DNA of 64,000 nt. It comes from an uncultured Holophagales bacterium. Lineage in GTDB: Bacteria; Acidobacteriota; Thermoanaerobaculia; Multivoradales; UBA5704. A program made the translations under genes and the position numbers. Positions 1 to 64,000 of the stretch are shown here, piece by piece; positions within the stretch are counted from its first letter, which is position 1; each line of letters begins with the position of its first letter. Where the stretch lies: positions 124,800-188,799 of the forward strand of contig CAWJGT010000032.1 in assembly GCA_963842525.1 (NCBI GenBank), written 5' to 3'. The notes beneath the pieces were generated by a model. The model ran no database searches and was not told the DNA's origin. It was given only the letters and a program-made list of their open reading frames with translations.

Positions 1-1
1 C

Positions 2-208
2 TCGTACGGATACGAGGTCTATCGGGGCGAGGCACGGTTGTACTGGTATGACGACTTTCCTCATCCCGGAGATCCCTCTCTAGCTTCCACATTTCCGCAT
101 CACAAGCATGTACCGCCCAACCTGAGGCAGAACCGGATTCCTGCACCGGGGCTGAGCTTCGATCAGCCGAATCTCCCTCTAGTCTTTCGTGAAATCGAGC
201 AGATCTGA
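2..208 (+). CDS. 3' end of a DUF6516/TumE-like toxin-antitoxin family protein (partial, runs off window start)
   Basis: Manual translation of frame 2: [68 protein letters not shown]; YD..PH and PHHKH motifs are typical of DUF6516. Confidence 0.7.
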
Positions 209-275
209 TCGTGAGGCGAGCACGCCAGCGCCGACACCAGAGCGACCAGCGCGACGGTCAGGAGAAACTGGGCCA

Positions 276-941
276 TCAGACAACCTCCTCCGCGAGGCCG
301 AGAAGGGCGGAGGGGCGGGCGAAGGAGCTCTCCAGCCGTTCGAGGTACCGTCCGACGTGCAGGCCGTCCATCAGCGCGTGGTGCACCTCGACCGAGACCG
401 GCATCATGAAACGGTCGCCGTCCGCGAAGTACTTGCCGAAGACGATCTTCGGAACCGAGTCCTGCCCGTCCCCTTTCCGGGCGTTGGAGAAGCTGGTGAA
501 GGAGATCCAGGGCAGGACCGAGCAGTGGATCAGGTCGTCCCGATCGTCGCGCGGCTCCAACCGGCCCCCGCCGGCACGGAGGCTCTCCAGCGCGTCCCTG
601 GCCTGCTCCGCGAACCGCGCGAAGTCGTCGTCGTACTCGAAATAGCAGAAGGCGAAGCGCTCGCCGTCGACCAGGGTCGTGGTCCCGGCATGGATGCGGT
701 CGTGCACGAGGACGCGGTCCCCGCGCAGCCGGTACCGGAACGGCTCCAGCTCGTTGGCCGCCCGCAGGGCCAGATAATGGTAGAAGAGGAAGAACGGGAG
801 GCCCTCCCGGGAGCGGACGAGGTGGAGGAGGCCCGTCACGTCCAGATTGGCGCAGACGCTGAAGAAGGGGTTGGCGTAGCCCTTGAAGAAGTGGAATTGC
901 TGGCGCCGGGGCCAGTTTTCCAGATCCAGATAGGCAGGCAT
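276..941 (-). CDS. cat: Chloramphenicol acetyltransferase (CatA-like O-acetyltransferase)
   Basis: 221 aa; N-terminal LENWPRRQQFHFF, SVLPWISFTSF, catalytic HHALMDGLH (compare HHAVCDGFH). Confidence 0.85.
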   Translation of the reverse strand: MPAYLDLENWPRRQQFHFFKGYANPFFSVCANLDVTGLLHLVRSREGLPFFLFYHYLALRAANELEPFRYRLRGDRVLVHDRIHAGTTTLVDGERFAFCYFEYDDDFARFAEQARDALESLRAGGGRLEPRDDRDDLIHCSVLPWISFTSFSNARKGDGQDSVPKIVFGKYFADGDRFMMPVSVEVHHALMDGLHVGRYLERLESSFARPSALLGLAEEVV

Positions 942-951
942 CGTCGTTCGG

Positions 952-1636
952 TTACTCGGCCGGCGGCGCGCTCGACTGGCTCCTGATCAGAGCGAGCCAC
1001 GCGAGCTCCGTTTCGAAAGCCCTGGCCGCTCCCGCCCAGAACCTCCGTTCGGCCTCTTTGTCCCGAGTCTGGTTCTTGAGGCTCGCCAGAAACGTAGCCT
1101 CGCCGCTCAGCCCATAGCCGAGCCGTCCTTTGGCGGCTGCTTCCGGCGCCACCAGGCGGAAGTAGTGGGCCTGGGCGGCATCCATCTCTTCGGATCTGGT
1201 CGAGCGGGTGACCACGAGCTTCCCCCGCGAACGTCATCGCCCCCGGCTGTACCATGATGGCCGTCAGGGGGATCATCTGCTGCGCGAACAAGGCCTTGAA
1301 GGGAATGCCGTAGCCCCGGGCGTGTGGCATCGTCGCCGCCACCGCGACGTAGCGGCCGGGCCGGACGTTGAGGAGGTACGCCTGGCCGTGCTTCTCGAAA
1401 GTCGACGGGATCAGGCTCTCGCCCGCCAGCATGTCCGCCTCGTCCTCGACGCGGACGAAGTACACCTGAAGAGCCGGCATGGTGTTGTGGAAGAGGGGGA
1501 CCTCGTACTGGACGACGATGCCGATCGAGCCGCGCTGAGGATTGGGAGGTGGTAGAGAAGGCTGCCGGGCGCCCGCCGCTCGCCCCAGGAGCGCGTGGAC
1601 CATCAGAGACAGGATTGCGGCGGCTCGAACGCTCAT
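952..1636 (-). CDS. Exported hypothetical protein, frameshifted near 1215; paralog of 1646-2329
   Basis: Signal peptide; RGSIGI..YLLNVRPGRYVAVAA..MIPLTAIMVQPGAM in ORF 836-1636 continues as DAAQAHYFRLVAPE..AERRFW in ORF 952-1215. Confidence 0.65.
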
Positions 1637-1645
1637 CGGGCTCTC

Positions 1646-2329
1646 TCACGGTTGCTGCAGCGCAGCCAGTCGCCGCTCGACCATCTCCAGCCAGGCTTTC
1701 TTGGACTTGAACACCTCGGCGCGAGCCTCCTCCCAGAATCTCCGTTCCGCCGCGGGCTCCCGGCTCATGCTCTCGAGGTCGGCCAGGTAGGCCCCCTGGC
1801 CGCTGAAGGAACGCGCGAAGTAGCCCTTCCGCTCCATTTCGGGTGCGATCAGGCGGTAGTAGTGGGTCTGCGCCGGGTCGCCCTTCTCCATGCCGAGGTG
1901 GGTGGCGATCAGGTATTCGCCGGCAAAGACCATCTCCCCCGGCGTCACGGTCACCTCGGTGAGGGGGATCAACTCCTGGGAGAAGACGGCCTTGAGGTCC
2001 ATGCCGGAAAGAGGGGCCGCCTTCAAATCCGCGGCCACCGCCACATAGCGTCCGGGCTTGGCATTGAGCAGATAGACCTGCTTGCCCTGCGAGAAGTTCG
2101 ATGGAATGACGGCATCCGCCGCCAGCGGGTCGATGTCTTCCTCGATCCGCACGAAGAAGATCTGGGTGGCCGACGAGCGGATCGCGCGCATGGGCGCCAG
2201 CGAACGGACCGTGATCCCAATCGAGCCGCGCTCGGCATCCGGCTGCGGCATCGGCAGCGTTTTTGCCACGGCAGCGGTGGCCAGAAAGCAGAGTCCGAGA
2301 AGGAGGATTTTGGGGAATCGTTCCATCAT
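1646..2329 (-). CDS. Exported hypothetical protein
   Basis: 227 aa, signal peptide; RGSIGI..YLLNAKPGRYVAVAA..AQTHYYRLIAPE..AERRFW; GGAGGGAG RBS upstream. Confidence 0.75.
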   Translation of the reverse strand: MMERFPKILLLGLCFLATAAVAKTLPMPQPDAERGSIGITVRSLAPMRAIRSSATQIFFVRIEEDIDPLAADAVIPSNFSQGKQVYLLNAKPGRYVAVAADLKAAPLSGMDLKAVFSQELIPLTEVTVTPGEMVFAGEYLIATHLGMEKGDPAQTHYYRLIAPEMERKGYFARSFSGQGAYLADLESMSREPAAERRFWEEARAEVFKSKKAWLEMVERRLAALQQP

Positions 2330-2434
2330 CGAAGGCTCCCTCCTTGCGCGAGGTGGGGGTGTACATCGCTATTCTATAAGGAGAGTGGCCGTTGGCAGAC
2401 GGACGTTTCATCTGAACTTTCGCAACCGCGGCCG

Positions 2435-2680
2435 GTGATCCTCCGTAATCTCCTTCAGCGCGAGGGCTACAACAGTCTCGACGAGGTCAGAGCCGATGGC
2501 GAGGTCCAGGGCCTCCGCAATGCCGTCGTCGAGGTTCTGATGGCTCGCGGCCTCGCGGTGGACGATGACCTGCGGGCCACTCTCGACGGGATCGACGATC
2601 CGGCGCTCCTCACGTCCCTCCTGCGCCAGGCGGCGACCGCCGCGACGGCAGTCGATCTCCTGGCGTCCGTCGCAGGCTGA
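2435..2680 (+). pseudogene. Fragment resembling the C-terminal helical tail of Uma2/Rpn-type proteins
   Basis: ILRNLLQREGYNSLDEVRADGEVQGLRNAVVEVLMARGLAVDDDLRATLDGIDDPALLTSLLRQAATA; no N-terminal nuclease domain visible. Confidence 0.5.
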
Positions 2681-2794
2681 CCCCCTGGTTTGCCCTTCCG
2701 GCGGTCCCCTGCTACAATCTCCACCCTTTGCGCCGTCCCGTTCGGTGGGGCGGTGAAGTCTGCCTCTCCTTGAGAGCCCCGGAGGTTTGAGAAC

Positions 2795-3037
2795 ATGCTG
2801 AAGATTCGGCTGCGCCGCATGGGCGCGCGGAACAATCCCTTCTACCGCGTGGTCGTGTCCGACTCGCGCAACACCCCCACGGCCTCGTCCGTGGAGGAGA
2901 TCGGCCACTACGACGTGACCAAGAACCCGGCGCAGGTGCACATCGACGTCGAGCGGGCCCGCTACTGGGTCGGCCTTGGCGCCCAGATGTCGCCGACGGT
3001 CAAGAAGCTCGTGAACCAGGTGGCGAAGAGTGCCTGA
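2795..3037 (+). CDS. rpsP: 30S ribosomal protein S16
   Basis: MLKIRLRRMGARNNPFYRVVVSDSR..EEIGHYD..GAQMSPTVKKL; GGAGG RBS; canonical operon context. Confidence 0.97.
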   Translation: MLKIRLRRMGARNNPFYRVVVSDSRNTPTASSVEEIGHYDVTKNPAQVHIDVERARYWVGLGAQMSPTVKKLVNQVAKSA

Positions 3038-3275
3038 GCTGGTCGACGATTTCCGGGAGCTGGTCCGCCTCCTGGTGGACAAGCCCGACGAGGTGGAGGT
3101 CACCGAGATCCCGAGCCGCCGCGGTGGCGGCATCCTCGAGCTGAAGGTCGCTCCCGACGATCTGGGCAAGGTGATCGGCCGCCAGGGCCGCACCGCCCGC
3201 GCCCTGCGCACCCTGCTGGAGACCCGGGAGGACCGGCGAGGCGTGCGCTATGAGCTCGAAATCCTCGAGGACTGA
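3030..3275 (+). CDS. khpA: KH-domain RNA-binding protein KhpA
   Basis: LVDKPDEVEV..VAPDDLGKVIGRQGRTARALRTLL; lies between rpsP and rimM. Confidence 0.93.
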   Translation: MPELVDDFRELVRLLVDKPDEVEVTEIPSRRGGGILELKVAPDDLGKVIGRQGRTARALRTLLETREDRRGVRYELEILED

Positions 3276-3814
3276 GACCCGCGAGCTGCCCGCGCGGGTG
3301 ACCGTCGGCCGCGTGCTGCGGCCGCACGGCGTGCGCGGGGAGCTGGTGGTCGAGGTGCTGAGCGACGTGCCCGGACGCCTCGGTCCCGGACGCTCTCTGC
3401 TCGCCGCCCGCGAGGAAGGCGGGCCGGCGAGGCCGCTCGAGGTGACCGGGCACCGTCCCCACAAGTCCGGGGCGCTGCTCACCTTCGCGGGGATCGGCGA
3501 CCGGGACGCGGCCGAAGGGCTGCGCGGCCTCTGGCTGGAGGTGGACCGCTCGCAGGTGCCGGCGCCGCCGCCGGGGACCTATTACCACTACGAGCTGCTC
3601 GGCTGCCGCTGTTACGACGGCGCCGGCGACCTCGGCGAGGTGGTGGACCTGATCGAGGACGGCGGCGGGCTGCTCCTGATCGTGGCGGACGGCGAGCGGC
3701 GGGTGCCGTTGCCGTTCGTTCGAACTGTTCCTGCGGGAGGTCGACGTGGAGGCGGGGCGCATCGTTTTCGAGCTGCCCCCGGGCCTGCTGGACGCATGCG
3801 CATCCAGGTCCTGA
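3250..3814 (+). CDS. rimM: Ribosome maturation factor RimM (apparent frameshift near 3725)
   Basis: VGRVLRPHGVRGEL..GTYYHYELLGC..VPLPFV; C-terminus FLREVDVEAGRIVFELPPGLLDACASRS* is in another frame and overlaps the trmD start. Confidence 0.9.
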
Positions 3815-4572
3815 CGATCTTTCCCGAGCTGTTCGGCCCCTTCCTGGCGACGAGCCTCGTGGGCCGGGCGATCGAGAAGGGTCTCCTGGAAGTCCGGGTG
3901 GCCGATCTGCGGGACTTTACGGAGGACCGCCACCGCAGCGTCGATGACGAGCCGTACGGCGGCGGCGGCGGAATGGTGATGACGGCACCCCCGTGGATCC
4001 GCGCGGTGCGTTCTTTGTCGGGCGAAGCGGGAGAGGGAAGTGGTCCCCGGAGGATCCTGTTGTCGCCCCAGGGCCGGCGGCTCGACGACGCCAAGGTCCG
4101 GGAGCTCGCGGGACGCGGCGACCTGCTCCTCCTCTGCGGGCGCTACGAAGGAATCGACGAGCGGGTGCGGCAGACGGTGGTGGACGAGGAGGTCTCGATC
4201 GGCGACTATGTGCTTTCCGGCGGCGAGCTGCCAGCCATGGTGCTGATCGAGGCGGTGTCGCGGCAGATCCCGGGAGTGGTCCAGCTCGCCGAGTCGGTGG
4301 AGCAGGACAGCTTCCGCGCGGGCCTGCTCGACCACCCGCACTACACCCGGCCGCCGCTGGTCGAGGGGCTGCCGGTGCCGGAGGTGCTCCTGTCGGGCCA
4401 CCATGCGGAGATCCGCCGCTGGCGCGACCGGGAGGCGCTGCGAGCCACCTGGGAGAAGCGGCCGGACCTGCTGGAGCAGCCGGAGGTGCGGGAGCGGCTG
4501 ACGCGGGAGCAGCGGCGGAGCTCGAAGAATTGGAGGGGATGGGGTGAGGGCCGGGTTGCGCGGCGATGCTGA
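3796..4572 (+). CDS. trmD: tRNA (guanine-N1)-methyltransferase TrmD
   Basis: MRIQVLTIFPELF..VDDEPYGGGGGMVM..CGRYEGIDERV..SIGDYVLSGGE..LLDHPHYTRP; true stop may be 4547 if there is a 3' indel. Confidence 0.95.
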   Translation: MRIQVLTIFPELFGPFLATSLVGRAIEKGLLEVRVADLRDFTEDRHRSVDDEPYGGGGGMVMTAPPWIRAVRSLSGEAGEGSGPRRILLSPQGRRLDDAKVRELAGRGDLLLLCGRYEGIDERVRQTVVDEEVSIGDYVLSGGELPAMVLIEAVSRQIPGVVQLAESVEQDSFRAGLLDHPHYTRPPLVEGLPVPEVLLSGHHAEIRRWRDREALRATWEKRPDLLEQPEVRERLTREQRRSSKNWRGWGEGRVARRC

Positions 4573-4635
4573 AATAGAAATAATGACGGAAAACGTCCCC
4601 CAGGCGGGCTCCGTCGGATTCGGACGAGGTGAGCC

Positions 4636-4998
4636 ATGAACCAGTTGGATCAGGTCGAGAGTGTCTATCTGCGGCAGGAGGTTCCCAGCTTCAATTCGGG
4701 GGACACGGTCCGCGTCCATGTGAAGGTCAAGGAAGGCGACAAAGAGCGCATCCAGATCTTCCAGGGCGTGATCATCGCGCGCCGCGGCGGCGGCACGCGG
4801 GAGACCTTCACCGTGCGCAAGATCTCGGGCAGCGTCGGCGTGGAGCGGATCTTCCCGCTCTGCTCGCCGTCGGTCGACCGGATCGAGGTCGTGCGGCGGG
4901 GCAAGGTGCGGCGCGCCAAGCTGTACTATCTGCGCAACCTGCGCGGCAAGGCGGCACGCATCGAAGAGCGGCGCGACGAGCCCCGCCCCCGCGGCTAG
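4636..4998 (+). CDS. rplS: 50S ribosomal protein L19
   Basis: [43 protein letters not shown]. Confidence 0.97.
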
Positions 4999-5036
4999 GG
5001 CGCACACGCGGCGCAGGGCTCGAGAAAGGAGTCGCG

Positions 5037-5765
5037 GTGCCCAGGGCGACGACCGCAGCGGCAAACCCGGCGAGCCCGGCAGCCCCGGCTACCCCGGCTA
5101 CCCCGGCAATGATTGAGCTGTTTGCCGAGGCCTACCGCCTCCACCTCCTGCGAGGCCTGGAGGAGCGGCTCTCGCGTTGCGGCTTCTGCCGGATCGCAGG
5201 CGTCGACGAGGCGGGGCGCGGCTCGCTGGCCGGTCCCGTCGTAGCCGCCGCCGTCGTCATGGACGGCCGCCGTCTCGTGCCCGGGGTGGACGACAGCAAG
5301 CGCCTGACGGCGCCGGAACGCGAGCGGCTGGCGGACGCGATCCGTGCCAGCGCGCTCGCCTGGACCGTCGCGCAGGTGCAGGCGGACGTGATCGACCGGA
5401 TCAACATCCTGGAGGCCACCCGCCGCGCCATGTGCCAGGCCCTCTCCGGGATCCGCCCCTGCCCCGACATCGCGGTCATCGACGCCGTCGCCCTCGCGGC
5501 GGTCCCATGCCCCTGCCTCCCCCTGATCCGGGGCGATGCGGTCAGCTATGCGGTCGCCTGCGCGTCGATCCTCGCCAAGGTCGAGCGCGACCGGCAGATG
5601 GTGGCGCTCCACCAGCAGTATCCGCAGTACGGGTTCGCCGCCCACAAGGGCTATTCGGTGCCCCAGCACCTCCATGCCCTCGAAACCTTCGGCCCCTGCC
5701 CCGTGCACCGCCTGACCTATCGCCCGGTCCTCCCCCGCACCGGGTCGCCGGAGGCCCGCTGCTGA
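5037..5765 (+). CDS. rnhB: Ribonuclease HII
   Basis: IAGVDEAGRGSLAGPVVAAAV..DDSKRL..ASILAKVERD..YGFAAHKGY; GTG start after AAAGGAG. Confidence 0.95.
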   Translation: MPRATTAAANPASPAAPATPATPAMIELFAEAYRLHLLRGLEERLSRCGFCRIAGVDEAGRGSLAGPVVAAAVVMDGRRLVPGVDDSKRLTAPERERLADAIRASALAWTVAQVQADVIDRINILEATRRAMCQALSGIRPCPDIAVIDAVALAAVPCPCLPLIRGDAVSYAVACASILAKVERDRQMVALHQQYPQYGFAAHKGYSVPQHLHALETFGPCPVHRLTYRPVLPRTGSPEARC

Positions 5766-8320
5766 TGGCCGTCTCCCGCGAGCAGATCGTCCAGTCCGCC
5801 GAAAAGTACGTGGCGCGCGGCAAGATCGAGCCGGCGATCCGCGAATACCGCAAGCTCCTGGCGGAAAACCCGAACGACATCAACACCCTGAACCGGGTCG
5901 GGGACCTCTACGCCCGCATCCAGCGCAACGACGAGGCCATCGATTTCTTCACGCAGATCGCCGAGCAGTACACGGCCGAGGGCTTCTTCGTCAAGGCGAT
6001 CGCGATCTACAAGAAGATCATCAAGCTCGACCCGACGCGGCTGGAGGTCTACGAGCAGCTCGCCGAGCTGTACGGCAAGCAGGGCCTGATCAACGAGGCG
6101 CGCACCCAGTATCAGGTGCTCGCCGACTACTACCAGAAGCACGACAATGCGGCCTCGGCCATCGCCATCTATCAGAAGATGGCCCAGCTCGAGCCGGACA
6201 ACCCGACCTATCACGTCAAGCTCGCCGAGATCTATCACCAGCAGCAGCTCATCGAGAAGGCCATGGGGGAGTACCGCGTCATCGCCGAGCTGATGCTGCA
6301 GCACGGCCGGCCGCAGGAGGCGGCGCAGGTCTACGAGCGGGCCCTCGACATCGACAGCCAGAACCTCGTCTTCATCGAAGAAGCTGCGGACAGGCTGCGC
6401 GGCGCGGGCCACGCCGCGGGGGCCGACCATTTCCTGGTGATCGCGGTCGAGCGCAATCCCAAGGCGCAGGAGATCGCCCGCCGGCCCCAGCCGGCGCAGG
6501 ACGACCGGACCACCCGCACGCTCGATCTCGCGCCCGAGCCCGATGTTGATGTCATTGCCGAGCCCGAGCCGCCGCGGCGCCGGGCCGCTCCGCCGGAGCC
6601 GGAGGAACCGGACGACCAGCTCGATCTCACCTTCGGCGGCGACGACCTGGCGCGCGCCATGGCGGAAGCCGAGGCCGCGGTCGCGGGCGCTCCAGCCCGG
6701 GCTGCCGCGCCGGCTGCCGACGCGGCCGACGAAATCGAGCTCGACCTCGAGCTCGACCTCGACCTGGCGGACGTGTTCGAGGTCGACCTGCCGGATGAGG
6801 ACGAGGCGCCGTCCAGCCTGGTGCGGCCGCCGGCAGACCTCCTGGAGGCGCCGCGCCGGCCGGCCTGGTCGCAGGAGGCCGGGCAACCCGTGGAAGCCGC
6901 GTCGCCGGCGTCGCCGACATCGCCAGTTACCGAGCCCGAAGCCGAGGTCGAGCTGTCGCTCGACGACGACGCCTTTCTGCTCCCGGAGATCGAGATCGAG
7001 CCGGCTTCCGCCGTGGAGGAGCCGGCCGAGCCCGCCCTGGAGCTGGAGCCCGAGGCGGAGGCCGCGACGCAGGAGGCCGAGCGCGAAGAGGACCTCGTCT
7101 CCGAAGCCGAGGTGCTGGCCAAGTACGGGCTGGAGGACAAGGCGGTCGAACGGCTGGGCGAAGCCCTGCGGCTGCGGCCCGATCACCTGCAGGCCCTTGC
7201 CCTGCTCCTCCAGATCCACCTCGGCAAGGGGCACCACACCCACGTGGTGGAGCTGGCGAACCGGATGGCCGGAGCCGCCGAACGGAAGAAGAACCGCGAT
7301 CCCTGGCAGAAGGTCCGCAAGAAGCTGCTGGACGCCGGCTACCGGCTGGACGGCGACCACGTGGCGTCCGGTCCGCAGGTGGCGCGCATCTCCGCCTCGG
7401 CCGATCAGGTGGACGAGCTGCTGCGCGGGCTGGTCGACAAGGCCCCGGCCACGCCGCGCCCGCGGCCGGCAGCGCCTCCGGCGGCTCCTCCCGAACCCAT
7501 GGCGCCCTCGTCGCCGCCGGCCCCGCCGCCCCCTCCTCTGCCGGCCGGACGGGCCATCTTCAACCCGCTCCAGATCGCGGACCTGGTCGAGCGCGAGGGG
7601 GAGGAAGTGGACTGGCTGCCGGTGGAAGAGTCGGTCCTTCCCGGGAAGCCGGCCCCGCCCCAGCTCGTCTCCGACTTCGCCTCGCTGGACGACACCGGCA
7701 GCATGAGCTGGCTCGACGAGGCGGACCGGACCCGGGAGGAAAAGGCGGCTGGGGGGGCGGGAGGCGCGGAAGCCAGCGCGGCCGAGCTGTTCGCCGAGGA
7801 GGACGACTTCTTCGACCTGGCGGGCGAGCTCGTGGAGGAGCTGTCGAAGGAGGAGGTCTTCCAGCGCGACGGCGTGATGGTCCAGGCGGAGCAGACGCTG
7901 GAAGAGATCGTCGAAGGCTTCAAGAAAGGCGTCGCCGAGCACCTGTCGCCGACCGACTACGACACCCATTTCAACCTGGGGATCGCCTACCGCGAGATGG
8001 GGCTCCTCGACGAGGCGATCGGCGAGTTCCAGCTCGCCGCCAAGGACGTCCGGTACTTCGTGCTCTGCTGCTCGATGCTCGGCCTCTGCTTCCTCGACAA
8101 GGGCCTGCCGGAGCTGGCGATCAAGTGGTACCGCCGCGCCCTGGAGGCGCCCGGCATCAGCGAGGACGACAGCCTCGGGATGCTCTACGACCTGGGCAAC
8201 GTCTACATGCAGATGGGCGATCAGGCGACCGCCTACAAGACCTTCGTGGATCTGTACGGCATCAACAGCAACTACCGCGACGTCGTGGCCAAGCTCGAAG
8301 AGCTCGGCCGGCCGCGCTAG
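5765..8320 (+). CDS. Large TPR protein with acidic/Pro-rich linker (SgmX/FimV-like architecture)
   Basis: N-terminal TPRs (MAVSREQIVQSAEKYVARGKIEPAIREY..), acidic linker, C-terminal DYDTHFNLGIAYREMGLLDEAIGEFQ TPRs; TGATG overlap with rnhB. Confidence 0.85.
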   Translation: MAVSREQIVQSAEKYVARGKIEPAIREYRKLLAENPNDINTLNRVGDLYARIQRNDEAIDFFTQIAEQYTAEGFFVKAIAIYKKIIKLDPTRLEVYEQLAELYGKQGLINEARTQYQVLADYYQKHDNAASAIAIYQKMAQLEPDNPTYHVKLAEIYHQQQLIEKAMGEYRVIAELMLQHGRPQEAAQVYERALDIDSQNLVFIEEAADRLRGAGHAAGADHFLVIAVERNPKAQEIARRPQPAQDDRTTRTLDLAPEPDVDVIAEPEPPRRRAAPPEPEEPDDQLDLTFGGDDLARAMAEAEAAVAGAPARAAAPAADAADEIELDLELDLDLADVFEVDLPDEDEAPSSLVRPPADLLEAPRRPAWSQEAGQPVEAASPASPTSPVTEPEAEVELSLDDDAFLLPEIEIEPASAVEEPAEPALELEPEAEAATQEAEREEDLVSEAEVLAKYGLEDKAVERLGEALRLRPDHLQALALLLQIHLGKGHHTHVVELANRMAGAAERKKNRDPWQKVRKKLLDAGYRLDGDHVASGPQVARISASADQVDELLRGLVDKAPATPRPRPAAPPAAPPEPMAPSSPPAPPPPPLPAGRAIFNPLQIADLVEREGEEVDWLPVEESVLPGKPAPPQLVSDFASLDDTGSMSWLDEADRTREEKAAGGAGGAEASAAELFAEEDDFFDLAGELVEELSKEEVFQRDGVMVQAEQTLEEIVEGFKKGVAEHLSPTDYDTHFNLGIAYREMGLLDEAIGEFQLAAKDVRYFVLCCSMLGLCFLDKGLPELAIKWYRRALEAPGISEDDSLGMLYDLGNVYMQMGDQATAYKTFVDLYGINSNYRDVVAKLEELGRPR

Positions 8321-8330
8321 CCACCCCCGT

Positions 8331-8624
8331 CCAGCGCATGCTCCGCAAACCCAGCGTCACCTCACGCTGGCGCAGCGTCCCGAGACGCTGGCCCAGCGTA
8401 CGCTCCGCAAAACCAGTGTGAGCTCACGCTGGCGCAGAGTCCCGGGACGCTGGCCCAGCGTGCGCTCCGCAAAACCAGCGTGAGCTCACGCTGGAGCAGA
8501 GTCCCGGGACACTGGCCCAGCGTGCGCTCCGCAAATCCAGCGTGAGCTCACGCTGGCGCAGAGTCCCGGGACGCTGGCCCAGCGTACGCTCCGCAAAACC
8601 AGCGTGAGCTCACGCTGGCGCAGC
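8331..8624. repeat. About 4.7 tandem copies of a 62-bp unit containing two palindromes
   Basis: Unit CCAGCGTGCGCTCCGCAAAA-CCAGCGTGAGCTCACGCTGG-CGCAGAGTCCCGGGACGCTGGC. Confidence 0.9.
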
Positions 8625-8647
8625 GGGCGAGCCGAACGGTCCATTCT

Positions 8648-8740
8648 AGCCCCGCGAGGGGCGACCGGAATTAGCCCGGGATTTCAATCCCGGGAATCCA
8701 GGCCCCCCACCCATCCCAAGCCCCGCCAGGGGCGACAGGA
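8648..8740 (+). repeat. REP family A copy (left flank of transposase)
   Basis: AGCCCCGCGAGGGGCGACCGGAATTAGCCCGGGATTTCAATCCCGGGAA...AGCCCCGCCAGGGGCGACAGG. Confidence 0.9.
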
Positions 8741-8814
8741 CCCTCCGCTCCCGTTGCGAGATCCCGCAATCCGCATTACGATCTCCCGCACAATCTGGCC
8801 ATTGGACCAAGACC

Positions 8815-9270
8815 ATGCGGGACACATACTCGAAACTCAACTACCACCTCGTCTTCAGTACGAAGAACCGCGTCCCTCTGATCAAGGACACCTTCCGTGA
8901 TGCGCTCTATGCCTACATGGGAGGGATCCTTCGAGGCAACGGCGGTGTCCTTCTGATTGCGGGAGGTATGCCGGACCATGTCCACCTCCTGACGGGATGG
9001 GGGACGAGCATCTCGGTCGCCAAGATGCTGCAACTCATCAAGGGAAACTCCTCGAAATGGATGAATGAGCGGCCCGACGCGCCGGTGGGAGGCTTCAATT
9101 GGCAGCCCGGCTACGGAGCCTTCACGGTGAGCGCCTCAAAGATTCCGGAGGTACGAAATTACATTCGAAACCAGGAGGAACACCACTGGAAGATGACCTT
9201 CGAAGAGGAGCTCATGGAGCTGTTGAGGCGGCATGGAGTCGAATACAATCCGGAGGATTTCGAGGAATGA
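8815..9270 (+). mobile_element. tnpA: IS200/IS605-family Y1 (HUH) transposase, RAYT-like
   Basis: YHLVFSTKNR, HUH motif DHVHLL, WQPGYGAFTVS, YIRNQEEHH; flanked by inverted REP copies; no tnpB. Confidence 0.92.
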
Positions 9271-9271
9271 T

Positions 9272-9361
9272 TCCTGTCGCCCCTGGCGGGGCTTCGGCGT
9301 TGGGGGGCCCGGTCCCCGGGATTGAAATCCCGGGCTAATTCCGGCCGCCCCTGGCGGGGCT
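9272..9361 (-). repeat. REP family A copy, inverted (right flank of transposase)
   Basis: TCCTGTCGCCCCTGGCGGGGCT...CCCGGGATTGAAATCCCGGGCTAATTCCGG, reverse complement of 8648-8740. Confidence 0.9.
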
Positions 9362-9380
9362 GGGGAGCAGCGTGTGCTTG

Positions 9381-9487
9381 CCGCTCTTCCATCGCTACAT
9401 CGGGATCGACGACTTCGGCGCTGCAAAGCCTTCGAGCCACCTGCGTGGACTGACGGCCTTCGTCGCCGACCGCGAAAACGAGCTGGC
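9381..9487 (+). pseudogene. Inverted degenerate copy of the 5' end of the DUF429-like gene at 10129-10941
   Basis: Translates PLFHRYIGIDDFGAAKPSSHLRGLTAFVADRENEL versus PLFHRYIGIDYSGAATPSSLLRGLTVFVADRESEP. Confidence 0.8.
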
Positions 9488-9539
9488 TCCGCGGCAACTC
9501 GCCGCGATCCTACCTGTCGGCTTCCAAATTATTTCGTGA

Positions 9540-9805
9540 CCGCCGTGCCGTTTCTGGCCGGATTCCACCGCCCCGTGAGTACGGTTTCGCACTCTCCCGT
9601 CTTCACCTCGTACCCAGCCTCCTCAGACGCGAGTTGGCGGGGTCAAGGGCGAAGCCGCGTAGCGGGCGACGAAGTCGACCCTTGACCCCGCCAACTCGCG
9701 TCGAGACAATCCGGGAAACGAGGTGAAACAGCGCGAGAAACGCCTCCCTCGAGTGCCTCACGGTCAAGCCCCACACCGAAATAAACCGGAAAAGCGGCCA
9801 CGGAA
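9540..9805. repeat. Long imperfect hairpin (MITE-like) with a 24-bp perfect inverted-repeat core
   Basis: GACGCGAGTTGGCGGGGTCAAGGG (9626-9649) / CCCTTGACCCCGCCAACTCGCGTC (9679-9702); outer pairs TTCACCTCGT/ACGAGGTGAA and CCGTGAG/CTCACGG. Confidence 0.75.
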
Positions 9806-9923
9806 TTACGCGGGGCTCGACACTACCCTGGTGGAGCAGTCGCCTATGCTAGCTGCTTGAAGTCCCTGGCATCTCTCTCGGGCAGTCCATCCTAGCCCCA
9901 ATACCGTTCACTTTAGCTGAAAT

Positions 9924-9974
9924 GTAGGGGCGGGGCTTGCCCCCGCCCCGGGAGGGGACGAGCCCCTCCCCTAC
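9924..9974. repeat. GTAG-type REP doublet
   Basis: GTAGGGGCGGGGCTTGCCCCCGCCC-C-GGGAGGGGACGAGCCCCTCCCCTAC. Confidence 0.8.
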
Positions 9975-10008
9975 GCAGAGAATCGCTTAAATGAACAGCA
10001 TTGATCCT

Positions 10009-10101
10009 AGCCCCGCTGAGGGGCGACCGAAATTAGCCCGGGATTTCAATCCCGGGAACCCAGGCCCCCACCAATTCCAAGCCCCGCCAGGGGCGACAGG
10101 A
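10009..10101 (+). repeat. REP family A copy
   Basis: AGCCCCGCTGAGGGGCGACCGAAATTAGCCCGGGATTTCAATCCCGGGAA...AGCCCCGCCAGGGGCGACAGG. Confidence 0.9.
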
Positions 10102-10128
10102 ACCTTCCGCTCGCTCCGCAAACCAGCG

Positions 10129-10941
10129 TCAGCTTACCCCCAGAATCCACCCCTCCACCCGGGCCTGCCGGGCCTCCGCGTCATCCAGAGGCGGCTGGAA
10201 GTACGGTGCCAGACAACCCTTCTCGTCCCGGTCCTTCAGCCACCGGCATACCAGCCAGGCGTCCCGCTCGTCCGGATTGAGACGAGGAGGATCGTAGCGC
10301 CGCCGGAACACGCGCGGATACACCTCGGCGACAACCGACCGTCCAGTGGGCACCGTGAAACCGTCGAACGGCCAGAAATGGACCGTGCCGGCCGTTTCCT
10401 GGCGGAGCCACCGCAGCCAGGGAATCCCCGCATGGGTCGAGAAGAACACATTCGGACCTTGCGCCCTCCAGCCGGAGCACAGCGGCATGGCCGTGGGAGC
10501 CCAGCGATCGGTGAGCCGCAAGGTCCGCTCGTGCCGTCCCAGCATCTCCAGATTCGGTTCAAGACACGCCTTGACGGGCAAATCCCGGGTCGGCCAACGC
10601 CCCTCGAACCACTCCAGAAACTCGTCCCACGAGCCCAGACCCGCCTCATCGAGGGCCGCGAGCGGATAGGAAAACGCGTGGTCGATCCCAACGACCGTCG
10701 GAACATCCTCCAGGAGACGCTCGCGGAGCCAGAAGGCGAGATCCTGGCGGCCCCACTTCCGGCTCCTGGAACCCGGAGAGCCCTGTTGCCGAGGCTCGCT
10801 TTCGCGATCCGCGACGAAGACCGTCAGGCCGCGCAGAAGGCTCGAAGGCGTTGCGGCGCCGGAGTAGTCGATCCCGATGTAGCGGTGGAAGAGCGGCACG
10901 GCGACGTCAGAGTAGCGAAAGCGGTCACTTCTGAACAACAA
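10129..10941 (-). CDS. DUF429-like protein (predicted RNase H-like fold)
   Basis: YIGIDYSGA, VVGIDHAFSYP, HFWPFDG, VVAEVYP, DERDAW, EGWILGV; real start probably near 10900. Confidence 0.7.
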   Translation of the reverse strand: MLFRSDRFRYSDVAVPLFHRYIGIDYSGAATPSSLLRGLTVFVADRESEPRQQGSPGSRSRKWGRQDLAFWLRERLLEDVPTVVGIDHAFSYPLAALDEAGLGSWDEFLEWFEGRWPTRDLPVKACLEPNLEMLGRHERTLRLTDRWAPTAMPLCSGWRAQGPNVFFSTHAGIPWLRWLRQETAGTVHFWPFDGFTVPTGRSVVAEVYPRVFRRRYDPPRLNPDERDAWLVCRWLKDRDEKGCLAPYFQPPLDDAEARQARVEGWILGVS

Positions 10942-10994
10942 CGAGGCTTTGGGTGTCTCTCTCTTCAGGAGTTGTCTGGATGGGTAGCTGGAGT

Positions 10995-11414
10995 ATGTGG
11001 CCTCGCCGAAGCAGGAGCCCGAGATTTCCTAACCGGGGAGCCGGCACCCTGCTCGTTCTCGCCGTAGCCGGGATTCTCTTCACCACCTGGAGGGTCCTCA
11101 CTCCAACAGAGCGGCAGGCCAATCCGCCCGAGAGGCCGGTCGAACTGCCGCCGCGCCCTCTCCTGCCAAAGCCAGCGACGGAGGAGCCCCCTGAGGACCC
11201 GGAGCCATCAGAAGCATGCCCGGAGGGTTGCACCTCTTCGAAGCCCGGGTGCGTCATCAAGGGGAACAGCTCCCGGAGGACGGGAGAACGCATCTACCAC
11301 TTGCCCGGCCAAAGGTACTACGACAGGACAGTGATCTCGCCCGAGGACGGGGAAAGGTGGTTTTGTACCGAGGAGGAAGCCGAAGCGAACGGCTGGCGGC
11401 GGGCGAAGGTGTGA
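10995..11414 (+). CDS. Membrane-anchored protein with C-terminal ExoI/'sunset'-like Cys/His metal-binding domain
   Basis: TM helix, Pro-rich linker, CVIKGNSSRRTGERIYHLPGQRYYDRTVI..GERWFCTEEEAEANGWRRAK. Confidence 0.75.
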   Translation: MWPRRSRSPRFPNRGAGTLLVLAVAGILFTTWRVLTPTERQANPPERPVELPPRPLLPKPATEEPPEDPEPSEACPEGCTSSKPGCVIKGNSSRRTGERIYHLPGQRYYDRTVISPEDGERWFCTEEEAEANGWRRAKV

Positions 11415-11603
11415 GGCAGACCGGAAGGCGCGGGATTGCTGACTCTACCCCATCACCCTCCTGCATCGAGCACTCGGAGAACCGATTGACGCAACGAGGG
11501 ACTGTGTTATAGAGTGAGCGCAAGCTGAAGAAGTGCAGGTTACCAAGCGAGTTAGGGTGCCCTTTGTTTCCGCTTGGCCCTCGCGATCGGAAGAATATAA
11601 AGC

Positions 11604-13484
11604 ATGAACGCAAACGCAATACCACTTCTTGCGATATTCGGGGCGAAGATGCGTCTCGAGGTTCCTCTATTCCAGCGCCAATACGTCTGGGGAAGAGATC
11701 AGCAATGGGACCCTCTATGGGAGGATATTGAACGCAAATTCAGAGAGTATCTCGAAGGGCGCAATGACGCGCCTGTTCACTTTCTGGGAGCCATGGTTCT
11801 AGATCAGAAGCAAACGCCGACAACCCATGTAGAAAAACGCCAGGTTATTGACGGTCAGCAACGTCTTACAACTATCCAAGTTTTCCTGGCCGCCTTCCGG
11901 GACGTTTGCCGAGAAAGTCAGTGCACCGATCTTGCGGATGAGTGTGAATCATTCACGTTGAATCGAGGGATGATGGCTAACCCAGAGGCAGATCGTTTTA
12001 AGGTCTGGCCAACTCAGCTTGATCGACAGCAGTTCGCCGATGTCATTCTTTCTGGATCTCGATCAGCATTAGAAGAAAAGCATCCTCTCGTCAAGCGGAA
12101 GTATGCCCACAAGCCGATGCCCCGACCGCGCATGGTCGAAGCGTATCTTTTCTTTCACGACAGGTTGTCAGAGTTTTTCCTGGGTTCTGTTGAAGAGCCG
12201 CCTCTCGCGGCCGATGCGCCTCTTTCTGCACGAATGGAGGAGTGCTTCCAGGCACTGAAAAATTCTTTTAAGGTTGTTGTAATTGATCTGGATCATGATG
12301 ACGATGCCCAGGTTATATTTGAAACTCTGAATGCTCGGGGCGAGCCGCTGTTGCCAGCCGACCTGCTCAGAAATTATATCTTCTTGCGCGCGGCCAGGCG
12401 CGGCGAAGAGTCCGAGGAACTATATAATCGTTACTGGAAAAATTTTGACGATCCATTTTGGCGCGAGGAAGTCCGCCAAGGAAGACTCAGTCGTCCGCGC
12501 AGCGATCTGTATATGCAGCACTTCCTCACTGGCCGCCTTGGAACCGATATCCCTGTTAAGCACCTCTTCGTAGAATATAAGAATTGGATCGAACGAAGGC
12601 AGCCATTTTCCACAGTGGGCGAGGAACTGGCTACGCTAGCAAGGCAGGGCGATCATTTTCGTCGCATCATCGCACCCCAAAAAGACGATGTACTCTATAG
12701 TCTCGTAACATTTCTGGACCTCTTTGACATTCGGTCCGCTTACCCACTCCTCCTCTGGTTTCTTAATGCAGGCCTTGATGAGTCGGAATGGCGGCAAGTA
12801 TCCAGAATTTTAGAATCATATCTGCTTCGACGCGCCATCTGCGGCATGCACACAAAAAACTACACTCGTGTTTTTCTCACGCTCACGAGAGGTCTTCAAG
12901 CAGGTAGTTCTTATGCAGAGCACATTGCCAGGCATTTGAGTAGCCTCACGAGCAGCTCAGGAGAGTGGCCAAAAGACGAAAATTTTCAAAATGCTTGGGA
13001 GACCGGCCATATCTTTCAGAGACTTCAGAGCCCAAAGATAGTTCACATCTTCCGTCGCCTGAATGAGACATATCTGACAGCCAAAAGCGAGAGTATCAGC
13101 ATTGTCGGTCAACTCACAATTGAGCACATCCTTCCACAGAACTGGCTTGATCATTGGCCTCTCGCAGACGGTTCGCGGGGTCTCACTCCGCAGGAGATGT
13201 CGTCGGCTTCTGAAGATGATTTGAGAGCAGCGGCAACACGCCGGAGAAGCTTAGCGCTCCATACACTCGGGAACCTCACCATTATGACTCAGCCTCTGAA
13301 CTCTGCGACTTCCAACAACTGTTGGCATCTTAAAAAAACGGCTCTCCTGGATTCTTCGCTCCTGCCCCTCAATCAGCAACTCCGTGATGTCGAACAATGG
13401 GACGAAGAAGCCATTCAACGGCGCGCTAAGGAACTTTTTCGTCGTGCCTTACAGATCTGGCCAGCTCCACCCGCAATCAGCTAG
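11604..13484 (+). CDS. DUF262-DUF1524 protein (GmrSD type IV restriction / SspE-like)
   Basis: VPLFQRQYVW, HFLGAMV, VIDGQQRLTT, IFETLNARG; C-terminal TIEHILPQN and LGNLT..N HNH-like motifs; visibly lower GC than flanks. Confidence 0.9.
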   Translation: MNANAIPLLAIFGAKMRLEVPLFQRQYVWGRDQQWDPLWEDIERKFREYLEGRNDAPVHFLGAMVLDQKQTPTTHVEKRQVIDGQQRLTTIQVFLAAFRDVCRESQCTDLADECESFTLNRGMMANPEADRFKVWPTQLDRQQFADVILSGSRSALEEKHPLVKRKYAHKPMPRPRMVEAYLFFHDRLSEFFLGSVEEPPLAADAPLSARMEECFQALKNSFKVVVIDLDHDDDAQVIFETLNARGEPLLPADLLRNYIFLRAARRGEESEELYNRYWKNFDDPFWREEVRQGRLSRPRSDLYMQHFLTGRLGTDIPVKHLFVEYKNWIERRQPFSTVGEELATLARQGDHFRRIIAPQKDDVLYSLVTFLDLFDIRSAYPLLLWFLNAGLDESEWRQVSRILESYLLRRAICGMHTKNYTRVFLTLTRGLQAGSSYAEHIARHLSSLTSSSGEWPKDENFQNAWETGHIFQRLQSPKIVHIFRRLNETYLTAKSESISIVGQLTIEHILPQNWLDHWPLADGSRGLTPQEMSSASEDDLRAAATRRRSLALHTLGNLTIMTQPLNSATSNNCWHLKKTALLDSSLLPLNQQLRDVEQWDEEAIQRRAKELFRRALQIWPAPPAIS

Positions 13485-13611
13485 TCCGATCACAAGCGAG
13501 GCCGGAGGTGCCGGGGGGATGGGATCGGGTTCCCCATCGCTGGATGCAACGAGGAGCGCCCCCTGGACCGGACTGTTGTGCGTGTCCGACTATAATTGCT
13601 CGCGCTCGCCC

Positions 13612-14173
13612 TCACGTGCGGCGTCTCCAGAGCCAGTCCTTCGGCTCCCAAGTCCCGCAGTTGGCCGAATCGAGCACGGGGTCGAGAAACGCAGAGACGG
13701 CTCCCGTGACCTCCGCGAGCGTTCTCCAGATCAGCCAAGCGAAGTTTTGCTCCTTCGATCGGGCCAGTCGTGGCGAGGTTCGGCCGATCCCTCGGCAAGG
13801 TGAGGGCATGCAGCTTCTCGGCGATATGGGAGACGACCGGGTACAGGCGCAGCATCGGAGGCGCAATGCCCGCGAAGTTAAGGAGGTCGTCGGCCACCGC
13901 CAGATCGGGCTCGCCGACGAGCGGATCCCCAAAGGCCACGTCGACTCCAAAGGGGCGGCTGTAGATCGCTCCGGCGAGCCGGCATTCATTTCGAGGACCA
14001 GCCCGCCCTTGAGCGTCACCGTCGCCAACGACCGAGACGACGCGAGCGAGAAAGCGGTCGAAAGCGAGCACTTGGCGACGGCGTGCGAAGTCGGCGCCAG
14101 TGGTCGACGAGGACTTGATCCGCTGCTCGAGCGCCTGCTTGAAGGCGAGAGGCGTCGCGTAGCGCCGGATCAT
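13612..14173 (-). pseudogene. AbiEii-type nucleotidyltransferase toxin, degraded by frameshifts and internal deletions
   Basis: Fragments YATPLAFKQALEQR..AFDRFLARV, LKGGLVLE, PFGVDVAFGDP, HIAEKLHA, AFLDPVL..GTWEP across frames; catalytic RxTxDxD and RxKD segments are missing. Confidence 0.8.
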
Positions 14174-14763
14174 CGGGCGCTCTCAGACGGGCGGTCAAGG
14201 GCGGCGTTGAGCTCGGCGTTGTCCTTCTCTGAGATGAGCCCGCGTCGCCGCGCCTGGAGCACAGCCTGGCGCACGAGCTCGGGGGAGACGTTCGCCTCGA
14301 CGCAGTCTCGCAGGGTTCTTTGCGGCGACGTGATGGGCACGGCCGAGAACCCCGTTCGGTCGACTTCACCGATGCCGGCGTAGTGCAGAACGAGGCCAGC
14401 GGGCACCTGGAGCCGCCGGCGCCGCCAGCTTACCGGGATCGTCATGTGGACCTTGGAGGGCAGTGCGTCGGAGAGGTCGTGCAGTGCGAGCGCGGTCTCG
14501 TGAGAGAAGACGCCGGCCTGATCGGACCAGAGCCAGAGCATGATGAGGTCCTCGTGATCGCTGGACGGGAAGTGAACGAGGCGATAGATGCCTCGCGGCA
14601 CGCGCGCCATCTTCCCGTTCGCGATGTATTTGTGGAGTAGCGGTCGCGAGTAACCTGCCGCGGCGGCCTGCGTGGTGGTGAAGTAGCCACCTTGGGCCTG
14701 CGCAGCGGTAAAGAGCGCGCCCCAATCCGGAGCTCTCACGTGGGGTGTGGCTGCCGTCTCCAT
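14170..14763 (-). CDS. AbiEi-type antitoxin (type IV toxin-antitoxin)
   Basis: AQAQGGYFTTTQA..RVPRGIYRL..VFSHETALALHDLSDALP..ITSPQRTLRDC; 4-bp overlap with the toxin gene. Confidence 0.88.
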   Translation of the reverse strand: METAATPHVRAPDWGALFTAAQAQGGYFTTTQAAAAGYSRPLLHKYIANGKMARVPRGIYRLVHFPSSDHEDLIMLWLWSDQAGVFSHETALALHDLSDALPSKVHMTIPVSWRRRRLQVPAGLVLHYAGIGEVDRTGFSAVPITSPQRTLRDCVEANVSPELVRQAVLQARRRGLISEKDNAELNAALDRPSESAR

Positions 14764-14797
14764 GCACAAATGTTAACCCAGGGTTAACTTTCGTGCA
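14763..14797. promoter_or_regulatory. Inverted repeat, probable AbiEi autoregulatory operator
   Basis: TGCACAAATGTTAACCC-A-GGGTTAACTTTCGTGCA immediately upstream of abiEi. Confidence 0.7.
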
Positions 14798-14808
14798 ATC
14801 CGGGGCCG

Positions 14809-15276
14809 TCACCTCCAGATGATCTTCTTCAAGTACTTCCGGAGCCGTTCCATGAGGAGATTCTGGTCCTCCTGTGAAGGCGTGGTGACGAAGATCGTGT
14901 CTTCTCCGGCGATGGTGCCGGCCACTTCGGGCCAGCCGGCGGCGTCGATGGCCCAGGCTACGGCGGAGGCGGCGCCTGGGCTTGTCAGCACGACGGCGAT
15001 GTAGGGGCCGGACCGGTGCACCTGCTGCACAAAGCCGACCACGTCCTCGAAGGTCCCCTCGTCCACTTCCCGCCAGGCCCGGAAGATGTAGCGGCCCTTC
15101 ACACGCTTGATGCCGAGCTCCTGCAGGTCGCGGCTGAGGCTCGGCTGCGTCGACTCGATTCCTCTCTCCGCCAGGAGCGTTTGCAGCTCCGACTGGCTGC
15201 GGATGTCCCGCCTCTCTGTGACGAGCTCGACGATGGCGTCCTGGCGCCTCCTGCGGATCTCCCGGTCTCCTGGCAT
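14809..15276 (-). CDS. argR: Arginine repressor ArgR-family regulator
   Basis: RRQDAIVEL..SQSELQTLL..TQPSLSRDLQELG; C-terminal TSPGAASAVAWAID..GTIAGEDTIF; strong RBS. Confidence 0.85.
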   Translation of the reverse strand: MPGDREIRRRRQDAIVELVTERRDIRSQSELQTLLAERGIESTQPSLSRDLQELGIKRVKGRYIFRAWREVDEGTFEDVVGFVQQVHRSGPYIAVVLTSPGAASAVAWAIDAAGWPEVAGTIAGEDTIFVTTPSQEDQNLLMERLRKYLKKIIWR

Positions 15277-15539
15277 GCCTCCATCCTCCTTTGATTCCAA
15301 TACTATATGCATGCGCCGCAAAAAAGTCCAGAAAGCCCCTTGACAGCCTCCAAAGTATGGCGCATCATCTCGCCATAGTAGTTGGATAGTTGCACCGGAT
15401 CATTCGTCAAGCAGCTCCCCTTGGCCGTGGCGCTTGCAGTGGCTCTGATGCTGGCCGCAGGGTTCCGGAGATCAGATTTCCGGCGTCGAGACGGCGCCGG
15501 ATGTTCGAGCCCTGCGGGGCTCAGAAAGGAGTCGAAGTC

Positions 15540-15944
15540 ATGGCCAGGCAGGAAAGGACGTATTCGGGGATTCTGGGCTTCTTGCAGCGTCTGCTGATGG
15601 CGCTGGAGGCCAACAGGGCCGAGCTTCCTCAACTGGAGCCGTTCCTGACCAAGCTCGCGGCGCTGCTGTCGCAGGCTTTGGAGATCAACCAGCAGCAGGC
15701 TGCCCTCAGGGCCAGCAAGCAGGAGGCCTCGAGGCAGCTCCGCCGGCTCATCAGCGACGGGTTGCGGCTGAGCAACGTGGTGCTCACGGCGGTCCGGGAG
15801 CATTACGGCAGCCGCACGGAGAAGATCGCCGAGTTCGGCCTGCAGCCGTTCCGCGGCCGCAAGGTGAAGCCGGTGCTGGAAGAGCCGGAATCTTCCATCC
15901 CGCCGCCTGGCGAAGAGGTGGTGGCCGCCCACGCCGGTCCGTAA
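15540..15944 (+). CDS. Helical hypothetical protein
   Basis: AGAAAGGAG RBS; MARQERTYSGILG..EHYGSRTEKIAEFGLQPFRGRK; high-GC3 codon usage. Confidence 0.75.
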   Translation: MARQERTYSGILGFLQRLLMALEANRAELPQLEPFLTKLAALLSQALEINQQQAALRASKQEASRQLRRLISDGLRLSNVVLTAVREHYGSRTEKIAEFGLQPFRGRKVKPVLEEPESSIPPPGEEVVAAHAGP

Positions 15945-15971
15945 TCACCGGTCCGTAATCACACCCACACC

Positions 15972-15998
15972 GGGAGCGCGGTCTCCGCGCTCCCTTTT

Positions 15999-15999
<1 letters not shown>
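15972..15999. terminator. Intrinsic terminator between convergent genes
   Basis: GGGAGCGCGG-TCT-CCGCGCTCCC followed by TTTT. Confidence 0.7.
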
Positions 16000-17126
<1,127 letters not shown>

Positions 17127-17543
17127 GGCTCGGGGTCTCTCCGTGGCAAAGAGGTGGTGGGCGAGCGGCGGGGCAGGACCCGCCGGGGCGCCGGGATTCT
17201 AGCACCGCGGACGAGAAGGGAACGGTCGATCGCGTAGCAGCAGATTCCATTGCGTGCGTAGTTGTTTCATTTCTTTGCTTTTGTCCCCGCCGCGTTCATC
17301 TCCGAAAGCTCCGAAAGCTCCGAAAGCGCCGAGAGGCCGCCCCCGGTGTCCGGGCTCGGCCCCGACCTCTGCTCGGCCGCGCGCTGCAGCCCCTGCCGGA
17401 GGGTGTTCCGGGCGAGCTGTGCGTGGCGGGGGCCTCCCCCAGGGGACGCCCGCCAGGACGCCCGCCATTTCGGCGGACCCGCAGGAAATGGCCTCCCCAT
17501 GGGTTCAAGGATCAGTTCGTGATCTCTGAAAGGAGCTGATCCC

Positions 17544-19043
17544 ATGAGCCTGCCTTCTGCCCCGGCCTTGCTGTACCGCACCCACGGAATCGTCGCGCTG
17601 TTGATCTCCGCGGTCCTCGGGTGCGGCGCCGTATCGGCGCAACCGTTGACGCCGGCGCTCTGCCCGGCCGGAAGCCCGTTCAACATGAATACGACCTTCT
17701 CCACCTTTTTCCCCGGGATGCCGGGCATCCCGCTGCTGCGCCGCACGATCGACACCGTGCTCTTTCCGGACGCCCAGTGCAACAACGGAACGCCCGCCGT
17801 CATGTACATCCGCCCTGCAAACGCCGCCTATGCCGGTAACCCGATCGTGAACCCGAGCAGCAAGTGGGTGATCTTCCTCGACGGCGGCGGGGGCTGCGAG
17901 GATGCGGACTCCTGCCTGCTCGAGCGCTGGTGCAGCGGTGGCGGACAGGTGTTCGACCGCGCCGGCAAGATGAGCTCTTCCGGTGCCGCGCAAGCGATCA
18001 ACTCACCGGGCGGGATCTTCAATCTCGTTCCGCCGACCCCGCTGATCAACCATTTCGCCGACTACAACCATGTGCTGGTCCACTACTGCAGCTCGGACAA
18101 CTGGATCGGCTCCGGCGTCAAGGCCGGCATCGTGACCACGACCGGCGTCGCCTACGACATCGAGTTCAACGGCGAAGCGATCGTGAATGCGGTCTTCGGC
18201 ACGCTGCAAGCCGGCGCCACGGCGGCCGATGCCCTGCCCGCGGCCAACTTCTACGCCACCGCGCTCCCCGACCTGCGCGACGCATCCGAGATCATCCTGG
18301 CGGGGGAATCGGCCGGCGGTGGCGGCCTGCGGCACCACCTCGACCGGCTGCGCGAGGCCGTGATCCTGCCGGTGGCCAACAATCCCAACGTGGTGGTGAG
18401 CGGCCTGATCGACGCCGGCGCGCCACCGTTCATGGGCGGCGCCACTCTCACCTATGGCGCGCCGGGAGCTCCGGTCAACTACAGCGACTTCCTGCTCAGC
18501 TTCAGAGAGCCCATCGTGCGCGGCTTCTGGGAGGCCGACGACAGCGCTCTCGATCAGTCCTGCCTCAGTCCGGCCTGGGCGCCCTGGCACATCCTGGCCG
18601 GCGGTCATCCGCAGGTCTGCTACGACACCACCTACACGCTACTCAACCACATCACCACGCCCTTCTTCCTGCGGCAGGACATCAACGACCCGCTGGGCGC
18701 GACACGCTACGTGACCTGGGCGCTGTTCCCCACCCCGGACCCCTTCTGGTCGGCGACGTTCAACCAGCAGACGCTCTTCGGCAGCTACACCCCGGCCCTG
18801 GGTGGGCTCGAGCCGCCTCTCGCCTCACCGGGAGTCCAGGGGCCCAACTGCGGCCTGCACGTGGCGGTGCAGACCCACAAAGGCTTCTACCGGCACACTG
18901 TCGTGGCGCCGGGGCTTGTCGGCCTTTCGTTTCACGACCTGTTCGTAAACTGGTTGAACGGTCTCCCGCCGGGGACGGACACGATCCAGATCCAGACCGA
19001 CAACCTGGGCGCCGGCCTCTACACAGCCTCGTTCTGCCCGTAG
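17544..19043 (+). CDS. Secreted pectin-acetylesterase/Notum-family hydrolase
   Basis: Signal peptide; AQCNNGTPA, WVIFLDGGGGC, VHYCSSDNWIG, nucleophile motif GESAGG. Confidence 0.8.
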   Translation: MSLPSAPALLYRTHGIVALLISAVLGCGAVSAQPLTPALCPAGSPFNMNTTFSTFFPGMPGIPLLRRTIDTVLFPDAQCNNGTPAVMYIRPANAAYAGNPIVNPSSKWVIFLDGGGGCEDADSCLLERWCSGGGQVFDRAGKMSSSGAAQAINSPGGIFNLVPPTPLINHFADYNHVLVHYCSSDNWIGSGVKAGIVTTTGVAYDIEFNGEAIVNAVFGTLQAGATAADALPAANFYATALPDLRDASEIILAGESAGGGGLRHHLDRLREAVILPVANNPNVVVSGLIDAGAPPFMGGATLTYGAPGAPVNYSDFLLSFREPIVRGFWEADDSALDQSCLSPAWAPWHILAGGHPQVCYDTTYTLLNHITTPFFLRQDINDPLGATRYVTWALFPTPDPFWSATFNQQTLFGSYTPALGGLEPPLASPGVQGPNCGLHVAVQTHKGFYRHTVVAPGLVGLSFHDLFVNWLNGLPPGTDTIQIQTDNLGAGLYTASFCP

Positions 19044-19165
19044 TGGGGGCGTACAGCCCGGCGAAGCCAGCGGGCGGGTCATCCTGAGTACGCCCGGGCT
19101 CCCGTGATAGCCTAGCCAGTCCCGCCGCACCGGTACGGAGGGGCGAGGGGAAACGGGAGCCCACC

Positions 19166-20200
<1,035 letters not shown>

Positions 20201-20235
20201 AGAGACGGCTGCTTACCCGCGGAAAGGAATCGAAC

Positions 20236-21369
20236 ATGGGGAGTGAGGTTCGCGAGGGGCTGGAAGGGGTCGTGGCGGCCACGACCCGGTTGAGCAGCGT
20301 GGACGGCGAAGCGGGTGTGCTGCTCCTCGCCGGTTTTCCGGTGGAAGAGGTGGCGCCCCAGGCGACGTTCGAGGAGCTCACCTGGCTGCTGTGGCACGGC
20401 GCGCTGCCCAAGGCCGCCGACCGCGAGGCCTTCACCCGGCGCCTCGCCGCGCGCCGGACGCTCCCGGCAGCCACGCTCGACCTGCTGCGGGGCCGCGGCG
20501 CTCCGGCGCTCCGGCGTGATGGACGCCCTGCGTATGGCCGCCGGCACTCTGAGCCTCGCCGAGGGAGCGGGGGAGCCGCAGGAGGATGCGGCGCTCCTGG
20601 TCGCAGCGTTCCCCACGATCGTCGCTTCCTACTGGCGCCTCCTCCAGGGCCAGGAGCCCCTTGCGCCGCGCGAGGGCCTCGGCCACACGGCGAGCTATCC
20701 TCCACCTCCTCACCGGACAGGAGCCCGACCCCGAGCGCGTCCGGGGCCTCGAAACCTATCTGAACACGGTGAGCGATCACGGCTTCAACGCCTCCACCTT
20801 CACGGCGCGCGTGATCGTCTCGACCCGTTCGGACCTGATTTCGGCGATCACCGGTGCGGTCGGCGCGCTGAAAGGTCCGCTGCACGGCGGCGCCCCTGGA
20901 CCGGCGCTCGACATGGTCTTCGAGATCGGCTCGGCGGACCGCGCCGAGGAGGTGCTCCGCGACAAGCTCGGCCGGGGCGAGCGGCTGATGGGCTTCGGCC
21001 ACCGCGTCTATCGCGTACGCGATCCGCGCGCCGACGTCCTGGGCGCGGCGGCGGAACGTTTCTATCGCCGAGCCGGCGACATGGCGCTCTACGACCTCGC
21101 CCGCTCGGTCGAGGCCACGGCACTGCGCCTCCTGCGCGAGCACAAGCCGGACCGGAAGCTGGAGACCAACGTCGAGTTCTACACCGCCTTGCTGCTCCAC
21201 GGCCTGGAGCTGCCCACCGAGCTGTTCACGCCCGGCCTTCGCGGTCGGCCGCGTCGCCGGCTGGACCGCGCACGCCTTCGAGCAACTCGAACGGGGCCGG
21301 CTGATCCGGCCCCAGTCCGAGTACGTGGGCGAGCGGGACCGCCGCTGGGTGGCTCTCGAGGATCGGTAG
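20236..21369 (+). CDS. Citrate synthase/methylcitrate synthase (several apparent frameshifts)
   Basis: GLEGVVAATTRLSSVDG; DHGFNASTF, KGPLHGGA, MGFGHRVY..DPRA, NVEFY; C-terminus GWTAHAFEQ..LIRPQSEYVG in another frame. Confidence 0.88.
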
Positions 21370-21373
21370 CACC

Positions 21374-21400
21374 CTGGGAGCGCGGGCGTCTCGCCCGCAC
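21374..21400 (+). repeat. REP family C (GGGAGCGCGGGCGTCTCGCCCGCAC)
   Basis: Near-identical copy at 58680-58707; both lie just after a stop codon. Confidence 0.65.
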
Positions 21401-21423
21401 CAGGGCCTCGCGAGTCGCAGGGC

Positions 21424-21858
21424 TCACTGCTCGGTTGTGGATTTCCAGGGATTCAACAGGGGGAGGCCAAGCTTCAAGAAGTCCTGAACATTGCGGGTCA
21501 CCAGAGTCAATCGATGGACTTCCGCGGTGGCGGCGAAGAAAGCATCCAAGATACCGAGATTGAGCCCGGCTTTTTTGCCACGTGCCATGAAGATCCCCCA
21601 GGCTTCGGCAATCCGGCCGTCGATGTCGAGGATACGCCCTTCGAAGCGGGCCGGCAGATCTCCAGTCAACCAGGAGGCCAAGCGGTCGCGGCGCTTCCCT
21701 TGAGGCATCAACTCGACTCCCCGGCGGATTTCGGCGAGGGAGGCGACGCTCAGGAATACCCGGTCCTCATCCACCGCCTTCAGCCACGCAACCACTTGCG
21801 GATCAGGCTGCGGTTTGACCCACTCGGAGACGACGTTCGTGTCGAGCAGGAAGCTCAC
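21424..21858 (-). CDS. vapC: VapC/PIN-domain toxin
   Basis: MSFLLDTNVVSE..SLAEI..LDAFFAATA..LVTRNVQDF. Confidence 0.92.
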   Translation of the reverse strand: MSFLLDTNVVSEWVKPQPDPQVVAWLKAVDEDRVFLSVASLAEIRRGVELMPQGKRRDRLASWLTGDLPARFEGRILDIDGRIAEAWGIFMARGKKAGLNLGILDAFFAATAEVHRLTLVTRNVQDFLKLGLPLLNPWKSTTEQ

Positions 21859-22130
21859 AGATCGAGCTCGCGAGGACTGTCTTGGGGGCGCTCAACCTCC
21901 AGGCCCGAATCCCGCAAAGGCGAGGCCGCGAAGAAATCGGCCAGGGTTCCCTGGCGGCGCGCTTTGCGCTCCCACTCTTCGGCCGCCACGACGACGACTG
22001 CCTTCCGGCCATGCCGGGTGATGATCTGAGGCCCTTCCTCTAAGGCGCTTTCGACGACTTCGCTCAGATGCGCTTTCGCGGCGGCAAGGGTCCAGGTTCT
22101 GTCATTCTGAGAGATGGTCATAGTGGTCAT
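21855..22130 (-). CDS. Phd/YefM-family antitoxin
   Basis: WTLAAAKAHLSEVVESALEEGPQIITRHGRKAVVVV; 4-bp overlap with vapC. Confidence 0.9.
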   Translation of the reverse strand: MTTMTISQNDRTWTLAAAKAHLSEVVESALEEGPQIITRHGRKAVVVVAAEEWERKARRQGTLADFFAASPLRDSGLEVERPQDSPRELDL

Positions 22131-22270
22131 TTTAAGGGCAGAGCCCCGTCTACGCAAGTTCCTCCGCATCCTGGACCTCGCATCCCAGGCCCATCTCCGA
22201 GGGTCCGCGGCCGTTTGCGGATTGTCAATCCGATCTGGATTGCCGAACAATACAGATCCGACCGGAGGAC

Positions 22271-23389
22271 ATGATGACCGAGACGCCACAGCACCCGACG
22301 CTCCTGAGCCCGGTGCGGCTCGGCCCCTATACGCTGCACAACCGGCTGGCGATGGCTCCGATGACGCGCAAGCGCACGCCGGGGGAGGGGAACGTCCCGA
22401 ACGGAATGATGGCCACCTACTACCGCCAGCGCGCCTCGGCCGGCCTGATCATCACCGAAGGCTCGCAGGTCTCTCTCCAGGGTGTTGGCTATCCCGATAC
22501 GCCGGGCATCCACACGGACGCGCAGGTCGAGGGCTGGCGGCGGATCACCGCGGCCGTCCACGAGCGCGGCGGCCGGATTTTCCTCCAGCTCTGGCACGTG
22601 GGACGGGTCTCCCACCCCTCGATCCAGCCGGGTGGGGCCCTCCCGGTGGCACCTTCACCCATCGTCCCGGAAGGCGCCTGGCACGGCGCCACCGGACCGC
22701 AGCCCTGGGCGGTTCCGCATGCTCTGGAGCCTGACGAGATCCCCGGCGTCGTGCGGCAGTTCGCCGAGGCCGCCCGCTGTGCCCTGGACGCCGGCTTCGA
22801 CGGCGTCGAGGTCCACGGCGCCAACGGCTACCTGCTCGATCAGTTCCTACGCGACGGGACCAATCATCGGACCGATGTCTACGGCGGACCGATCGAAAAC
22901 CGCGCCCGTTTCCTCCTCGACGTCACCGAGGCCGTGGCCGCGGTCTGGGGTATGGACCGGGTCGGCGTCCGCCTCTCGCCGCTCAGCCCCTTCAACAGCA
23001 TGAGCGACTCCGATCCTGAGGCGACCTTTGGACATGCCGCCGAGGCCCTGGGGCGGCTGCGGATCGGATACCTGCACGGCGCCGCATTGGTGGGGAGCCA
23101 CGATCCATCGACCCGCGAGCATCGAATGGCGGCCCTGCTGAAGGAGAGGTTCGGGGGCACGTTCCTCCTCAATGGCGGCTTCGACCAGGCGAGCGGCGAC
23201 GCGGTCGTCGCCTCCGGCCTCGCCGACATGGTCGCTTTCGGCGCCCTGTTCCTGGCCAATCCCGACCTGCCGGAACGCTTCGCCGAGGGAGCGCTCCTCA
23301 ACGTGCCGGACCGCGGCACCTTCTACGGCGGCGGCGAGCGGGGCTACATCGACTATCCGACCCGCGACGCCGTACCTGCGGCCGTCTGA
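22271..23389 (+). CDS. nemA: Old yellow enzyme / N-ethylmaleimide reductase-like alkene reductase
   Basis: MAPMTR, YYRQRASAGLIITEG, QLWHVGR, EVHGANGYLLDQF, FYGGGERGYIDYP. Confidence 0.9.
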   Translation: MMTETPQHPTLLSPVRLGPYTLHNRLAMAPMTRKRTPGEGNVPNGMMATYYRQRASAGLIITEGSQVSLQGVGYPDTPGIHTDAQVEGWRRITAAVHERGGRIFLQLWHVGRVSHPSIQPGGALPVAPSPIVPEGAWHGATGPQPWAVPHALEPDEIPGVVRQFAEAARCALDAGFDGVEVHGANGYLLDQFLRDGTNHRTDVYGGPIENRARFLLDVTEAVAAVWGMDRVGVRLSPLSPFNSMSDSDPEATFGHAAEALGRLRIGYLHGAALVGSHDPSTREHRMAALLKERFGGTFLLNGGFDQASGDAVVASGLADMVAFGALFLANPDLPERFAEGALLNVPDRGTFYGGGERGYIDYPTRDAVPAAV

Positions 23390-23466
23390 CCTCGACAGAT
23401 TCTTTTTTTCGCCAGCGCTCGGCGTCTCGGCGCTATAATCAGGACCATCTGCGAAAGCGCCGGTGG

Positions 23467-24120
23467 ATGGAGACCGAGGCGATGCAAGAAGAGGTCCGCC
23501 GAGCCCTGGCCGGGGACGAGCCCGCGCTGAACCGGCTCGTCCAGATCCTGACGCCGGTCATCCAGAGCCGGGTGGCCCGCGGCCTCCTCCTGCGGCGCGT
23601 CGGGGCGGCCAGCGGGCGCAACGTCCGGCAGGAGGTCGAAGACCTCACCCAGGACATCTTCCTGGTCCTGTTCGCCGACGGGGGTAAGGTGCTCCGGAGC
23701 TGGCAGCCGGACCGCGGGCTGACCCTGCCCAATTTCGTCGGTCTCGTTGCCGAACGGCAGACAGCCTCGATCCTGCGCAGCGGCCGGCGGAGCCCCTGGA
23801 AGGAAGACCCCACCCTTGCCGAGGATCTCGAGCAGGTGGCCACGGAGAGCGGCCCTGAGGAGGTGACCGCGTCCCGCGAGCAGCTTCGGCTCCTCCTGCG
23901 CAGGCTTGGCGAGGAGCTGAGCCCCCTGGGAAGACATCTCTTCGATCTCCTCTTCCTGCGCGAGATGCCGTTCGACGAGGTGGTCCGGCAGACGAGCATG
24001 AGCCCTGACGCCGTCTATGCCTGGCGCAGCCGCCTGCGTCGCCTGGCCCGCCGGCTGCTCGACGAGATGTCAAAAGAAGGCCTCGACTCGCGAAGACATC
24101 TGAGGGATGGACGAGTATGA
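23467..24120 (+). CDS. ECF-type RNA polymerase sigma factor
   Basis: Region 2 EVEDLTQDIFLVLF; region 4 LSPLGRHLFDLLF..EVVRQTSMSPDAVYAWRSRLRR; TATAAT at 23434-23439. Confidence 0.88.
   Translation: METEAMQEEVRRALAGDEPALNRLVQILTPVIQSRVARGLLLRRVGAASGRNVRQEVEDLTQDIFLVLFADGGKVLRSWQPDRGLTLPNFVGLVAERQTASILRSGRRSPWKEDPTLAEDLEQVATESGPEEVTASREQLRLLLRRLGEELSPLGRHLFDLLFLREMPFDEVVRQTSMSPDAVYAWRSRLRRLARRLLDEMSKEGLDSRRHLRDGRV
24068..24099 (+). promoter_or_regulatory. Candidate ECF promoter copy 1 (inside sigma 3' end, upstream of anti-sigma)
   Basis: TGTCAAAAG-N16-AAGACA; resembles 27679 and 30011. Confidence 0.45.
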
Positions 24121-24914
24121 ACGATGACCGATGGCTTCGAGAGCTGGCCCAAGTGAATCGCGAGACGGAAGCCGAGGAACGGTCCCATCTCGATGAGCGC
24201 TGGGACCGGTTGAGCGCCGGAGAGCTCACCCCGGAGGAGGAAGCGGAGCTGCGAGCCCTGGCCGAAACCTCCGAGGAGGCCCGCGAAGCCTACGAGGCGT
24301 TCCGGCCGCTCGGACTGGACTTCCAGGCCAGCGTGGTGGGCGCTATCCAAAAAGCCCAGAAGCCGCCGCCCAGGGTCTTGCCCTTTCCGCAGCCTGCCGC
24401 CTGGCTATGGAAAGCCGCAGCCGCGACGGCTGCTGCGGCCGCCGCCCTGTTCCTATTCGTGCGTACCCCGGCGCCGCTGCCCGCGCTGCCCGCCTACACC
24501 GCCCATCTGAGCGTCGGAGCCCAGAGCTCCCGCGGCACCGCAGAACCGTCCTCCGGGCTGCCGGTCTTTATCCCCGGCACGCGGTTGACCCTGGACCTGA
24601 GGCCGGAGCAAGCCGTTGCCGAATCCGTCGAGGCGCAAGCCTTCCTTGCTCGTGGCGCAGACATCTTTCTCTGGAAGCCCGAGCCACCCCTCGACCTCCC
24701 CCCCGGGGGTGCCGTGCGTCTGCAAGGCAGGCTGGGAGAGGAGATCCGACTGCAACCTGGGGAGTGGAGGATCTGGATCGTCGTCGGCCGCCCGGGAAAG
24801 ATTCCACCCGCGGACAAGATCGTGGCCGAGTTGCGTGCAGGACGGACCCGGCATGCCGATTGGCATGCAGTGGTATCGGAGAACCTGCGGGTCGCAGACC
24901 GCGCATCGCCATGA
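24117..24914 (+). CDS. Putative membrane-anchored anti-sigma factor
   Basis: ATGA overlap with sigma; N-terminal helical WDRLSAGELTPEEEAEL, one TM segment (AAATAAAAAALFLFV), C-terminal beta-rich domain. Confidence 0.7.
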   Translation: MNDDRWLRELAQVNRETEAEERSHLDERWDRLSAGELTPEEEAELRALAETSEEAREAYEAFRPLGLDFQASVVGAIQKAQKPPPRVLPFPQPAAWLWKAAAATAAAAAALFLFVRTPAPLPALPAYTAHLSVGAQSSRGTAEPSSGLPVFIPGTRLTLDLRPEQAVAESVEAQAFLARGADIFLWKPEPPLDLPPGGAVRLQGRLGEEIRLQPGEWRIWIVVGRPGKIPPADKIVAELRAGRTRHADWHAVVSENLRVADRASP

Positions 24915-27664
24915 AAGGGTGCCGGACACGAGGTCGTCTTGGCCGGGTGCTCCATCTGGTGAGCCTCGCCGCTCTCCTGTCCTCCTGTCGCTCCGATACT
25001 TCCGTCCCACTCCCGGAAGTCGAATACAGCGGCTGCTGGGCGGTTTACTTCCCAGGGCCCGTCTGCGCTCTCTGGCCAGTCTCTAACCCAGTGCTCAGGC
25101 TCTGGGTGAAGGCCGATCCCGGCGCGAAGGTGGAGATCCGGGCAGGGGACCGGCTCCTGACCGCGAGCGGTGAGGAGTGGGCCGGAGGCCGGCGCTATCG
25201 CCTGTCGCTCCCGCAGGAAGACTCCGGGCTCACGGTGCGGCTGCGGCAGGCGGACGGCGCCTACGGTCCATCCTGGTCGATGGCGCTGACCAGGACCGAG
25301 ATGCCCGCCTGGTTGAGCCGGTTCGGCGAGCTTGCAGGCAGCGGCAAGAGAAGGGCGGCTCGAGAACTGCTGCAACAGCGCTGGAAAGAGGCGCCCCGGA
25401 GCGAACAAGGGATCCTCCTGCGATCCTTCGCCCTGCTGGCCCGCCTGGAGGGCAACTCCGGGGAGCACGAGTCCTATCTCCAGCGGGGGATTGCGGCAGA
25501 CCGTGCTGAAAACTGCCTGAGCTGCGAGGTCGAGAAAGCGACCTTGCTGGCGGATTCTTATATGGGTCAAGGGCGCTTCAGCGAAGCGCGCAAGGTGTTG
25601 GAGAGCCTGGCGCTCCCTCCCGGGGCTCCGGTCGACTCGAAGTGCCTGGTGGCTTATCTGAAAGGCGTTCTTGCCAGCAGGGTCGGTGACTACCGCACGG
25701 CCCTGGAGCAGCTTCGGAAGGACATCGCCCTGGCGGAAAAGGTCTGGATGGAGAAGGCGCGCTGGAAAGCCGAGCTGGCCCTAGCCAACCTGCTGCAGGA
25801 TCTCGGCCGCTCGCACGACGCCTCGTTACTGTTCAAACGCCTTCACACCGCCCCTCATGTCGAGACTCCCTGCGACAAAGGGGACCTCTTGACCAGTTGG
25901 GCCTGGTCCTGGCTGCTCGCGCGGGAAGCGGGCGAGGAAGCCGAGGATCCGACGCCCATGCTGAAGGAAGCCCTGGCCGCCTACAACCCCTCTTGCGCTC
26001 CGCCGGAGCGGCGGTTCAACGCCCGCCTCAACCTCGTTCTGGCATTGCAGCAGGCGGAGCGGTGGAGCGAGGACCGGCAGGCCCTGGACCAGGCCCGCCC
26101 CCTGGCTTCCCATGCGAGCCTGCGCCAACGCCTCTGGTGGTATGACCTCGAAGCGCGGACCGCGATCGCCGCGGGGCGGCCGGAGCGTGGGTTGCGTCTT
26201 TATGAGGAGCTCGCGGAGCTGGCCGAGCGCTCGCAGTCGTTCGAGGGTCGCTTTCGCGCCGCGTTCGGCCGGGCCCGCGCCGAGCTCGCCCTCGGCCGCC
26301 GGGCCGCGGCGCTCGCAGCTCTCGCCCAGGCGGACCGCTGCATCGACGAGCAGAGCCGGAATGTTCCGGCGTACGAGGGTCGCGACACCGTCGTCGGGCA
26401 GCGGGAGCAGGCCACGCGGCTCTACCTCCAGCTCCTCCTCGACGCGGGGCAGACGCAGGAAGCCTTCAGGCTGGCACGCCGCGCCCGTTCGCGGCTGCTG
26501 CGCCAGCTCACGGTCCGGGACCGGCTGGCGCTGCTGACCCCTCGGGAACAGGGGATCTGGGACCAGGCTCTGTCCGGGTATCGGGCGTTGCGCAACGAGG
26601 TCGATCAGCAGACGGCCGACGAATGGCAGCTTCCCGGGGACCAGAGGGAGCGCGCTCGGAAAGACCGGGCTTCGCAACTCGCTCAGGCCCGGGAGGATCT
26701 CGATCGCGCGATGGCCGAACTCGGAATCCCCAGGGACGACGACGAGATCCACCTTCTTCCGCCGCGTCCTGGCGAGGTCGTCCTGACCTACCATCCATTA
26801 CCCACGGGATTGTGGGCGGGATTTGCTGCCGATGAGCGAGGGCTCGAGGTCAGAACCTTCAGATTGCCTGCCAAGGGGTCCGCCGATTCCGTGGCGCTTG
26901 CCCAAGTCGTGCTCGAACCTTTCCGCCCGGCTCTTGAGCGAGCCGAGCGCGTGCGGGTGCTGCCCTATGGTCTCTTGCGGCTCGTTGATTTCCACACCCT
27001 GCCTTTTGGCGGAGAGCCGCTGCTCGCCCGGCACGTCGTGGTCTACGGACTCGACCTGCCGGCCCGGTCCTTCCCGGTCGACATGGACCGGCGTACGGCT
27101 CTCCTCGTCGCGGATCCGCAGGGTGACCTGGCGGCGGCGCGCCAGGAAGCATCAGTAGTTGCCGCGGCGGTTCGGACCTGGAAACCCGGCTGGACCCTGA
27201 AGCCGCTGGAGGGCACCGCGGCCCGCGCCGAGGACGTTCGCGCGGCGCTCCCTGACGCCGGTCTCTTCCACTACGCCGGCCACGGGACGTTCGCGGGCTT
27301 TGCCGGATGGGACAGTGTGCTCCCGCTGGCGGACGGCTCGTCTCTGACCCTCGGCGACCTTCTGGCCCTCCCCCGGGCTCCGGCCTGGGTGCTGCTCTCC
27401 TCCTGTGACGCCGCCCGCTCGTCCGAGCAGGCGCCGGGCGAAGGCATCGGCCTCGCCCATGCGTTCCTCCTGGCCGGTTCCCAGTTCGTAATCGCGGCCA
27501 CGCGGGAAGTCCCCGACCGCACCGCGCGCGACCTGCTGAGCGAGCTATATCGCGGATGGCAGCCGGGTGTGGACCTACCGCGCGAGTTCCAGCGGGCTCA
27601 GCAAATATGCAGCCATAGCCATTCTGCTTCTGATTGTGCGAGTTTTCGCCTGCTCGAGCCCTGA
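24911..27664 (+). CDS. TPR-CHAT (caspase-like) protease with lipoprotein-type signal
   Basis: ATGA overlap; LVSLAALLSSC lipobox; TPR-like helices; LLVADPQGDL, FHYAGHG (His), LLSSCDAA (Cys), GLAHAFLLAG. Confidence 0.88.
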   Translation: MKGCRTRGRLGRVLHLVSLAALLSSCRSDTSVPLPEVEYSGCWAVYFPGPVCALWPVSNPVLRLWVKADPGAKVEIRAGDRLLTASGEEWAGGRRYRLSLPQEDSGLTVRLRQADGAYGPSWSMALTRTEMPAWLSRFGELAGSGKRRAARELLQQRWKEAPRSEQGILLRSFALLARLEGNSGEHESYLQRGIAADRAENCLSCEVEKATLLADSYMGQGRFSEARKVLESLALPPGAPVDSKCLVAYLKGVLASRVGDYRTALEQLRKDIALAEKVWMEKARWKAELALANLLQDLGRSHDASLLFKRLHTAPHVETPCDKGDLLTSWAWSWLLAREAGEEAEDPTPMLKEALAAYNPSCAPPERRFNARLNLVLALQQAERWSEDRQALDQARPLASHASLRQRLWWYDLEARTAIAAGRPERGLRLYEELAELAERSQSFEGRFRAAFGRARAELALGRRAAALAALAQADRCIDEQSRNVPAYEGRDTVVGQREQATRLYLQLLLDAGQTQEAFRLARRARSRLLRQLTVRDRLALLTPREQGIWDQALSGYRALRNEVDQQTADEWQLPGDQRERARKDRASQLAQAREDLDRAMAELGIPRDDDEIHLLPPRPGEVVLTYHPLPTGLWAGFAADERGLEVRTFRLPAKGSADSVALAQVVLEPFRPALERAERVRVLPYGLLRLVDFHTLPFGGEPLLARHVVVYGLDLPARSFPVDMDRRTALLVADPQGDLAAARQEASVVAAAVRTWKPGWTLKPLEGTAARAEDVRAALPDAGLFHYAGHGTFAGFAGWDSVLPLADGSSLTLGDLLALPRAPAWVLLSSCDAARSSEQAPGEGIGLAHAFLLAGSQFVIAATREVPDRTARDLLSELYRGWQPGVDLPREFQRAQQICSHSHSASDCASFRLLEP

Positions 27665-27678
27665 TCTTTTCCGTTCCT

Positions 27679-27709
27679 TGTCAGAAACAATTCCCCGGCC
27701 GCAAAAGCC
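27679..27709 (+). promoter_or_regulatory. Candidate ECF promoter copy 2 (upstream of S8 peptidase)
   Basis: TGTCAGAAA-N15-AAAAGCC. Confidence 0.55.
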
Positions 27710-27794
27710 TAATGTGTAGTCGCGGCATTGGATCAGTCCCGGAAGCCCGCTCAACGAGGAGCGGCCTTCTTGCCGCGGCCGGGAGGATAAATCC

Positions 27795-29891
27795 ATGAGA
27801 TTCAAGGCCTTCTGCATCCTGGTCGTTCTTCTGGGATTCAGCGCTGTAGTCAGCCGTGCCGCTGTGCAGCCGCCTGCTCCTGCGGCCGGGCTCGAAAACA
27901 TCGAGAAGAAGTGCGTGGCCACGAAGCCGGAAAACCCTGATTCTGAGGGCGCATGCGTCCAGTGGCGCCAGATCGGCTTCTTGAAGAAGGGAGTCAAGGA
28001 CGGCTGCCCGGCCGCCGATGGTTGGGAGGAGCCCCACTCGCTGTTGAAGCTGGCTCTCCTCGAGGCAAATAAAAAAACCGAGGAAGAAATCGATCAGGAG
28101 AGAAATGCATATTTAGCTCAGGAAGGCTTGCCCAAGCCGCAGATGGTCAGGATCAAACCGGCCGATCGCGCCCAGCTTCGCAAGCTGGGGCTCGACCGGG
28201 TTTGCGTCTACGAGGCGGAAGCCCCAGGGGAGCCGAATCTGAAGTCCTTGCCACCCCAGATCAAGCCGAAGCCGGACCGGCTGGCGCTCTCCACCACCAG
28301 TGCCGGAGGTCTTCCCATGGACTCTCTCAGCCAGGCGGTCTGGCAAGCCCTGGCGATTCGTTTTCGGGACCAGACGCTCCAAAGCGATGCAAACGGCCCG
28401 AGTCGGGTCCCCATTCCTTTGCCGGTGGAGCCCAGCGTCCGGCTGACATTCATCGACAGCCAGCCGGATGGCGAAGGGTTTCCCCTCGCGCCGCACAACG
28501 GCTCGCCGCACGGTTTCACCCTCGCCTACCTCGCTCGTGGCATGGTCTGTCCCGTTCCCGAGCGCTGCGCGGCCCTGGTCGTGACGCGGCGCGCTCTGAG
28601 CTTCGGAGACTTCACCCCGAGGGCCGTAATGCCCTCGAACGAGCTCCCGAGCGACCAGAGCGGTCACGTGGGCCTGATGAGCGACCTCGCCGTTAAGATT
28701 GTAGCGGAGGTCTTGTACTGGCGGCACTTCGACCCGGACAAGAAGCTGATTCTCAACCTTTCGCTCGGCTGGGACGGCGAGCTGTTCGGGGATCTCAAGA
28801 AACACAAGCTTTCGAAGCTCGATCCCTCGGTACAGGCGGTCTACAAGGCCCTCCGCTTCGCCCGCCGCTCCGGTGCTCTCGTGATCGCCGCCGCGGGTAA
28901 CCAACGGGGCGGCAAGGTACCGTCCAACTCGCCGCTCCTTCCGGCAGCTTGGGAGCTGAAACGTCCCACCTGGCTGCCGTTCTTTCTCAGCCGCAAGCCG
29001 GTTTATGCCGTCGGCGGTGTGGACGGGCAACGCATGCCGCTTTCCAACTCTCGCCGCGGCGGGCTCCCGCGGCGAGCCACCTATGCGGACCATGCCGTGG
29101 CCGCAACCGAGGACCCCAACGATCCTACGGCGCTCTACACCGGTACGTCGGTCTCGGCGGCCGTAGCGTCCTCGATCGCCGCGATGGTCTGGCACCTGCG
29201 GCCGGATCTCAGCCCTTCCGAAGTGATGCGGCTGGTCACCCGGTCCGGCGACCCATTGCCCTTCCGGGCCGACTTCTACCCCTGGAAGAAGCTCTGGCCT
29301 CTCTCCAAGATCCTTAAGGCGCCGCACGCGAGGCGGCTTTCGCTCTGCCGGGCCGCCGAATCGGCCTGTGGCCCGGACGGCAGCAGGTGCCTCGCTCTGT
29401 CCTCCCTGCCGGCGTGTTCTGACCCTCCCGCCCCGTCACATGAGATCGAGGCGATCCTGCGTAGTCTCCCTGCCACGAAGAGCTCGGCGAGCCCGTCATT
29501 AAGTCCCCCTGAGCTCGTGGATGTGGCGAGCCAGCGGTGGGTCACGCCCCAACCGGAGGCGACTCCCTGTCCCAGTTGCGCGCTGGTTCCCGAGCCGTCT
29601 GGCTTCAGCGCGGCCGGTGCGCGGCTGGTGCTGGAAATCAGCAATGACTGGGACCCCGAGCAGAAGGTCCTTCTCACCGGCGCTACGCTTTACATCGATG
29701 GCTCGCCATCCTACGAGCTGACACACGACCAAGTGGTCCGCGGATCGGTGCACAGGATCTCGGTCGCGGCCGGAGGAAGACTGCTCCGAGCCCGGAGTGC
29801 TCAGATCACGTTCATGGCGAAAGACATAGCGACGGGAGAGCCGATGTCGATTCTGAACCCGGTCCTCGTCGTTGAACCCGTGGCACGATAA
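27795..29891 (+). CDS. Secreted S8 subtilisin-like serine peptidase, Cys-rich
   Basis: Signal peptide; TFIDSQ (Asp), PHGFTLA (His), ILNLSLGW, IAAAGN (oxyanion), GTSVSAA (Ser). Confidence 0.85.
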   Translation: MRFKAFCILVVLLGFSAVVSRAAVQPPAPAAGLENIEKKCVATKPENPDSEGACVQWRQIGFLKKGVKDGCPAADGWEEPHSLLKLALLEANKKTEEEIDQERNAYLAQEGLPKPQMVRIKPADRAQLRKLGLDRVCVYEAEAPGEPNLKSLPPQIKPKPDRLALSTTSAGGLPMDSLSQAVWQALAIRFRDQTLQSDANGPSRVPIPLPVEPSVRLTFIDSQPDGEGFPLAPHNGSPHGFTLAYLARGMVCPVPERCAALVVTRRALSFGDFTPRAVMPSNELPSDQSGHVGLMSDLAVKIVAEVLYWRHFDPDKKLILNLSLGWDGELFGDLKKHKLSKLDPSVQAVYKALRFARRSGALVIAAAGNQRGGKVPSNSPLLPAAWELKRPTWLPFFLSRKPVYAVGGVDGQRMPLSNSRRGGLPRRATYADHAVAATEDPNDPTALYTGTSVSAAVASSIAAMVWHLRPDLSPSEVMRLVTRSGDPLPFRADFYPWKKLWPLSKILKAPHARRLSLCRAAESACGPDGSRCLALSSLPACSDPPAPSHEIEAILRSLPATKSSASPSLSPPELVDVASQRWVTPQPEATPCPSCALVPEPSGFSAAGARLVLEISNDWDPEQKVLLTGATLYIDGSPSYELTHDQVVRGSVHRISVAAGGRLLRARSAQITFMAKDIATGEPMSILNPVLVVEPVAR

Positions 29892-29954
29892 ACTTTGAGT
29901 CTGGCCTTGAAGCTACCTCCAGTCCACCCCTGAGCCTTCTACGATCACACCCTG

Positions 29955-29994
29955 AGCGCCGGCCTCCGTCGACACGGAGGCCGGCGCTTCTCTT
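29955..29994 (+). terminator. Intrinsic terminator hairpin
   Basis: AGCGCCGGCCTCCGT-CGAC-ACGGAGGCCGGCGCT followed by TCTCTT. Confidence 0.7.
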
Positions 29995-30010
29995 GATAGC
30001 CGTTGTTTCC

Positions 30011-30042
30011 TGTCAGAAATCCACCACGAAGCGCGAAAAGCC
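30011..30042 (+). promoter_or_regulatory. Candidate ECF promoter copy 3 (upstream of VWA/beta-barrel gene)
   Basis: TGTCAGAAA-N16-AAAAGCC, about 40 bp before the ATG at 30084. Confidence 0.55.
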
Positions 30043-30083
30043 CTTTCAGAAGGACCTCGAAGTCCGCTCGAAAGGAGCTTCGT

Positions 30084-33026
30084 ATGCGCCTCGCAAGAAA
30101 GAAGGGATTTCTCCCGGCACTCCTCGTGCTGTCCCTGTGGTTTCCGGGCCAGGCCTGGGGTGTCCCTCCCCGGGTCGAGTGTGCCCATGCCCCGGCCCAC
30201 CTATCCACTTTCACCCCTGATTGCAGCGACGTCCTCGACTGCGACCCGCTGATCAATGTGCCAGGCTTCGTGCGCATCGGAGATCCGGTCGGCGCTCCGG
30301 GCGACGAGGAGCCGCGCTTCTTCTTTGACGAGGCGGGCGCCGGTCGCTTCCACACCGAGCTCTTCTCCCGCATCTACAACAACGGCGGCCATCCGGCGCC
30401 GAGCGGCCAGGTGACGGTGCGCTTGTCGGTCAAGGCCAACGCGACCGGACCCGGCGACACCTCCGATCCCTTCACGACGATCGGCGATTACGTGATGGAT
30501 ATCCCGGTCATGCCCGAAGACTGGCTCACCGCCAACGCCTCCCATGATCAGCCTATGACGAAGCCGGTGTGCTGGATCCTGGGCGCCGGAGAGCTGTTTC
30601 CCAAGAAGTTCCTGCTCAAGGCGGAGGTGCTCTGGCCCCAGGACGAAGCTCCGGGCAACAACACCCTGTATCAGTTTTATGACCTGACCGCCGAGGCCCT
30701 CCCTGCCGACATCGCCTTTTCCATGGATCTGTCCGGCAGCATGGCCATTGCGGTCCCTGGCGGGGGCTCCCGCCTCGCCGTGGCCCAGGACCGGGCCCGG
30801 ATGTTCATCGATCTGATCGAGATCGAGGATGGGGTACCTCACAACCGCCTGGGCCTCTTCGGCTTCGCCACCGGCATGCCGGCGGCGGTGAAGAGCGACT
30901 TCACCGGCACCTGGAAGTCTTCGGCCGCAGCGTCGCACTCGAGCCTCCTGAGCGAAACGGCGGTGCTCTTTCCTTTCCAGGAGATTGGCTCCGCCGCCGA
31001 CAGGCTGGCCGGACGGATTGCAGTTTCCGACCCCGTGGTAGTCAGGCCCTATGGCTGCACGCCGGTGGGGCAGGGCCTGCTGCGCGCGAAGAGTGAGCTT
31101 TTGAGCCTCTCTGATCCGCCGGGCACGGAGCGGAGCCGGGCAATCGTGCTCTTCAGCGACGGATTTCAGAACGTCGGTCCCTACGTGAACGAGGTGCCGC
31201 CGGAGCTGTGCGGCGGCCCGAGCTCGCTCGCTCTGATCCATGCCGAGGAGACGTTCAAGAACAACACCCCCACTCTGCCGATCTACTCCGTCTTCTTCGG
31301 CGCCGAGAGCGGTTGGGCTCACCAGCTCATGCTGGACCTCCAGGCCCAGACTGGCGGCGACTACCTCTATTACACCGGCACTTCGCTCGAGCTGGCCGCC
31401 GCCTACTACCAGATCCGCCATCTGGTGGCGTCCAACGCCCTGCTCTTCCTGGAGGAGGACGGCAAGGCCGTCGGCGCGAGCCCGACCGCGGCTGTCCCGG
31501 TCTACTTCGATGCCGCCTCCTTGACGGCCACTGTGGGCCTGGCCTGGCCGGTGGGAGCACAGGGCACCCTTCTCACCGTCGAGGCAAGGCCGGCAGGGGG
31601 GAACAATCAGCAGCCCTGGCAAGACCTGGGCGGCCAGCTCGGCACGGCCAGGGTCGACCCGCCCGGGAAAAACCGCTTCCATGATGCGTACCGGGTCTTC
31701 CGCTTCACTCCGGGCACTAGCAAGACCTGGGAGCTGAGGGTGCGGCAGGTGGCGCCGGGCCAGGGGACGGTCCCCTACACGCTGGCCGTCTTCGCCCGCA
31801 CCGAGGAGGTGCGCCTCAAGGCCTCGCTCGGAGCGGAGGGCTTCGCCGCCGGCAAGGCCCTGCCCATCTATGCGGATCTCCGGAGCGCCGGCCATCCGGT
31901 GCCGAACGCGGACGTACGGGCGACCGTCACCGCGCCGGCCCGGCCTTTCAGCACCACCCTGCGGCGCTATGCGGACCGGCTGACCGTCGATCGTGGAGCC
32001 GGCGACCAGACCGTAGCCCGCCTGGCCGCGCAGCTCCAGGGAGTCCTGGCGCAGGAGGTGGGCTCTCCGGATCTCTACCCGGTACGGCAGCTCACGGTCA
32101 CCCTCAACGACCGCGGCCAGGGCGCGGACCGGCTCCCCGGCGACGGGGTGTACACCGGCGAGGTCCCCGCGGCCGAGACCACGGTGGCAGGCAACTACGG
32201 CGTCATCGTGACCGCCACCGGCAACCGGTCCGGCGTACCGTTCGAGCGCACGGAGAAGCTGGGCTCGATCGCGGCCATCGGGCCGATCGATCCGGAGCGG
32301 ACCGAAGTTCGCTTCTCCGCTCCCCGGCAGCTCGGTGACCAGTTGCGCGCCGTGGACGTCACCGTGCTCGCCATGGATCGCTTCGGCAATGCCACCTTCC
32401 CAGGGGCGGCGTCGACGATCACCCTGCTTCCTCAGCCTGGGGGCGGCACCCTGGCCGGCGCGCTGGCCGACGATCTGACCTCTACATACAGCCAGACGCT
32501 GGTCCTCGCCCCGGGCGAACAACCCGCGGTCACGTTGCGGATCGATGGGCAGGACCTGGGCAGCTTCCAGCCCGGGTCCAAGCCGGGTGCGTTCGCGCGC
32601 TTCGAGGCGAGCGTCCATGCCGGGCTGGCCGTACCCCATGGGGTTTTCGGGGAGAGCCTGGACGAGGGGCCGGCCTTCGCCGTGGATGCCACCTATCGCT
32701 TTACATCCTATGTCGCCCTACGGAGTGAGCTCGGCTTCTCGCTCTTCGACGATCCGGTCGGCGGCGACCGGCGGATGATCCATTTCGTCCCTTACCTCCA
32801 GCTCCGCAACCCGGTGCCGGTCTGGCAGCCCTATTTCGAAGCGGGGCCGGGCGTCTATGACCTCGAGAGCGCCGGCACCGCCGGAGGCTTCTCGGCGGGC
32901 GTCGGCGTGCAGCGACAGATCGCGCCGCACTGGCGGCTGGACCTGGCCCTCCATGGCCACCATGCCGGCGGCGGCCTCGACGCCACCTACAGCCAGACCA
33001 AGATCGGTTTCCAGATCACCTTTTAG
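30084..33026 (+). CDS. Exported VWA-domain protein with Ig-like domains and C-terminal outer-membrane beta-barrel
   Basis: AAAGGAG RBS; signal peptide; MIDAS DLSGSM..TPVG..LFSDG; LNDRGQGADRLPGDGVY loop; alternating beta-strands ending ..KIGFQITF. Confidence 0.8.
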   Translation: MRLARKKGFLPALLVLSLWFPGQAWGVPPRVECAHAPAHLSTFTPDCSDVLDCDPLINVPGFVRIGDPVGAPGDEEPRFFFDEAGAGRFHTELFSRIYNNGGHPAPSGQVTVRLSVKANATGPGDTSDPFTTIGDYVMDIPVMPEDWLTANASHDQPMTKPVCWILGAGELFPKKFLLKAEVLWPQDEAPGNNTLYQFYDLTAEALPADIAFSMDLSGSMAIAVPGGGSRLAVAQDRARMFIDLIEIEDGVPHNRLGLFGFATGMPAAVKSDFTGTWKSSAAASHSSLLSETAVLFPFQEIGSAADRLAGRIAVSDPVVVRPYGCTPVGQGLLRAKSELLSLSDPPGTERSRAIVLFSDGFQNVGPYVNEVPPELCGGPSSLALIHAEETFKNNTPTLPIYSVFFGAESGWAHQLMLDLQAQTGGDYLYYTGTSLELAAAYYQIRHLVASNALLFLEEDGKAVGASPTAAVPVYFDAASLTATVGLAWPVGAQGTLLTVEARPAGGNNQQPWQDLGGQLGTARVDPPGKNRFHDAYRVFRFTPGTSKTWELRVRQVAPGQGTVPYTLAVFARTEEVRLKASLGAEGFAAGKALPIYADLRSAGHPVPNADVRATVTAPARPFSTTLRRYADRLTVDRGAGDQTVARLAAQLQGVLAQEVGSPDLYPVRQLTVTLNDRGQGADRLPGDGVYTGEVPAAETTVAGNYGVIVTATGNRSGVPFERTEKLGSIAAIGPIDPERTEVRFSAPRQLGDQLRAVDVTVLAMDRFGNATFPGAASTITLLPQPGGGTLAGALADDLTSTYSQTLVLAPGEQPAVTLRIDGQDLGSFQPGSKPGAFARFEASVHAGLAVPHGVFGESLDEGPAFAVDATYRFTSYVALRSELGFSLFDDPVGGDRRMIHFVPYLQLRNPVPVWQPYFEAGPGVYDLESAGTAGGFSAGVGVQRQIAPHWRLDLALHGHHAGGGLDATYSQTKIGFQITF

Positions 33027-33041
33027 AAAGGAGCAACGGTC

Positions 33042-34730
33042 ATGATCAGACAAGTACGGCATCAGCCCCGCTTGCGCCGGGCCGGGTTGCGAGCCTGCGC
33101 CGCCTTCATCGCCCTGCTGGCGTTCTCCGTGAACGCAGCCGCCGATCCGTTCACCCTCTATGGCCAGGTCTTCCAGGTCGATCCGGAGTTGGCCGCGGAC
33201 GAATCCATCGAAGACGCCGACCTGCCGGTCGGTCTGCGCGTGCCCTTCGTCCAGGTCCAGGTGGTGGACCCGGACACCGGCGAGAGCCGGGGAGCCCCGG
33301 TCTTCGCCGGCGCCAACGGCAACTTCACCCTCCACTTCGACGCTCCGGCCGGATCCACCGCGGCGATCCAGGTCTTCCGATCGGTCAATACGACGACGGG
33401 CGATCCGGAGGTGCAGATCTATCCGGAAGCCCGGAAAGACCTCAATACCTTTCCTCTCACCAATGCGCCTACAGGAGTGGCCGTCAAGGTGGCCAGCGAG
33501 GAAACGCTTCTCCTCGACCCGGGCAGCAGCTTCAACGCTTCCGTGGGCATCGTCTTCACGCAGGTCGGATTGGTGGAAATCCCCTACATCTCCCAGGATC
33601 TGGCTCGGCCGGACAAGGGGCGCATCGGCCTGGCCGATCTCTCCGGCGACCTCACCCGGGCCGCCGAGCAGAACCTCTCCAGTGACCCGTCAGCGGCCAG
33701 CTACAATGCCGTCTTCAAAGACGCTCCATTCGGCGGCCTGCTGCATGTCTTCGGCGCCTTCGGCAAACTCTCCGGAATTCCGCCGTGCACCGGCGCGGTC
33801 GACTGGTATCGCGTGAAGATCCGTCCGGTCAGCTTCGACGGTGCCGGCAATCCAGTCTATGGCGCGGCCTTCGAAGGCACCGACCTGCTGCGCAAGATGC
33901 GTTTTGAGGTTGACTATGTCCCCACGTTCCGGGCCGATTCCTTTCTGGAGAAGATCGGACCCTACGACGGCGACGACCTGACCTCAGGCGTGGCAGTGCC
34001 GATCCACAATCTGTACCGGGTCAACCCTTCTCCCACTACACCCGGCCAGACCGTGGTCTATAGCATGGCCGACCAGCGCTACAGTTGGGCGACGGGGGGA
34101 AACCCTCCGGGCCTCTACGAAATCAGCCTGGAGTACTTCCGGGACGCAGGGACCACGGACCCCACCCAGCCACGCGTGACGAAGATCGCCGACGCTCCAT
34201 GCTTCGGCGGCACCCTGCCACCGGAGGACGCGGACGAGGTGGCTTTGCACAAGCTCCTGGTCCGCATCGACAACACCCCCCTGGAGTCCAGCATGGATGG
34301 GCTCTTCGTACGCACCGGCGCTTCCCGTTCTTTCAACTATCTCGAGCCGGGGCACCTATGCGACATCATCGACCTCAACGCCGGAAGCACGATCGAGATC
34401 GACTTCAAAGCCTGGCACAATGCCGGATATCTACGCTCCTACAGACTCACCGCCATTTCCAATGCAAAGGACAACGTGCCCTTTGCCGCGGCAGCGGACA
34501 ACTACGACAACCACAGCGCCTGTGGCCCCCTCTGGCGGGGCGGCACGGGCGCCTGCCCGGCAGTCGCTCCGCCAGGGGCCGCGCCGGTCATCACGGCTAC
34601 CAGCACGTCACCCTTCCCCAGGTGCGCCTACGGCTTCGATCTGGTAGTGCAAGGGCGGGCGCAGAACGGCTACGGCTATCTCCAGGGCGCCCATCATCGG
34701 CAGATCTACTATGTAAACCCGCTGCCGTAA
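33042..34730 (+). CDS. Exported hypothetical beta-rich protein
   Basis: 562 aa; AAAGGAG RBS 15 bp after upstream stop; signal peptide. Confidence 0.75.
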   Translation: MIRQVRHQPRLRRAGLRACAAFIALLAFSVNAAADPFTLYGQVFQVDPELAADESIEDADLPVGLRVPFVQVQVVDPDTGESRGAPVFAGANGNFTLHFDAPAGSTAAIQVFRSVNTTTGDPEVQIYPEARKDLNTFPLTNAPTGVAVKVASEETLLLDPGSSFNASVGIVFTQVGLVEIPYISQDLARPDKGRIGLADLSGDLTRAAEQNLSSDPSAASYNAVFKDAPFGGLLHVFGAFGKLSGIPPCTGAVDWYRVKIRPVSFDGAGNPVYGAAFEGTDLLRKMRFEVDYVPTFRADSFLEKIGPYDGDDLTSGVAVPIHNLYRVNPSPTTPGQTVVYSMADQRYSWATGGNPPGLYEISLEYFRDAGTTDPTQPRVTKIADAPCFGGTLPPEDADEVALHKLLVRIDNTPLESSMDGLFVRTGASRSFNYLEPGHLCDIIDLNAGSTIEIDFKAWHNAGYLRSYRLTAISNAKDNVPFAAAADNYDNHSACGPLWRGGTGACPAVAPPGAAPVITATSTSPFPRCAYGFDLVVQGRAQNGYGYLQGAHHRQIYYVNPLP

Positions 34731-34814
34731 CAGGGTCCCTCCCGCTCCCCAATCCCGGCCGGGACGATCTCCCGGCCGGGTCCGCCTCCGCACCGCCACA
34801 ATCTTCTCCACATC

Positions 34815-34830
34815 TTCATCATCGGTTCAT
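34815..34830 (+). promoter_or_regulatory. cre-tag-like direct repeat
   Basis: TTCAT-CATCGG-TTCAT (CreB site consensus TTCAC-N6-TTCAC); creC remnant lies downstream. Confidence 0.45.
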
Positions 34831-34895
34831 ACTGCCTCCTTGTTTGAACCGCATCCTCGTCCTTGGCAAGGCTGCGGCCTGCCAAGGAGGAATCC

Positions 34896-36911
34896 ATGAA
34901 ACGGTTCTGGAAAGCAGTTTCCCTGTTGATCCTCGGGCTGGTGCTCCTCATGGCACGCCCGGCATCCGTCCCCGCGACGACCACGCCTCGGGACGGTACC
35001 CTCTCGCCCTACTTCTTCGTCGAGAACGGCGACCCCGAGGTCGACCGGCTGCCGCTCAAGGAGACGAAGGCCGACGTCGTCATCGCGGGCGTCATCGCCG
35101 ACGTCGTCGTCACCCAGGTCTATCGCAACGAAGGTAACCGGCCGATCCATGCGCGCTACGTGTTCCCGGCCTCCACCCGGGCCGCGGTGCACGGCATGAC
35201 GATGCAGGTGGGCGCGCGGCGCATCCGCGCGAAGATCCGCGAACGCACTGCGGCGCGGCAGGAGTTCGCCGCGGCGCGCAAGGCAGGCAAGAGCGCGGCG
35301 TTGCTCGAACAGCAGCGGCCCAACGTCTTCACCATGGACGTGGCCAACATCCTGCCGCAGGACGAGATCCGCGTCGAGCTCCACTACAGCGAGCTGCTCG
35401 TGCCGACCGACGGGACGTACGAATTCGTCTATCCCACCGTGGTCGGGCCGCGCTACTCGCGCGACCGCGAAGCGACGGCCGCGGAGAACGATCGTTGGGT
35501 GAAGAGCCCCTACCTGCACGCGGGCGAGGCGCCGACCTACACATTCGACATCGAGGCGCGCATTGCCGCCGGCATGCCGATCGAGGAGGTTCTCTGCCCG
35601 TCCCACCGGACGTATGTCGATTGGCGGAACAGGAACGCGACGAAGGTCACGCTCGATCCCGGCGAAACGGACGGCGGCAATCGCGACTACATCCTGCGCT
35701 ACCGCCTGCAGGGCCAGCAGGTGAAGACCGGGCTGCTGCTCTATCCGGGCAAGGAGGAGAGCTTCTTTCTCTTGATGATGCAGCCGCCGGTGCGGGTGGC
35801 GCCGCGGCAGATCCCGCCGCGCGAATACATTTTCGTCCTCGACGTGTCCGGGTCCATGTCCGGTTTTCCGCTCGACACGGCGAAGGTGCTGATGCGGGAG
35901 CTCGTCGTCGGCCTGCGCCCGACCGACCGTTTCAATGTGATCCTGTTCTCAGGCGGCTCGCGCCTGCTCGCGCCGAAATCGCTGCCCGCCACACCGGCCA
36001 ACATTCGCTGGGCGACCGAGGAGATCGATCGTGAGTACGGCGGCGGTGGAACGGAGCTCGGCGCGGCCCTGGATCGCGCCCTGGCGCTGCCGGGCAACGA
36101 AGGCGTGTCGCGGACGACGATCGTCGTCACGGACGGCTATATTTCGGCGGAAGCCGGCGTCTTCGAAAAGATCCGTGCCAACCTGAACCGTTCCAACCTG
36201 TTCGCCTTCGGCATCGGCAGCTCCGTGAACCGCCATCTCATCGAAGGCATGGCGCGCGCCGGGCAGGGTGAGCCGTTCGTCGTCACCGAGCCCTCCGAGG
36301 CCCGGGCCGTCGCGAAGAGCCTGCAGGAGTATGTGCAATCGCCGGTGCTCACGGACATCAAGGTCGACACACAGGGCTTCAAGGTGTACGACGTCGAGCC
36401 GTTGTCGATCCCGGATCTGTTCGCCGACCGCCCTCTGGTGGTCTTCGGCAAATGGCGCGGCGACACGTCCGGCACGATCCGCGTCACCGGCCTGGGAGGT
36501 GAGGGACGCTATGAAAAGGTTTTCGATGTAGATGAGGCGGAATCGTCCGCGGACAACCGGGCGCTGCGCTACCTGTGGGCGCGAGCGCGAGTGGCACGCC
36601 TCGCGGACGACGGGCGAGCAGACGACGAGACGCGCCGGCAGGTTACGACGCTCGGTCTGACCTACGAGTTGCTGACCGAGTACACGTCCTTCATCGCGGT
36701 GCACGAGGTGGTGCGGAACCCCGACGGCTCGGCGCCGACGGTCAACCAACCGCTGCCCCTGCCGCAAGGCGTTTCGGACCTCGCGGTCGGGAATTCCGTC
36801 CCCGAGCCGGAGCTGCCGCTGCTGCTGGCCCTCGTGCTCCTGCTGCTTGGCTTCACGCCCGCCGGGCGGGCACGGCTGCGGGGCGGGCTCGGGCTTGTGT
36901 CGAAAGGCTGA
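34896..36911 (+). CDS. VIT + VWA domain protein with PEP-CTERM-like sorting signal
   Basis: AAGGAGG RBS; signal peptide; VIT (ADVVVTQVY..YVFP..LLEQQRPNVF); VWA FVLDVSGSM..GGGTE..VVTDG; C-terminal VPEP + TM + Arg-rich tail. Confidence 0.88.
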   Translation: MKRFWKAVSLLILGLVLLMARPASVPATTTPRDGTLSPYFFVENGDPEVDRLPLKETKADVVIAGVIADVVVTQVYRNEGNRPIHARYVFPASTRAAVHGMTMQVGARRIRAKIRERTAARQEFAAARKAGKSAALLEQQRPNVFTMDVANILPQDEIRVELHYSELLVPTDGTYEFVYPTVVGPRYSRDREATAAENDRWVKSPYLHAGEAPTYTFDIEARIAAGMPIEEVLCPSHRTYVDWRNRNATKVTLDPGETDGGNRDYILRYRLQGQQVKTGLLLYPGKEESFFLLMMQPPVRVAPRQIPPREYIFVLDVSGSMSGFPLDTAKVLMRELVVGLRPTDRFNVILFSGGSRLLAPKSLPATPANIRWATEEIDREYGGGGTELGAALDRALALPGNEGVSRTTIVVTDGYISAEAGVFEKIRANLNRSNLFAFGIGSSVNRHLIEGMARAGQGEPFVVTEPSEARAVAKSLQEYVQSPVLTDIKVDTQGFKVYDVEPLSIPDLFADRPLVVFGKWRGDTSGTIRVTGLGGEGRYEKVFDVDEAESSADNRALRYLWARARVARLADDGRADDETRRQVTTLGLTYELLTEYTSFIAVHEVVRNPDGSAPTVNQPLPLPQGVSDLAVGNSVPEPELPLLLALVLLLLGFTPAGRARLRGGLGLVSKG

Positions 36912-36916
36912 GAGTG

Positions 36917-37690
36917 ATGTTTCGAAAGCCCGTGCCCGGCCTGGGCCCTCACCCCCCTGGCCCCCCTCTCCCATCCTCACTCCCAGCCTCCCGGGAGAGG
37001 GGGGAAGAGGCACTGCCAGAGAGGTTCTTGGGTGGGGGCTCCCCTCTCCCGGGGGTTGGGAGTGAGGATGGGAGAGGGGCCGGGGGTGAGGGCCCAGGGC
37101 ACCGGCCGGGTCGACCCTGGATGTCCTGGGGCACGGCGCTGCTCGCGGCCTACGGTTTGAAGCTGGGCTACAGCCGGGCGTCGGTCGAGGGTCTCACGTG
37201 GATCCTCGCGCCGACGGCCCGGGCTGTCGGCTGGCTGCGCGGCGAGACGCTCACCCCGGGCCCGGAGGGCTGGGTGGCGCCGGACGGCTCGTACGTCATC
37301 GCTCCGGCCTGCGCCGGGGTGAACTTCATGATCTTGGTTTTGATCGTCGCCGTGCTCGGCTTCGCGTACCGGTTGCGTTCCCCGGGACAGCGGCTCGCCT
37401 GGTGGCTTGCCTCGCTGTGCGGGGCCTGGGCCCTCACGATCGCCGTCAACACGCTGCGCATCCTGGCTGCCGTCGAGCTGTACCGTCTCGATCCTGTTGC
37501 TTTCACTCCGGAGCAGGCACACCGGCTCCTTGGCACGATGCTGTACCTGGCCGCGCTCTGGGGCGTCTTCGGGATGCTCGACCGGCTCACCGCGCGGCAA
37601 CGCACCGGCGCCTACCCCATGCTCGCCGCCCTCGTCCTGGTCCCGGGCGTCTACCTGGGGATGACCGTGGTGGTACCGCTCTTGAATGGA
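36917..37690 (+). CDS. Exosortase K-like transpeptidase, 3'-truncated at a junction with creC
   Basis: LKLGYSRASVEGLTWILAPTA, catalytic IAPACAGVNF, VNTLRI, QAHRLLG; start at 36917 or 37121. Confidence 0.75.
36932..37102. repeat. Palindromic REP family B (CCCTCACCCC..CCTCTCCC..GGGAGAGG..GGGGTGAGGG)
   Basis: Long inverted repeat; related copies at 41919-42124 and 48386-48445. Confidence 0.85.
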
Positions 37691-38315
37691 GAGCCCGCTC
37701 TCTGCGATCCGCGGCGCGGCGGAGCTTCTGCAGGAGGACATGCCGCGCCCGCAACAGATTCGTTTTACGGCCAACATCCGCCACGAGGCCGAGAGGATCG
37801 CGCGCATCGTGGACCGCATGCTGGAGCTCGCCCGGCTCGAAAACCGCCGCGAAAGACCGGAGATGGGACCGGTGGATCTGAACGCGCTCGTGCGCACCGT
37901 GGTCGAGAGCCACGAGCCCCTGCTGGCCGGCAAGAACGTCAAGATGGAGATCGCCGTTCCGGACGGGCTGACCCTCCACGGCAACGCATTCCTCCTGCAT
38001 CAGGCGCTGGAAAACCTCGTCCAGAACGCGATCGAGTTCAGCCACCGCGGCGGGACGGTGAGAGTGGCGGCGGCCACCGGGCGCGACCGGGTGATCCTGT
38101 CCGTCACCGACGAGGGTCCGGGCATTCCCACCTATGCGCTCGACCGGATCTTCGAGCGTTTCTATTCGCTGGGCCGTCCCGACACCGGCAAGAAGAGCAC
38201 GGGCCTGGGGCTGAACTTCGTCCGCGAGGTCGCCAAATCGCACGGCGGGACGATCCGCGTCACCAATCGTCTCGAGGGCGGAGCACTCGCGGAGCTCACC
38301 CTTCCGCGAGGATGA
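37686..38315 (+). pseudogene. creC: C-terminal half of a CreC-like sensor histidine kinase
   Basis: SPLSAIRGAAELL (H-box His missing), NLVQNAIEF, DEGPGIP, FERFYSLGRPDTGKKSTGLGL. Confidence 0.75.
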
Positions 38316-38352
38316 CCGCAAAGAGGTATGATCCCGTCGAGGGGGATTCCTG

Positions 38353-39237
38353 ATGAAGACGCTCGCAGCTTTCGTGGCCGCAACAACCGTCCTCGCTGCC
38401 CTGGCGGCAGCCCAGGAGATGAAGCCCTTGCCGTTCCCTGTTCCGCTCAATCATTTCTTCCTCGTCCTCGACTCCGACACCTACGCAGCCATCGAGGCCA
38501 GCCAGTTCCTGCAAACGGAATTCGCTGTCTTCGAGCGGCGTACCACGGTGCGTGCAGACCTCACCTACACGGGGGTGTACTTCTACGGGATCAACACCTA
38601 TTTCGAATTCTTCGATGCCGCCAAAGAGAAGGGGCGCCGGATCGGCGACAGCGGCGTCGCCTTCGGCGTGGATAATGCTGGCAACGTGCAGCATCTCCAG
38701 GCGGTCCTCGGGTCCGACCCGCCGGCGCTCATCACGCGGCAGCTCGGGGATCGACAGGTCCCATGGTTCCACATGCTCACGCCGAAAGACTTCCCTTTCC
38801 AGTCCGGCATCAGCACATGGATCATGGAGTACCACCCACGCTTCCTCGCCGAATGGCACCCGGAAGCGGGCGGTGGAGAGGGCGTCACCCGCCGGCAGAT
38901 CCTGAGCCGCTATGCCGCCACCTTGCAATCCTCTGCAAAGCCGCCCCTCCTGCAGGACGTGGTGGGGCTCACGATCGCCGTCGACGAGTCGACGTCAAGC
39001 AGGCTGGCTGGGCTCTGCCAGGCGTTCGGGTACAGCTCGCGCAAGGAGGGCAGCACCATGGAGCTCGGCGGGCCTGACGTCGTGCTGCGACTGATCCCCG
39101 CGACGGCCTCGGTGCGGGGCATCCAACAGGTCGATTTTCGTGTGAGCCGGATGCCCGAGAAGCAATCGGAATTCAAGCTCGGGCCGAAGGCGGTCTTGAA
39201 GTTCCAGGGCGGGGATCGCGCGGTCTGGTCGTTTTGA
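38353..39237 (+). CDS. Exported DUF5829-like (glyoxalase-fold) protein
   Basis: Signal peptide; LNHFFLVLDSDTYAAI..YTGVYFYGINTYFEFF..WIMEY. Confidence 0.7.
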   Translation: MKTLAAFVAATTVLAALAAAQEMKPLPFPVPLNHFFLVLDSDTYAAIEASQFLQTEFAVFERRTTVRADLTYTGVYFYGINTYFEFFDAAKEKGRRIGDSGVAFGVDNAGNVQHLQAVLGSDPPALITRQLGDRQVPWFHMLTPKDFPFQSGISTWIMEYHPRFLAEWHPEAGGGEGVTRRQILSRYAATLQSSAKPPLLQDVVGLTIAVDESTSSRLAGLCQAFGYSSRKEGSTMELGGPDVVLRLIPATASVRGIQQVDFRVSRMPEKQSEFKLGPKAVLKFQGGDRAVWSF

Positions 39238-39242
39238 AGGGC

Positions 39243-39566
39243 TCATCGCCGGGCCAGGGCGGCGAGGAGCTCGCTCCGGTGGCTGCGTGAAACGCGCAGC
39301 TTGACCACCAGCCTGCGTCCCGTTCCCGAGATCAGCAGGCGTTCCACCCCGCGTCCGCCTTGTGCCGGCGGTGGCGCGGGTCCGCCTTCGACCAGCCCGC
39401 GGATCCGGCGCGCCAGCTCCGCCAGGCCGTGTTGCGCGATCTCGCGCACCGCGGCCACCGTGGCGGCGCCGTCCGCGCCTTCGGCCACGACCTCGATCTC
39501 CGGGTGGCGCGACAGCAGGAGACGAAGAGTCGCGCGGGCGCGGTGCGTCTCGACACCTCGGAGCAT
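39243..39566 (-). pseudogene. Internally deleted LytTR/AlgR-type response regulator
   Basis: ARATLRLLLSRHPEIEVVAEGADG (REC start), linker VERLLI..GR, LRVSRSHR (LytTR end); domain cores absent. Confidence 0.65.
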
Positions 39567-39607
39567 GCGCCCCCAGGGTGGTAGTCTCTGCCACAGGAGG
39601 CTTCCAC

Positions 39608-39988
39608 ATGAGCACACCGCGACGGTTTCCGGAAGATATCGTGGATGCGATCCGGGGCTGCCAGGTCCTCGGCGTCCGCGCCGGCACTGGAAAGCACCGG
39701 ATCATCGGCATCTGGGCAGTGGTCGTGGAGGGCCGCGTCTTCGTCCGGTCGTGGAGCGTCAAGCCGGACGGCTGGTACCAGACGTTTCGCGAGGAGCCGC
39801 AGGGCACGATCGCAATCGAAGGCCGCGAGCTTCCGGCTCGCGCCGTGCAGACGCGGAGCGAGCGCCTCAAGGAGGCGGTCGATCAGGCCTATCTGGCGAA
39901 GTACAAAACGCCGGCGGCCCTGAAGTACGCACGGGACCTGTGCCAGCCGAAGTGCCGCGCGACGACCACCGAGCTGGTGCCGCTCTGA
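39608..39988 (+). CDS. DUF2255 family protein
   Basis: AGGAGG RBS; IWAVVVEGRVFVRSW..WY..VDQAYLAKY..TTTELVP. Confidence 0.8.
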   Translation: MSTPRRFPEDIVDAIRGCQVLGVRAGTGKHRIIGIWAVVVEGRVFVRSWSVKPDGWYQTFREEPQGTIAIEGRELPARAVQTRSERLKEAVDQAYLAKYKTPAALKYARDLCQPKCRATTTELVPL

Positions 39989-39999
39989 TTGACTCTGCC

Positions 40000-40320
40000 G
40001 TCGCAAAAGGCTCGCGCGGCGTCGCAAACAAGGCCGCACCACCGCAAGAGGCCCGAATTTCGTCGCAAACGCCTCTTCGGCGGGACAGCGACGTCGCAAA
40101 GCCGGGACGTGAACGGTCCGCGAGTCCTGTGCAACGCATACATTGCGACCTTTTCCACAGCCACCTTCTCCCCGGAGGCGCAAATCGCTCCGCTCCACGG
40201 GTTCAGTGCACCCGCAGCCAGGTTGCGTGCGACGCAAAGGACATCAATTGCGACGCCGTATGTGCAACGACCCAGGTCCCCAACAAGCGAGGAAGTCCTG
40301 TCGCGTCGCATCCCTTGGGC
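40000..40320. repeat. Degenerate intergenic repeats of GTCGCAAA/TGCGAC, roughly 21-bp spacing
   Basis: GTCGCAA at 40000, 40021, 40062 and 40093; reverse TGCGAC copies downstream. Confidence 0.5.
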
Positions 40321-40390
40321 GCAAAGGTTGTCCAGGTGTAGGGATCATGCGGGGTGACGCCCCAGTGCGCACGCGCTTATACTGCGCTCC

Positions 40391-41583
40391 ATGACCAGAC
40401 GGAAATTCCGTTTCCGTCCCTCGGACCTCCGTGGGATCAGCCTCCTCGCCGTCGAGGCCACCGCGGGCATGACCGACCTCGTGGAGGCCATGCACCACAA
40501 CATCGCCCGGATTCCGGGCCTCCCGGCACAACGTGCCACGCGCGGCATTACCGAGCTCGTTTACCGGAGCATCCGGGGGGTGACCCGGCTCGTGGGCGGC
40601 GGGCTGGACGCCATCCTCGCGCCGGCCGTTGCGAGGCTCGGCGAGGGGAGCTCGCCGCCCGGACGCGAAGCCCTGCTGGCCGCTCTCAACGGTGTGCTGG
40701 GCGACCATCTCGTCGCCTCCGGGAACCCGCTGGCCATCCCCATGCGGCTGCGCCGGGACGGACACCCCCTGGAACCCGGGCCGGCCCTGGCCGCGTCCAT
40801 CCCGCGGCCCAGCGGCAAGCTGATCGTATTGGCGCACGGCCTGTGCATGAACGATCTGCAATGGAACGAAAGGGGCACGACCACGGCGCCGCGCTCGCCC
40901 GCGACCTCGGCTACACGCCCGTCTATCTGCACTACAACAGCGGGCTCCACGTCTCCACGAATGGACGCGAGTTTGCCGCCCTGCTCGAGAGCCTGGTGAG
41001 CCATTGGCCGGTGCCGGTCGAGGAGCTCGCGATCCTCGGACACAGCATGGGTGGATTGGTGGCCCGCAGCGCTTGCCATTACGCGAGAGTCGCGGGCCAC
41101 GATTGGCCGCGGGTTCTGAAGCGTCTCGTCTTCCTCGGCACACCACACCACGGCTCGCCCCTGGAGCGCGGCGGCAACTGGGTGGACATCGTTCTGGGGA
41201 TCAGCCCCTACACGGCGCCGCTGGCTCGTCTCGGGAAGATCCGCAGCGCCGGCATCACCGACCTGCGCCACGGTAACCTGCTGGACGAGGACTGGGCAGA
41301 CCGTGACCGGTTCGAGCGTTCGGGAGATCCGCGGCAGCCGGTTCCCCTGCCCGAGGGCGTGGAGTGCTATGCGATGGCCGCCATGGCGAGAGAGGGCCTC
41401 GGCGACCCATGGCCCTGCGATGGGTTCGTATCTCCCGACAGCGCTCTAGGCCGCCATGAAGAGCCCGGCCTGACCTTGTCTTTGCCAGAGTCCCGGCGCT
41501 GGGTCCTCCACGGCATCCATCATTTCGACCTGCTCGGTCAGCCTGACGCCTACGAAAAGATCAAAGAGTGGATGTCATCATGA
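40391..41583 (+). CDS. PGAP1-like alpha/beta hydrolase (frameshift near 40880)
   Basis: ALNGVLGDHL, LAHGLCMND, YNSGLHVSTNG, GHSMGGL, LGTPHHGSPLE, HHFDLL. Confidence 0.82.
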
Positions 41584-41918
41584 GCCCTGTCCTGATCCCC
41601 GAAATAGGTGCTATGCGATTCTGGAGCCTTGACGGCAAGGGCTATCCCTCGCTGTCTGCTATGCGAAGGAACTGCGCCCAGTCGAGATCCGCCCAGGCTC
41701 GGCGAACCGACCAGCAGCAGCGCAATGACGATCTCGAATACCTTCATCTCGCGCCTGATTCTCGAGTCATCTCGATCATCGTACGCCGGAATCCCGCGCG
41801 AGCGAAAAGGAGCTGCGCGGACTCGTTCCGCTCTGCGTTTGCGTGTGCTCGGCATCTCGTCTGTCAAGGCCCGGGTTCGGGCGTCACTTGAAACGGCTCG
41901 CGAACACGGTGCCAGCGG

Positions 41919-42124
41919 GGCCTCACCCCCTGTCCCCCTCTCCCATCGCCCACCCTTCCACCGGGAGAGGGGGAACGTGGTTGGTGCTCTGAGGAGGTAG
42001 CTTGCCGGACCTCTTCAGAGATTCCCTCGTGAGAAAGCCTCGATCTCGCTTGCAGGCCCAGCTACGTCCCCCCCTCTCCCGGTCGGGGGGAGTGCAATGG
42101 GAGAGGGGGACAGGGGGTGAGGCC
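41919..42124. repeat. Palindromic REP family B copy
   Basis: GGCCTCACCCCCTGTCCCCCTCTCCCAT...ATGGGAGAGGGGGACAGGGGGTGAGGCC. Confidence 0.85.
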
Positions 42125-42145
42125 TTTGCGCGCTACAATCTAGCC

Positions 42146-44207
42146 ATGGCCGAAGCCCTCCGAACCCCCTCGCCCCTCCAGACCTTCACCTCCGCCTGTC
42201 CGCTGGACTGCCCGGACGCCTGCAGCCTGGATGTCCAGGTGCAGGACGGCCGGGTCGTCAAAGTCGACGGCGACCACCGCAACCCCTGGACCCACGGCTA
42301 CATCTGCGCCAAGGTCCGGCGCCTGCCCGAGCTGATGTATGGCGAAGGGCGCCTCCTCTATCCGGCGGTCCGCCGGGGCAGCAAAGGGGAGGGGCGGTTC
42401 GAGCGGGTCTCGTGGGACGAGGCGCTCGGCCTCGTGGTGGAGAAGATGCGCGAGGCTCGGGAGCGCTGGGGCGGCGAGTCGATCCTGCCTTTCTTCTATG
42501 GCGGCTCGAACGGGCTGCTCACCCAGGAGTTCGAACGACTTCCGGCTCTTCTATCGCCTGGGCGCCTCGCGCCTGGCCCGCACGGTCTGCGCCGCGCCGA
42601 CCGGCAAAGCGGCGACCGGCCTCTACGGCAAGATGCCCGGCGTGGCGCTGCCGGACTACGTCCATGCCCGCCTGATCGTCCTCTGGGGTGTGAACCCGTC
42701 GGCCTCGGGCATCCACCTCGTGCCGGTGATCCAGGAGGCGCAGCGCCGGGGAGCGCGGCTGGTGGTCGTCGATCCCCGCCGCACACCGCTCGCCAAGAAG
42801 GCCGACCTGCACCTCGCGCCACGGCCCGGGGGCGACCTGCCGATGGCGCTCGCCGTGATCCGCTGGCTTTTCGAAAACGAACGGGCCGATCTCGCCTTCC
42901 TGGCGGAGTACACCCACGGCGCCGACGAGCTGCGGCGGCGGGCCCTCCCCTGGACCTTCGAGCGGGCCGCCGAGGCGTCAGGCGTCCTGGCGGGAGACCT
43001 GGAGTGCTTCGCCCGGCTCTATGCCGACTCGTCGCCGGCCGTGATCCGTTCCGGCTGGGGCTACGAGCGGAACCGCAATGGCGGCTCGGCGGTGGCGTCC
43101 GTCCTCGCCCTGCCCGCCGTGGCCGGCAAGTTCGGCATCCGCGGAGGCGGCTACACCATGAGCAACTCCGGCGCCTACCCTGAGATCGATCGCGCCGCCG
43201 CCATCGCGGAACGCGAGCCGACGACCCGGATCGTCAACATGAACCGGCTCGGCGAGGTGCTGCTGGGGGAGCCCAGACAAGACTCCTTCTCTCCCGGTGC
43301 CGCCAACCTGCCTGTGAAGGTGCTCTTCTCCTACAACTGCAACCCGCTGGCGACCATCCCCAACCAGGAGAAGGTCCGGCGGGGACTGGCGCGAGAGGAT
43401 CTCTTCACCGTGGTCTTCGAGCAGGTATGGACCGACACCGCGCGCTGGGCCGACCTGGTCCTCCCGTCCACCACTTTCCTGGAGCACGACGAGATGTCGC
43501 GCGGCTACGGCTCCTACGTGGTGCACCGTTCGCGGGCGGTGGCGGACCCGGCCGGCGAGGCGCGGCCGAACTACGAGGTCTTCGGCGAGCTCCTCCGCCG
43601 GCTGGAGCTCGACCGTCCGGAAGATCCCGACGGCGCCGGCGGCATCACGGCCGCCGTCCTGCACCGTGCCGACCGGCTGCGCTCGGAGCTCGACGGTGGC
43701 GTCATGACTTTTCCGGACTGCGGCCAAACGCCGGTCCAGTTCGTGGACACCTTCCCCTTCACCCCGGACCGCAGGATACACCTCGTCCCCGAAGCGCTCG
43801 ACCGCGAAGCCCCGCACGGCCTCTACGGCTTCCGGGAAGACCCGGCGACGGACCGCTATCCCCTGGCGCTGATCTCTCCCTCGCTGGCGCGGACGATCAG
43901 CTCCACCTTCGGCGGCCTCTACCAGGACATCATTCCGCTGGAGATCCACCCGGACGACGCAGCCCGCCGCGGCATCGCCCACGGCGACACCGTCCGCATC
44001 TGGAACGACCTCGGGGAGGTGCGAACCCGCGCGCGCCTGAGCACCGACATGCGGCCCGGCGTGGTCTTCCTCCCCAAGGGGATCTGGAACCACAACACCC
44101 TCTCGGGCAACACGTCCAATGCCCTGTCGCCGGACACCTACACCGATTTGGGGCAGGGGGCGTGTTTCAATGATGCGCGGGTGGAGGTGGCGGTCGTCAA
44201 CCCCTAG
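42146..44207 (+). CDS. Molybdopterin oxidoreductase with N-terminal 4Fe-4S motif (frameshift near 42530)
   Basis: SACPLDCPDAC..ICAKV; LWGVNP, VVDPRRT, TARWADLVLP, EIHPDDAARRGI. Confidence 0.88.
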
Positions 44208-44408
44208 AGCCCCGCTAGGGGCGACCGGAATTAGCCCGGGATTTCAATCCCGGGAACCCAAGGTCCCCATTGACCCAAGCCCCGCCAGGGGCGACAGGGC
44301 GTTTGACCGGCAATCTCCTGTCGCCCCTGGCGGGGCTCGGGGGATTGTGGGATACGTCGATTCCCGGGATTGAAATCCCGGGCTAATTCATTCCGCCCCT
44401 GCGGGGCT
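44208..44408. mobile_element. REPIN/MITE: two inverted family A REPs with no transposase
   Basis: 44208-44298 matches 8648-8740; 44317-44408 matches 9272-9361. Confidence 0.85.
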
Positions 44409-44432
44409 GATTGTTCGCGATAAAATGCATTT

Positions 44433-47400
44433 GTGCCCGATCCCCAGACCTGGGACGTCTTCCTCTCCCACGGCAGCCCGGACAAGCCGTGGGTGGAGAC
44501 CCTCGCGTCCGAGCTGGAAGCCCTGGGCCTCCACGCGTTCCTTGACCGCCGCGAGATCGAGCCGGCCGACAGCTTTCCGCAGATCCTGAGCGACGGGCTG
44601 GCAAGTAGCCGCTTCCTGGTCCTGATCCTCTCGCCCCATTCCGGCCGTGCCTGGGTGAATCTGGAGTGGCAGTCGTACATCGCTCACCATGGCCCAATCG
44701 GCCGCGTCCTCCCCGTCCTTCTGGAGTCCACGGAGATCCCGGCGCTCCTGGCTTCGATCCAACGCATCGACGCCACCGATCACGACGCCGCCAGGGTGGC
44801 GGGGGAGATCGCCCGCCTCGCAGGCCGGCCCGGCCAGCTCAAGGAAGGGGACGCCCGCCGGCTCGTCCTCGGCCAGGATCTGCTCTTCAACATCTCGCGG
44901 GACGGCGACGAGCTGCGACTCACCGATCCGCTCGGGCACACGCGGACGGTGACGCCGCCCTGGCGCGTGGACAACCAGTTCGGGGTTGCTCTTCACTTCT
45001 TCGACCGTCTGACGCGCGAGCCGGTGACCACCGATGCGGACCGGGCCGATCTGGTAGCCCGCGCCACGACGCTGGGAAGCCTTCTCTTCGATCTCCTCTT
45101 CGACGAGGAGGGACGCGAGCGGCTGCGCCAGGCCATGGTGCCGGGCCGGCCCCGGCCGTTAATCACGATCCGCAGCGACGACGACCTCCTCCTCTCTTTG
45201 CCTTGGGAGCTGCTGTGGCACGACGGCTCCTTTCTGCTGCGGGACGCCCGGGTGGACCTGGCGCGCTCGACGCCGGGCGAGGTCGGTCCCGAGGCGCTGC
45301 TTTCTGCGCCGGCCGGTCCTCTCAAGCTCGTGGTCAACGTCTCTGCGCCGGAAGGGAGCGGGCTCGACTACGAGGGAGAGAGCTACCGCATCACCAAGGC
45401 ACTGTCCGAACAGTGCCGCTTCGTACCGACGGAGCTGGGCACGGTCGAGGATCTGGTCGAGACCGTGCGCGCCGAGAGCCCCACAGCCATTCACTTCTCC
45501 GGCCACGGTGCCCCCGGAGGCCTTGCCTTCGAAGACGAGGAAGGCCGGGAAGAGTCGGTGCGCATCGCTGACCTCATCACCAGGCTGCGCCAAAGGGTTG
45601 ACGGCAGTCTGCCCCCGCTCTTCTACCTGGCGAGCTGCCACGGCAACGACCCCGGAGCGACGGCCAAACCCGAGGAGGGGAAATCGGGCGCGGAGAGCTC
45701 GGCAGCCCGCCTGCATCGCGAGGGTGTGCCGCAGGTGGTGGGCTACTACGGCCCGATCGTGGACGAGCTCTCGACCCGTGCCGAGGTGGCTTTCTACCGT
45801 GCCCTCGCCGAGGGAGAGACGACCCGCTACGCCGTGCGGCAGGCGCGGGAGGCGCTGGCGGCCCCCTTCTGGTCGGCCCGTGCCGGGCACCGGCCCAGGG
45901 CTGTTGCCGAGTCCGGGGAGGCGCTGCGAGCCGGGACCGCCCCGGCCGTCGCCGAGGCGCCGCGCCACACCCACCCCTTCGCCTGGGCGCAACTCGTCTT
46001 CTATCACCGCGGACCAGACCACCCGCTGAGCCTCGCCACCGAGACGGGCGTACGCCCGCACGAGCCGGTTCTCCAGAGGACCTTCGAAGGGATCGGTGAC
46101 CGGCGGGTCCTCACCACTGGCTTCATCGGCCGCCGCGCCGAGCTTCATCGCGTCCGGCGCTGGATTCGAGAAGGCCGCCGGGTCTTCGTCTTCCAGGGCC
46201 TGGGCGGTCTCGGCAAGAGCACGCTGGCCTTCCACGCCATCCCCCTGCTCCTGCGCGGTGAAGGCGTGGCCATCACCCTCTGGTGCCAGGAGGTGGAGCA
46301 GCGGCCGGACCGTGCCCAGGCGCTGACCAGCCAGCTCCTCGATTTCTGCCGCAAGAGCTTCGGCGTCGAGTGGGAGCCGGTCGTCCATCAGGTGGACCGA
46401 GTGGCCGGCGATGACCCAGTACAGCGTTTCGCGCTCTTCCTCCAGGTCCTGCTCCAGAGCCTCCCGCGGCTGGTGCTCTACCTGGACAACCTGGAGTCGC
46501 TCCTCGTCGGCCCCAAGGACGCCGAGGCGGAGAACGACGAAACCATCCTCGGACAATGGGCATCGGAAGACCTCGGCCGCCTTTGGCAGACCCTCACCGA
46601 GCTGGCCCGTGACAGCGACCGGCTCTATCTGGTGGCGAGCTGCCGCTACCGCAACGAGGATTTCACTGGGTCCCTGCTGCCGATCTCGCCGCTACCGCCC
46701 GACGCCCTCTACCGTCTCATGGGCTGGTTCCCGGCGCTGCGCCGGCTGAGCGGTCCGAGCCGGGTGCGGCTCGTCGGCCGCCTCGCCGGCCATCCACGGG
46801 CGGTGGAGTACTGCAACGACCTGCTCGCCCACGCCTTGGCCGAAAGGGAAGACCGAGGTGCTCCCTGGCGCCTTCCCGAAGACCCCACGGAAGCCGACCT
46901 TGAACGCGAGTGGGCGGAGCTGATGGAGCCGGTGCTGCCCCGGGTCCGGGACAAGCTGTGGGCGAATCTGCTCCTGGCCGAGATCTGGGACCGGGTCCTC
47001 GACGACCGGGCACGCCGCATGCTCTATCGCATGACTCTGCTGCGCAGTCCCTGGGAATGGAAGCTCGCCGCCGTGCTTGGGGAGGAAGGGGGAGGAGAGG
47101 AGGTGGCCCTCACGACCGCGGAGAGGCTGCGTAGAACTTCGCTGCTGGAGACGGTCGAACTGCTCGTCCGGACAGCCGAGCGCGAGAACGCTCCCGTGCG
47201 CCACTTCACCCTCCACCCCACCACTGCGCAGTTCGTCCATAGCCGTTTCGGCGACGACGAGCTGCTCCGCCAGGCCGCGCACCGGCGGCTCGGAGATTAC
47301 CTGGAAGTGGAGGCACGAACCTCTCTCGTCATTACGGTGGACATCGAAGCCGGACACCACCTCTTTCAGGCCGGCGAGTATGAACGAGCCTCTAAGCAAC

Positions 47401-48284
47401 TGGGCTCGGCCTCGGTCTGGCTGCAACAGCATGGCCGATTCCGGGAAGGGCTGCAGATCCTCGCGCCTTTTCTCGATGGCCAAGTCCGAAAGGCCATGAC
47501 ACCCCAGTCAGTGGGGAGCCTGCTGGCCACGGTTGGTCTGGCCTACTTTCATTTGGGAGAAGTGGAGAAGGCCATCGAGTATCACGAGCAGGCGCTGATG
47601 ATTGCTCGCGAGATCGGAGACCGGCATGGGGAGGGAGCGGATCTGGGGAACCTTGGCCTAGGCTATGCTAGTTTGGGCGAGATGGAGAAAGCCATCGAGT
47701 ACTACGAACAAGGTCTGTTGATCAATCGCGAGATCGGGGACCGCCGGGGCGAGGGCGGTGCTCTGGGGAACCTGGGTGCTGCCTACCATCGGCTAGGCGA
47801 GATGGAGAAGGCCATCGGGTACTACGGGCAGGCGCTGGTAATCGATCGCGAGATCGGAGACCGTTGGGGAGAGGGCGCCGCTCTGAGAAGCCTGGGCTTG
47901 GCCTACGGCGTTTTAGGTGAGTTGGAGAAGGCCATCGGATACTATAAGCAGGCGCTGTTGATCGCGCGCGAAGTCGGAGACCGCGCGGGGGAGGGTAATG
48001 CTCTAGGGGGCTTAGGTTCTGCCTACTACTACCTCGGTGAGTTGGAGAAGGCCATTGGCTACTTTGAGCAGCAAGTGGTCATCGATCGCGAGATAGAAAA
48101 CCGGCAGGGGGAGGGCAAGGCCCTATTGAATATGGGTGTCATCTACACGAACTTCGGGGAGACAGCGAAGGCAGTTGCGCTGCTGGAGCAGGCCCTTCAG
48201 ATCGGCCGGGCGATCAAGGACCCTCAGATCGTTCGAGTCACCACCGACGCATTGGCCGACCTGCGTGGCCCCGCCCGGGCATGA
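44433..48284 (+). CDS. TIR - CHAT - STAND NTPase - TPR protein (NLR-like)
   Basis: TIR WDVFLSH..WVNLEW; CHAT LPWELL, IHFSGHG, YLASCHG; Walker A GLGGLGKST, Walker B LYLDNLE, GHPRA; 40-aa TPR repeats. Confidence 0.92.
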   Translation: MPDPQTWDVFLSHGSPDKPWVETLASELEALGLHAFLDRREIEPADSFPQILSDGLASSRFLVLILSPHSGRAWVNLEWQSYIAHHGPIGRVLPVLLESTEIPALLASIQRIDATDHDAARVAGEIARLAGRPGQLKEGDARRLVLGQDLLFNISRDGDELRLTDPLGHTRTVTPPWRVDNQFGVALHFFDRLTREPVTTDADRADLVARATTLGSLLFDLLFDEEGRERLRQAMVPGRPRPLITIRSDDDLLLSLPWELLWHDGSFLLRDARVDLARSTPGEVGPEALLSAPAGPLKLVVNVSAPEGSGLDYEGESYRITKALSEQCRFVPTELGTVEDLVETVRAESPTAIHFSGHGAPGGLAFEDEEGREESVRIADLITRLRQRVDGSLPPLFYLASCHGNDPGATAKPEEGKSGAESSAARLHREGVPQVVGYYGPIVDELSTRAEVAFYRALAEGETTRYAVRQAREALAAPFWSARAGHRPRAVAESGEALRAGTAPAVAEAPRHTHPFAWAQLVFYHRGPDHPLSLATETGVRPHEPVLQRTFEGIGDRRVLTTGFIGRRAELHRVRRWIREGRRVFVFQGLGGLGKSTLAFHAIPLLLRGEGVAITLWCQEVEQRPDRAQALTSQLLDFCRKSFGVEWEPVVHQVDRVAGDDPVQRFALFLQVLLQSLPRLVLYLDNLESLLVGPKDAEAENDETILGQWASEDLGRLWQTLTELARDSDRLYLVASCRYRNEDFTGSLLPISPLPPDALYRLMGWFPALRRLSGPSRVRLVGRLAGHPRAVEYCNDLLAHALAEREDRGAPWRLPEDPTEADLEREWAELMEPVLPRVRDKLWANLLLAEIWDRVLDDRARRMLYRMTLLRSPWEWKLAAVLGEEGGGEEVALTTAERLRRTSLLETVELLVRTAERENAPVRHFTLHPTTAQFVHSRFGDDELLRQAAHRRLGDYLEVEARTSLVITVDIEAGHHLFQAGEYERASKQLGSASVWLQQHGRFREGLQILAPFLDGQVRKAMTPQSVGSLLATVGLAYFHLGEVEKAIEYHEQALMIAREIGDRHGEGADLGNLGLGYASLGEMEKAIEYYEQGLLINREIGDRRGEGGALGNLGAAYHRLGEMEKAIGYYGQALVIDREIGDRWGEGAALRSLGLAYGVLGELEKAIGYYKQALLIAREVGDRAGEGNALGGLGSAYYYLGELEKAIGYFEQQVVIDREIENRQGEGKALLNMGVIYTNFGETAKAVALLEQALQIGRAIKDPQIVRVTTDALADLRGPARA

Positions 48285-48379
48285 ATGCCCGGGCTAGGAA
48301 CGGCGCCGGGTGAACCCGGCTTGAAGCCCCATTCATGGGGAGCTGTGGCTAGCCCGGCGATTCATCGCCGGGCGGGGCC
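48267..48379. repeat. REP family A-related palindromic element supplying the stop codon of the NLR-like gene
   Basis: GGCCCCGCCCGGGCATGAATGCCCGGGCTA...TAGCCCGGCGATTCATCGCCGGGCGGGGCC. Confidence 0.7.
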
Positions 48380-48385
48380 GCGGGT

Positions 48386-48445
48386 CCTCACCCCCTGGCC
48401 CCCTCTCCCGTCTCCCTACCGCCCGATCCCCGGGAGAGGGGGAAC
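48386..48445 (+). repeat. Half copy of REP family B
   Basis: CCTCACCCCCTGGCCCCCTCTCCC...GGGAGAGGGGGAAC. Confidence 0.7.
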
Positions 48446-48562
48446 GCGGTTCGGCACCTGAGGCGAGGTCGGAGCCCTGCGCCTCGAAATGCGCTGACAT
48501 CGGGCTCGCCACGAACGCCACAGCAACGTCCCCCCTCGCCCAGCGGGGGTGGAAATCCCTGG

Positions 48563-49069
48563 TCACGGGAGCTCATCGAAAAGCTTACGAAGATAGGCCC
48601 GAAACGCCCGGCTGAGATGGAGAGTGCTGGCTGTAAAGAGAGCTTCGAGAGCCTCGTCCAGGTCTCTTCGGTTCAGCAGGCCTGACGCGTACGCCTTGAC
48701 GAGAATTCCCACGGAGCCCACGACGGTAGCCCCGCGGTCCTCCAAGAGCTTTCGCAAGGGAAGATCGTCCGTGAGGGCAAGTGCTCGGAAGCTGCTGGCG
48801 CGAACGAGCGCGAAAACCTGGGCATCCGCGGCCTGGATCTGAGCGAACTCCGGGGTGAGGAGGATCTCCCTCCAGACCGCTTCGCTGACCGGCACGATCG
48901 TGCAGTCAACACCCGCGTCCTCCAAATCGGCGGACCTGATGGAGCGAGCCTCCAACTCGCCGTACACCAGGTCAGGGATCGTGAGAGGAGAAACGGACGC
49001 GAGGAGCGGAAGCCGACCGATTTCATGCAGGTGGAGAATCGGTCCGGTGTCCGAGATGGTCTCAGGCAC
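48563..49069 (-). CDS. PIN-domain (DUF3368-like) toxin
   Basis: ISDTGPILHL..IPDLVYGEL..ADAQV..LTDD..GSVGIL. Confidence 0.8.
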   Translation of the reverse strand: MPETISDTGPILHLHEIGRLPLLASVSPLTIPDLVYGELEARSIRSADLEDAGVDCTIVPVSEAVWREILLTPEFAQIQAADAQVFALVRASSFRALALTDDLPLRKLLEDRGATVVGSVGILVKAYASGLLNRRDLDEALEALFTASTLHLSRAFRAYLRKLFDELP

Positions 49070-49319
49070 CCCTCAGGCCCCACTCGATATCGCGCCGCAG
49101 CACGTCGCGCTGGAGCTCGATCTCGGTGAGCTGCTCGGGACCGAGCTCGCGCAGGATCTCTTCCCGCGGTACGCGACCGAGCAAGAACGCCGCAACCAAG
49201 GCCTCGCGATAGAGAGCCTCGATCCCGGCGCGCAAGGCTCGGGTGAGCACTGTAGCCTCATCCTCCCCGCATTCCTCCACCAGGAACTCGAGGTAATGGG
49301 AAAGCGCTTTGTCCTTCAT
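49062..49319 (-). CDS. Small antitoxin-like protein
   Basis: About 85 aa, overlaps the PIN gene; ends DIEWGLRG. Confidence 0.65.
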   Translation of the reverse strand: MKDKALSHYLEFLVEECGEDEATVLTRALRAGIEALYREALVAAFLLGRVPREEILRELGPEQLTEIELQRDVLRRDIEWGLRGA

Positions 49320-49393
49320 CGTCTTCACCAAGGGAAACCTCCCTGCTGGCAAAAGTGTATCAACTTCAGGATAACCGGGCCAAGCGTGACCCC

Positions 49394-49894
49394 CTACCCC
49401 TCCTCCACCCTCTTCCGCACATACCGCGCTTCCACGTGGGGACGGCCTGGCTGGTAGACGTGGAGCTGGCCCTTCTGCACCATGCGCCGCAGGGCGATGG
49501 AGACGAGGCGCCGGTTGGTCGGACGGCGCAGCCTCTTGCCGAAACGGCGGTTGACCTCCGCGGTGACCCAGGCGGGGACGAAGACCAGGCCCGGTTCGAG
49601 GTCCTGGAGGACCCGCTGGACCAGGAGGGGCAGCGGCGGCCGGCCTGCGACGCCGGGATCTTCGTCTCCCTCCGGCACTGTCGGGAGGAGGGCCGCGACG
49701 TCCACCGCTTCGATGGCGGAGGCTTTGAAGGCCTGGTGGCGCCGGGTCAGATCCTCGAGCTCGGCGCCCAGGGCGGTCCGCTGCTCGCGGTGGAAGGCTT
49801 CCTGCTGGGCATGGAACGCCTCCTTGTCCCGCACGGCGGCGATCTGCGTTTCAAGGCGCATGAGGACGTCGGCGATGGATAGATGCGAGCTCAT
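49394..49894 (-). CDS. Hypothetical coiled-coil plus winged-helix protein
   Basis: GGAGGTGAG RBS; coiled coil then VTAEVNRRFG..VSIALRRM..GRPHVEARY. Confidence 0.65.
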   Translation of the reverse strand: MSSHLSIADVLMRLETQIAAVRDKEAFHAQQEAFHREQRTALGAELEDLTRRHQAFKASAIEAVDVAALLPTVPEGDEDPGVAGRPPLPLLVQRVLQDLEPGLVFVPAWVTAEVNRRFGKRLRRPTNRRLVSIALRRMVQKGQLHVYQPGRPHVEARYVRKRVEEG

Positions 49895-50207
49895 CTCACC
49901 TCCGGGATGCTGCAACCGTTGCTCGGACGGCTGCCGCGTCCTGCAAAGGTGCTGCGAAACGACTCTGAGCGTGGCCTGCGCGCGGGCCGTGCGCTCATTC
50001 TATCCCGCGAACGCCCCCCGCGGATGCCCGTTCTCGCGCCGCGCGGGGTCGTGCAGGATGCGAAGTCGGGTGAGGCGCTGCGACTCGACCGTGCGCGGCT
50101 GATGCTCACCCCCAATTTGCATCGCCATGGCCGTACGCGGGCCCATTTCGGCCATGTTTCGCATCATGAGAAGGACGTGTCGAAGCCGCAGCCGGCTGTG
50201 GCGCAGA

Positions 50208-55269
<5,062 letters not shown>

Positions 55270-55543
55270 GGCGGGCTGGGGACCGGCTGGTGGCCGTCAC
55301 CCGGATTTGTGAGGATGGCGCACAGTTGACGGTTGGTCAACCTCGCCGGCCCATCCGGTGCAGCCCTCGCCCAGGGTTCACACCCTGGGCTACCGAACCC
55401 GGAAATCTCTGGTCTGCCATCCACGGTTCGCCTCCTTGCCGCCGTGCTACCATCCTGCCCTCTGGTTGCATGAAGCCATGCCGGGCCCTCGCGCACCGGC
55501 CGGTACCGGCTGCGCGTGACGGCCCTTTCTGAGGAGCTCACCG

Positions 55544-58500
55544 ATGAGGTCACGTCGCGCCGCATTCTCCCTTGCCCTGGTGGTCCTGCCGCTCGCGGGA
55601 GCCCTTGCCCTTCTGCGCCCCGCATCTCCGGTGCGAGCCACGGAGCCGGACCAGGAGAGCATTCCCGCGGTCTGCCGGGAGAAGCTGCCGCTGCCGAGCG
55701 AATACGAATTTCGGAAATCGGAGTACGAGCTCCTCCTCGGCCGCTTCATGAAGGCGGAGTGCTACAAGCACCTGGGCTGGCCGCATGACGTCCAGATCCG
55801 CCCCTCCGGTCCGACGATCGCGACGCTCGGGACGTCGAGCACCGATCCACACCTGCCGGCCTGGGTCTCCCAGAGCTGGGCGGTCCACGGCTCGGTGCTC
55901 GTCTATTACTCGCCCGACGTCTACCGGTGGATGTGCGAGCGTGATGCGGCCGGCGAGCGGCATTTCGTGGAGAAGTGCCGCGAGGCCTTCCCGCAGCTCA
56001 GCCTCGACGGCAAGGGTGAGGTCCAGCCCATTGCCGACGGCGCCATGATCGTCAAGCTCATGTACGGCACCACGACCGAGGAGATGCTCCGCGACCCGAA
56101 TCCTGCCAAGTTCAAGCTCCTCAGCATCCCCTTCATGGTCAAGGACCGGCAGGGCGCCAAGGACGGCTGGTGGTGGGCCACCTGGGTGCCGACGGATATC
56201 GTGCCCCAGGAGGCCCAGCTCGACTGGCCTCCACCGGTCAACTTTCCCTATCCCTGGATGGGCTTCGGCTATTACTGCGTCAACTGCCACGCCTCGGCCG
56301 ACGCGGAATTCACCTTCTCCAACCTGGCGTTCGTGCTCGGCAAGCCCAACAGCTTCCCGACGTTCTATCTGCAGGACCAGCCGCCCCTGCTGGACGACAA
56401 ACCCATGGACGACGTCGACGTCGACTCCGATGCGCACGTGGAGGCGATGCCCTCGCACGACCGGATCCATGCCCTCGGCCCGCCCTCGCAGGTGAGCCGG
56501 GTGAGCCAACCGCTGTCCGCCTATGGAAAGGATTTCCTTGCGACCTTCGGCGCCGGGCGGGTGACGAAGCCGACCTGGAAAGAGGCCGAGGCGAAGCTGG
56601 CCATGCCTCCGGAGCCCTACGATCATGCGGTTTCCGGCGCCGGCGGGCCGCCGCTGTTCCTCACCTCGGACCAGTGCGTCGGCTGCCACGCCGCGGGCGC
56701 GACCGGCATGCATTTCGACATGACGCTCCAGCCGGCGAGCCAGAAGGCCTACGAAGGACTGATCAATATTGCTCCCTATGGCGAATGGCGCAGCTCGCCC
56801 ATGGGGCTCGCCGGCCGCGATCCGATCTTCTTCGCCCAGCTCGAGAGCGAGGAGACGCTGCACGCCGGCATCGCGCCGGTGATCCAGGACCTCTGCCTGC
56901 ACTGCCACGGCGTCATGGGCCAGCGGCAGTTCTGCCTCGATCAGTTCCCCGGCGATCCCGAGAAGGCAAACGAGGTCTGCAACAACACGGCGCTGCTGGG
57001 GTTGAATCAGAATTCGCAGCCCATCGTGAAACGCGAGCTGTTCCAGCGCAAGATGGTGAACGCCATCCCCTACCAGGCAGTCACGCCCGAGCAGCAGCGG
57101 GATTCCCTGTACGGAGGCCTCGCCCGCGACGGCGTCTCCTGCACGGTCTGCCATCACATCGAGGTGGACGAAAGCAAACCCATCGGCGACACCTTCACCG
57201 GCGACTTCGTGGCGAACGCTCCGACCGCGATCCTCGGCCCCTTCGACGGACCGCAGCAGGTGCCGATGGATCACACGCTCGGCATCAAACCGATCGAATA
57301 CACCAACATCCACTCCTCGAAGATCTGCGGGAGCTGCCACAGTGTGGTGCTGCCGGTGTTCGACGGCAGCAAGCCGTTCATCGACCGCCGGACCGGCAAG
57401 CCGAAGATCATCATCGAGCAGGCGACCTATCCGGAATGGGTGCTCAGCGACTTCCGCGACGGCGGCGCGACGCCGCGTTCCTGTCAGAGCTGCCACATGC
57501 CCACCAGCTATCCGGGAGTCGATGGGACGCTCGAATCCAAGATCGCCTCCATCCAGGAGGCGAGCAACATGCCGCAGACCGAGAACCGGCGGCCGATGTC
57601 GGAGATCGATCTGAAACCGCGGCAGCCGTTCTCACGTCACGCGCTGGTGGGCCTGAACGTCTTCTTCAACAAGATCGCCCAGCAGTTCCCGGACATCCTG
57701 GGCATCCGCATCCAGGACCCGATGCTCACCTCCCGCGGTGTGGCGCCCCTGACGACCACCTACAACTCCATGATCCAGCAGGCCGACAACGAGACCGCGA
57801 CCGTGGCGGTGAGCAATGTAAAGATGGAGGACGGCCAGCTCACTGCCCAGGTGGAGGTGCAGAACCTCGCCGGCCACAAGCTCCCATCAGGCGTTGGCTT
57901 CCGCCGGCTTTTCGTCGAGCTTTCGGTGCTCGACGCGAGCGGACAGCCGATCTGGGTGTCCGGCCGCACCTCGCCGGCGGGTGTGATCCTCGACGAGAAC
58001 AACAAGCCGGTGAGGGGCGAATTCTATTGGAAGAGCGAATGTCAGCCCATGACCGTGGCGGAGCAGAAGGACTGGTTCCAGCCCCACTACACGAACATCA
58101 CGCGGCAGGACCAGGTACAGATCTATCAGGAATTGGTGCGCGATCCGCGCGGCAAGCTCACCACCAGCTTCCTGTCCATCGCCCACGACCTGAAGGACAA
58201 CCGCCTCCTGCCGCGAGGCTGGGACCCGAGCGTCGAGCGAGCGGAGAAAGCCGGTCTGGGCAGCGCCAAGCTCAGCGCGGAGGACCTGGTCCACGACATC
58301 CTGCCCAAGCTGCCCTCCGGCCGAGGCGGACAGGTGAGCGATCCCTGGTACCTGCCCAAGTCCCAGGGCGGCCTGGGAGGCGGCGGCGACGCATTGACCT
58401 ACACCATCCCGCTCTCGGACCTGGGAGGCCGCCAGCCGGCAACCATCCAGGCGAAGCTCTTCTACCAGGCCATCCCGCCCTTCTATCTCCAGGACCGCTT

Positions 58501-58654
58501 CTGCACGGCCCCGCAGAAGCCGGACACCTCGCGCCTCTTCTTCCTCACCGGCCACCTCGACCTGTCCGGCACGCGGGCGGAGGGCTGGCGGCTGCTGGTG
58601 GTGTCGTCCGGCGCGGTGGCGGTGCCGGGAATAAGTGTCCGAAGCTCTCTGTAG
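55544..58654 (+). CDS. Exported multiheme cytochrome c with N-terminal cytochrome P460-like domain
   Basis: Signal peptide; six CxxCH motifs (CVNCH, CVGCH, CLHCH, CTVCH, CGSCH, CQSCH); GAMIVK..MVKD..DGWWW before the first heme. Confidence 0.85.
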   Translation: MRSRRAAFSLALVVLPLAGALALLRPASPVRATEPDQESIPAVCREKLPLPSEYEFRKSEYELLLGRFMKAECYKHLGWPHDVQIRPSGPTIATLGTSSTDPHLPAWVSQSWAVHGSVLVYYSPDVYRWMCERDAAGERHFVEKCREAFPQLSLDGKGEVQPIADGAMIVKLMYGTTTEEMLRDPNPAKFKLLSIPFMVKDRQGAKDGWWWATWVPTDIVPQEAQLDWPPPVNFPYPWMGFGYYCVNCHASADAEFTFSNLAFVLGKPNSFPTFYLQDQPPLLDDKPMDDVDVDSDAHVEAMPSHDRIHALGPPSQVSRVSQPLSAYGKDFLATFGAGRVTKPTWKEAEAKLAMPPEPYDHAVSGAGGPPLFLTSDQCVGCHAAGATGMHFDMTLQPASQKAYEGLINIAPYGEWRSSPMGLAGRDPIFFAQLESEETLHAGIAPVIQDLCLHCHGVMGQRQFCLDQFPGDPEKANEVCNNTALLGLNQNSQPIVKRELFQRKMVNAIPYQAVTPEQQRDSLYGGLARDGVSCTVCHHIEVDESKPIGDTFTGDFVANAPTAILGPFDGPQQVPMDHTLGIKPIEYTNIHSSKICGSCHSVVLPVFDGSKPFIDRRTGKPKIIIEQATYPEWVLSDFRDGGATPRSCQSCHMPTSYPGVDGTLESKIASIQEASNMPQTENRRPMSEIDLKPRQPFSRHALVGLNVFFNKIAQQFPDILGIRIQDPMLTSRGVAPLTTTYNSMIQQADNETATVAVSNVKMEDGQLTAQVEVQNLAGHKLPSGVGFRRLFVELSVLDASGQPIWVSGRTSPAGVILDENNKPVRGEFYWKSECQPMTVAEQKDWFQPHYTNITRQDQVQIYQELVRDPRGKLTTSFLSIAHDLKDNRLLPRGWDPSVERAEKAGLGSAKLSAEDLVHDILPKLPSGRGGQVSDPWYLPKSQGGLGGGGDALTYTIPLSDLGGRQPATIQAKLFYQAIPPFYLQDRFCTAPQKPDTSRLFFLTGHLDLSGTRAEGWRLLVVSSGAVAVPGISVRSSL

Positions 58655-58679
58655 AGGGTGCTGGGCGTGGTGGGGGCCC

Positions 58680-58707
58680 CTGGGACCGCGGGCGTCTCGC
58701 CCGCACA
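58680..58707 (+). repeat. REP family C copy
   Basis: CTGGGACCGCGGGCGTCTCGCCCGCAC, compare 21374-21400. Confidence 0.65.
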
Positions 58708-58769
58708 GACTTTCATCGACCGCGGCGTTGCCGCCGGCTCCAGGTCATCTATCGTAGTAATATGGCGCT

Positions 58770-59198
58770 ATGGAGCTGGCGGATCGATTAAGGCAAACAG
58801 CGGCGGCGCACCCGGAGATCCGGCTGGCGGTCCTCTTCGGATCGATGGCCCGGGGAGAGGCGCACCGTCACAGTGATGTTGACATCGGGTTGCTCCTGGA
58901 ACCTTATTCGGCATCTCTCCTTTTTCGAGTGGAGGCAGAGCTCGGGCGCGCTGCTGGGCGCGAGGTTGATATAGTCCTGCTTGATGGAGCATCGCCTCTC
59001 CTGCGCTTCGAGGTGGCGCGGGAGGGTATCCTTCTTTTTGAGCGGGAGGTGGGGCTCTGGACTGAGTTCAGCGCCAAGTCCATGATCGATTGGTGGGACT
59101 GGGCGCCGACGGCCCGCATGATTCAGCGAGCAATCATTCGAGATCTGAGGGAGCAAGTCGAAGCATGGTCAAGCCTGACGTCGTCTCCGGCAAGGTAG
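58770..59198 (+). CDS. mntA: MntA-type minimal nucleotidyltransferase antitoxin
   Basis: LFGSMARGEAHRHSDVDIG..VDIVLL. Confidence 0.88.
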   Translation: MELADRLRQTAAAHPEIRLAVLFGSMARGEAHRHSDVDIGLLLEPYSASLLFRVEAELGRAAGREVDIVLLDGASPLLRFEVAREGILLFEREVGLWTEFSAKSMIDWWDWAPTARMIQRAIIRDLREQVEAWSSLTSSPAR

Positions 59199-59584
59199 CC
59201 AGGGCCAAGGGCTGGCTCGATCAAGCCGAGAGTCTGATTTCCGCGCCCCTCCCGGATCTGATGAAGGACGAGGATCGCCGGGACCTTGCAAGTTTTCGCC
59301 TCTTCCTTGCAATCCAAGAGTGCATCGATCTCGCCGCCCATTGGATCGCGGACATGAGATGGGGTTCCCCCGACGACGCCGCCTCCATGTTCGATGTTTT
59401 GGCTGACCGTCAGGCGATTGACCGCGATCTTGCGCAAGGGCTTCGGGGCGCGGTCGGGCTGCGGAACCGCATCGCTCATGGCTATTCCACGGTAGACCAC
59501 GCACTGGTCCAGAGACAGTTTCAAGAGGGCGCCGCGACGCTTCGCCGCTTTCTCGCCATTGTCGCCTCCGAAGCCGGTCTCTGA
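59165..59584 (+). CDS. hepT: HepT/DUF86 HEPN ribonuclease toxin
   Basis: AIQECIDLAAH; RX4HXY motif RNRIAHGY. Confidence 0.88.
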   Translation: MVKPDVVSGKVARAKGWLDQAESLISAPLPDLMKDEDRRDLASFRLFLAIQECIDLAAHWIADMRWGSPDDAASMFDVLADRQAIDRDLAQGLRGAVGLRNRIAHGYSTVDHALVQRQFQEGAATLRRFLAIVASEAGL

Positions 59585-59587
59585 GCC

Positions 59588-59975
59588 ATGCCCCCGACCC
59601 GCAAGCCGGCGCCGGCCCATCCGTTCGAGAAGATCTATGCCGTGATCGCCTGCATCCCGCCGGGCAAGGTGGCCACGTACGGGCAGGTGGCGGCGATGGC
59701 AGGCTTGGTCCGCTCCGCGCGGCGGGTTGGCACCGCTCTCCGATCGACGCCTGAAGGCTTGGACATTCCCTGGCAGCGGGTGATCAATTCCCGCGGCGAG
59801 ATCAGCTCGCGCGGCGGAGTCGGCTGGGAGGAGGGCTTGCAGCGCCACCTCCTGGAAGAGGAGGGCGTGGTCTTCGACGAGCGTGGCCGGATCGACCTCG
59901 AACGCTTCCGTTGGGAAGCACGAGAAGCCGGTGCGGCGGAAGAGGAAGCGCGGCCGAGTGAGCCAGGCTCGATAA
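59588..59975 (+). CDS. Alkyltransferase-like protein (ATL/YbaZ, MGMT family)
   Basis: IPPGKVATYGQVA..ARRVG..IPWQRVINSRG (Trp replaces catalytic Cys)..LEEEGV; 3' end uncertain. Confidence 0.82.
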
Positions 59976-59982
59976 GCTTCCG

Positions 59983-60527
59983 CTACGGCCCTCGCCGTCG
60001 TCGGAATCCTCGCCTGGCAACTCTTCGGGTTGCACCCGCGGAATCAGTGTGGCCTCTTCGATCCGCGACTGGTATTCGGCCAGCAGCCCGCCGAAGCTCG
60101 GCTCGGCGGTCTTCCACCAGTCGGCGAAGGTCTGTTCGCCGGCCTGGATGGCGCTCAGCCGCTCGATTGTCATGGTCCCTCCGGCTTCGGGGACATGAGT
60201 GTCGACGACCTGGTAGGTCAGCTCCAGCGGCTGGTTCTGGTGGTCCAGCAGGAAGATCTCCATCCCACGATCGAGGAAGAACGACGAGGTCTTGCCATCC
60301 GGCTGGCGGATCACCGCGTGCAGGTAGTCGCCTGCCTCGAAACCGACGAATTCGCCCTTGAGGCTCTTCGTCTCCCGGATCGTCTCGGGAACCTGCCCGG
60401 CTGGCTCGGCAGTGGGCTCGGCCTCGGCGGCGCTGGCAGGGGTCTCTACCGGCGGCGGGTCCGTCGCGGGAGCGCGGCAGCCCGCGAGCAGGCTCAGCAG
60501 GATCAGTGCGACGGACGTGGCTCTCAT
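59983..60527 (-). CDS. Lipoprotein, hypothetical
   Basis: MRATSVALILLSLLAGC lipobox; GEFVGFEAGDYLHAVI; 3' end uncertain (ORF reads on to 59802). Confidence 0.6.
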
Positions 60528-60608
60528 CACAGCTCCTCTCCAGTGCCATCGAAACGAGGTCAGGGAGGGAGATGCTATACCAGTATGGCCAGCCAAGAGG
60601 ACGTTCCC

Positions 60609-60949
60609 ATGAGACAAGCGCAAGACTTTTCCCACGTGCCGATCCTTGACGTGAGCGAGCTGGTCGCCGGCATAACAGTCATTGGGAGGGCGCCGCGCAG
60701 CTCGGGCAGGCGTGCCGGGAGAGCGGCTTCTTCTACGTCGTCGGGCACGGCGTGGACGAGGGCCTGCAACAGCGGCTGCGCGAGCTCAGCCGGGCTCTTT
60801 GCGCAGGACCTGGAGGCGGCGTGGAGCCTCCCTCCGACGACGACCGCTGGGATCACGCCAGCGTCCATGACTTCCAGGGCACCTACGGCGAGTACCTGCT
60901 CAACAAGGTTGGCAAGGTTTTCCCGGAGCTGCGGCAGGCAGCGCTCTAG
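60609..60949 (+). pseudogene. Internally deleted isopenicillin-N-synthase-like 2OG-Fe(II) oxygenase
   Basis: N-terminal [25 protein letters not shown] joined to C-terminal [29 protein letters not shown]; catalytic core absent. Confidence 0.75.
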
Positions 60950-61578
60950 CGGCCTGCTTTCAGGATCTCCTCGTATCCCTCGAGCAGCGCGGTCTGGAAA
61001 TTGAGAACAGTCTTCACCCGCTGGGTCATGACCTCGAGCATCCGCTGTGGATCGTCCTTCACCCGCTCCGGGATGGCGTCGATACGGTCCAGGAGACTGG
61101 TCTGATTGGTCACATAGAGGGACTGGAGCTCGTAGATGCGCGAGACGCGTGTCACCCAGTCGTAGTCGACGAAGTGGGCCGCCTGGGTTACCTGAGCGGT
61201 CTGCCAGGAGGCGGAGGAGAGGAGGGCGATGGAGAAGTTGACTTCGAGCGGCGGCTCCTCTCCCGCCTCGACCCGAAGCAGATCCTCCTCCAGGCGTTTC
61301 AGCATGGCCCTGTTGGAGTCCAGGGTACGGCGCAGCTCTGCGGCGTTGGCGCGGATCTCTTCGAGGATGCTGGTCCGGGCGCGATCGGCCAGGGCCTGCC
61401 GGCTTCGCGTCTCGCGCCACTCGTCGACCGCGAAGGCCAGGAGCACGGCAAAAACCACCGAGGCGGCCTCCAGAAGCAGCTCCGGAAGCTTCTCCCTCAG
61501 CCGAGGCCGTAGGTGGCCCGGGGCCGCTTGCCGGGTCGCTGCCTCCTCGCTCTCGGTCCGTTCCGGTTGCACTGGCAT
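60946..61578 (-). CDS. Membrane-anchored hypothetical protein
   Basis: [24 protein letters not shown] segment followed by a helical domain. Confidence 0.7.
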
Positions 61579-61583
61579 GACCT

Positions 61584-62060
61584 CTATTCTGCCCGCAGTG
61601 CCACCATCGGATCTACCTGCGTGGCCCGGCGGCCCGGCAGCCAGGCCGCGGCGAGCGATACAGCCGCCAGGGCGAAGGCCACGGCAGCGAACGTGGCGGG
61701 GTCGGTCGCCGGCACGCCGAAGAGCAGGCTGGCCATCACCCGCGTGGCACCGAGAGCCAGCACGAGGCCTGTGAAAAGGCCGATACCAGCCAGAATCCCG
61801 GCTTCCTTGAGGATCATCCACAGCACCGTGCTGCGCTGGGCGCCAAGGGCCATACGCAACCCCAGCTCCCGCGTCCGGTGGGCGACCGACCAAGCGTCGC
61901 GGAACGGCAGGCGCCGCAGCAGCACCGCCTCCACCACCGTGAACAGCGCCGTGTTGGCGCCGATCCCCAGCGCCAGCGTCAGCACGGCCACCAGGGTGAA
62001 AGCCGGGCGCCGCGCGAGCGTCCGCAGGCCGAAACGGAGGTCCTGCAGGAGGGTTTCCAT
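61584..62060 (-). pseudogene. ADOP/ABC permease reduced to its N- and C-termini
   Basis: [34 protein letters not shown] joined in frame to [26 protein letters not shown]; family members are normally several times longer. Confidence 0.8.
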
Positions 62061-62108
62061 GGGGGTCTCCTTCTGCAAAGAGAGTACGAGGGGAGGAAGG
62101 AAGACGTT

Positions 62109-63026
62109 TCAGGTGAGCACGATCCGCTCTGCCACGTCCTCGATTGCAGCGGCCAAAGCCTCCGGGACCTCTTCCTGCAGGAAATGACCGGCCTCTGTCC
62201 GCGTGACCGGGGCCTGTGGGAAGGCGCGCTCGTGGCGCCGCAGCGCCCTGCCGAGGATCGGATCTCTCATCCCCCAGACCAGCGCGATCGGACCTGGGAA
62301 GGACCGCGCCCAGGCATCACCATGGCGCAGCGCCTCCATGCTCCAGTGGTCCGGCCGGTTGGGAACCATCCGCGCCAGGGCGAGCGGAGCGACGCGGTCG
62401 TCCCACGTCCGCAGGGGCCATCGATACGCCCGGGCCACCTCGCCGCGGATCGACGCCTTGTCCCCCTGCACCCGCCGCAACACATTCTGGGGGAACCCGA
62501 GGCCGCGGAACACGAGATCGCTCAGGAGCGGCACGCGCGCAAAGGTGTGGAACGCGGTGCTCCGCGGAAAGGCGGGGACAGACACGACAGTGTTGGCGAA
62601 GACGAGGCCGGCGAAGCGCTCCGGCAGCCGCGCCCCCACCTGCGCGCCGATCGAGCCTCCCCAGTCCTGCCCGACCAGCACGATGCCGCGGAGATCGAGG
62701 CTCTCCACGACCTCGGCGATCGCCGCGCCATGGCGCTCGACCCGATGATCCGCGAGCTGCGGCAGGCGCGACGAGAGCCCCAGGCCCAGGAGGTCTGGAG
62801 CCACGCAGCGGAAGGACGGCAGAAGCGGGATGACCTTGCGCCAGAGGAAGCACCACGTCGGATTCCCATGCAGCAGCAGGACCGGCCGCGCCGCCGGATC
62901 GCCATGGTCGATCAGATGGACCTGTCGTCCAGCATCCGGCCCCTTCTCCAGCACGTAGGCCGCCCGGCGGAAAGGGAGCTGGCGGGAGAGGAAGTCCGGC
63001 AGGGGAGGCGGATCGGTCCAGGGCAT
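62109..63026 (-). CDS. Haloalkane-dehalogenase-like alpha/beta hydrolase
   Basis: LLHGNPTW, APDLLGLGLS, GQDWGG (Asp nucleophile), AGHFLQEE. Confidence 0.85.
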   Translation of the reverse strand: MPWTDPPPLPDFLSRQLPFRRAAYVLEKGPDAGRQVHLIDHGDPAARPVLLLHGNPTWCFLWRKVIPLLPSFRCVAPDLLGLGLSSRLPQLADHRVERHGAAIAEVVESLDLRGIVLVGQDWGGSIGAQVGARLPERFAGLVFANTVVSVPAFPRSTAFHTFARVPLLSDLVFRGLGFPQNVLRRVQGDKASIRGEVARAYRWPLRTWDDRVAPLALARMVPNRPDHWSMEALRHGDAWARSFPGPIALVWGMRDPILGRALRRHERAFPQAPVTRTEAGHFLQEEVPEALAAAIEDVAERIVLT

Positions 63027-63087
63027 GGCGAGCCGAGTCTACCTCCTCCAGCCGGTTCCGGAAGCGACTCAGAGCCACGTGGGATCG

Positions 63088-63352
63088 ATCCAGAAAATTT
63101 GGAAGGCATCCAGAGTCACGCGGAACCGGTGCAGAAAATTTGGAAGGCCTGCCAGGTTTTTTGGAAGCGATCCAGAAAACTTGGAACGCGTCCAGAATTT
63201 TTTGGGACCGGCGCAGAAAACTTGGAACGCCTACCAAATTTCCGGAAGCGGTCCAGGAAATTTGGAACGCGTCCGGAGTTTCTTGGAACCGGTACAGAAA
63301 ATTTGGAACGCCTACCAAATTTTTGGAATCGATCCAGAAAATTTGGAACGCG
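63088..63352. repeat. AT-rich tandem repeat, 7 units of about 41 bp
   Basis: CAG(A/G)AAA(T/C)TTGGAA(C/G)GC at 63091, 63132, 63173, 63214, 63254, 63295 and 63335. Confidence 0.85.
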
Positions 63353-63575
63353 TCGCAAATCCCTCGAAACCTCCTCAGAGTCACGCCCAATCGATACTGA
63401 GTCGCGCAGAAGCATCTCCGGTGATCTGAAGGCGACACGGGCCAAGCTGGACCGTTCCCAGGATACCTGAAACGCCTCCGGAGTCGGCCACTCGGGGTCC
63501 AGGGTCGCCGCGGACTCGGGTGGTGGAGCGGCACGGCGCTTGCGTCTTCCCATTTCGGGAACTATCCTACCCAAT

Positions 63576-63970
63576 ATGGGAACTGCGCTCACGCCGAGCA
63601 CGAGACTCGCCGATGCTCTCTTCTCGCCCGTCCAGCAGCGTGTCCTCGCGCTTCTCTTCGGCCAGCCAGGCGGAGCTTTCAGAGCGCAGAGGTGATTACG
63701 CTAGCAGATTCCGGCACCGGCGCGGTGCATCGCCAACTGGTTCGCCTCGCGGAGAGCGGGTTGATCACAGCCACCCGAGTCGGGAACCAGAAGCACTACC
63801 AGGCTAACCGCGATTCGCCGGTCTTCGCCGAGCTACACGGCTTGGTAGTTAAGACCATTGGCATCGCCGGCCCGCTGGAAGAGGCTCTCGCGCTCTTCAG
63901 GGATCGGATTCAGGCAGCCTTCGTGTATGGCTCGATCGCCAAAGGAACGGATACAGCCTAAAGCGACGTT
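63576..63970 (+). pseudogene. HTH + nucleotidyltransferase (MntA-like) gene, frameshifted and truncated
   Basis: LADALFSPVQQRVLALLFGQP then GAVHRQLVRLAESGL..YQANRDSPVF..FVYGSIAKGTDTA*SDV; stop falls inside the NTase motif. Confidence 0.75.
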
Positions 63971-64000
63971 GCAGCGCCCGGTCCATGTCAATCTGGCAAC

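Follow-up and report, generated by a model that had tools for sequence, protein, structure and literature searches.

A conserved four-gene cassette of Acidobacteriota links an ECF-type sigma factor and a predicted membrane anti-sigma to a predicted exported TPR-CHAT protease and a subtilase

Sequence and structure analyses revealed that the window, a stretch of 64,000 nucleotides from an uncultured Holophagales bacterium, harbors a real, tightly conserved four-gene unit of soil bacteria, encoding an ECF-type sigma factor, a single-pass membrane protein, a TPR-CHAT protease and an S8 (subtilase) protease. With a probability of roughly 0.6, this cassette is a transmembrane switch of the ECF type that opens through regulated proteolysis, in which the site-1 protease is encoded by a separate, exported gene. 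The analysis established which genes are present and how they are arranged, together with their catalytic residues, the fusions and the promoter motif. The concept is not new, the cassette representing, in split form, a switch that was put forward but never proven in Myxococcus; the original prediction of a new signalling system was overstated, as the DdvA/DdvS hypothesis (PMC11506125) and the ECF54 neighbourhood precede it. The literature covered, with few subscription papers among it, held nothing on this cassette beyond DdvA, craspase, ECF54 and SAVED-CHAT.

Organization and conservation of the cassette

All four genes lie on the forward strand and encode the sigma factor (217 aa, 23467..24120), the membrane protein (265 aa, 24117..24914), the TPR-CHAT protease (917 aa, 24911..27664) and the S8 protease (698 aa, 27795..29891). 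ATGA overlaps, both real, join the sigma gene to the 265-aa gene and the latter to the TPR-CHAT gene, and a gap of 130 bp separates the TPR-CHAT and S8 genes. The initial reading of these four open reading frames and their positions, the overlaps, the CHAT dyad, an LSSC lipobox and a Cys-rich S8 protein with its triad was confirmed. The arrangement of the four genes was kept in 50/50 genome loci with enough flank and is therefore not due to chance. The anticipated conservation of gene order also extended to metagenome loci, with the sigma gene in place in 62/62, the CHAT gene in 41/42 and the S8 gene in 23/23; the exception (L109, one of 42) encodes an anti-sigma that has the conserved Arg described below, with no CHAT gene behind it. 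All 54 genome loci belong to records titled as Acidobacteriota taxa (Thermoanaerobaculia/Acidobacteriota). Of the two phyla proposed for a check of neighbourhood conservation, Acidobacteriota and Myxococcota, the second was represented by look-alike anti-sigma clusters only. The genome itself contains two copies of the cassette.

In seven distinct relatives the anti-sigma and TPR-CHAT are fused into one protein without an internal signal peptide, which results in a DdvA-like topology. A frameshift artefact was rejected as the origin of these fusions, the signal peptide being absent at the joint. The S8 gene remains next to the fused forms, and no fusion of S8 to CHAT was found among those examined.

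The sigma factor and its predicted anti-sigma

The sigma factor is divergent: its best generic model, TIGR02937 (E 6.2e-9), scored 35.7 bits, below the cut-off of 42.9, and the closest solved chain is the ECF sigma of PDB 9isn (E 3.2e-6). Among 8000 scored sequences, 1925 were homologous to it at E<=1e-20.

The 265-aa protein is composed of a zinc-free helical domain (residues 1-80), a single Ala-rich transmembrane segment (~97-115) and a periplasmic Ig-like beta-sandwich (122-263), as deduced from hydropathy and an AF2 model with a pLDDT of 82.8. The hydropathy of the segment is at least 1.6 in 45/49 homologues, with basic residues flanking its N side, and structure comparison pointed to an Ig-like fold of generic kind (Z up to 9.9, with an rmsd of 2.8 across 113 residues). 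No Pfam family was assigned to the protein, nor any anti-sigma family to its relatives (50/50 members); PDB sequences gave no meaningful match, and Foldseek, with the whole protein as query, none at E<=0.001. The window's protein lacks Cys altogether, and the homologue alignments contain no conserved Cys or His, i.e. no zinc motif. The complex model of the sigma factor with the 265-aa protein nevertheless scored 0.81 versus 0.50 for the best control, with runs agreeing in at least 92% of contacts and a partner pLDDT of at least 86; the mark applied to this score is reached by 116/157 solved pairs and 2/215 mismatched pairs. The N-terminus thus models onto the sigma factor as an anti-sigma would, in agreement with the sigma-binding role foreseen for this protein, and the score may stem from likeness to solved sigma:anti-sigma pairs.

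It is highly improbable that the 265-aa protein is instead a membrane adaptor or inhibitor of CHAT, with Arg139 in a bait loop and the sigma factor controlled otherwise, as proposed for ECF54. The missing anti-sigma family and zinc motif would suit such a role, as would the description of ECF54 without an anti-sigma, but the complex model passes, zf-HC2 proteins account for 18% of the members of the look-alike clusters, and the architecture is that of an N-in, single-pass protein whose N-terminal helices hold most of the invariant residues.

Considering the protein as an anti-sigma, its candidate cut site (P1 residue) is Arg139 (codon 24531..24533, forward strand), located a short way beyond the membrane. 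It is Arg in 149/151 non-gap rows of distant representatives, with variable adjacent residues and G/S/A as the following residue in 146/151, and lies in a flexible loop (pLDDT 65-70) ~24 aa past the transmembrane segment. All anti-sigma::TPR-CHAT fusions examined retain it, and it is missing from two Ig and transmembrane paralogues (L038 and L042, only two genes and related to each other) that have no sigma-binding domain. A conserved Arg need not be a cut site, since Arg225 is also fairly conserved (125/150).

The exported TPR-CHAT protease

The TPR-CHAT protein consists of a lipoprotein-type signal, a small beta domain, a TPR superhelix, three long helices (515-603) and the CHAT domain (PF12770, E 6.6e-28), with the His/Cys dyad, H791/C832, present in 53/53 aligned full-length proteins. 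The LSSC lipobox ends at Cys26. In a crude signal test of 49 CHAT proteins, 13 failed the lipobox pattern and three failed hydrophobicity, probably as a result of mis-called starts. This test and the fusions together predict a periplasmic location, and the export signal fits the earlier view that CHAT is not a plain cytoplasmic protein.

RseB provides a model for a protein that acts as a cap or co-sensor on an anti-sigma. CHAT could likewise be a protective cap or co-sensor, or else an output enzyme directed against foreign proteins, with a housekeeping periplasmic protease making the first cut, and we regard either role as distinctly unlikely. Transcription of CHAT together with the anti-sigma from a putative internal promoter would be compatible with both, and the TPR-CHAT region of DdvA, for which protease activity is not demonstrated, sterically blocks RseP (PMC11506125), as a cap would. 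A pure cap, however, would need no dyad invariant in 53/53 proteins, and the invariant Arg loop calls for a dedicated reader.

As for the catalytic domain, the best PDB match of the protein was DdvA, both by sequence profile (E 4.1e-10) and by Foldseek (E 1.6e-14), and VIA-align of the CHAT model gave Z values of 25.8 for Csx30-bound Csx29 (rmsd 4.1 over 416 residues), 23 for the separase protease domain (over 512-917) and 21.6 for DdvA. Helices 515-603 lie in the stretch over which the separase protease domain aligns, and this correspondence of ranges suggests that CHAT has the three-helix motif seen in separase and craspase. The nearest protease structures include the Arg-cutting separase and gingipain R. 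The invariant D869 may correspond to the Arg-binding Asp of the separase S1 pocket. Separase cleaves after Arg and craspases after Met or Leu (PMC11506125); because the latter are structurally as close, Arg specificity of CHAT is not guaranteed.

Promoter motif, S8 protease and cargo

A housekeeping (sigma70-type) -10 box, TATAAT, precedes the sigma gene (23434..23439, forward strand), and TATAAT/TATACT-like hexamers were detected 12-65 nt 5' of the sigma start in 45/54 loci versus a background of ~0.007 per such interval. The ECF-type motif described below occurs 5' of the sigma gene in 0/54 loci, and autoregulation from upstream was accordingly rejected.

The motif GTCAGAA-N14-GCGAA, with one mismatch, was instead found in the 3'-terminal stretch of the sigma reading frame (24069..24094, forward strand), as a putative sigma-dependent promoter for the anti-sigma and CHAT genes. 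It occupies this position in 48/54 genome and 66/70 metagenome loci, with a spacer of 14 in 44/44 matches. The Ser codon beneath it is TCA in 47/49 rows versus 7/637 for the remaining Ser codons of these genes, and this codon bias led us to reject a protein-level cause. Putative sigma-dependent promoters also precede the S8 gene (27680..27705, forward strand, with the -10 variant GCAAA; 49/50 genome and 31/31 metagenome loci) and, as a perfect copy, the cargo genes (30012..30037, forward strand; a copy 3' of the S8 gene in 33/49 loci). A match with one mismatch at position 26849, within the CHAT gene, was taken as chance (0.32 expected). The genome contains eight copies at spacer 14 versus 0.385 expected, with 0-1 at each other spacer from 10 to 18, and 504 kb of metagenome loci gave 117 plus-strand versus 0 minus-strand matches. 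Perfect copies outside the two cassettes of the genome number only three, and a genome-wide regulon was rejected on this ground. The consensus is not universal, since it is missing from several distant cassettes: at <=1 mismatch, L070, L071, L075, L076 and L087 yielded no match, L072 a single one and L077 three, and none was seen in the C9 cassette, inspected by eye.

The S8 protein (PF00082, E 3e-12; triad D221/H239/S452) contains 13 Cys residues, and D221, H239, N369 and S452 are present in 48/48 aligned proteins. The N-terminus is hydrophobic in 47/48 homologues and lipobox-like in 28/48. PDB sequences gave no match at E<=0.01, and in the Atlas only generic S8 clusters were found. A terminator-like hairpin, read from the sequence as an inverted repeat of 15 bp without mismatches and a stretch of pyrimidines behind it, lies 3' of the S8 gene (29955..29988, forward strand). 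The next gene (30084..33026, forward strand) encodes an exported protein of 980 aa that ends in an outer-membrane beta-barrel domain (PF13505, E 4.7e-8) and has a choice-of-anchor X motif (NF041940, E 6.8e-5), a probable regulon cargo that is not conserved at other loci. A second cargo gene (33042..34730, forward strand), which starts 15 bp later and is probably co-transcribed with it, encodes a 562-aa protein with no Pfam, NCBIfam or PADLOC match and one weak relative, in locus L006. Cargo genes vary between loci.

The putative promoter of the S8 gene is consistent with the proposal that S8 is a sigma-induced effector. In an unlikely alternative, CHAT would mature or activate S8, and S8 or both proteases would clip the anti-sigma, which would create a positive feedback. 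Such a two-protease cascade would be in line with the constant presence of S8 in the cassette, also beside the fused forms, with its predicted export, lipobox-like N-termini (28/48) and invariant triad, and with the fact that SAVED-CHAT activates PCaspase, a CHAT-to-protease precedent (bioRxiv 2023.06.23.546230). It agrees less well with the S8 gene's own sigma-type promoter in 49/50 loci, as expected of an output, with the fusion of CHAT to the anti-sigma and never to S8 among the fusions examined, and with other motif-led cargo genes, which also encode hydrolases.

Comparison with known systems

For DdvS/DdvA of Myxococcus xanthus, a periplasmic TPR-CHAT as anti-sigma site-1 protease, followed by RseP, is a published hypothesis (PMC11506125, PMC6061681; PDB 8rot, 8rw5), of which the RseP step is demonstrated; CHAT activity and the trigger are still undemonstrated, and dyad mutants have no phenotype at rest (PMC11506125). 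This pair is a closer relative of the cassette than the craspase cited in the original prediction. Both have an ECF sigma followed by a single-pass anti-sigma (here predicted) and a periplasmic TPR-CHAT with a His/Cys dyad (location here predicted), and seven cassette relatives share the fused topology. Unlike in DdvA, the anti-sigma and lipoprotein CHAT are mostly encoded by two genes, the latter with its own signal peptide in the window; the CHCC zinc domain is absent, Ig-like beta domains replace the helical scaffold, and the CHAT sheet is preceded by three additional helices, which align with the separase protease domain and are likely a motif that DdvA lacks. The cassette further differs from DdvS/DdvA in its fixed S8 partner, its phylum and its regulon, which is not a CBASS/CRISPR defence island, none having been found in the proteins and loci scanned (PADLOC, 0/16 matches for 16 core and cargo proteins, including 10 of 49 cargo ORFs). 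DdvA leaves the site-1 role of CHAT open because a single protein contains both enzyme and substrate, the active site is incomplete and no trigger is known. The question is directly testable here because the enzyme and its presumed substrate come as two proteins, the active site looks complete, and comparison offers Arg139 as a candidate scissile residue as well as a consensus for the promoter.

The ECF54 neighbourhood of sigma, TPR-CHAT and subtilase is catalogued, with proteolytic control suggested (Casas-Pastor 2021, PMC7826278 supplement; PMC8999054). It resembles the cassette in these two neighbours, in the small beta-domain that the +1 gene encodes and in a -35 element sharing TCAG (GTATCAG and CTCC in ECF54 versus GTCAGAA and GCGAA here). 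ECF54, however, is 100% actinobacterial and has no recognised anti-sigma, whereas the cassette loci are titled Acidobacteriota and their +1 gene models as one; its +1 product has a carboxypeptidase-regulatory-like domain, whereas that of the cassette is Ig-like, without such a Pfam match in 50 members.

In craspase (Csx29/Csx30/CASP-sigma, type III-E CRISPR), a TPR-CHAT cuts an anti-sigma to release an ECF sigma (PMC10028731; bioRxiv 2022.08.17.504292). As in the cassette, the TPR-CHAT is stand-alone with a separate anti-sigma as (here presumed) substrate, and the cut in Csx30 falls within the C-terminal domain, in a loop that is short and flexible. Craspase acts in the cytoplasm, where Cas7-11 and target RNA gate it, whereas CHAT is exported by prediction and the anti-sigma spans the membrane. 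Nor was any cas-like gene seen among the neighbour clusters shared between loci, or any CRISPR array in the window (the 61 loci scanned had a single repeat array between them), so the assumed CRISPR independence holds in the loci and proteins scanned. No Csx30 chain was present among profile or fold matches of the 265-aa protein, although the two may still be homologous. Compared with the regulated intramembrane proteolysis of RseA/DegS/RseP, the cassette has a single-pass anti-sigma with an Ala-rich transmembrane segment and an RseP gene in the genome (above cut-off), but at site 1 it would use a dedicated cysteine protease of the caspase family, encoded in the same operon, and not a PDZ serine protease.

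Proposed mechanism and implications

According to the proposed switch, the housekeeping promoter would provide basal sigma factor, which the 265-aa protein, as modelled, would tether to the inner membrane via its zinc-free helical domain. On the periplasmic side, the TPR-CHAT lipoprotein would dock onto the Ig domain of the anti-sigma, as the fusions suggest, and a signal from outside the cytoplasm would align the His/Cys dyad; this signal is probably a protein or peptide sensed by the TPR superhelix. Activated CHAT would cleave the anti-sigma after Arg139, and loss of the Ig domain would expose the Ala-rich transmembrane segment to RseP, by analogy with DdvA, freeing the sigma factor to read GTCAGAA-N14-GCGAA promoters. 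The intragenic promoter would re-make anti-sigma and CHAT in a self-limiting loop, and the remaining ones would drive the S8 gene and cargo that differs between lineages.

More tentatively, and at somewhat less than even odds, a lipid-anchored caspase-family enzyme with a complete separase-like site may act in trans, CRISPR-free, as a site-1 protease cutting one invariant Arg, with the sigma factor re-making its inhibitor from the intragenic promoter and firing swappable proteases and unknown 550-770-aa proteins. An Arg-less, sigma-blind anti-sigma copy in some genomes would be a decoy that tunes the protease, and the whole would serve the envelope as a caspase-gated alarm that registers attack or competition ahead of any entry into the cytoplasm.

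If the proposed switch is correct, caspase-family proteases would join the site-1 enzymes of transmembrane signalling, the cassette would suggest how ECF54-type sigma/CHAT/subtilase neighbourhoods work, and it would represent an orthogonal protease-gated transcription switch.

Conservation and distribution of the cassette

The four open reading frames of the original prediction, encoding an ECF sigma factor (23467-24120), a 265-aa single-pass membrane protein (24117-24914), a TPR-CHAT protein (24911-27664) and an S8 protease (27795-29891), all on the plus strand, are present in the window with both ATGA overlaps, as are the lipobox and His/Cys dyad of the CHAT protein and the Asp/His/Ser triad of the protease. 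Within the ECF type the sigma factor is divergent: its TIGR02937 match (E 6.2e-9) falls short of that model's cut-off, and the nearest solved chain is an ECF sigma. Scoring of 8000 candidates gave 517 homologues of the 265-aa protein, and 2549 representatives match it at E ≤ 0.001. The genome collection scan yielded 54 cassette loci, all with record titles naming Acidobacteriota, Thermoanaerobaculia or Holophagales. The sigma gene lies immediately upstream of the gene for the 265-aa protein (hereafter anti-sigma) in all 54, and CHAT then S8 follow in 50, the remaining four running out at a contig edge; the expected conservation of the neighbourhood in Acidobacteriota was thus borne out, the order being kept in 50/50 loci with enough flank. 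The metagenome set (the best 80 of 119 loci, not de-duplicated against the genome set) gave sigma in 62/62, CHAT in 41/42 and S8 in 23/23 loci with enough flank. The single exception among the 42, L109, encodes an anti-sigma with the loop arginine described below and has no CHAT gene behind it.

The cassette is real and its distribution is patchy: among 201 genomes from the class, 10 matched the anti-sigma profile, two of them weakly, and among 301 from the phylum the sigma factor had matches at E ≤ 1e-30 in 4, one of these lying outside the class, with unchanged order and two S8 genes. Because upstream neighbours differ between loci, the cassette moves as a block. In the window itself, the sigma gene is preceded, about 1.3 kb away, by a PIN toxin and Phd/YefM antitoxin pair (21424-22130, minus strand) beside a flavin oxidoreductase gene. 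Farther off are an IS200 transposase (8815-9267), a low-GC stretch (11604-14763) encoding a GmrSD-type restriction protein together with an AbiEi antitoxin that adjoins an unannotated partner, and a VIT-VWA protein (34896-36911). A citrate synthase-like gene (20200-21560) and a histidine kinase region (34896-38315) are apparently split across frames, possibly through long-read assembly errors.

The anti-sigma and a candidate cut site

In the anti-sigma model (pLDDT 82.8), a helical part (3-80) and a hydrophobic helix precede a beta-sandwich (122-263), which is a generic Ig-fold match in structure comparison (Z 9.9, rmsd 2.8, 113 aligned). Basic residues followed by a hydrophobic Ala-rich segment occur in 45 of 49 full-length homologues (54 minus five left out for length or start calls), and the alignment contains no zinc motif. 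The sigma:anti-sigma complex envisaged in the original prediction passed structure prediction: residues 1-88 co-folded with sigma at 0.81, against 0.50 for the best control; the pass mark was attained by 116/157 solved pairs versus 2/215 mismatched pairs. Runs shared at least 92% of contacts, with partner pLDDT of at least 86, and the modelled interface spans both sigma domains. The co-fold supports sigma binding by residues 1-88, with a score that may mirror resemblance to solved sigma:anti-sigma pairs; that the 265-aa protein is something other than an anti-sigma appears very improbable.

Arg139 lies about 24 residues past the membrane segment, in a loop of pLDDT 65-70. Of 151 distant representatives without a gap there, 149 have arginine at this position amid highly variable flanking residues, and the two that do not carry Arg 1-3 residues off; the next residue is Gly, Ser or Ala in 146/151. 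Closer homologue sets have the loop Arg in 67/67 and 49/50. Arg139 is hence a candidate cleavage residue, judged by conservation. At two loci an extra TM-Ig anti-sigma paralogue is encoded upstream of sigma (L038:8455-9100 and L042:8549-9140, plus strand) without sigma-binding helices or loop Arg, possibly a decoy or CHAT inhibitor; these paralogues are related to each other, which weakens the contrast. Also counting against Arg139 as the cut site, Arg225 is conserved too (125/150), and craspases cleave after Met or Leu.

The CHAT protease

H791 and C832 are conserved in 53/53 full-length CHAT proteins. The model (pLDDT 87.7, pTM 0.85) is closest to DdvA, the Myxococcus anti-sigma-CHAT protein, by profile and by Foldseek; VIA-align gave Z 25.8 with Csx30-bound Csx29, Z 23 (rmsd 3.0-3.1) for residues 512-917 with the separase protease domain, 21.6 with DdvA and 21.1 with gingipain R. 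Three long helices (515-603) within the separase-aligned range would be a motif absent from DdvA. Stand-alone CHATs have a hydrophobic N-terminus in 46/49 and, by a crude pattern, a lipobox-like Cys in 36/49. In five database proteins (1141-1249 aa) and two genome loci (L070 and L072, with sigma still upstream and S8 still downstream), anti-sigma, membrane segment and Ig domain run straight into TPR-CHAT and the CHAT signal peptide is gone, a topology that positions CHAT at the membrane's outer face, beside the Ig domain. That CHAT is a cap or an output of the system, with the dyad invariant as it is, seems improbable. The window also encodes a separate 1283-aa TIR-CHAT-TPR protein of cytoplasmic conflict-type architecture (44433-48281, plus strand; PF13676, PF12770), and the genome about a dozen more CHAT proteins.

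Putative promoters and further copies

In 49/50 loci the interval from the CHAT stop to the start of S8 holds a motif, GTCAGAA-N14-GCGAA; the first box served as anchor for the search, so it is the second box, at fixed distance with 48-49/49 per column, that counts as evidence. With at most one mismatch, 48/54 loci have a further copy inside the sigma gene or at its end, about 48 nt ahead of the anti-sigma start, and a copy follows the S8 gene in 33/49. Genome loci hold 151 plus-strand versus 2 minus-strand matches in 994 kb at that stringency; the metagenome set has the motif before anti-sigma in 66/70 and before S8 in 31/31 (117 plus versus 0 minus). The Ser codon beneath the copy within the sigma gene is TCA in 47/49 rows versus 7/637 Ser codons elsewhere, so the constraint acts on DNA. 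From this bipartite, fixed-spacing, co-oriented layout we infer a promoter of this sigma, one not universal among distant cassettes. The sigma gene itself has a TATAAT-like box ahead in 45/54 loci and the ECF motif upstream in 0/54. A motif scan placed window copies at 24069, 27680 and 30012.

The genome containing the window has eight perfect copies (0.385 expected), five at two cassettes; the others, far from any cassette (contig positions C3:1223919, C9:399473 and C34:748288), are possibly distant targets or chance. The second cassette (C3:1717318-1725421, minus strand; sigma 57%, anti-sigma 36% identical) has an opposite-strand gene inserted between anti-sigma and CHAT, the latter with a broken reading frame and its own motif copy ahead; two further copies point at the inserted gene and a divergent upstream gene, and S8 comes next without a motif. 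A distant third cassette (C9:1651471-1657475, minus strand), whose genes run sigma, CHAT lipoprotein, anti-sigma, S8-like, keeps the anti-sigma Arg loop; no motif copy was seen there.

Output and proposed mechanism

The S8 protease is predicted to be exported, and its triad and oxyanion Asn are invariant in 48/48 aligned proteins (two short sequences of 50 left out). Genes behind further motif copies differ from locus to locus. Among 38 of 49 such ORFs scanned for Pfam families were three additional S8, one papain-like and one trypsin-like protease, one lipase, three proteins with transthyretin- or carboxypeptidase-regulatory-like domains and one weak Cache; 28 had no Pfam family, including a recurrent 610-770-aa family behind motif copies in nine loci (for example L011:18716-20710, L013:7935-10247, L016:7704-9797, L021:15222-17525 and L031:14130-16430). 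This family has no Pfam or PADLOC match and no obvious signal peptide, and a small 130-aa membrane protein is often encoded next. PADLOC matched 0/16 tested proteins. In 61 loci a single repeat array was found, small and CRISPR-like; it lies about 6 kb ahead of the cassette in L003 (L003:3170-3445; four 37-nt direct repeats, unique spacers), with no cas gene noticed among flanking ORFs.

We give a probability of about 0.6 to the scheme in which anti-sigma restrains basal sigma, a signal switches on docked CHAT, a cut after Arg139 takes off the Ig domain, and RseP, encoded in the genome, completes the cleavage; freed sigma would then express S8 and cargo and re-make anti-sigma and CHAT. That S8, exported by prediction and with its triad intact, shares in cutting the anti-sigma is unlikely; the fused proteins join anti-sigma to CHAT.

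Relation to known systems and significance

Published work describes several related systems. A periplasmic CHAT was already proposed as site-1 protease for DdvA/DdvS, with the RseP step demonstrated for DdvA and DdvA-like proteins mainly in Myxococcota (PMC11506125; see also PMC6061681); the actinobacterial ECF54 group has a sigma/CHAT/subtilase neighbourhood, although there without anti-sigma and with another promoter (PMC7826278, PMC8999054); craspase TPR-CHAT cleaves an anti-sigma at a flexible loop in the latter's C-terminal domain (PMC10028731, bioRxiv 2022.08.17.504292); and in SAVED-CHAT, CHAT activates a second protease (bioRxiv 2023.06.23.546230). The cassette would work much as DdvA and craspase do, but appears to belong to neither, nor to ECF54, and our literature search found no paper on it. 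Its cargo, being rich in hydrolases, suggests a role in breaking down proteins outside the cell, in competition or in remodelling of the envelope. Its value is that the unproven CHAT site-1 hypothesis can be put to the test with just two proteins, with a candidate residue, Arg139, and a putative promoter both named.
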